Virus record (IMG/VR): IMGVR_UViG_3300017989_000089
Location: 64,001-83,039 of that record
Length of the DNA stretch: 19,039 nt
Source of the DNA: a virus
Lineage: Duplodnaviria > Heunggongvirae > Uroviricota > Caudoviricetes
Direction: 5' to 3' (one strand)
Under the pieces are notes generated by a model. The model saw only the letters and a program-made list of their open reading frames with translations. It did no database searches and had not been told where the DNA came from. Numbering within the stretch: the first letter of the stretch is position 1; the number at the start of each line of letters is the position of its first letter. Of the stretch, positions 1-19,039 are shown piece after piece. The position numbers and the translations under genes were made by a program.

Positions 1-1
1 C

Positions 2-82
2 GGACAATACCTTGGGCTCTACCCGAAGGATCTCGATAGAGGCTGGAGGAACAGAGGGAAAGAGGCTGAAGCAGGGAAATGA
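2..82 (+). CDS. 3' end of a hypothetical protein (5' truncated)
   Basis: Open frame GQYLGLYPKDLDRGWRNRGKEAEAGK* whose TGA overlaps the ATG at 79 (ATGA coupling). Confidence 0.5.
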   Translation, partial: GQYLGLYPKDLDRGWRNRGKEAEAGK

Positions 83-369
83 GCGAGTGGGTATACAACT
101 CCCTTGCGAAGCAATGGGAGAAGGATGGGAAGATCGTGACCGAGACTATGCTGGCTGATTACCACCTAACCGGTAATACCAGCGCGCTTCCCGATGACTT
201 CGTTGAGTGGTTCAGGGAATTGACCGGCTGTTACCACCTCCGCGGCTATCCGACTACCAACACCTCCGGGACCGCGGCCTGGCGTTGTGCCGACTGTGGA
301 GCAGTCATTTCTATGAAGGATGCACCCGCTAACAAACAGATTGTGAGTCCACCATGGCAGATCAAGTAA
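79..369 (+). CDS. hypothetical protein, possible Zn-binding (CxH...CxxC)
   Basis: 96-aa ORF, ATGA-coupled to upstream ORF. Confidence 0.75.
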   Translation: MSEWVYNSLAKQWEKDGKIVTETMLADYHLTGNTSALPDDFVEWFRELTGCYHLRGYPTTNTSGTAAWRCADCGAVISMKDAPANKQIVSPPWQIK

Positions 370-689
370 TCCCCTGCTCTGTGTGTGGGGAAAAGAGTCC
401 TTGTGAAATCTTTGGGTACAACTGGAACGGTATGCAGTTCGCCTTCATGGTTTGCGCCGGTTGCTATGCTCTACTGAGTTATGCCGCACTGATAGAATTG
501 CGCGCTCTCAGGAATGAGATATACGACGACATGAACAAGAAGGAAGAAGCATCCGAGGAAGAAGAGATGATGCCGAATGAAGACATCGTAAACAATCCAC
601 CTACAGTCCATCTGAGTAAAGAGGAGATGGAAGAACTGAGAGAGGCCAATGAAATTAAGATTGATGATCGAGGGGACGCAGACAAGTAA
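354..689 (+). CDS. hypothetical protein, Zn-ribbon-like N-terminus and acidic tail
   Basis: CSVC...CAGC pairs, E-rich C-terminus. Confidence 0.75.
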   Translation: MADQVIPCSVCGEKSPCEIFGYNWNGMQFAFMVCAGCYALLSYAALIELRALRNEIYDDMNKKEEASEEEEMMPNEDIVNNPPTVHLSKEEMEELREANEIKIDDRGDADK

Positions 690-858
690 AGTACAGACTC
701 CCGACACTGCGCTTATTGAGCTACGCGAGCAGAGACACCTTTCGCTGGTCGGCCTCGAGGAGTATGTTAAGAGAATGGTCAAGTCCGCGTTGAACGGAAA
801 CCTGCAACTGAACTTCGCTTTGAGGGTAGTCGACGATGATAACGCAACAACAGATTGA
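649..858 (+). CDS. hypothetical protein
   Basis: 69-aa ORF, GAGG upstream; start could be the ATG at 664. Confidence 0.6.
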   Translation: MKLRLMIEGTQTSKVQTPDTALIELREQRHLSLVGLEEYVKRMVKSALNGNLQLNFALRVVDDDNATTD

Positions 859-1027
859 GGAGTGGAGAGACACTGGAAGTTGGCCGGACCAAGATTTCCC
901 CGATCAGGTCCTGGAGCTATTCAACAGATATATCAGCCTCAAGGATAGCTACCACAAGCTGAGCGAAAGGGAAGGGTTCCTCGAGAAGGAGATCGCCCGC
1001 CTACGCAGTACGAGAGGTTTCAGATGA
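836..1027 (+). CDS. hypothetical protein with short coiled coil
   Basis: 63-aa ORF, GAGGG upstream, TGA overlaps next ATG. Confidence 0.7.
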   Translation: MITQQQIEEWRDTGSWPDQDFPDQVLELFNRYISLKDSYHKLSEREGFLEKEIARLRSTRGFR

Positions 1028-1386
1028 TCATCCAGATCGAGAACCTGAAGATCACCTGCAGCCCCGGAAAGCGCGGTGAGTACAGGGTAAGGGGTCACTA
1101 TATGAAGCGGGAGTTGAGGGTCCTGCTCATGCAAGCGTTTGAAGAGGGTCTTCAGTTGCGCTTTCGCGATAAACGTAAGACCAGGTGGACCACTTGGACG
1201 AAGGCGTGGGTGAGGGGGATTGCTGAAGATTATAGTGCGCAGTCAGGATACACCTTCACATTCGATCTACTTATCGACCGTCACCGTCCTGTTGCTTATG
1301 GAACCTCTTACATCCGTCAGAGTAACCGAGGGCGTACGCCCCACACAGTAGCCCAAGTGCAACGACAAGAACGACTACAGTTATAA
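1024..1386 (+). CDS. hypothetical protein
   Basis: 120-aa ORF, ATGA-coupled; last gene of the rightward run, converging on the leftward operon. Confidence 0.7.
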   Translation: MIIQIENLKITCSPGKRGEYRVRGHYMKRELRVLLMQAFEEGLQLRFRDKRKTRWTTWTKAWVRGIAEDYSAQSGYTFTFDLLIDRHRPVAYGTSYIRQSNRGRTPHTVAQVQRQERLQL

Positions 1387-1408
1387 TAGCTTCCATTGTT
1401 TTCCTCCG

Positions 1409-1663
1409 CTAAGGATGAAGCAAAAGGTGGATGTATCCCTTCCTGTCTTGACACAGGACACGACCGGCGTCTTCTAGGATCCCAAACATTGGATTCGGCC
1501 TTCCGCAAGGCTCTCCTGTCATTGGAGAGACTGTCGTGCGCTCGTACTCAACTGCGAACTCGACGATCTGCTCGTCGGTCCATGTCTCCGGAACGCACAC
1601 CTGAATCACCAGAACCTTGTCGAATACTACCTGTGCTCCGTCCTTCTCGTACAATGCATTCAT
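1409..1663 (-). CDS. hypothetical phage protein
   Basis: QVCVPxxWTDEQIVEFA motif resembles a recurrent small phage family (recalled, unverified); ATGA-coupled. Confidence 0.75.
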   Translation of the reverse strand: MNALYEKDGAQVVFDKVLVIQVCVPETWTDEQIVEFAVEYERTTVSPMTGEPCGRPNPMFGILEDAGRVLCQDRKGYIHLLLHP

Positions 1664-1998
1664 GGTACCTCTCCTGTCAAGCAGTGCCTTCGGTAAAAAC
1701 TCAGAACCCTCACACGTTCAGGGTTCCTGAACTCTTCCTCAGCTACGCTGATCTCCTTTAGATCTCCAGAGACCTTACCTCTATAAGTAACATACCATGC
1801 GTCACCGACCCACACTTTCTTGAGGACAGGCCTACACTCTACATCACCATCAAAGCCAATCCCACAATCCAGTGTGGTAATTGTTTCATAGTGTGCTGGT
1901 ACAAACCTCTTATCTACGTACTCACACTCCTCAGGGCATTCATGGATACAAGAGCACAACAAGAGGCTAACCAGAACGATTAGAAGACGCCACCTCAT
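1660..1998 (-). CDS. putative lipoprotein
   Basis: Start reassigned to ATG 1998 (GGAG upstream); MRWRLLIVLVSLLLCSC is a basic N-terminus, hydrophobic core and lipobox-like Cys. Confidence 0.65.
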   Translation of the reverse strand: MRWRLLIVLVSLLLCSCIHECPEECEYVDKRFVPAHYETITTLDCGIGFDGDVECRPVLKKVWVGDAWYVTYRGKVSGDLKEISVAEEEFRNPERVRVLSFYRRHCLTGEVP

Positions 1999-2194
1999 TC
2001 TTCTTCTCCATGATCTGTCTTCGTGAACGGTGACGAGCGAGGAGGCTGACGAATTCATCAAGTAGCATATTACAATTATGGCAGATGTCAACCCCCTCAC
2101 TGCCGAAAACGTACAGATTGATGTTCTTGACTTGTCCTTTGATCCCGCAGATGCGACAGATGCCGTTGGGGTACCATTGATCAGGTGCTGGCAT
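1967..2194 (-). CDS. Zn-finger hypothetical protein (2x CxxC)
   Basis: Start reassigned to ATG 2194, 2 nt after the upstream stop; CRIC...CHNC. Confidence 0.7.
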   Translation of the reverse strand: MPAPDQWYPNGICRICGIKGQVKNINLYVFGSEGVDICHNCNMLLDEFVSLLARHRSRRQIMEKKNEVASSNRSG

Positions 2195-2196
2195 CT

Positions 2197-2388
2197 CTAT
2201 CCGCCTTCCCCAACTCTTCCTTCGTTGGCTCTTACACAGTTTGGGTGTGCGGCGAACTTCATGCGCTCTTGTCTCTTGAGCCATCGTCTGATACGCCACG
2301 CATCTGCACCAGGCTCCGGTGCTTTGTTTGGAACGAGTTCGGCGACCTGACCATTGATAGCTTTGTACATGCGAACATTGGGATCCAT
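2197..2388 (-). CDS. hypothetical protein
   Basis: AGGAGG RBS, 63 aa. Confidence 0.7.
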   Translation of the reverse strand: MDPNVRMYKAINGQVAELVPNKAPEPGADAWRIRRWLKRQERMKFAAHPNCVRANEGRVGEGG

Positions 2389-2391
2389 AGA

Positions 2392-2832
2392 CTACCTCCT
2401 GATGTATGGTTTCAAGTAAGGGTAACACGTTCTCCACCGCGGATCATTTATTGCGTGGAGAATAGCGTGAAAGGCTTCGTGACGAACAGTCTCTTTGTAC
2501 CCGCAGCACACGATGATCTCGTTCGTGTCCGGATTGTAGAGACCATTCAGCATCTTGCGCTCGGTGTTCGTCGTGTAGAGAAAAGGTTTCTCCAATTGAA
2601 CCCATGAGTAGCTGTATGCGGAGATCGAGCGCGGGTCATGTGAGACTGGTGGTTCGAGAGCGAGTATCTCGTCCTGGGCGTTCTCCCATTCCGCCAGGAT
2701 CCACGCAGGGAGCGTCTCCTGCGTGTACATCATGGTCTCGACACGACCCGCGCAAGATGTGAGGAACAAGAGTGCGACGGCGAGGAGCTTCAGCACCCAG
2801 GCAGCTGTGATGAACCTAAGCGCCTGCTTCAA
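2392..2832 (-). CDS. putative lipoprotein with HEXXH zinc-metallopeptidase motif
   Basis: LLAVALLFLTS-C lipobox; GLYNPDTNEII...VRHEAFHAILH; probable TTG start at 2832 after GGAG (start uncertain). Confidence 0.65.
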   Translation of the reverse strand: MKQALRFITAAWVLKLLAVALLFLTSCAGRVETMMYTQETLPAWILAEWENAQDEILALEPPVSHDPRSISAYSYSWVQLEKPFLYTTNTERKMLNGLYNPDTNEIIVCCGYKETVRHEAFHAILHAINDPRWRTCYPYLKPYIRR

Positions 2833-3010
2833 AGGTCTCCGTTCCTTTCTCGTCGCACCCGCAATGGTTGTCATGGAAGATAACGAGCTTGCCATCGATC
2901 ACGGCATGGTAATGGTTGCAGGCCGGACAACGGAAGCCCTTCCACGGGCCGATCATATTGTCCAACTCGAGGTGTGCATCCTCGCAATGTCTGCAGGTCA
3001 TGTTTTCCAT
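2816..3010 (-). CDS. Zn-ribbon hypothetical protein
   Basis: AGGAGG RBS; CRHC...CPAC. Confidence 0.75.
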   Translation of the reverse strand: MENMTCRHCEDAHLELDNMIGPWKGFRCPACNHYHAVIDGKLVIFHDNHCGCDEKGTETFEAGA

Positions 3011-3018
3011 AGTCCCTC

Positions 3019-3168
3019 CTATTCCTTGATAAGAACGAGAGCTTCGAGGTCACCCTCGTCGAAGTTGTAACAGTCCGGAGGATTCGGCGGCTCGCGATCT
3101 CCATCATAAGCGAACGCACATCCTTCCGGTGTAAGATGCCAACAGCCTTCACAGAGTTCGTTGATCAT
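3019..3168 (-). CDS. 49-aa Cys-rich protein (not in ORF track)
   Basis: MINELCEGCWHLTPEGCAFAYDGDREPPNPPDCYNF...; AGGAG RBS; ATGA overlap with upstream stop. Confidence 0.65.
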   Translation of the reverse strand: MINELCEGCWHLTPEGCAFAYDGDREPPNPPDCYNFDEGDLEALVLIKE

Positions 3169-3389
3169 TTTGAATCTCCTGAATATTTGACTAGGCGCAT
3201 ACCACTAATCGCGGCTGCAACGCCGAAACGGTAACCGCACCTGAGCCCACAAAAAGCATTGTCGGCGTAGTCTCCGAACTCTTTACCGCAACGTCGGAGT
3301 TTCCTTCCACACCAAAGGCATGTCCCCTCTTTGTTGGTTCGATTGATCCTAGCGGGGCCGAGATTGAACCTTGATCCGATACTCGGCAT
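3165..3389 (-). CDS. Zn-binding hypothetical protein
   Basis: TAATG overlap places start at 3389; CLWC...FCGLRC. Confidence 0.7.
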   Translation of the reverse strand: MPSIGSRFNLGPARINRTNKEGTCLWCGRKLRRCGKEFGDYADNAFCGLRCGYRFGVAAAISGMRLVKYSGDSK

Positions 3390-3769
3390 TAGTCCCAACC
3401 CCGGCATCCGCAGTAGTAGCGATCATATCCACGATCGCCGCGGGGCTCGAAGCCTTTGCATTTGAATTGAGGCTTGTGGTTGCGTCCACCCGGGTGAGCT
3501 ACGATTGAGTACCCACAGTGCTTGCAGGTCTCTTGCGCCTCACGAGACTCCGCACCGCAGTACTCGAAGAATGGAAGTGAAGTGCTTGACGGTTTCTCGC
3601 TCCCACAACCGTAGGCACACTTGGCGATCCGTCCTGTGAGGTTCGGACCTTTCTTGACCACCTTCTCCGCTCCCGGGTGAATTCCGATGCAGATAACACA
3701 GGAAGGCTCACCCTTGGAGTTCGTAGCGTTGGCAGCGTGCCCACATTCCATCATTGGTTTCTCGCTCAT
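3389..3769 (-). CDS. Cys-rich hypothetical phage protein
   Basis: AAGGAGGAAGCATG start; CGH...CVIC, LTGRIAKC, LPFFEY, YYCGCRGWD. Confidence 0.8.
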   Translation of the reverse strand: MSEKPMMECGHAANATNSKGEPSCVICIGIHPGAEKVVKKGPNLTGRIAKCAYGCGSEKPSSTSLPFFEYCGAESREAQETCKHCGYSIVAHPGGRNHKPQFKCKGFEPRGDRGYDRYYCGCRGWD

Positions 3770-3936
3770 GCTTCCTCCTTGCAAGGACCACTATGGATCC
3801 ACTCAGTACCGTTGAACCGCACCTGAGCCCCACAAGAGCAGGTGGCGATCTCAGCCTCACGTGCCAAACGTTCCTGTCCTTCTGCCAGGCGTCTGCGGCA
3901 CTGAAGCCAGCGGCTGACGCTCTGATATCGTTTCAT
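3766..3936 (-). CDS. 56-aa hypothetical protein
   Basis: AGGAGG RBS, ATGA-coupled at both ends. Confidence 0.65.
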   Translation of the reverse strand: MKRYQSVSRWLQCRRRLAEGQERLAREAEIATCSCGAQVRFNGTEWIHSGPCKEEA

Positions 3937-4394
3937 ATCCCCTCCTGCTCTCTTGCCATCTCGCAGAGCTTGTGCCACTCGTCTACTGTGAGGTCGTAAC
4001 GGGTGCAGATGGTTTGGATATGCCCGTTGATTTCCTTGTTGGTGTATGCGTGCATCTGATGATCCTCCCACATCTCCTTGATCTCTTCTATGGCTGCATC
4101 CTCCAACCGCTTGAGTTTCACCACTTGGCAACCAACGAGCGTGGCGCTTATTTCGATTTGGACCGCATGCATCTTCTCGAACATCTCCGCGATCGAATCG
4201 AAGCGGAGAATGACGTGGTAGTCTTGGGCTCCGCAGGCACCAACCTCTTCTACGTGATCTAGGGCGAGTAGGGCGTCCGTGGTGTAGTCATCCGGGATGA
4301 AAGGATCGTCACCATTGGCGAAGAGTGCGACCCTTACCATACCCGGAATGAGTTCGACTTCGAGATTCGAGACGTCTTTATGGTAGTCAATCAT
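3933..4394 (-). CDS. hypothetical protein
   Basis: ATGA overlap places start at 4394; acidic globular-looking sequence. Confidence 0.75.
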   Translation of the reverse strand: MIDYHKDVSNLEVELIPGMVRVALFANGDDPFIPDDYTTDALLALDHVEEVGACGAQDYHVILRFDSIAEMFEKMHAVQIEISATLVGCQVVKLKRLEDAAIEEIKEMWEDHQMHAYTNKEINGHIQTICTRYDLTVDEWHKLCEMAREQEGI

Positions 4395-4651
4395 ACTCGG
4401 GTCTCGCAAATGCAGGGGTGGTCGTCGATGTGCCCGGAACCGCCACAGTACGGGCAGTCGTCCCGACGTGTGGCGATTGATTTGGCCTCGAGTTCGGCGC
4501 TGTGAATATTCCGGAGGATTTGATCGTGACGCGTTACCTCCATGTCCATGTGGAGTGCGAGTTCACGTGCGGCTCGAATATTCCGGCGTACCGTCTCGAG
4601 GATGGAACCGGCTTCATCGATCAGCTGGTCGTGAGTGTTCATATTGGTCAT
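4391..4651 (-). CDS. hypothetical protein with C-terminal CxxCxGxG Zn knuckle
   Basis: ATGA overlap at 4651; CPYCGGSG...C-x-C. Confidence 0.7.
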   Translation of the reverse strand: MTNMNTHDQLIDEAGSILETVRRNIRAARELALHMDMEVTRHDQILRNIHSAELEAKSIATRRDDCPYCGGSGHIDDHPCICETRV

Positions 4652-4779
4652 GTCAACAACCTTTCCATTTCGGCCTCGGCATCGGCCTTTTTGTTGAAGA
4701 TGCGCAGAACCTGATCGAACCACATCAGGAACCATGCCTGATTCACGTTCGACCATTCTACGTGCAGTCCGTTTTGCAT
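4648..4779 (-). CDS. 43-aa hypothetical protein
   Basis: TAGGAGGT RBS before ATG 4779. Confidence 0.65.
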   Translation of the reverse strand: MQNGLHVEWSNVNQAWFLMWFDQVLRIFNKKADAEAEMERLLT

Positions 4780-4787
4780 AGGACCTC

Positions 4788-5090
4788 CTACAGGATATCC
4801 GCGACACGGAGACCGCGGATCGTGTACGCATGGACCTGCCAGCAATCACCAACATTGATCCACTGGAGGGTGAAAGGCTTTTCCTTCTTCACGAGGTAGT
4901 AAGCTGCCCCATCGGCGACCGGGAAGGAAACGATCCGTCCGATGACCTTGCCCTGCCTGGCAGCTTCCGCGGCCTTCTCACAAAGCTTATCGAAGACCGC
5001 CTGGTTCTTCTCCGATTCCTTGGTGTACTCTCCGGCGGGGAGATCCCATGAGATGGGTTTGAAATACGGAGTCTTTTGCAATTGGGCCAT
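4788..5090 (-). CDS. hypothetical phage protein
   Basis: GGAGG RBS; VSFPVADG.AYY...IRGL motif. Confidence 0.8.
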   Translation of the reverse strand: MAQLQKTPYFKPISWDLPAGEYTKESEKNQAVFDKLCEKAAEAARQGKVIGRIVSFPVADGAAYYLVKKEKPFTLQWINVGDCWQVHAYTIRGLRVADIL

Positions 5091-5102
5091 AGAGCCTCCT
5101 TT

Positions 5103-5567
5103 CTAGACGTATGGAAGGTAAACGTCTCGCCCGGCCTCGCGGACCTTCAGAGCCCACTCCTTGGCGTTCTGATTGCGTCCGTCAGCATAGGCCGGACCCT
5201 GGAACTCACCATACCGCTCGATGACTGCTTTCATCACGCGGAAGAAGTTCTGCTGGATCGTTCGGTGCTCCCGAAAGAGGTGGTCGTAGATCTGGCTGAC
5301 CATTCGGGTGTCATTGCCCATGTAGTTCAGTCGCTGGAGGAAGGCCTCGATGACCTCGGAATTCTCGTCTTCGATGCTCTTTTCGCCCTCGCGGAGCTTC
5401 GCGGCCTCGTGGAGTTCTGCACTGGTGGGATCGCGGAATGAATCCTCTCCCGGGGAGCAAGCCAAAAACTCGACCGGCATCCCGGCGTTCTCCGTCACCC
5501 TGACTACCGTGCCATCTGAGAGAGTGTAATCTGTCTCGGTCTCGCTGACTTTCCTGATTCGACCCAT
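5103..5567 (-). CDS. hypothetical protein, first gene after a strong promoter
   Basis: AGGAGGTG RBS 5 nt before ATG 5567. Confidence 0.8.
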   Translation of the reverse strand: MGRIRKVSETETDYTLSDGTVVRVTENAGMPVEFLACSPGEDSFRDPTSAELHEAAKLREGEKSIEDENSEVIEAFLQRLNYMGNDTRMVSQIYDHLFREHRTIQQNFFRVMKAVIERYGEFQGPAYADGRNQNAKEWALKVREAGRDVYLPYV

Positions 5568-5594
5568 GGTCACCTCCTAATTTCCTTTAATAAT

Positions 5595-5623
5595 ATTGTA
5601 GGAAATTCCATGGTGTTTGTCAA
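5595..5623 (-). promoter_or_regulatory. sigma70-type promoter
   Basis: TTGACA (5623-5618), 17 bp, TACAAT (5600-5595). Confidence 0.85.
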
Positions 5624-5650
5624 GGGTTTCCAGCAACAAAATAAACTTTC

Positions 5651-6217
5651 TCAATCGATGTAGAAGGGCTCGCCCTCGGGCTCCTGCTCGGCGTTGCGGA
5701 TCTCGTTCCAGAGAACCCGGATTTGGCCGCGGCAAATGGAGTACCCCATTCCTTTGTACTTGATGACCCTGCTGAGGGTCCCAAATGGGAGAATTAGGGG
5801 TGGCATCAGAATGAGGCGGCGACCGGCGAGGTCGTGCCAGAAGTTACGGTGGCACCAGAACTCCTTGGTCGCAAGATCTATGCCAACTGCGGCTACCGTG
5901 AGGTCAAATCCCTCCAGAACCACCTTTATGGAAGGAAAAGTCGGGCCAACAACATCGTAGGTCAGATCCGAGTTGATGATCCAACGCCGAGGCTCGGAGC
6001 CCGCCGACTTCCATTTATCGTCGCCAAGCTGGTCCACAATAATACGCTTCCGCTGCTTCTCGTCCTTTACGAAGACGTCGACATCCTTGGGCTCTTCCCG
6101 GGCGAATAGGCGGCGCAGGGCTCCCCCACATACCCATCCTTCCTCGATCTCGAGCCCGCTGATGAACCAGTCGAGTCGCTCTTTGACGTGGGGTGGTAAG
6201 GTCTGTTTTTCTATCAT
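5651..6217 (-). CDS. class II nucleotidyltransferase (CCA-adding enzyme / poly(A) polymerase head domain)
   Basis: GGALRRLF...KDVDVF matches the GGxxR...DxD signature; FDLTVAAVG resembles the (R/F)DFT motif; C-terminal RxxKY..GY. Confidence 0.8.
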   Translation of the reverse strand: MIEKQTLPPHVKERLDWFISGLEIEEGWVCGGALRRLFAREEPKDVDVFVKDEKQRKRIIVDQLGDDKWKSAGSEPRRWIINSDLTYDVVGPTFPSIKVVLEGFDLTVAAVGIDLATKEFWCHRNFWHDLAGRRLILMPPLILPFGTLSRVIKYKGMGYSICRGQIRVLWNEIRNAEQEPEGEPFYID

Positions 6218-6339
6218 GTCGCGTTCTGTCCTTCCGTTTGACTTGAGTGAAAGGTTTGACTTGATTTATTGATCAAGGAGCCTATTTTACGCAAGTGGTG
6301 AAGCGAATACACAGATAATCGCTTCGGGTGATGGTGCAT
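6214..6339 (-). CDS. possible 41-aa leader ORF
   Basis: MHHHPKRL...; GGGAG upstream; TGA overlaps the ATG of the nucleotidyltransferase; could be non-coding. Confidence 0.35.
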   Translation of the reverse strand: MHHHPKRLSVYSLHHLRKIGSLINKSSQTFHSSQTEGQNAT

Positions 6340-6351
6340 GTCGCGTTCTCC

Positions 6352-6387
6352 CTATACCATATTATAAGGGAAATTGAGACATTTCCC
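6352..6387 (-). promoter_or_regulatory. extended -10 promoter with operator-like inverted repeat
   Basis: TATGGTATAG (6361-6352, identical to 11416-11407); GGGAAAT-N6-ATTTCCC at 6368-6387. Confidence 0.5.
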
Positions 6388-6424
6388 GGTTACAGGGGGT
6401 GGCGTCTGGATAAGTTGAGACATC

Positions 6425-6697
6425 TCAGTTAGTTGCGGCCTTTTCTGCAGCCTTAAACTGGTCTCCGAGTGCCTTGCTATCCGCGGCCACATTCTCGAGC
6501 CACTCGAGCGGATTTTGGCCGAGTTCGCCCACCAACTGACAGGCGATCACAAGGAGAATCCCGGCGATCCCGAACTTGATCTCGTCATCATCGAGGTTGT
6601 AGATGTTGCGAATGTTTTCGTCGATCTCCCCATGGGCCTGCTGGAGGGCGGCGAGATATAAGTTGGTTTCCTTACCTCCTGGCGTGTGTCTTGGCAT
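6425..6697 (-). CDS. hypothetical protein
   Basis: AAGGAGG RBS, 90 aa. Confidence 0.75.
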   Translation of the reverse strand: MPRHTPGGKETNLYLAALQQAHGEIDENIRNIYNLDDDEIKFGIAGILLVIACQLVGELGQNPLEWLENVAADSKALGDQFKAAEKAATN

Positions 6698-6699
6698 AG

Positions 6700-7029
6700 C
6701 TACCTCCTTTTATTTTCTGCTTGTACTACCACAACAATGTCTGACAGCGGGTGCTCGCAGCATGGACACGGCACCGGGGATCCGTCATCCTCTCCCTCGA
6801 AGGTCCAAGTGCATCCACACCCGCCGGTCTCGGGAAGACAACACTTCCTGATGTAGGAGTCACTTTTTCTTTTTCTTCTTGTTGACCTTGTACCACCGAC
6901 GCGATCGGAGCTTGTTTCGTTCTTCCTCGAGCTTCTTCGCTTCCCGCCGGAGCTTCTCTTTGCAGCGGAAGTAGTAGAGCGCGGCTTCCGGGTCGCCTTC
7001 TCCGTCGTAGAGAGATCGGTAGGCTTCAT
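6700..7029 (-). CDS. hypothetical protein with C-terminal Cys cluster (frame of N-terminal half ambiguous)
   Basis: ATGA-coupled start; CCLPETGGCGC...CPCC; the overlapping frame 6860-7150 looks more protein-like over the first half. Confidence 0.45.
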   Translation of the reverse strand: MKPTDLSTTEKATRKPRSTTSAAKRSSGGKRRSSRKNETSSDRVGGTRSTRRKRKSDSYIRKCCLPETGGCGCTWTFEGEDDGSPVPCPCCEHPLSDIVVVVQAENKRR

Positions 7030-7211
7030 CGAGATCCTTCTTTGTGCAAGGACGAAGCCGCGGCTTTTTGGACCTCGTCGTAGGCTGCTTCTGCCTGCTC
7101 ACGCGATACCTCGATGCCCTCCCTCGCCTGGAGCGCGATAATGCAGTCAACCATCAGACGCCGTCTCTGCTCCGGGTCGGCGAGGATAGAGCGAATGTCA
7201 ACTCTTCTCAC
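7026..7211 (-). CDS. hypothetical phage protein
   Basis: GGAGGG RBS and GTG 7211 (GTGA overlap); ILADPEQRRRLMV...QAREGI...EQAEAAYD. Confidence 0.7.
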   Translation of the reverse strand: MRRVDIRSILADPEQRRRLMVDCIIALQAREGIEVSREQAEAAYDEVQKAAASSLHKEGSR

Positions 7212-7453
7212 ATACCCTCCATTATAAAGCTCATTGCAATGAAGTAGAGCAAGAAGAACAGCCACAGGATGAACAGGAGGATCTCTGGTGCGAGATGCAG
7301 CCTCTTGGAGATTCGCCTCCCGAACCTGCAGAAGAAACTTGCGAGCGTGCGGCATAGTTCACTTGTCATATAACACTCGCGGTTTCGGTCGAACTCTTCC
7401 AGCCATGCGATCAACTTCCTCTTGAGAGAGCCAGGCGATCTTCGGGACCTCAC
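7208..7453 (-). CDS. single-pass membrane protein (start uncertain, possibly 7369)
   Basis: C-terminal hydrophobic helix ILLFILWLFFLLYFIAMSFIM. Confidence 0.55.
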   Translation of the reverse strand: MRSRRSPGSLKRKLIAWLEEFDRNRECYMTSELCRTLASFFCRFGRRISKRLHLAPEILLFILWLFFLLYFIAMSFIMEGM

Positions 7454-7580
7454 GCCGACCTTTCTTCCGGAGCCAGTAGGCGAATCCGGCGATGCGTCCC
7501 GAGATGGCTCGAGAGAAGAACCACCGGCCCGGCTTGAGACCTGCTTCCCATCCTTTAGAGAACCAACGACAGACTCTCAT
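7359..7580 (-). CDS. basic, Trp-rich hypothetical protein
   Basis: ATGA overlap with upstream stop at 7577-7579. Confidence 0.55.
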   Translation of the reverse strand: MRVCRWFSKGWEAGLKPGRWFFSRAISGRIAGFAYWLRKKGRREVPKIAWLSQEEVDRMAGRVRPKPRVLYDK

Positions 7581-7942
7581 GACCAACCCTCAAGAGCGAC
7601 CCAAGCGGCTTCGATCGCCTCTTCCCTTGATTCCTTACCTTTGCTGGCGTTGATCGTGTAGGCAACACGAAGACACCAACGTGCGAGACGGATCCAGTGA
7701 CGCGGGCTACCTCCATAGGCCAATGTCGTCCATTGGGGAGCAGCCTTCCATCCTCCGGGGACAAACGCAGCAGCATCAATCTGGATATCAGCAGAGCCTT
7801 TTGACTTGGGCTCTCGCGCAGCGCGGATATGACGTAGGCACCCAACACGGATTGGAACAGTGACCATCATTTCTCTGGTTCCATTCGTTGCGGACTCGTC
7901 CGGAACCACGATCTTTTTGAATGTCACTCTCTTAATGATCAT
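7577..7942 (-). CDS. hypothetical protein
   Basis: 121 aa, ATGA-coupled. Confidence 0.7.
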   Translation of the reverse strand: MIIKRVTFKKIVVPDESATNGTREMMVTVPIRVGCLRHIRAAREPKSKGSADIQIDAAAFVPGGWKAAPQWTTLAYGGSPRHWIRLARWCLRVAYTINASKGKESREEAIEAAWVALEGWS

Positions 7943-8184
7943 ACCGCGAACCTCGCGACTTCATCGACTTTGATGTTGTCGTAGTTGTCCTGGAAGTGGA
8001 ACGCGAAGGGCTCTCCCATTCCGACATAGATGGTGCGCAGGCAATTCGGGCAGGCGTATCGATCACTCGATATCTTGTAGTAGGGTGATCCATCTTCGGT
8101 GATCATCTCGATGTCGACCCCGTTCTTTTGAGGGCGCATCTCGATGTTGCAGTCACCGCAGATTGCTCGAGGAACGTGTGCCAT
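7939..8184 (-). CDS. Zn-ribbon hypothetical protein
   Basis: TAAGGAGG RBS; CGDC...CPNC. Confidence 0.8.
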   Translation of the reverse strand: MAHVPRAICGDCNIEMRPQKNGVDIEMITEDGSPYYKISSDRYACPNCLRTIYVGMGEPFAFHFQDNYDNIKVDEVARFAV

Positions 8185-8204
8185 GATGCCTCCTTATCTT
8201 CAGA

Positions 8205-8739
8205 GGTTTTTGTTGGGTGGTTTGGGACTAAGCAGTATCCCCCGAAGGTACTAACGGCTACTAACCGCTTTCCCTCCACGTAGCCTCCGTACGCGATTGG
8301 GAGGACTTCGGTTGCTTCCCCTGCTCGGGCCGCAGATCCTTCCGTACCACCCGTTCTGTTCACACTGGATTGAACCAGTAACTCCCTTTTCTGGCTCTCA
8401 CGAAGGAGAGAGGGGCGCTATCATTTAGCTAGTGAATCAGACCGTATAAATCCAAGTAGCCAGTCACCGAAGTGAGAGGCGGAGACCACTCCGGAATCGA
8501 ACCATAACCCCCGGCCTACGGTACCGCGACCGCTGGCTACCCTTGCAAGAAATAAGTCCCGGGTGGGGTTCTTAAGGCTAGAACCCCACGAACACCCCAA
8601 GGCTCAACCGAGTTGCCTAGTGGCCACCGACAATCGGCTATATTGCCAAGGCTCATGATACCAGTAGCCGCCGCCCCTGCCTTTGACCTCGGGCCCATCA
8701 ATTCGACCCTGGTATACGCCGGTCATTGACGACGACCAC
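8205..8739 (-). ncRNA. large structured ncRNA with RNase P RNA-like motifs and topology
   Basis: Own promoter, no credible CDS, C(UUCG)G and T-loop hairpins, long-range helices; motifs AACCCCACCCGG, GCAAG, GGCUACUUG, CUAGCUAAAUGA and ACAGAAC in the same order as bacterial rnpB; CR-I GAAAGUCC not found. Confidence 0.6.
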
Positions 8740-8745
8740 ATAACT

Positions 8746-8774
8746 ACGGTACCACACATCCGCGGCAATGTCAA
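8746..8774 (-). promoter_or_regulatory. sigma70-type promoter with TGTG extended -10, driving the ncRNA
   Basis: TTGACA (8774-8769), 17 bp, TACCGT (8751-8746). Confidence 0.75.
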
Positions 8775-8858
8775 CCTAGGCGCTCAAGAAAGATGTCAAC
8801 CATTTCAGGTTGACTAAGCCAAAGTCAACTGATTTCGCTTGACTAAGCCTTTTCACGC

Positions 8859-8981
8859 TTATGGCCATAGGTTTAGTAAGTACAGTATCAGCATCAGGAG
8901 CAGCACAGGACTAGTCTGGAGCAGGAACGTCTTCCACGCTATCTCCCAGGTGGACCAGGTTGGATCTATGATTATCCTCAT
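8859..8981 (-). CDS. 40-aa membrane protein (not in ORF track)
   Basis: MRIIIDPTWSTWEIAWKTFLLQTSPVLLLMLILYLLNLWP; ATGA-coupled. Confidence 0.6.
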   Translation of the reverse strand: MRIIIDPTWSTWEIAWKTFLLQTSPVLLLMLILYLLNLWP

Positions 8982-9271
8982 TGCTCACTCACGTAGTTGA
9001 ACCCCACGCATTCCTCGATCTGCGCTGGTAGGTTCCCGAACTCCGCACCGAAGCGGCAGAAATGATCCCTGATTCTCGAGCAACCTAGGCATGTCTTGAA
9101 GGTCGACCATTCGTCTTCCCATTTGCCGGTGACGTGGTGGTAGCTCTCCCCGGGCTCGATGGTGCGATCACATTCGCAACACGTGTGCTCTTTTCGAGCC
9201 TTACGCATCTCCTCGTGGTAGACATCAGGTAGGACGTCAACTTCGATCGAGCAATCGCATGAGATGATCAT
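8978..9271 (-). CDS. Zn-binding phage protein
   Basis: RKARKEHTCCEC...PGE.Y...G.W...KTCLGC. Confidence 0.8.
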   Translation of the reverse strand: MIISCDCSIEVDVLPDVYHEEMRKARKEHTCCECDRTIEPGESYHHVTGKWEDEWSTFKTCLGCSRIRDHFCRFGAEFGNLPAQIEECVGFNYVSEQ

Positions 9272-9447
9272 TCAGGTTCTCCATACACAGGGAACACTTC
9301 TACACCTTCCACGAAGAACCTGTTCCCAATATTCGGTTCTGATTCTCTACACTTCTTACAGTATCGTCGTCCCTTACCCAAGCCGGACTTGACCTCTTCA
9401 ACTACTCTACGCTTCCTGCACTTGTAACAAGTGCCACGCTTTTTCAT
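9268..9447 (-). CDS. Zn-finger hypothetical protein
   Basis: TAATG overlap places start at 9447; CYKC...CKKC. Confidence 0.7.
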   Translation of the reverse strand: MKKRGTCYKCRKRRVVEEVKSGLGKGRRYCKKCRESEPNIGNRFFVEGVEVFPVYGEPE

Positions 9448-9638
9448 TACCACACCCTCTTCCCGCAATTCACACACACCCCATTACGGCACAGGTTATG
9501 TTGGCACATCTCCGGCCTGTTGCGAAGCTCTTTGATCTCCAACAGCAGACGATGGATATATGACTTCGGTACTTCGGTTGGCTCGCCTGTATCCGGAAAG
9601 ATCTCCAGGTCTTCTTCCAGCTGCTTATCACTTATCAT
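9447..9638 (-). CDS. hypothetical protein with Cys/His C-terminus
   Basis: GAGG RBS before ATG 9638; CQH...C...CVNC. Confidence 0.65.
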   Translation of the reverse strand: MISDKQLEEDLEIFPDTGEPTEVPKSYIHRLLLEIKELRNRPEMCQHNLCRNGVCVNCGKRVW

Positions 9639-9822
9639 ACTTAACCTCTTGTATGGTCTTCTCGTAGGGGAGCCCGGTGTTCTCTGCGATCTCCTTGCGT
9701 TGCCTATCAAGGAACTTCTTGGCCTTTTGAAGCACTCGACGATCGTGTCCTTGTTTGCAATCGCACTTTTCCGGGTGCCTCTTTCGTGCCCCACAGCCTG
9801 GGTCATGCGCGCTTTTTGTCAT
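9628..9822 (-). CDS. hypothetical protein
   Basis: 64 aa; H..C...H..CxC. Confidence 0.6.
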   Translation of the reverse strand: MTKSAHDPGCGARKRHPEKCDCKQGHDRRVLQKAKKFLDRQRKEIAENTGLPYEKTIQEVKYDK

Positions 9823-10003
9823 TGGCTCTATAGCTCCCGTTCCACATCCATACTTGCATGAGACGAATGTGATAAATCTTCCATGCTATGCGCTGGCGTA
9901 GCTCGTGGGTCATGTTGTGCCCCATCAGATAATTCGCCAAGCGCAACTTGGCGCGCTCGAACCTATTGACACGCTCTTCGTAATCAGGGATTGCTGTTGG
10001 CAT
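9803..10003 (-). CDS. hypothetical protein
   Basis: GAGGGAG RBS before ATG 10003. Confidence 0.65.
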   Translation of the reverse strand: MPTAIPDYEERVNRFERAKLRLANYLMGHNMTHELRQRIAWKIYHIRLMQVWMWNGSYRANDKKRA

Positions 10004-10178
10004 CAGGCTCCCTCGTGAATGTACGACCATGCCACTCGTTTACTTCGTACTCTAACTCGAAGTTGTCGTGGCGTAGCTTACACTCTAGCTCGTTTAGTGT
10101 GTCGAGGATGATTGATCGAAGCTTGTCGGCGTATGCGATGTGATAGCTAACCTTCAAATGTACTCGGTTCATTATCAA
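9984..10178 (-). CDS. hypothetical protein
   Basis: GAGG RBS, ATGA-coupled. Confidence 0.65.
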   Translation of the reverse strand: MIMNRVHLKVSYHIAYADKLRSIILDTLNELECKLRHDNFELEYEVNEWHGRTFTREPDANSNP

Positions 10179-10357
10179 TCCCTCTCATAGACGAGCCAGG
10201 TGACGAACACGACGATACACGTGAGAAATGCTCCACCGAAGATCTCGATCGGCACCACCTTTGTTATAGAGTTCATGAGGATCAGCAAAGCGACCATCGA
10301 CAACACGAGCACAGTCGTGAAGAAGATCGATTTCAGCAGTGCTTTCATGAGCTTCAT
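10175..10357 (-). CDS. small membrane protein (2 TM)
   Basis: Two hydrophobic helices; GGAGAG RBS; ATGA-coupled. Confidence 0.7.
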   Translation of the reverse strand: MKLMKALLKSIFFTTVLVLSMVALLILMNSITKVVPIEIFGGAFLTCIVVFVTWLVYERD

Positions 10358-10527
10358 ATATCATCTCTCCTTGCCTCGGCGCAGTCGTCGCACCACCACT
10401 CCTTCCCGTATGGTCTGCCCTCGGGGAACACCTCTCGCAGGAACGGATCCTCGATGAGAGTGCATTGCCTCAGCTTCGAACACCGAGAGCACTTCACCCA
10501 TTTGTAGGTGTAGTCGTCTTCGCTCAT
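10354..10527 (-). CDS. Zn-binding hypothetical protein
   Basis: TAATG overlap; CSRC...CDDC. Confidence 0.7.
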   Translation of the reverse strand: MSEDDYTYKWVKCSRCSKLRQCTLIEDPFLREVFPEGRPYGKEWWCDDCAEARRDDI

Positions 10528-10910
10528 TACTGGGCTAGGATCACGTAATAAGGCATCCCACCTGGGAGCGCGGCCCACACCGCTCTCGGAAGCAGGCACT
10601 TCACCGCACCGATTGCGAGCCCGAGTAGGAACAGCTGCTCCATGCTTCGGTGCTCGCCGGTCCATTGGTTTCCGTGCTTGTCTTCACACGCCTGCAGGAA
10701 TGACCAGCCGCCCCCACTCTTCTCTTTGAACGTATCGGGAAGCTCGTCGAGCATCTGTCGGATCTCGTCCTTGTAGTTGCTCAGGCGATCGGGGTGGAAG
10801 CCGACGTTTGTCACGATGCCCTCGGCCTTGACGTAGTTCGTTTTGTCCTCATCCTCTTTGAAGAGGCAGTCTCTGAAAACCTCGTCCACTCGTTTGGCAG
10901 TAAGCTCCAT
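10527..10910 (-). CDS. conserved hypothetical phage protein
   Basis: GGGWSFL.AC.DK.GNQWTG.H..ME.L...LPGGMPY motif recalled as a widespread phage/bacterial hypothetical (unverified). Confidence 0.85.
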   Translation of the reverse strand: MELTAKRVDEVFRDCLFKEDEDKTNYVKAEGIVTNVGFHPDRLSNYKDEIRQMLDELPDTFKEKSGGGWSFLQACEDKHGNQWTGEHRSMEQLFLLGLAIGAVKCLLPRAVWAALPGGMPYYVILAQ

Positions 10911-11159
10911 TCAATCCTCCAATGGCGGTTCGTTTGTTTTGCCGAAGAGCCACATTGCGAAGTCGTGGATGCCTTCTTCGTAACGTTCGTAGAAGGCTCC
11001 GTTGGGGGCTCGGGATTCCTCGGCGAGTTCTAGGACCTTGGCGATTTGCTCAGGTGTGCGTCTGACGGTGTAGTCACCCTGCCGGAGGCTCTCGGCTATG
11101 GTCTCGAGGCTCTGGGCGATTCGCTCAGCTAGCTCTTGTTGGTACGGTGTCAATTCCAT
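10911..11159 (-). CDS. hypothetical protein
   Basis: AAGGAG RBS, 82 aa. Confidence 0.75.
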   Translation of the reverse strand: MELTPYQQELAERIAQSLETIAESLRQGDYTVRRTPEQIAKVLELAEESRAPNGAFYERYEEGIHDFAMWLFGKTNEPPLED

Positions 11160-11168
11160 GCTATCTCC

Positions 11169-11345
11169 TTAGTAGACGGCGCAATTGGGCCAAGACCTCT
11201 TGATGCGCTCGACTAAAATGAACCCAGAGATCCATTCGAGGCTCTCGAGGTCGGGGTCATCGTCCGCTAGCTCCGGGTAAGCAAGCCCGCAGGTGCAGAT
11301 AGCCCACTCGCCTCCGAAATCACAATAAGGACAGTATCTTCGCAT
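11169..11345 (-). CDS. 58-aa Cys-containing protein (not in ORF track)
   Basis: MRRYCPYCDFGGEWAICTCG...; lies directly after tandem promoters. Confidence 0.6.
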   Translation of the reverse strand: MRRYCPYCDFGGEWAICTCGLAYPELADDDPDLESLEWISGFILVERIKRSWPNCAVY

Positions 11346-11351
11346 ACCTTA

Positions 11352-11380
11352 GGTCTATCATACTCTGGCTCGGATGTCAA
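11352..11380 (-). promoter_or_regulatory. sigma70-type leftward promoter
   Basis: TTGACA, 17 bp ending TATGa, TAGACC. Confidence 0.55.
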
Positions 11381-11405
11381 CCTAGGCGGTCAGTAAGCAA
11401 GTCGC

Positions 11406-11434
11406 TCTATACCATACTTTACCGGCGATGTCAA
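11406..11434 (-). promoter_or_regulatory. sigma70-type leftward promoter
   Basis: TTGACA, 17 bp ending TATGg, TATAGA. Confidence 0.65.
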
Positions 11435-11626
11435 GGAGAACCTAGGCGGGTAGGATGACTGCAAAAATTGCAGGTGGCGTGCTGGAGGTTGCCTCTGGGG
11501 GCGCAGCCGCTGGCTCCCCAAATGTAGGGAAAAGCCCCCGTGGGGATTCCCCTACGTGGTGAATAACACGCACCGCTAAGTGCTTGATACGCAACGACTT
11601 ACGAGGACTGGCATGCTTCTTGATCC

Positions 11627-11660
11627 TGGCATGCTATATGCATAAGCAAGCTCTATGCCA
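11627..11660. promoter_or_regulatory. convergent pair of sigma54-type -24/-12 motifs
   Basis: TGGCATGCTATATGCA (+) and TGGCATAGAGCTTGCT (-), both GG-N10-GC. Confidence 0.55.
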
Positions 11661-11952
11661 CTATGCCATAGCCTAGGCCACCCATAAGCTATAGATAATA
11701 AAGGATTTATTTCGATACGCAATTATTGCAGTATATCCCATAAGTACTTTATTTATAACTACTTATAGGTACCCCCCTATATAAGGCCTTTATATACAGT
11801 ACTTTACAGCCCCTATGGTATATCCCCTACACGCTATTCGGGTATTCCCTACATAGGGTAATATCCCCTCACCTTCGCCCTATGTATGCTTACCGTATGG
11901 TTAGTAGCATCATACGTATAGCTATAAGTACTTTAATTGCAATAGTTTAGGC

Positions 11953-11985
11953 TGGCACGGATATTGCTATGCAAAGCCCATGCCA
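11953..11985. promoter_or_regulatory. convergent pair of sigma54-type -24/-12 motifs
   Basis: TGGCACGGATATTGCT (+, consensus) and TGGCATGGGCTTTGCA (-). Confidence 0.65.
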
Positions 11986-13054
11986 ATAGGGTGTGGGGAT
12001 ATCCCCATGGGGGGAAAAACACATGTAGTGCTTCCCCCACGGTGGGGCAACGTCTTCCCCTCTCCCCGCTGCAATATATGCGCAATAAGCGTATAAAGCT
12101 CCCCTATGGGAGCGGGGGAGCAAGGGGGAGCGACATACGGGGGATCCGAGGGGGAGCGGGTAAGCTCAAGTTATACTTTAGGGGATATAGGGGGAAAATA
12201 AAATATCCCCGATCTTTTTGCTTGACAAAAGCGATATTATGTTATCCCCTTTATTATCAATAAGTTATAGAAAATAGTGTATCCCATATATGAGCTTGTA
12301 ACTTATTCAAAATAAAAAGCTTATTTTCCGCTTTCAAAATAGCGATATGAGAGCTTTATTTTCCCCTTTCTATGGAATAATAAGGATATTTTATTTCGGA
12401 GCTTTAAAAGCGAAATATGAGCTTCCGTATCTTATAGAAAATAAATAAGTTACAGAAATCTCGAGATCCAATATATTGGATGGCACGATCCTTGATCTTG
12501 GATCGCTCCCCTATGGTATTTTCCCCGCTTTAAAAAAGATCGATCTTTTTTGCTTGACAAAGGGGGATCCGTATGCTCCCGGGAGAGAGCGATCGAGCGG
12601 AGAGGGATCCCGGGATCGAGGGGGAGCGGGATCGGGGGATCGTCGCTCCGAGCTTCGGGGAGCTTTCGCGGATCTCGGGATCTCCCGCTGTCGGGATCTC
12701 GCTCTCGGGGGATCTCGGGGATCTCCGCTCTCGGGGGAGCTTCCGCGGGGGAGAGCTTCGGGGGAGCTTCGGATCTCTCCCCTTATATTGATACAAGCGG
12801 GGGATCGAGCGGGATCGGGGGATCTTTCCCCCGCAAGATCGCGGGATCTCGAGAAAATACGCTTATCTCATTTATTTTCTGTAACTTATGAGCGATCCGA
12901 GAGCGAGGGGAAGATCCCCCTTTATTACGCTTGCATAATGCCAAAATAAGGGATAAAATCGGATCGAAGCTCGGAGAGCGGAGCGGGTAAAATGAGAAAA
13001 GCTTTATTTTGCAATAAGTTACAAGCGATAAAAAAGCTCCCGCTTTGGCTCATT

Positions 13055-13072
13055 TTGGCAAGATCATTGCAT
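13055..13072 (+). promoter_or_regulatory. sigma54-type promoter upstream of the rightward cluster
   Basis: TTGGCAAGATCATTGCAT (GG 13057-58, GC 13069-70); IHF-like site at 13009-13021; first ATG at 13111. Confidence 0.65.
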
Positions 13073-13110
13073 ATTAGATCGACATAATGAGAGAGAAAGG
13101 GGAAAGCAAA

Positions 13111-13356
13111 ATGAGAACAAGCGAGGGATACGAAGGGATCGGGATCGAGGGAAGCGACAGCATAGAAACGATCGAGCGGAAAAAAGCGGAAGCTCGGATC
13201 GCGGGGATCGAGCTTGAGCTTTCGGATCTTTGGCTCATGAAAAACGAAGCTCTCTCCCACGGGATCACGGGATCGAGCGACATAAGAGCTTGCATGAGGG
13301 ATCGCAAGATCGAAGCTTTGGAGCGGGAGCTTTTCGAGCTTTGCTCGATCGTATAA
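13111..13356 (+). CDS. helical hypothetical protein, first gene of the island
   Basis: GGGGAAAGCAAAATG start; 81 aa. Confidence 0.7.
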   Translation: MRTSEGYEGIGIEGSDSIETIERKKAEARIAGIELELSDLWLMKNEALSHGITGSSDIRACMRDRKIEALERELFELCSIV

Positions 13357-13388
13357 GCGGAGCGGAGAGCTTGAGCAAACGGGAAACG

Positions 13389-13434
13389 AAAGCGGGAGCG
13401 GGGAGCGGAAAGCTTCCCCTCTCGCTTTTTGCTT
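13389..13434 (+). terminator. intrinsic terminator-like hairpin
   Basis: ~14-bp GC stem with GGAAA loop followed by TTTTTGCTTT. Confidence 0.55.
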
Positions 13435-13475
13435 TGCATGAGGGGGAAGCAACGGATCGAAGCTTTGGCAAGTTT

Positions 13476-13530
13476 CGGAGCTTTGCGGGGGAGCGAGGGA
13501 GCGGATCTCTCGCTCCCGATCAAAGCTTCG
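13476..13530 (+). other. intergenic RNA hairpin, copy 1 (possible processing site)
   Basis: CGGAGCTTTG/CAAAGCTTCG outer stem, CGG/GAT internal loop, 12-bp inner stem. Confidence 0.6.
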
Positions 13531-13562
13531 CAAGCGACAGCGGAGCGGAGAAAGGGGGAAGC

Positions 13563-13730
13563 ATGAGAGAGGGGAAGCGGAGCAACGGGAAGCGGGGAGA
13601 GCTTATATCGCTCCCGCTTTTTGTCGCTTTGTACGGGGAAGCTCCAAAGCTCCGAGAGAGGGAGCGGAGCGAGCAACGGAGCGATCTTGAAAAGCGGAAG
13701 ATCGCGATCATGTTAAGGGGGAAAGCATGA
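13563..13730 (+). CDS. 55-aa hypothetical protein
   Basis: AAAGGGGGAAGCATG start; TGA overlaps ATG 13727. Confidence 0.55.
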   Translation: MREGKRSNGKRGELISLPLFVALYGEAPKLRERERSEQRSDLEKRKIAIMLRGKA

Positions 13731-15001
13731 GGGAGCAACGGGAAGATCGGATCGTTGAATTGACGATCCCTTATTACTCGATCGAAAGCTTCGAGAGCGA
13801 GATCAAGCGGATCAACGATCGCTTGAGAAAGAAAGGGATCGAAACTCGGATCTTTGCTTTGAAAGGGGAGAGCAAGCTCCGCAAGATCGAAACTCCCACG
13901 GGAAAAGAGATCAAGATCGAAGCAACGGATTTTAGGATCTTGCTCCCCGAGATCAAGCTTCCGGGATCGTGGGAGCTTATCGGAGCTTTGGATCATGAGA
14001 GCGGGGGAGATCTTGCGATCGTCAAAAGCTTACCCGGGAGAGCGGAGCTTCCCGCGGAGTTTCGGAAAGTAAGCTCTCTCCGTTGCGATCATTGCAAGCG
14101 GAGCATACGGAGAAAAGATACTTTCGCGATCCAAAGCGGGGAAACGGGGGAGATCTTGATCGTTGGGAGATCTTGCATAGCAGATTATCTCGGGATCGAT
14201 CCCTCGGGAGCTTTGTACGTTTATGATCTATACGATCGCTTGTATAAGCTCTTTTCCGAAGCGGAAGATCCCGAGCTTGAGAGCTTCGGGGGATCGTATC
14301 GCGGGATCGTTGCTTATCCCGCGGGAGAGTTTCTCGAATATTCCGCAACGGTGATCCGCTCGATCGGATATTGCTCCAAAGCGAAAGCGGAAGATCTCCA
14401 AACGATCCCGACAGCGGATCTTATATGGGATCTCATGCTTTCGGGAGAGCGGGAGAGAGCGAAGCGGGAAGCGGATCTAGGGATCAAAGCTTCCGAAGAT
14501 CATGATCTTGAGCTTGCGCAAAGCTCGATCGTTTGGTTATTCCAGCGGGAAGCGGGAGAGCTTGAGCGATCGGAGTATCTCCGAAACTTGCAAACGATCG
14601 CGGAAGCGGGGATCGCAACGTATAAGACTAAGGGATACTTAGCAAGCTTGATCTCCGTATATCTCCGCGATCATGCAAAGCAAGCGGAGAGGGAAGCGGA
14701 GCGAGAGCGGGGGAAAGCTTCGGAGCATATCGGATCGAAAGGGGAGCGGAAGCGGGGGATCATGTTAACGATCCGCTCGATCCGATATTTTGAGGGATAT
14801 TACGGAGCGACATACTTAGTCAAGCTCTCGGATCCCGCTGGCAACGATCTAACATGGTTCGGATCGTACGATCCGCAAGATCGGGGATACGCGATCGGGG
14901 AAACTTACAAAGCGGATTTTACGATCAAAGATCACGATACATATAAGGGATCCAAGCAAACGAAGATCAATAGAGTAAGCTTTTCGAAAGCTCAAGTTTA
15001 A
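13727..15001 (+). CDS. phage protein with Zn-binding CDHC...C motif and predicted C-terminal OB-fold
   Basis: 424 aa; RCDHCKRSIRRK...TGE...VGRSC..DYLG; C-terminal SEHIG..GER...YG...D..GN.L.W...IK.H..YKG.KQT.I.RV. Confidence 0.85.
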   Translation: MREQREDRIVELTIPYYSIESFESEIKRINDRLRKKGIETRIFALKGESKLRKIETPTGKEIKIEATDFRILLPEIKLPGSWELIGALDHESGGDLAIVKSLPGRAELPAEFRKVSSLRCDHCKRSIRRKDTFAIQSGETGEILIVGRSCIADYLGIDPSGALYVYDLYDRLYKLFSEAEDPELESFGGSYRGIVAYPAGEFLEYSATVIRSIGYCSKAKAEDLQTIPTADLIWDLMLSGERERAKREADLGIKASEDHDLELAQSSIVWLFQREAGELERSEYLRNLQTIAEAGIATYKTKGYLASLISVYLRDHAKQAEREAERERGKASEHIGSKGERKRGIMLTIRSIRYFEGYYGATYLVKLSDPAGNDLTWFGSYDPQDRGYAIGETYKADFTIKDHDTYKGSKQTKINRVSFSKAQV

Positions 15002-15007
15002 CGAAGC

Positions 15008-15033
15008 GGGGGAGCGGAGAGATCCGCTCTCCC
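15008..15033 (+). other. intergenic GNRA-capped hairpin
   Basis: 11-bp stem GGGGGAGCGGA/TCCGCTCTCCC with GAGA loop. Confidence 0.5.
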
Positions 15034-15051
15034 CCTAACAAAGGGGGAAGC

Positions 15052-15267
15052 ATGAAAGTTAAAGGGATCGATCGTTGCGAAGCTTGCGGAGAGAGCTTGA
15101 TCGCGGGTATATGCGGATCTTGCTTGATCGTCGCTTTCGCGGAGCGGGAGAGCAAAGCGAAGCTCGATCGCTTCCGCTGTCGGGAAGCTCGGAAGCTCAA
15201 GCGGGGATCGAAGCAACGGAGAGCGGAGAGAGCGACAGCGGGGATCGTTTGGGAGCGGAGATCATGA
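15052..15267 (+). CDS. Zn-finger basic protein
   Basis: CEAC...CGSC; stereotyped start. Confidence 0.7.
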   Translation: MKVKGIDRCEACGESLIAGICGSCLIVAFAERESKAKLDRFRCREARKLKRGSKQRRAERATAGIVWERRS

Positions 15268-15773
15268 GAGCGGGAAAAGCGGAAGCGGGAGATCTCTCCC
15301 GGAAGCGATACGCTTTCAACTATAGGATCGCTTTGATCCGAGAGCGGGGAGAGGGGATCGAGCTTCCCCCGCTCCGCGATCCCTCGGAAGCTTTGCGGGG
15401 AGCGAGATACTTTCATGATCCCGAAGCGGATCGGGAGATCTTCGCGATCTTGATCTTGAATACCCGTAATAAGATCGTAGGGTATAACGTGATCTCGATC
15501 GGGAGCTTAAACGGATCGCTTGTATCTCCGCGGGAGCTTTTTAAAACCGCGATCCTAGCAAACGGAGCGGGGATCATTATGATCCATAATCACCCAAGCG
15601 GGGATCCGCTTCCCTCTCGGGAAGATCGGGAGCTTACAAAGCGGATCAAGCAAGCGGGGGAGATCCTAGGGATCGAGATCTTGGATCATATCATCCTAGG
15701 GGAAGCTCCCGACAGCGGGAGAGAGCAAGCGGGGGAAACTTACTTGAGTTTCAAAGAAGCGGGGATCCTGTAA
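15264..15773 (+). CDS. radC: RadC-like JAB/MPN-domain protein
   Basis: E...LNTRN...G.LN.S.V.PRELFK.A...HNHPSGDPLPSRED...LDHII...Y.SF.E.G; start 15264 by ATGA coupling. Confidence 0.92.
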   Translation: MRAGKAEAGDLSRKRYAFNYRIALIRERGEGIELPPLRDPSEALRGARYFHDPEADREIFAILILNTRNKIVGYNVISIGSLNGSLVSPRELFKTAILANGAGIIMIHNHPSGDPLPSREDRELTKRIKQAGEILGIEILDHIILGEAPDSGREQAGETYLSFKEAGIL

Positions 15774-15787
15774 CAAAGGGGGAAAGC

Positions 15788-15949
15788 ATGAGGGAGATCA
15801 AGTTTCAATATAGAAACGAAAGCGGAGAGCTTGCGGAGCTTCGGATCTTGACAGCGGAAGATCAACGGGGGATCGAGCTTTGGATCCCTACGGAGCAAGC
15901 GGGAGAGATCTTCGAGCTTTTGAGAGGGGGATCAAAATGGCTCGCTTGA
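15788..15949 (+). CDS. 53-aa hypothetical protein (not in ORF track)
   Basis: AAAGGGGGAAAGCATG start; MREIKFQYRNESGELAELRILTAEDQRGIELWIP... Confidence 0.7.
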   Translation: MREIKFQYRNESGELAELRILTAEDQRGIELWIPTEQAGEIFELLRGGSKWLA

Positions 15950-16305
15950 AAAGCAACGGGATCGAGATCTTGAGACTAACACGGGAAACGGTAAAAAGCG
16001 GGTATACAAGCGGAGCGGAACTTTGCTTGCGCTATACCGTTTCGATCCGAAGCAACGGAGCGATCATGATCAAGCGGGATCACTATTGGAGCGATCTAGA
16101 TCATAAGTACAAAGCGGGATCGTGGAAACGGGAGAGCAAGCTCCCCGCTTCGCTTTGGAGCAAGATCGATCGCGTAGCATGGATCGAGGGGAAGCGGATC
16201 GCTCTCGAAGCTCGGGGATATAAGATCGAAACTCCCGAGAGCGAGAGAGCGGATCTCTATAATTATGTCGCTTGTAACTATGATCGCGGGGGGAAACTAA
16301 AATGA
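15937..16305 (+). CDS. hypothetical protein
   Basis: GAGGGGG RBS before ATG 15937; 122 aa. Confidence 0.8.
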   Translation: MARLKSNGIEILRLTRETVKSGYTSGAELCLRYTVSIRSNGAIMIKRDHYWSDLDHKYKAGSWKRESKLPASLWSKIDRVAWIEGKRIALEARGYKIETPESERADLYNYVACNYDRGGKLK

Positions 16306-16523
16306 GGGAAACTTGGGAGCAAGCGAAAGCGGAGCAACGGAGAGAGCGAGAGAAAGCGGGGAAGCTCTCCGATCAAAATATCTTTTATGTATACGGGTAT
16401 ATGATCGGAGCTTTGAAAGGGAAGCTCTCGAAGCAAGGGATCGAGCTTTCGGGATCGGATCTCGGGAAGCTCGAAGCGGAAGCGATCCGAGCTTACAAAG
16501 CGGATCGCCAGCGGATCTATTGA
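16302..16523 (+). CDS. hypothetical protein
   Basis: GGGGG RBS, ATGA-coupled. Confidence 0.75.
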   Translation: MRETWEQAKAEQRREREKAGKLSDQNIFYVYGYMIGALKGKLSKQGIELSGSDLGKLEAEAIRAYKADRQRIY

Positions 16524-16534
16524 AAGGGGGAAGC

Positions 16535-16723
16535 ATGAAAGGGGAAACTCGGGAGTTTCGGATCGTTTGGGAGATAGATCTCTCCGCGGAGAGCTTCGAG
16601 CAAGCGGGGGATCTCGCTTTGGAGATCCAACGGGATCCCGCTTCGATCGCAACGGTATTTAAGATCACGGATCAAGCAACGGGGGAAACTCGGGAGCTTG
16701 ATCTTTCAAAGGGGGAAGCATGA
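16535..16723 (+). CDS. 62-aa hypothetical phage protein
   Basis: Stereotyped start; FRIVWEIDL.A.S.E.A...A.EIQRDP.SIATVF motif. Confidence 0.8.
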   Translation: MKGETREFRIVWEIDLSAESFEQAGDLALEIQRDPASIATVFKITDQATGETRELDLSKGEA

Positions 16724-17007
16724 GCGAAGCGACAGCGGAGAAAAGCGGGAATATAGATCGGGAGCTTTTGATCCGTATGATCGGAGCGACGATCGAAGCT
16801 TCCCCGATCCCGTTGACAGCGGGATCCGTGTTACGCTTGATCGAGCGGATCAACGGGGAGCGGATCGCTTCCCGATCAACGATCCAACGGATCCTAGATA
16901 GCAAAGCGGAAGCGGGGGAGATCTCGATCATTAATGAGACGATCGAGATCAACGGATATATAAAGCAAGCTCGAAAGTACAAGCGAAAGGGAAACGGGGA
17001 AGCATGA
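16720..17007 (+). CDS. hypothetical protein, possibly winged-helix DNA-binding
   Basis: Helix-helix-SRSTIQRIL-helix then beta hairpin and basic tail (pattern only). Confidence 0.7.
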   Translation: MSEATAEKSGNIDRELLIRMIGATIEASPIPLTAGSVLRLIERINGERIASRSTIQRILDSKAEAGEISIINETIEINGYIKQARKYKRKGNGEA

Positions 17008-17375
17008 GCGAGATCATGATCATAGAAAAGCTCGGGATCCGCTTGCGGATCGAGCTTCGAAAGAAACGGAGCGGGGAAAAGCTCCGCGGGATCAAAGGGG
17101 GAAAGCGTATCAACGGGGAGCGATCGATCCCGTATGCTTTCCGCTTAGTATGGAAACGGGGAAGCGACAGCGGGAGCGGGAGCTTCCGATCCCCTCTCGA
17201 AGCGATCGCTTTTTGCGAGAGATACGGGATCGCTTTCGGAGCGATAAGCGGGGATCATTATTACTCGGAATATACAGCGGGGGAAGCTCTCCCCGCTCGA
17301 TCCGAGCAATATAGGGGATCCAAAGCGGAGCGGGAAGCTTTGGATCGTTGGAAAAGAGAAAGGGGGAAAGCATGA
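17004..17375 (+). CDS. basic hypothetical protein
   Basis: Stereotyped ATGA junctions at both ends. Confidence 0.75.
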   Translation: MSEIMIIEKLGIRLRIELRKKRSGEKLRGIKGGKRINGERSIPYAFRLVWKRGSDSGSGSFRSPLEAIAFCERYGIAFGAISGDHYYSEYTAGEALPARSEQYRGSKAEREALDRWKRERGKA

Positions 17376-17812
17376 GGGATCATTATAGGGATCAACGGAT
17401 CAAAGATCTCGGATCCGATCTTTGGAGCTTTGTTTTTAACATGCTAGATCGGGAGCTTGATCTTTGCTCAAGCTCTCAAGCGGGAGCGATCGCCAGCGGA
17501 GCGGAGCGGAGCTTTCGAGCTTACTTGAGCGATCGGGATCATACTTATGATCTCGGGGATCGCTCCCGGGAGCTTGCGGGATCTTGGATCAATGGTAACT
17601 TGAGCGATACGATCGAAGCTCTCCAAAATGAGATCCCGATCGTCGCTTGCTCCCTCGCTTTGCGGATCGCTTTCGAGCTTCCCGCGGGGGATCGAAACTT
17701 GTTTTTTAATAAGCTCCGAGAGCGGAGCTTCGAGCTTTTGAGGGAGCATAAGCTTTGCGATCGCTCCGAGCTTTCGAAGCGATACGGGATCGAGGGAGAG
17801 GGGGAAGCATGA
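17372..17812 (+). CDS. helical hypothetical protein
   Basis: Start 17372 by GGGGGAAAGCATGA junction. Confidence 0.8.
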   Translation: MRDHYRDQRIKDLGSDLWSFVFNMLDRELDLCSSSQAGAIASGAERSFRAYLSDRDHTYDLGDRSRELAGSWINGNLSDTIEALQNEIPIVACSLALRIAFELPAGDRNLFFNKLRERSFELLREHKLCDRSELSKRYGIEGEGEA

Positions 17813-18057
17813 TCACGAAAAGCGAGAGCGAGATATTAGATCGGATCTTGTACGCAAGCGAGAGGGGAAAGCTTTGCTTGATCGAAACGGAGAGCGACAG
17901 CGGGGATCGAGCGATCTTGATCGCGGGGATCGATCGGGATCCCTTTAACGGGGAGATCTTGATCGCTCCGTTTGCTTGCTTGCTCGATCCCGAAGATCCT
18001 ACAAAGGGATATAAAGATCCCGCTTCTTTGCTTGAGCGGGGAGAGGGGGAAGCATGA
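17809..18057 (+). CDS. hypothetical protein (DUF6117-like by recall, unverified)
   Basis: G.LCLIE....SGD.AILIA...PFA.LLD..P...Y..P. Confidence 0.75.
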   Translation: MITKSESEILDRILYASERGKLCLIETESDSGDRAILIAGIDRDPFNGEILIAPFACLLDPEDPTKGYKDPASLLERGEGEA

Positions 18058-18347
18058 GCTTTTTGCTACGTTGCGATCGTTGCGGAGCGGAGTATAAAAG
18101 AAAGTATCCCGCTCGAAGCGATACGCTTATGTTATACGCTTGCCAGCGGAGATCTTGCGGGGGATCGTTGATCTTGATCCCTCTCTCCGAGCTTTGGAAA
18201 CGGAGAGCGGATCAACTAAGGGAAGCGAGAGCGGGAGAGATCAATAGTACTCCGCTCCCGGAAGCGGAGAGCAAAGCGATCAATGATCGCCTAATGAGGG
18301 AAGCGGGGAGCTTTTCGGAGCTTCGCAAGCGAAAGGGGGAAGCATGA
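18054..18347 (+). CDS. Zn-ribbon protein
   Basis: CDRC...CQRRSC. Confidence 0.75.
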   Translation: MSFLLRCDRCGAEYKRKYPARSDTLMLYACQRRSCGGSLILIPLSELWKRRADQLREARAGEINSTPLPEAESKAINDRLMREAGSFSELRKRKGEA

Positions 18348-18601
18348 TCGAAAGTAAGTACAAGCGGGAAGCTCGAAGCATGATCCGAGATCTCAAGCGG
18401 AAAGCGGAAGCTCTCGATCGGAAGATCGCGAAGCTCGAAGCGGGAGAGGGAGCTTTAACGATCCGTTGCTTAAACGAAGCTCAAGAGATCAACGGGATCG
18501 CGGGGGATATTGAGAAAGCGATCGGGATCGCGATCAACGTACGGAGAGCGACAGCGGAGATCTTGAAAGCGGAGCGAGAGAAAAGAAAGGGGGAAGCATG
18601 A
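18344..18601 (+). CDS. coiled-coil hypothetical protein
   Basis: Heptad-like helix; stereotyped junctions. Confidence 0.75.
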   Translation: MIESKYKREARSMIRDLKRKAEALDRKIAKLEAGEGALTIRCLNEAQEINGIAGDIEKAIGIAINVRRATAEILKAEREKRKGEA

Positions 18602-18849
18602 GAAACGGGGAAGATCCAAACGGAGCATATAGGATTTTAGTTCGGGATAGTTCGGAGAGCTTCGCGGGAAACGGGATCAAGTTTAAAGATCCCGCTTCCG
18701 CCAAAGCATACGGGATCGATCTTGCTTCCCGTTGGTTAGCAGTAAGATCGATCGCGATCGTAAAATCGGATCTTGCTCCCGACATAAGGGGAGCTTTCTT
18801 TTCCGAGAGCTTGATCGAAGCGGAAGCGATCGAGATCATAAAGTACTAA
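18598..18849 (+). CDS. hypothetical phage protein
   Basis: DSS..F.GNGI.F.....A..Y..DL..RW.AVR motif. Confidence 0.8.
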   Translation: MRNGEDPNGAYRILVRDSSESFAGNGIKFKDPASAKAYGIDLASRWLAVRSIAIVKSDLAPDIRGAFFSESLIEAEAIEIIKY

Positions 18850-18862
18850 GCTCGGAGCAAGA

Positions 18863-18930
18863 TCGGATCGGGATCTTTGCGGGGAGCTTCGGGGGAGATC
18901 TCCGAAGCTCCGATCAAAGCTTCCGATCGG
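18863..18930 (+). other. intergenic RNA hairpin, copy 2 (possible processing site)
   Basis: CTTTG-CGG-GGAGCTTCGG...CCGAAGCTCC-GAT-CAAAG, same scaffold as 13476-13530. Confidence 0.6.
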
Positions 18931-18958
18931 GGGAGCTTGCAAACGAAAGGGGGAAAGC

Positions 18959-19039
18959 ATGAGCGAGAAACGATCGATCGAGATCTCGGAGAGCGAGAGG
19001 GAGCTTTTGCGATCCGCGATAGAAAGCTTTTGCGGAGAT
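18959..19039 (+). CDS. 5' end of a hypothetical protein (runs off the window)
   Basis: AAAGGGGGAAAGCATG then open frame MSEKRSIEISESERELLRSAIESF... Confidence 0.7.
   Translation, partial: MSEKRSIEISESERELLRSAIESFCGD

Follow-up and report, generated by a model that had tools for sequence, protein, structure and literature searches.

Does a gene-free stretch of about half a kilobase in a tRNA-rich phage encode an unusual relative of the RNase P ribozyme, or does it encode a structured RNA of another kind? The window analyzed here (19,039 nt) forms the final 19 kb of an IMG/VR phage contig of 83 kb. ARAGORN finds 27 tRNA genes in this contig, all on the plus strand and all upstream of the window, and the Rfam tRNA model (RF00005) recovers 25 tRNAs in the genome, none of them within 8185-8860. 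The original prediction described the minus strand of 8739-8205 as a promoter-driven RNA with an RNase P-like core, that is, either a rewired or permuted RNase P-derived ribozyme or a new large class of phage non-coding RNA (ncRNA). Here we assess the coding status, conservation, promoter and fold of this locus (features are collected in Table 1), and subsequently weigh the explanations that could account for it.

Table 1. Features of the RNA locus and its surroundings, in window coordinates
Feature	Position	Strand	Details	Basis
Palindromic operator-like repeats (two, 26 nt each)	8795-8820 and 8824-8849		GTCAAC-N8-10-GTTGAC plus TAAGCC	Repeat search
Gene-free stretch	between 8859 (end of 40-aa ORF) and 8184 (start of 81-aa gene)	minus		ORF lists
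RNA promoter	8746..8783	minus	GCGCCTAGG 8783-8775; -35 TTGACA 8774-8769; -10 TACCGT 8751-8746	
5'-terminal stem-loop	8664..8739	minus	12-bp basal stem GUGGUCGUCGUC / GGCGGCGGCUAC; tip variable	
Central hairpin domain	8563..8651	minus	outer helix 8651-8645/8603-8597	
Long hairpin of central domain	8639-8626/8621-8607	minus	GGCC loop	
10-bp hairpin of central domain	8589-8580/8572-8563	minus		
Compensatory pairs, central domain	8650/8598, 8632/8614, 8631/8615, 8588/8564		second and third adjacent	
Module 1 (multi-branched)	8455..8542	minus	closed by GGUAGCCAG/CUGGCUACU ('P15' of the original prediction)	
Module 2 (tRNA-like cloverleaf)	8355..8441	minus	MFE structure is a cloverleaf, z -2.46	
3' domain, about 140 nt	8215..8352	minus	closed by GGGUGGU 8352-8346 / ACCACCC 8221-8215	
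Ribosome-binding site	8197-8191	minus	AAGGAGG	Sequence
81-aa zinc-ribbon-like protein, first gene downstream of the RNA	ATG at 8184; ribosome-binding site plus gene 7939..8197	minus		
Stops in the 8783-8103 frame	8606-8604; 8423-8418	minus	TGA TAG at 8423-8418	

The claim that the stretch is free of genes held throughout. The ORF lists contain just short frames with TTG or GTG starts over it, an independent gene call on the identical contig likewise leaves a 794-nt gap at the RNA locus, and the stop-to-stop frames of the stretch, searched on both strands, match no Pfam or PHROG family. The period-3 signal carries no information in the genome of the window. One minus-strand frame (8783-8103) has only three stops in its 680 nt, fewer than expected by chance; its translation has many Gly, Arg and Ser residues and matches no family, and the frame is not kept in L031, a syntenic metagenomic phage contig that carries the single homolog of the RNA we found. 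The corresponding gap of L031 has 12-17 stops per frame, and the conserved blocks of the two RNAs differ by indels of 1, 1, 11 and 14 nt. Given these indels and the presence of stops in every frame of L031, the conservation described below does not come from coding.

L031 was reached through a full HMMER search with the 121-aa protein encoded two genes downstream of the RNA, which returned one relative, of 104 aa. This contig carries 80-aa, 104-aa, 76-aa and Gad2-like genes together with a 931-nt gene-free gap, and nhmmer aligns window positions 8680-8204 with L031 2215-2709 (E 2e-51), with more blocks elsewhere in the gap. The sequence identity between the two phages amounts to 91% for the 3' domain, 90% for the cloverleaf module and 87% for the central domain, above the DNA identity of the five flanking genes (50-69%); for the 5' stem-loop and module 1 it amounts to 42%. 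The RNA is 530 nt long in the window phage vs. about 900 nt in L031.

Several routes to additional relatives returned no further copy. The region was compared by blastn with 50,697 phage records, contigs of viral, metagenome and genome origin were scanned for exact or degenerate words, and protein searches were anchored on the 81-aa gene (an orphan) or on the Gad2-like gene. Homologs of the 97-aa upstream gene were found in different contexts with the RNA absent, none of the homologs of the 127-aa gene (in Stenotrophomonas, Variovorax and other phages, and on four IMG/VR contigs) is accompanied by the RNA, and the homologs of the 109-aa gene are all in different contexts. Phages with relatives of one neighbouring gene infect Proteobacteria. 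R1, a covariance model built on the 3' domain, and R2, its equivalent for the central domain, matched nothing but the two known copies when run on 207 kb of DNA, and R1 found no match in four related virus records.

Some other loci are worth recording in their own right. A related 84-kb IMG/VR phage (L016), which shares the 127-aa gene at 56% identity, carries genuine tRNA-Pro and tRNA-Met genes (6509-6583 and 7351-7423) among its small early genes, 1-2 kb downstream of the shared gene and on the same strand. On a 94-kb metagenomic phage contig, a 654-nt gene-free stretch (L027:8909-9563) is provided with a promoter (TTGACA-N17-TAAGAT) and a terminator (hairpin plus T-run), has no Rfam match and is dissimilar to the window RNA; judging from these sequence features, it is a candidate for another large phage ncRNA. 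Further, a G+C-rich stretch of 747 nt without genes (L028:7254-8001), which precedes a homolog of the 109-aa gene of the window, contains a T-arm (GGCAGGTTCGACTCCTGCC) followed by ACGGGCGCCA and is called by neither ARAGORN nor Rfam.

That the RNA has its own promoter, as originally proposed, was borne out at the level of sequence by the presence of the sequence elements, by two further copies in the window, and by the conservation of the -35, the -10 and the upstream GCGCCTAGG, all of which are unchanged in L031 in an alignment where the spacer sequence differs. The spacer is 17 nt long and ends in TGG (extended -10; TGG-TACCGT at 8754-8746), and the transcription start is predicted near 8740. 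A consensus promoter scanner missed the site because TACCGT matches TATAAT at just three of six positions. The consensus of the copies, CGCCTAGGTT(ctcc)TTGACA-N14-TGN-TANNNN, occurs three times on the minus strand of the window (11446, 11386 and 8780), and these copies are probably the phage's early promoter family. The copies at 11446 and 11386 form a tandem pair where the leftward early arm begins, and the copy at 8780 is internal, before the RNA. The palindromic repeats are 29 nt apart and directly upstream of the RNA promoter; they are absent at the L031 locus, where a gene extends to the promoter.

On the downstream side, a scan of 8740-8185 found no terminator-like site between the RNA and the 81-aa gene, which has a homolog of 80 aa (59% identity) in the equivalent operon of L031. 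A 188-aa protein (window 5651-6217, minus strand) is assigned to Pfam PF26128 (Gad2) in precomputed gene tables, matches PHROG nucleotidyltransferase families and shares 63% identity with its counterpart in L031. As Gad2 acts against Gabija, this Gad2-like gene may be an anti-defence gene within the early operon of the RNA. The phage occurs at sediment and seawater sites. Among the public runs listed as carrying the stretch there is no RNA run; in the DNA runs compared with it the sequence is identical, which leaves no population variation to exploit.

The idea that the window RNA is a rewired or circularly permuted RNase P-derived ribozyme, acting on the many pre-tRNAs of this phage, draws on four or five short words (J5/15-P15, CR-IV and CR-V-like) that follow the order of E. 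coli rnpB, on T-loop-type hairpins, and on a genome with as many tRNA genes as noted above. All of these motifs and hairpins are located where they had been reported, and the rnpB words are truly in E. coli rnpB (232, 296, 326 and 347). The colinear order is thus present in the window, and its word chain reaches the upper tail of the shuffles (73 vs. 54 +/- 10), a score equaled in 5 of 200 shuffles and in one of 112 pieces of the genome, which is marginal for a resemblance chosen afterwards. A gapped alignment to rnpB, however, is at shuffle level, with 114 of 300 and 176 of 300 dinucleotide shuffles scoring equal or higher. The comparison with Rfam that had been suggested as a check also turned out negative: when all 4227 families were scanned, none reached its gathering score in the window, and the two hits at E<=10 over region 8100-8900 were both noise. 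RNase P models RF00010 (type A) and RF00011 (type B) remained without a hit at E<=10 across the 83-kb genome, whereas the same searches were positive in 11 of 14 control genomes.

The helices and conserved strands of RNase P fare no better. E. coli rnpB gives an MFE z-score of -2.98 in the test in which the whole stretch, at -0.25, is no more stable than its shuffles. The proposed P1- and P2-like helices both have a pair probability of 0.000; a partner as good as that of P1 (10 of 12 pairs) is also available to 178 of 300 shuffled 12-mers, which is the level of chance, and at the equivalent place of L031 P1 has no partner. Forcing the nested P1-, P2- and P15-like helices together with the 10-bp hairpin costs +21.7 kcal/mol. 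The original prediction was correct that the CR-I strand (GAGGAAAGUCC) is absent, as neither GAGGAAAGTCC nor even GAAAGTCC is found in 8739-8205. In L031, ACAGAAC has become ACAGAGT and AAUGA has become AACUA, GGCUACUUG and GCAAG are missing, and the motif order is altered, the module with the CR-IV/CR-V-like words being found upstream of the central hairpin. The GGGUGGU/ACCACCC helix is real, which favors an RNase P origin at first sight, but it merely closes a local domain of 140 nt. A search of viral contigs for the rnpB-like pattern GGCTNCTTG-N-CTAGNTNAATGA gave five matches, none of them RNase P by Rfam and none resembling the region; four of the five lie in one conserved block, which we read as putatively coding. 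Because the rnpB-like motif order occurs in the window phage alone, we consider the RNase P question settled. That is, an RNA with no covariance-model match, no CR-I, P1 and P2 at chance, unconserved motifs and no excess stability over its whole length is almost certainly not a derivative of RNase P, and the resemblance to this ribozyme is coincidental. A phage-borne rewired RNase P would have been remarkable; the claim fails.

The results support a different architecture, namely a string of modules that includes tRNA look-alikes, rather than a single RNase P-like core. Modules folded alone give z-scores of -3.3, -2.5 and -1.9 in the window and -3.6, -4.1 and -2.5 in L031, values that are flattered by module borders picked after folding. 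The 5' stem-loop (z -3.28; 1 of 200 shuffles as stable) has a counterpart in L031 (z -3.61; 0 of 200) that retains the basal stem and has a different tip. For the central domain, RNAalifold predicts 27 pairs, with four compensatory changes, one one-sided change and no broken pair, and slid controls of this domain show no compensatory pair. The perfect 10-bp hairpin noted originally is confirmed here, with a pair probability of 0.86 and one compensatory change. Substitutions in the predicted helices always keep the pairing except for one G-to-A in this hairpin, at a position that RNAalifold excludes from the helix.

The 3' domain contains, inside its closing helix, CCUCC paired with GGAGG and a hairpin of variable length. 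Among its 39 RNAalifold pairs, three show compensatory changes, all in the closing helix, one changes from G.U to G-C, and none is broken; when the 3' partners were shifted by 1-3 columns, 0-1 compensatory pairs remained. The closing helix, which the original prediction had put in the place of P4, has a pair probability of 0.97. The second of the two proposed UUCG loops (8246-8243) is at its reported place but is not predicted as a loop: it reads UCCG in L031, and its bases pair long-range with 8344-8338, with a G.U to G-C change. The other (8471-8468) does close a hairpin, UCAC-UUCG-GUGA, in module 1.

Over both blocks, 66 predicted pairs include seven compensatory and two one-sided consistent changes and no broken pair, numbers that come from one pairwise comparison of two family members and from a program, RNAalifold, that picks covariation-favouring structures. 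A shuffle control with two sequences, which has a floor of about 1 in 2^n, gave 80 of 500 and 32 of 500. Each RNA has six or seven G.U pairs, which are A.C mismatches on the opposite strand, and hence the fold is specific to the promoter strand. In summary, the locus is conserved above its neighbours, has no reading frame and, as judged from two sequences, shows compensatory changes on one strand. Consistent with these results, the second alternative of the original prediction, a new large phage ncRNA class, has stood up well: the element is non-coding, promoter-driven and better conserved than the neighbouring genes, and covaries on the strand of its promoter.

Between the central and 3' domains lie two modules with features of tRNAs. 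Module 1 contains a T-loop-type hairpin, GGUUCGAUUCC (8503-8493), together with the UUCG hairpin. In L031, the 11-nt GGUUCGAUUCC is retained and the closing stem consists of 11 bp of unrelated sequence, GGGAUGGGAGG/CCUCCCGUCCC (z -2.54). The P15-like pairing of the original prediction, GUAGCCAG/CUGGCUAC, forms when the module is folded alone, but its pair probability at full length is about 0 and it is not conserved as a sequence. As to the two T-loop-like hairpins that had been pointed out, the one at 8503-8493 is thus kept in the relative, whereas the one at 8379-8364 has a loop of 6 nt, not the canonical 7 nt.

Module 2 comprises an acceptor-like stem of 9 bp that has a single bulge, D-like and T-like arms (GCUA-AAUGA-UAGC and ACUGG-UUCAAU-CCAGU, respectively) and an anticodon-like arm that is expanded; it holds the words CUAGCUAAAUGA and ACAGAAC that had been compared with rnpB. 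Its T-like and anticodon-like loops have 6 nt each, vs. 7 nt in tRNAs. The counterpart (L031:2036-2112) is 90% identical, lies upstream of the central domain and is missing 14 nt of the anticodon-like arm; ARAGORN reports it as tRNA-Met(CAT)-like at a 90% threshold (z -4.05). At the window locus, ARAGORN finds no tRNA with default settings and makes two calls, module 2 included, only at an 80% threshold, and the tRNA-like modules have neither a 3' CCA nor the nucleotides that are canonical for D-loops and T-loops. Retention of the acceptor-, D- and T-like arms, combined with an anticodon arm that is free to vary, fits a tRNA mimic, not a decoder. No tmRNA model (RF00023 and permuted forms) matches in the window, where ARAGORN gives a permuted call at the 80% threshold only.

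The different position of the cloverleaf in L031, where other tRNA-like modules stand in its place, underlines the modularity of the RNA, and the distance from the end of a tRNA-like module to the 3' domain is 2-15 nt in both phages. One L031 module (L031:2433-2546, 114 nt) has a 7-bp acceptor stem with G3.U70, two long arms, a T-arm (GAGGG-UGCAAAU-CCCUC) and a weak tmRNA-model match (11.1 bits), with no tag frame noted. We also considered and rejected an attP site or a copied 3' end of a host tRNA (none of 185,579 species genomes contains the 20-mer exactly), a Ro60/Y-RNA system (the genome has no TROVE gene) and a replication origin with iterons (only trivial tandem and direct repeats are present).

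Taken together, we hold it moderately probable, judging from sequence and predicted fold, that 8740-8215 on the minus strand is a modular structured leader RNA of the early transcript, a member of an uncatalogued two-member family whose tRNA-like modules would act as processing signals. According to this model, the conserved sigma-70-type promoter would start a transcript near 8740 and, as no terminator follows the RNA, transcription would continue into the operon of small early genes. The transcript would fold as separate modules (i.e., 5' stem-loop, long hairpin domain, T-loop module, non-decoding cloverleaf and 3' domain), with the tRNA look-alikes possibly serving as signals for host tRNA-maturation enzymes, namely RNase P and either RNase Z or RNase E. 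Cleavage at these signals, predicted to give ends near 8441, 8355 and 8352, would free the upstream structured RNAs and leave the 3' domain behind, either as a stable RNA on its own or as the folded 5' end of the early mRNA. Both transcript ends and any processing are predictions, and recognition by RNase P or RNase Z is purely something we infer, given that the modules have neither CCA nor canonical loop nucleotides and do not match the Rfam tRNA model. It is tempting to go one step further and to propose that the central and 140-nt 3' domains, once cut out by the tRNA-like punctuation, act in trans on host translation or RNA decay, the 3' domain presenting its paired CCUCC and GGAGG elements; we regard this extension as speculative and rather unlikely.

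Alternatively, it is possible that the RNA is a purely cis-acting leader, which stays unprocessed and controls the early operon via terminator resistance, mRNA stability or translation, with the put and EAR RNAs, which make RNA polymerase terminator-resistant, as the model. The continuity of RNA and operon with no terminator in between, the position ahead of the operon that is retained in L031, the conserved stable stem-loop at the 5' terminus, and the CCUCC and GGAGG elements of the 3' domain, 20 nt before the ribosome-binding site, would all suit such a leader. However, the 3' domain and the 80-aa gene of L031 are separated by about 125 nt and by an extra 67-aa gene, and therefore the two phages do not share control of any one ribosome-binding site. 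Further, known antitermination RNAs are 70-120 nt long, far below the 530-900 nt of the window and L031 RNAs, which additionally contain swappable tRNA-like modules. For these reasons we view a purely cis-acting role as unlikely, although it deserves more weight than the two possibilities that follow.

The tRNA-shaped modules, with anticodon arms that do not decode, could also belong to a trans-acting decoy for a host tRNA or ribosome-rescue factor, for instance anticodon nucleases, tRNA-modifying enzymes or SmpB. There is a precedent in a phage tmRNA reduced to its tRNA-like domain (TLD), and a molecule similar to such a TLD-only tmRNA inhibits tmRNA, perhaps through SmpB titration (PMC4131195). 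The L031 module with the G3.U70 acceptor stem and the weak tmRNA-model match would fit this scenario, but the window's own RNA has no equivalent of it, and the domains that are conserved best, central and 3', are not tRNA-like; we thus consider a decoy quite improbable. Finally, the locus could be a functionless remnant of a decayed tRNA cluster or of dead genes. The degenerate state of the tRNA-like modules, the minus-strand frame with so few stops, and the fast turnover of tRNA arrays in such phages, together with the real tRNAs among the early genes of a relative, are what one would expect of a remnant. Decay is difficult to reconcile, however, with blocks that are more conserved than the genes around them, with helices maintained by compensatory changes and with a conserved promoter, and dead genes are difficult to reconcile with frames that match no protein family. 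Hence, a remnant appears very improbable to us, and we favor the modular, processed leader RNA.

How does such a leader RNA compare with known large RNAs? The nearest in layout is GOLLD. GOLLD and ROOL are phage-carried ncRNAs of several hundred nucleotides, of open function and often near tRNA islands, and in GOLLD the 3' region is conserved, the 5' part less so, and the linker sometimes holds tRNAs (bioRxiv 10.1101/2024.12.08.627333). The window RNA likewise is phage-borne and of such size, combines a variable 5' part and tRNA-like modules with a conserved 3' domain, and is associated with tRNAs, a likeness of layout as opposed to membership. The all-Rfam scans, run on the window at the gathering threshold and on 8100-8900 at E<=10, list neither GOLLD nor ROOL among their matches, no Rfam family matches the L031 RNA above the weak tmRNA-like score, and ROOL (RF03087) has no match in the genome, with zero matches in the control genomes too. 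(In the Rfam copy used, RF01998 is group-II-D1D4-1, not GOLLD.) The window RNA also differs from GOLLD and ROOL in that its 3' domain has just about 140 nt, that it is a terminator-less mRNA leader, and that it has two known members; no result points to the formation of multimeric cages.

A second likeness is to non-decoding tRNA mimics inside longer transcripts, which act as processing signals or imitate tRNAs (e.g., tRNA punctuation in polycistronic transcripts, YrlA Y RNAs and the TLD-only tmRNA of mycobacteriophage DS6A). The L031 module with G3.U70 resembles the DS6A molecule (PMC4131195), and the YrlA Y RNAs of bacteria and mycobacteriophages differ in that the genome of the window has no Ro60/TROVE gene. 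The Y RNA, tmRNA and tRNA models of Rfam have no match at the window RNA. What we describe is an RNA that is absent from Rfam and better conserved than the surrounding genes, in a phage heavily invested in tRNA biology, and its central and 3' domains are compact (90-140 nt) and suited to direct biochemistry. If the trans-acting extension of our model is true, the locus would be one example of a widespread, undescribed type of modular phage RNA with tRNA mimics. Together with GOLLD and ROOL, it adds to the case for large modular RNAs being common in tRNA-rich phages.

What the first reader, a model, noticed from the sequence alone, without database searches (positions are those of the whole stretch)
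12500..19039. A >6.5-kb gene block rewritten in a restricted DNA vocabulary: GATC-saturated, GNC/CWG-free
Seen: GATC about once per 16-20 nt (about 1 per 256 expected); AGCT, TCGA and CATG common; GGC/GCC/GAC/GTC and CAG/CTG almost absent (1 GNC and 2 CWG in the 510-nt radC), while the left arm has 4 GNC in one 60-nt line (5641-5700). No GGCC, GGNCC, GCNGC, CCWGG or GANTC was noticed while reading. The bias covers coding and non-coding DNA and all frames, so it is not codon preference. Established: first-entering phage DNA (T7, T5) is often purged of restriction sites, but usually by depletion only. Inference: this is first-injected or terminal-repeat DNA purged of cores shared by many RM/BREX/DISARM/PT targets and positively loaded with palindromes that are probably methylated, either to mask remaining targets or to show a dense self mark. 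Such a saturation strategy is not one I recognise as described.
Basis: partly seen in the sequence, partly recalled or inferred. Interest (0 to 1): 0.92.

Follow-up and report, generated by a model that had tools for sequence, protein, structure and literature searches.

The report
Phage early block in restricted DNA vocabulary
A roughly 10-kb module of small early-type genes in an uncultured 116-kb phage is written almost without the short DNA words that restriction enzymes typically recognise and is packed with GATC, which the phage's own Dam-type methylase probably protects. It is the most extreme case I could find of a phage hiding one stretch of its DNA from host defences.

Summary
From window ~12,070 (GATC saturation from ~12,465) to the window end:
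- GATC is 44/kb against 9/kb in the rest of the genome.
- GNC is 6/kb against 56/kb, and CWG is 3.5/kb against 32/kb.
- GTG/CAC, ACC/GGT, GCGC, CCGG, GGCC, GANTC, GCNGC, GGNCC, GATG/CATC, GGAGG and GAGCTC are nearly or fully absent.

The bias acts on double-stranded DNA. It is strand-symmetric, it is equal in non-coding DNA, and it persists when synonymous codons are shuffled (GATC z=+15, GNC z=-17). It has also changed the proteins (Val 1.9% against 6.4%) and the ribosome-binding site (GGGGG in place of GGAGG).

The window end is only an assembly break. Overlapping contigs close a ~116-kb circular map in which the block is ~9.8 kb (8.4%), holds 21 genes on one strand, and is flanked by repeat-rich non-coding DNA. 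The phage encodes a PF05869 Dam methyltransferase outside the record. One relative has the same block in a different "dialect", rich in GATC and GAGCTC.

Best reading: extreme restriction avoidance in an early-exposed module, with Dam-protected GATC as the safe word. That the block is a terminal repeat is not supported, and that it is injected first is untested. This is a new variant of a known principle (T5 first-step-transfer DNA, T7-like leading regions).

The parts
11400..12069 (.). Left outer flank. It is non-coding and has normal word usage. It carries GT(A/G)GGG-N4-6-CCC(C/T)AC inverted-repeat motifs (for example at 11,540 and 11,993), AT-rich repeats and a sigma54-like TGGCACG-N4-TTGC at ~11,953-11,968.
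   Evidence: Sequence read. Motif scan. The same motif type forms an array of at least 5 copies just beyond the far end of the block (L227 ~2,950-3,110). This stretch is homologous to L120:60-200.
12070..13086 (+). Non-coding leader already written in the block vocabulary. The purge starts at ~12,070 and GATC saturation at ~12,465. It contains twin elements GATCTTTTTGCTTGACAAA at ~12,210 and ~12,537, and a purine-rich GGGGATC/GGGAGCT repeat field at 12,560-12,850.
   Evidence: Non-coding DNA of the block has GATC 35/kb, GNC 12/kb and CWG 3.3/kb. The promoter scan was not above chance.
12465..19039 (.). GATC-saturated block, purged of GNC, CWG and palindromes. This is the window's share of a ~9.8-kb block that runs on beyond the window end.
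   Evidence: Continuation shown.
13087..13356 (+). First gene of the block (89 aa, acidic, no family).
   Evidence: Called as a gene in independent assemblies.
13341..13730 (+). 129-aa gene with a TTG start as called in another assembly. It contains the 55-aa ATG ORF at 13,563-13,730. The start is uncertain.
13727..15001 (+). 424-aa conserved phage protein (phrog_2319). It has a CxxC...C zinc motif and a C-terminal OB-fold-like barrel, so it probably binds nucleic acid.
   Evidence: PHROG E 4.3e-68. Homologues. AlphaFold model with pLDDT 81. Foldseek's top hits are SSB/PrgE/RPA OB folds, but weak (E 4e-3).
15052..15267 (+). 71-aa basic zinc-ribbon-like protein (CxxC...CxxC) behind a perfect start cassette.
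15264..15773 (+). RadC-like JAB/MPN protein with an HNHPSG motif. The start is uncertain: other callers begin at 15,075 or 15,111.
   Evidence: PF04002 E 1.1e-36 and phrog_10276 E 1.2e-33.
15788..18849 (+). Eleven tightly packed small genes of 53-146 aa: 15788-15949, 15937-16305, 16302-16523, 16535-16723, 16720-17007, 17004-17375, 17372-17812, 17809-18057, 18054-18347, 18344-18601 and 18598-18849. Most have ATGA stop/start overlaps and the cassette AAAGGGGGAA(A)GCATG.
   Evidence: Only weak family hits: DUF6117 E 0.0036, phrog_20551 E 1e-5.
18959..19039 (+). Start of a 133-aa acidic gene cut by the end of the record. It is complete in L126:844-1245.
13536..18557 (+). Ten + strand copies of the 8-mer GACAGCGG at 13536, 14410, 15234, 15711, 15850, 16731, 16815, 17166, 17896 and 18550. 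There are two - strand copies at 12685 and 15174. This is the one word in which the otherwise purged GAC and CAG are kept.
   Evidence: The whole block has 16 + and 4 - copies, against 3 in the other 104 kb. In coding DNA there are 9 observed against 0.47 in codon shuffles. The copies sit in two reading frames. They hold about 40% of all residual GNC/CWG.

Best explanation
The block is the early or host-takeover type module of an uncultured ~116-kb tRNA-rich tailed phage. It holds 21 small genes on one strand with uniform strong start cassettes, including a RadC-like JAB protein, an OB-fold/zinc protein and GP88.

Its double-stranded DNA has been rewritten by selection against sequence-specific host nucleases, chiefly restriction-modification systems. 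Nearly every short palindrome and many 3-5-nt cores are removed, at the cost of changed amino acids and a changed Shine-Dalgarno sequence.

What remains is a small set of 'safe' words. The main one is GATC. The phage's own Dam-family methyltransferase presumably methylates GATC before packaging. It would then also mask the TCGA, ATCGAT and TCNGA-type sites that overlap GATC.

A ratchet is inferred. Any mutation that removes a targeted word and lands in a protected word is never penalised again, so GATC accumulates beyond what avoidance alone gives.

The whole genome avoids seven hexamer palindromes. Only this block is purged at the 3-5-nt level. That is what one expects if the block is exposed to host nucleases before phage counter-defences act, as in T5 first-step-transfer DNA or the T7-type leading region.

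Shown: the composition, its DNA-level nature, its limits, its conservation in a relative with a different vocabulary, the Dam gene, and genome-wide hexamer avoidance.

Inferred: that GATC is methylated, that restriction is the agent, and that the block enters or is exposed first.
For: 1. Size and specificity. GATC is 44/kb against 9/kb and GNC 6/kb against 56/kb. 4-mer entropy is 6.96 bits against 7.87 in the rest.
2. Signature of restriction avoidance beyond composition. GCGC 2 against 35, CCGG 7 against 39 and GAGCTC 0 against 17.6 (expected from shorter words). GANTC 0 against 41, GCNGC 0 against 40 and GGNCC 0 against 23 (expected at the rest-of-genome rate). 31 of 64 hexamer palindromes are absent.
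3. It acts on dsDNA. Strand symmetry r=0.89, and non-coding DNA is equal to coding. Codon-shuffle z is +15.5 for GATC and -17.5 for GNC.
4. Cost to the proteins. Val is 1.9% against 6.4% and Thr and Pro are halved. Only 2 of 14 conserved Val columns of the 424-aa family are kept. GGAGG is 0 against 16 expected, and the SD reads GGGGG.
5. The rest of the genome (104 kb) lacks GCCGGC, AGCGCT, GAGCTC, GGCGCC, CGCGCG, CGGCCG and GTGCAC entirely, with 12-26 expected for each. The phage is therefore under restriction pressure.
6. The phage has a Dam. PF05869 at 108 bits against a cut-off of 28, with an NPPY motif. GATC is 2.2x base-composition expectation genome-wide. 72% of TCGA sites in the block overlap GATC, against 20% elsewhere.
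7. GATC excess survives avoidance-only models. They give 100-170 against 245 observed.
8. Not a chimera. Both junctions lie on several assemblies with 100% identical overlaps.
9. A relative, L120, has the homologous left flank and the same gene order. Its block has its own dialect: GATC z=14, GAGCTC 82 copies z=14.7, and GCGC, AGCC and GCCC purged. Eighty loci with distant homologues of the 424-aa gene are compositionally normal.
10. Published precedent. RM systems restrict T5-like phages only when sites lie in the first-step-transfer DNA (PMC10644984). The first-injected region decides Type I RM sensitivity in T7-like phages (PMC12455610).
11. The layout resembles T5. The block is 8.4% of the map, is bordered by long repeat-rich non-coding DNA, and lies near small genes and a tRNA array.
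Against: - No physical terminus or entry order is known. The map closes as a circle.
- Contig depth in the block is about 0.7x that of the neighbouring arm in three runs. This speaks against a T5-like long terminal repeat and is itself unexplained.
- The host and its restriction systems are unknown, so no purged word can be matched to an enzyme.
- Purging of 3-nt words (GNC, CWG) is broader than any single classical restriction site. It needs either many systems or a different agent.
- If early exposure were the whole story, a genome-wide purge of seven hexamers would not be needed.
- Methylation of GATC is not shown, and the specificity of this Dam is assumed from its family.
- AGCT (RAGCTY) is also enriched, but no matching methyltransferase was found.
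- None of the block proteins matches T5 A1, A2 or dmp or a known anti-restriction protein.
Confidence: 0.55

Rival explanations
1. Self-immunity to the phage's own host-DNA-degrading nucleases. The early module makes one or more frequent-cutting nucleases, with GNC- or CWG-type short specificity, that destroy host DNA. The DNA present in the cell at that time must lack their sites, and the rest of the genome arrives or is protected later.
For: The purge reaches 3-nt words that are too short for ordinary restriction sites. In T5-like phages host DNA is degraded during the first-step-transfer stage, and how the phage spares its own DNA is stated to be unclear (PMC10644984). Virus-encoded frequent cutters with 2-4-nt sites exist in chlorella viruses (my own knowledge). 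The block is full of orphan proteins.
Against: No nuclease domain was detected in any block protein. The purged set is large and heterogeneous: palindromes of 4, 5 and 6 nt, and GATG, GAAC and GGAGG. It differs between two related phages. That fits many changing external enemies better than one conserved own enzyme. Like the best explanation, this one needs staged entry.
Confidence: 0.13
2. The dense GATC array itself has a positive function, such as an epigenetic timer or a protein-binding lattice. It might tell fully methylated parental DNA from hemimethylated replicated DNA, bind a SeqA-like protein, or titrate host Dam, SeqA or MutH. Depletion of other words would then be a by-product of filling the sequence with GATC, AGCT and AGCGG.
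For: GATC exceeds every avoidance-only model. In the relative, a different palindrome (GAGCTC) is positively enriched 4-fold over codon shuffles. That is hard to obtain by avoidance alone. Block transcripts or single strands fold more stably than shuffles (mean z -2.3 against about 0). GATC density equals that of E. coli oriC (my own knowledge).
Against: GATC spacing shows only the 3-nt codon period and no helical phasing. Palindromy does not extend beyond the 4-mer: 25% of GATC have complementary flanks, which is the chance value. Enrichment alone cannot explain words that fall far below expectation given their sub-words, such as GCGC, CCGG, GAGCTC and GGAGG. It also cannot explain the genome-wide loss of seven hexamers.
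Confidence: 0.12
3. A context-specific mutational process confined to this region drove the composition without selection on the words. Examples are deaminase or repair bias linked to heavy early transcription or to single-stranded exposure.
For: The block is a single transcription unit with strong purine skew (GC skew +0.2). The composition is equal in coding and non-coding DNA.
Against: The depletion is strand-symmetric (r=0.89), whereas transcription-linked damage is strand-asymmetric. Simple C-to-T products such as GGT are themselves depleted. Specific palindromes are missing beyond any lower-order composition. An 8-mer that contains the 'forbidden' GAC and CAG is retained 20 times. Two related phages have different forbidden sets.
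Confidence: 0.05
4. Assembly chimera, or a recent insertion from a donor whose whole genome has this composition.
For: The composition changes abruptly at both edges. Logan contigs are fragmented in the block and their depth is 0.7x.
Against: The left junction is on the IMG/VR record and on an 83,289-nt ENA contig. The right junction is on three contigs from different samples. All overlaps are 100% identical, and the phage recurs at 99.98-100% identity in runs from several studies. The related L120 has the homologous normal-composition left flank joined to its own block. No donor-like genome was found.
Confidence: 0.03
5. Selection at the level of translation or mRNA. Examples are codon choice matched to available tRNAs, or avoidance of sites for mRNA-cutting toxins.
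For: The phage's 27 detected tRNAs can read 88% of block codons against 74% of codons in the rest. The three amino acids without a phage tRNA (Val, Pro, Cys) include the two most depleted in the block.
Against: The bias persists after shuffling synonymous codons, so it lies at codon junctions. It is present in non-coding DNA and on both strands equally. The tRNA match is better read as tRNAs adapted to a vocabulary imposed at the DNA level.
Confidence: 0.02

Closest known systems
[quoted passage not shown]
   Same: - It is about 8% of a ~110-120-kb tRNA-rich genome. T5's FST/terminal repeat is 10,219 of 121,750 bp; here the block is ~9.8 of ~116 kb.
- It is full of small genes of unknown function.
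- It is bordered by a ~1-kb or longer non-coding, repeat-rich region (T5's injection stop signal).
- Restriction only works if sites lie in this DNA, so sites are selected out (PMC10644984).
   Different: - There is no sequence relationship. The best polymerase hits among cultured phages are under 30% identical, and no A1, A2 or dmp homologues were found.
- T5's FST has normal word diversity: 4-mer entropy 7.74 bits, GATC 2.6/kb, and only a mild loss of hexamer palindromes. Here entropy is 6.96 bits and GATC 42/kb.
- T5's FST is a terminal repeat. Here neither a terminus nor doubled depth is seen.
- T5-like phages actively avoid Dam methylation. This phage carries a Dam.
Leading (first-injected) region of T7-like phages (Autographiviridae, e.g. 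Murciavirus) and of conjugative plasmids
   Same: Restriction pressure is concentrated on the segment that enters first, which also carries anti-defence genes (PMC12455610). RadC-like and SSB/OB-fold proteins are typical cargo of plasmid leading regions (my own knowledge; PrgE was the top fold hit).
   Different: Those cases concern the presence or absence of single Type I or Type II motifs. Plasmid leading regions are reported as not consistently depleted in 4-8-bp palindromes (PMC13478746). Nothing there approaches a purge of 3-5-nt words, rewriting of amino acids and the SD, or positive loading with one palindrome.
Classical palindrome / restriction-site avoidance in phage genomes
   Same: Short palindromes are under-represented relative to Markov expectation, and the effect is strand-symmetric. 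The rest of this genome shows the textbook form: seven hexamers are absent.
   Different: Usually it is genome-wide, covers a few sites and costs nothing at the protein level. Here it is confined to 8% of the genome, covers most 4-6-nt palindromes and several trinucleotides, and comes with enrichment of the surviving palindromes.
GATC/GGATCC over-representation in subcluster B3 mycobacteriophages
   Same: GATC, a palindrome and a restriction target, is unexpectedly over-represented in a phage. The authors left it unexplained (PMC4841201).
   Different: In B3 it is about 4-fold, genome-wide and driven by GGATCC. Here it is about 12-fold over base composition, regional and not extended to a hexamer, in a phage that carries its own Dam.
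Phage-encoded orphan Dam methyltransferases (T1-type, Pfam PF05869; also T4 and P1 Dam)
   Same: A small orphan N6-adenine methyltransferase with the (D/N)PPY motif sits among replication genes. It is thought to protect phage DNA from GATC-related restriction (my own knowledge).
   Different: Phages known to carry Dam are not reported to concentrate GATC in one region. The specificity here is not tested.

Membership tests
Restriction-site (palindrome) avoidance | Short palindromes are under-represented relative to expectation from their sub-words. | tested here: met
   GCGC 2 against 35, CCGG 7 against 39, GAGCTC 0 against 17.6, GGCC 0. GANTC, GCNGC and GGNCC are 0 against 23-41 at the rest-of-genome rate.
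Restriction-site (palindrome) avoidance | The effect is on double-stranded DNA: strand-symmetric and independent of coding. | tested here: met
   r=0.89 between each word and its reverse complement. Non-coding DNA equals coding DNA. The effect survives synonymous shuffling.
Restriction-site (palindrome) avoidance | The avoided words are recognition sites of restriction systems in the host. | not testable with these tools
   The host is unknown. There is no close cultured relative.
T5-type first-step-transfer / pre-early region | It lies at a physical genome end, inside a long direct terminal repeat. | tested here: inconclusive
   The contig end is an assembly break and the map closes as a circle of ~115.9 kb. 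IMG/VR records no end repeats. Contig depth in the block is about 0.7x in three runs and about 1.7x in one low-coverage run. No raw-read end mapping was possible.
T5-type first-step-transfer / pre-early region | It is about 8% of the genome, holds many small pre-early genes, and is bordered by a long non-coding repeat region (injection stop signal). | tested here: met
   9.8 kb of 116 kb with 21 genes. Non-coding flanks of 1.4-1.7 kb carry repeated inverted-repeat motifs. T5 layout for comparison.
T5-type first-step-transfer / pre-early region | Homologues of the pre-early proteins A1, A2 and dmp are present. | tested here: not met
   No Pfam or PHROG hit of that kind for any of the 20 block proteins scanned.
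T5-type first-step-transfer / pre-early region | DNA entry is in two steps, with this segment first. | not testable with these tools
   This needs infection experiments with a cultured host.
Dam-family DNA adenine methyltransferase (Pfam PF05869) | Profile match above the curated cut-off and an intact (D/N)PPY catalytic motif. | tested here: met
   108.1 bits against a cut-off of 28.1, E 4.8e-31. phrog_111 E 8.6e-50. The motif reads NPPYG. The gene lies on contigs that overlap the record at 100% identity.
Dam-family DNA adenine methyltransferase (Pfam PF05869) | It methylates GATC. | not testable with these tools
   Assumed from the family (T1 Dam; my own knowledge). It needs a methylome or expression in a dam- strain.
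Chi-like polar recombination hotspot (considered for GACAGCGG) | An over-represented, orientation-biased 8-mer. | tested here: met
   16 + and 4 - copies in 9.8 kb against 3 in 104 kb. In coding DNA 9 observed against 0.47 in codon shuffles. The copies lie in two reading frames.
Chi-like polar recombination hotspot (considered for GACAGCGG) | It is recognised by the host RecBCD or AddAB enzyme and attenuates degradation. | not testable with these tools
   The host is unknown. The 3' AGCGG resembles the Bacillus subtilis Chi (my own knowledge). But AGCGG is enriched on both strands as part of the vocabulary.

The most novel reading that the evidence does not exclude
A phage lineage unrelated to T5 has evolved a staged-entry 'vanguard' segment whose DNA is written in a private, lineage-specific dialect. 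Nearly all words that any sequence-directed nuclease could use are removed. The segment is actively filled with palindromes that the phage's own methyltransferases mark: GATC here, and GATC plus GAGCTC in the relative. Methyl-mark saturation would then be a shield in its own right and not a by-product. The phage tRNA set and a rewritten Shine-Dalgarno sequence would have co-adapted to keep this dialect translatable.
Probability: 0.25. Interest if true: 0.9.

Novelty: new variant of a known kind. Interest (0 to 1): 0.8.

Why it matters
It is a natural experiment on how far DNA can be recoded to escape sequence-specific defences while still encoding working proteins. About one bit of 4-mer information is lost. 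Valine, threonine and proline are traded away, and the ribosome-binding site itself is changed.

It supports, from sequence alone and in an uncultured phage, the recent view that restriction pressure acts on a sub-genomic 'first exposed' segment.

It suggests a simple way to find such segments, and therefore entry polarity and early anti-defence gene sets, in metagenomic phages: slide a window and look for low word entropy.

The list of purged and tolerated words is a readable imprint of the defence repertoire the phage has met. Comparing the two dialects gives a handle on how that imprint evolves.

The vocabulary could also guide the design of DNA that transforms restriction-proficient, hard-to-engineer laboratory bacteria.

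Tried and rejected
- DNA similarity of the block and of the left arm to 50,697 GenBank phages found no match.
- Close-relative search with the 424-aa protein in IMG/VR found none. The same search with the relative's protein found none. A two-sequence profile in JGI metagenomes found none.
- An exact search for the start cassette in IMG/VR gave only single chance hits. The few loci with 20 or more GATC/kb are GC-rich and otherwise normal.
- A search for the conserved flank word GAACCTAGGCGGGYAGG in metagenomes gave 61 chance hits, none GATC-dense.
- Searches for the contig-end words in IMG/VR found nothing.
- Handles to the ENA and JGI records are not held. One look-up with a mis-set ORF end failed. 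The attempt to extend L120 returned only the same contig.
- No DNA methyltransferase (PF02086, PF05869, PF01555, PF00145) lies in the 83-kb record itself. The Dam lies in the part of the genome missing from it.
- No RNA holder is listed among the public runs, so expression could not be examined.
- Logan contigs of the four runs laid leave window 12,314-12,465 uncovered among the pieces listed.
- Sigma70-type promoter matches at either border are not above shuffled expectation. My by-eye TTGACA elements have wrong spacers.
- A PDB sequence search with the 424-aa family profile gave nothing meaningful.
- Helical phasing of GATC is absent. Extension of GATC to longer palindromes is absent.
- The idea that the block avoids codons that need phage tRNAs is rejected. 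The opposite holds.
- Population polymorphism in the block could not be used, because all samples are 99.98-100% identical.

Full report
**Observation.** The finding is real.

Per 500 nt, window 12,501-19,000 holds 14-27 GATC, against 1-6 in the left arm. It holds 1-7 GNC against 20-42, and 0-3 CWG against 7-22. GGCC, CCWGG, GANTC, GCNGC and GGNCC are all zero.

Across the whole 83,039-nt record, of which the window is bases 64,001-83,039, this is the only such stretch.

Exact figures for 12,471-19,039:
- GATC 289, or 44.0/kb, against 8.9/kb elsewhere.
- AGCT 17.1/kb against 4.1/kb.
- Half of all 4-mers fall into 18 of 136 reverse-complement classes, against 51 elsewhere.

GTG/CAC and ACC/GGT are also almost gone. 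The following are far below what their own sub-words predict: GCGC (2 against 35), CCGG (7 against 39), GATG/CATC (2 against 75), GAAC/GTTC (5 against 32), GGAGG/CCTCC (0 against 14) and GAGCTC (0 against 17.6).

CATG is not truly enriched. Its count comes from the repeated GCATGA start cassette.

The purge begins at ~12,070 and GATC saturation at ~12,465.

**Extent and genome context.** The window end is an assembly break.

Contigs from other assemblies carry the same proteins and extend the sequence. Overlaps that are 100% identical run window -> L126 -> L227 -> L224 -> L220 -> base 1 of the record. They close a circular map of about 115.9 kb.

On this map the block ends at about L227:2,870. 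It is therefore ~9.8 kb, or 8.4% of the map, with 413 GATC and 21 genes, all on the + strand.

On each side of the genes lies 1.4-1.7 kb of non-coding DNA. The outer borders carry the same kind of ~16-nt inverted-repeat motif, GT(A/G)GGG-N-CCC(C/T)AC. The inner right end is a pyrimidine-rich mirror of the purine-rich left leader.

The next 29 kb is compositionally normal and runs back to the start of the record. It holds small genes, NDK, MazG, dCMP deaminase, an RNase T-like exonuclease, a PIF1-type helicase, a Dam methyltransferase and a PolA-UDG fusion.

Both junctions are on independent assemblies. The left one is on the IMG/VR record and on an 83,289-nt ENA contig. The right one is on three contigs from different samples. 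The phage recurs at 99.98-100% identity in sediment and seawater runs from several studies. A chimera is therefore very unlikely.

**The bias acts on DNA, not on codons.** Five results show this.
- With every protein fixed and the block's own codons shuffled among synonymous sites, GATC is 245 observed against 137+-7 and GNC is 33 against 164+-7.5. [quoted passage not shown]
- The 1.5 kb of non-coding DNA inside the block has the same profile. GATC shows only the 3-nt codon period.
- The log enrichment of each word correlates with that of its reverse complement (r=0.89 for 3-mers and 4-mers).
- The constraint has reshaped the proteins. Val is 1.9% against 6.4%, Thr 3.2% against 6.7% and Pro 2.5% against 5.2%, while Ile, Arg, Glu, Lys and Ser are up. 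In the 424-aa family only 2 of 14 conserved Val columns are still Val. Asp (GAT) is followed almost only by codons that start with C.
- The Shine-Dalgarno sequence has changed too. GGAGG is absent (0 against 16 in shuffles) and the start cassette reads AAAGGGGGAA(A)GCATG. The first gene beyond the block uses AAGGAGGA.

**What is kept.**
- GATC survives as a bare 4-mer. Its flanks are complementary in 25% of cases, which is the chance value.
- RAGCTY survives, but never as GAGCTC.
- TCGA survives, and 72% of its copies overlap GATC, against 20% elsewhere.
- AGCGG/CCGCT survives.
- One 8-mer, GACAGCGG, survives. It has 16 + and 4 - copies in the block against 3 in the other 104 kb, lies in two reading frames, and holds about 40% of all remaining GNC/CWG.

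**Can avoidance alone explain the GATC excess?** Avoidance-only simulations fix the proteins and penalise forbidden words.
- A data-driven list of up to 124 depleted 4-mers that contain neither GAT nor ATC gives 105-170.
- A broader post-hoc list of depleted trinucleotides, together with CCGG and GCGC, gives 160-202.
- The observed figure is 245.

Avoidance explains much of the GATC excess and most of the AGCT excess, but not all of GATC.

**Evidence on the selective agent.**

The other 104 kb completely lacks seven hexamer palindromes: GCCGGC, AGCGCT, GAGCTC, GGCGCC, CGCGCG, CGGCCG and GTGCAC. Each has 12-26 expected. This is classical restriction avoidance, so the phage lives under restriction pressure.

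GATC and TCGA are the two commonest 4-nt palindromes genome-wide, at about 2x base-composition expectation.

The phage encodes a PF05869 Dam-family methyltransferase (E 4.8e-31, NPPYG motif). None of the other DNA methyltransferase families searched (PF02086, PF01555, PF00145) was found (and the Pfam lists).

If this Dam methylates GATC, as the family's founding member in phage T1 does, packaged DNA carries about 826 methyl-adenines in the block. Overlapping TCGA, ATCGAT and TCNGA sites would then be masked, because TaqI-, ClaI- and Hpy188I-type enzymes are blocked by overlapping Dam methylation. Both points rest on my own knowledge.

**Relatives.**

One related contig, L120, has a 424-aa homologue at 47% identity, then RadC, then small genes, then GP88. 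Its left flank is homologous and of normal composition.

Its block of more than 10 kb has a different restricted vocabulary:
- GATC is 23/kb (z=14 over codon shuffles) and AGCT is enriched (z=12).
- GAGCTC has 82 copies (z=14.7).
- GCGC, CCGG, AGCC/GGCT, GCCC/GGGC and GATG/CATC are purged.
- GNC is only mildly reduced.
- 4-mer entropy is 7.42 bits.

Eighty IMG/VR loci with more distant homologues of the same gene (23-32% identity) are compositionally ordinary.

The property therefore belongs to this genome position in this lineage, and not to the gene family or to a donor. The forbidden set changes between lineages, as expected for different host defence repertoires.

**Mechanism proposed.**

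The published rule is that restriction acts on T5-like phages only through sites in the first-step-transfer DNA (PMC10644984). For T7-like phages it acts only through sites in the first-injected region (PMC12455610).

The layout here resembles T5. In T5 the first-step-transfer DNA is 8.4% of the genome, followed by a ~1-kb repeat-rich injection stop signal, then small early genes, then a tRNA array.

I therefore read the block as the segment that is exposed to host nucleases before the phage's counter-measures work. It has been purged over time of every word that has been targeted, and it has ratcheted into words that the phage's own methylase protects.

This is an inference. Entry order, termini, methylation and the host are all unknown.

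Contig depth in the block is about 0.7x that of the left arm in three of the four runs. This argues against a T5-like terminal repeat and remains unexplained.

**Rivals kept open.**
- Self-immunity to an early phage nuclease with very short specificity. This would explain the 3-nt purge.
- A positive function of the GATC lattice. The excess of GATC here and of GAGCTC in the relative supports this. The lack of phasing, and the independent depletion signals, count against it.

Regional mutation bias, a chimera and translation-level selection are contradicted by the symmetry, junction and shuffle results.

**Comparison with what is known, and novelty.**

T5's own first-step-transfer DNA has normal word diversity: 7.74 bits and GATC 2.6/kb, with only a mild loss of hexamer palindromes. 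Plasmid leading regions are reported as not consistently palindrome-depleted (PMC13478746). B3 mycobacteriophages show an unexplained 4-fold GATC excess, but genome-wide (PMC4841201).

In these searches I found no description of a regional purge to the trinucleotide level combined with saturation by one palindrome. I class the finding as a new and extreme variant of a known kind, not a new category. The scan's earlier notes on this genome concern other features, and no note on other DNA reports this phenomenon.

**Side observations.**
- The phage's 27 detected tRNAs read 88% of block codons against 74% elsewhere. The three amino acids without a phage tRNA are Val, Pro and Cys. This suggests the tRNA set is adapted to the imposed vocabulary.
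- Block transcripts fold more stably than shuffles (mean z -2.3 against about 0). That is expected from the many short palindromes.
- The 424-aa protein models with a C-terminal OB-fold-like barrel.

Noticed in passing
window 13536-18557 (+ copies), 12685 and 15174 (- copies); further copies on L227: The 8-mer GACAGCGG recurs 20 times in the block (16 on +, 4 on -) against 3 times in the other 104 kb. It lies in two reading frames and is the main refuge of the otherwise purged GAC and CAG. Candidates are a Chi-like site (its 3' end is AGCGG), a primase start site (template CTGTC), or the target of a phage enzyme.
   Followed up: partly
whole genome outside the block (G000 1-75,300 plus L227/L224/L220): Seven hexamer palindromes are completely absent from 104 kb: GCCGGC, AGCGCT, GAGCTC, GGCGCC, CGCGCG, CGGCCG and GTGCAC (12-26 expected for each). 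This is a clear imprint of host Type II restriction systems.
   Followed up: yes
window 11,520-12,060 and L227:2,900-3,110: Arrays of a ~16-nt inverted-repeat motif, GT(A/G)GGG-AAAA/ATAT-CCC(C/T)AC, lie just outside both ends of the block, with at least 5 copies on the right. They could be binding sites of one protein that brackets the block, or an analogue of the T5 injection stop signal.
   Followed up: partly
window 11,953-11,968; also ~12,482 and ~13,055: Sigma54-type -24/-12 elements (CTGGCACGGATATTGCT is a near-perfect match) lie in the non-coding DNA upstream of the block. No enhancer-binding protein was looked for.
   Followed up: no
G000 as a whole; L212/L220/L224/L227: The IMG/VR record (83,039 nt, CheckV 87%) lacks about 33 kb. 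The closed map is ~115.9 kb. The missing part holds the end of the block, the Dam methyltransferase, PolA-UDG, a PIF1 helicase, NDK, MazG and dCMP deaminase.
   Followed up: yes
window 9,000-19,039 in runs X1-X3: Logan contig depth is 6-7 in the block against 9-10 in the adjoining arm (about 0.7x) in three runs, and about 1.7x in a fourth, low-coverage run. Possible causes are library bias against this DNA, DNA modification, or genomes that lack the block.
   Followed up: no
L120:1,200-11,147: The related phage's block is loaded with GAGCTC (82 copies, often within CCGAGCTCGG or GGGAGCTCCC) and with CGGCGG. GAGCTC is totally absent from all 116 kb of the phage studied here. This sharp difference between two related genomes should reflect their hosts' enzymes or their own methylases.
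   Followed up: partly
G000:36,000-64,500 (L295, L296) against the block: The 27 phage tRNAs that ARAGORN finds match the block's preferred codons: Gly-UCC, Arg-CCG, Ser-GCU/CGA, Leu-CAA/GAG and Glu-CUC. None reads Val, Pro or Cys, and Val and Pro are the amino acids most depleted in the block. Coverage is 88% of block codons against 74% elsewhere.
   Followed up: partly
window 13,727-15,001: The 424-aa phrog_2319 protein is predicted with an N-terminal beta domain, a zinc-binding CxxC...C segment, a helical middle and a C-terminal OB-fold-like barrel. Its best, though weak, structural matches are single-strand DNA-binding proteins, including PrgE of plasmid pCF10.
   Followed up: partly
window 5,651-6,217 (- strand): The 188-aa gene in the left arm carries a precomputed Pfam hit to Gad2 (PF26128), a family named after a Gabija anti-defence protein. 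I did not check it.
   Followed up: no
L220:17,286-18,314 (spans base 1 of G000): The 342-aa gene at which two assemblies break matches a PHROG annotated as transposase (phrog_4285, E 1.6e-15). Neighbouring gene content varies between samples: a Band_7 gene is replaced in L214.
   Followed up: no
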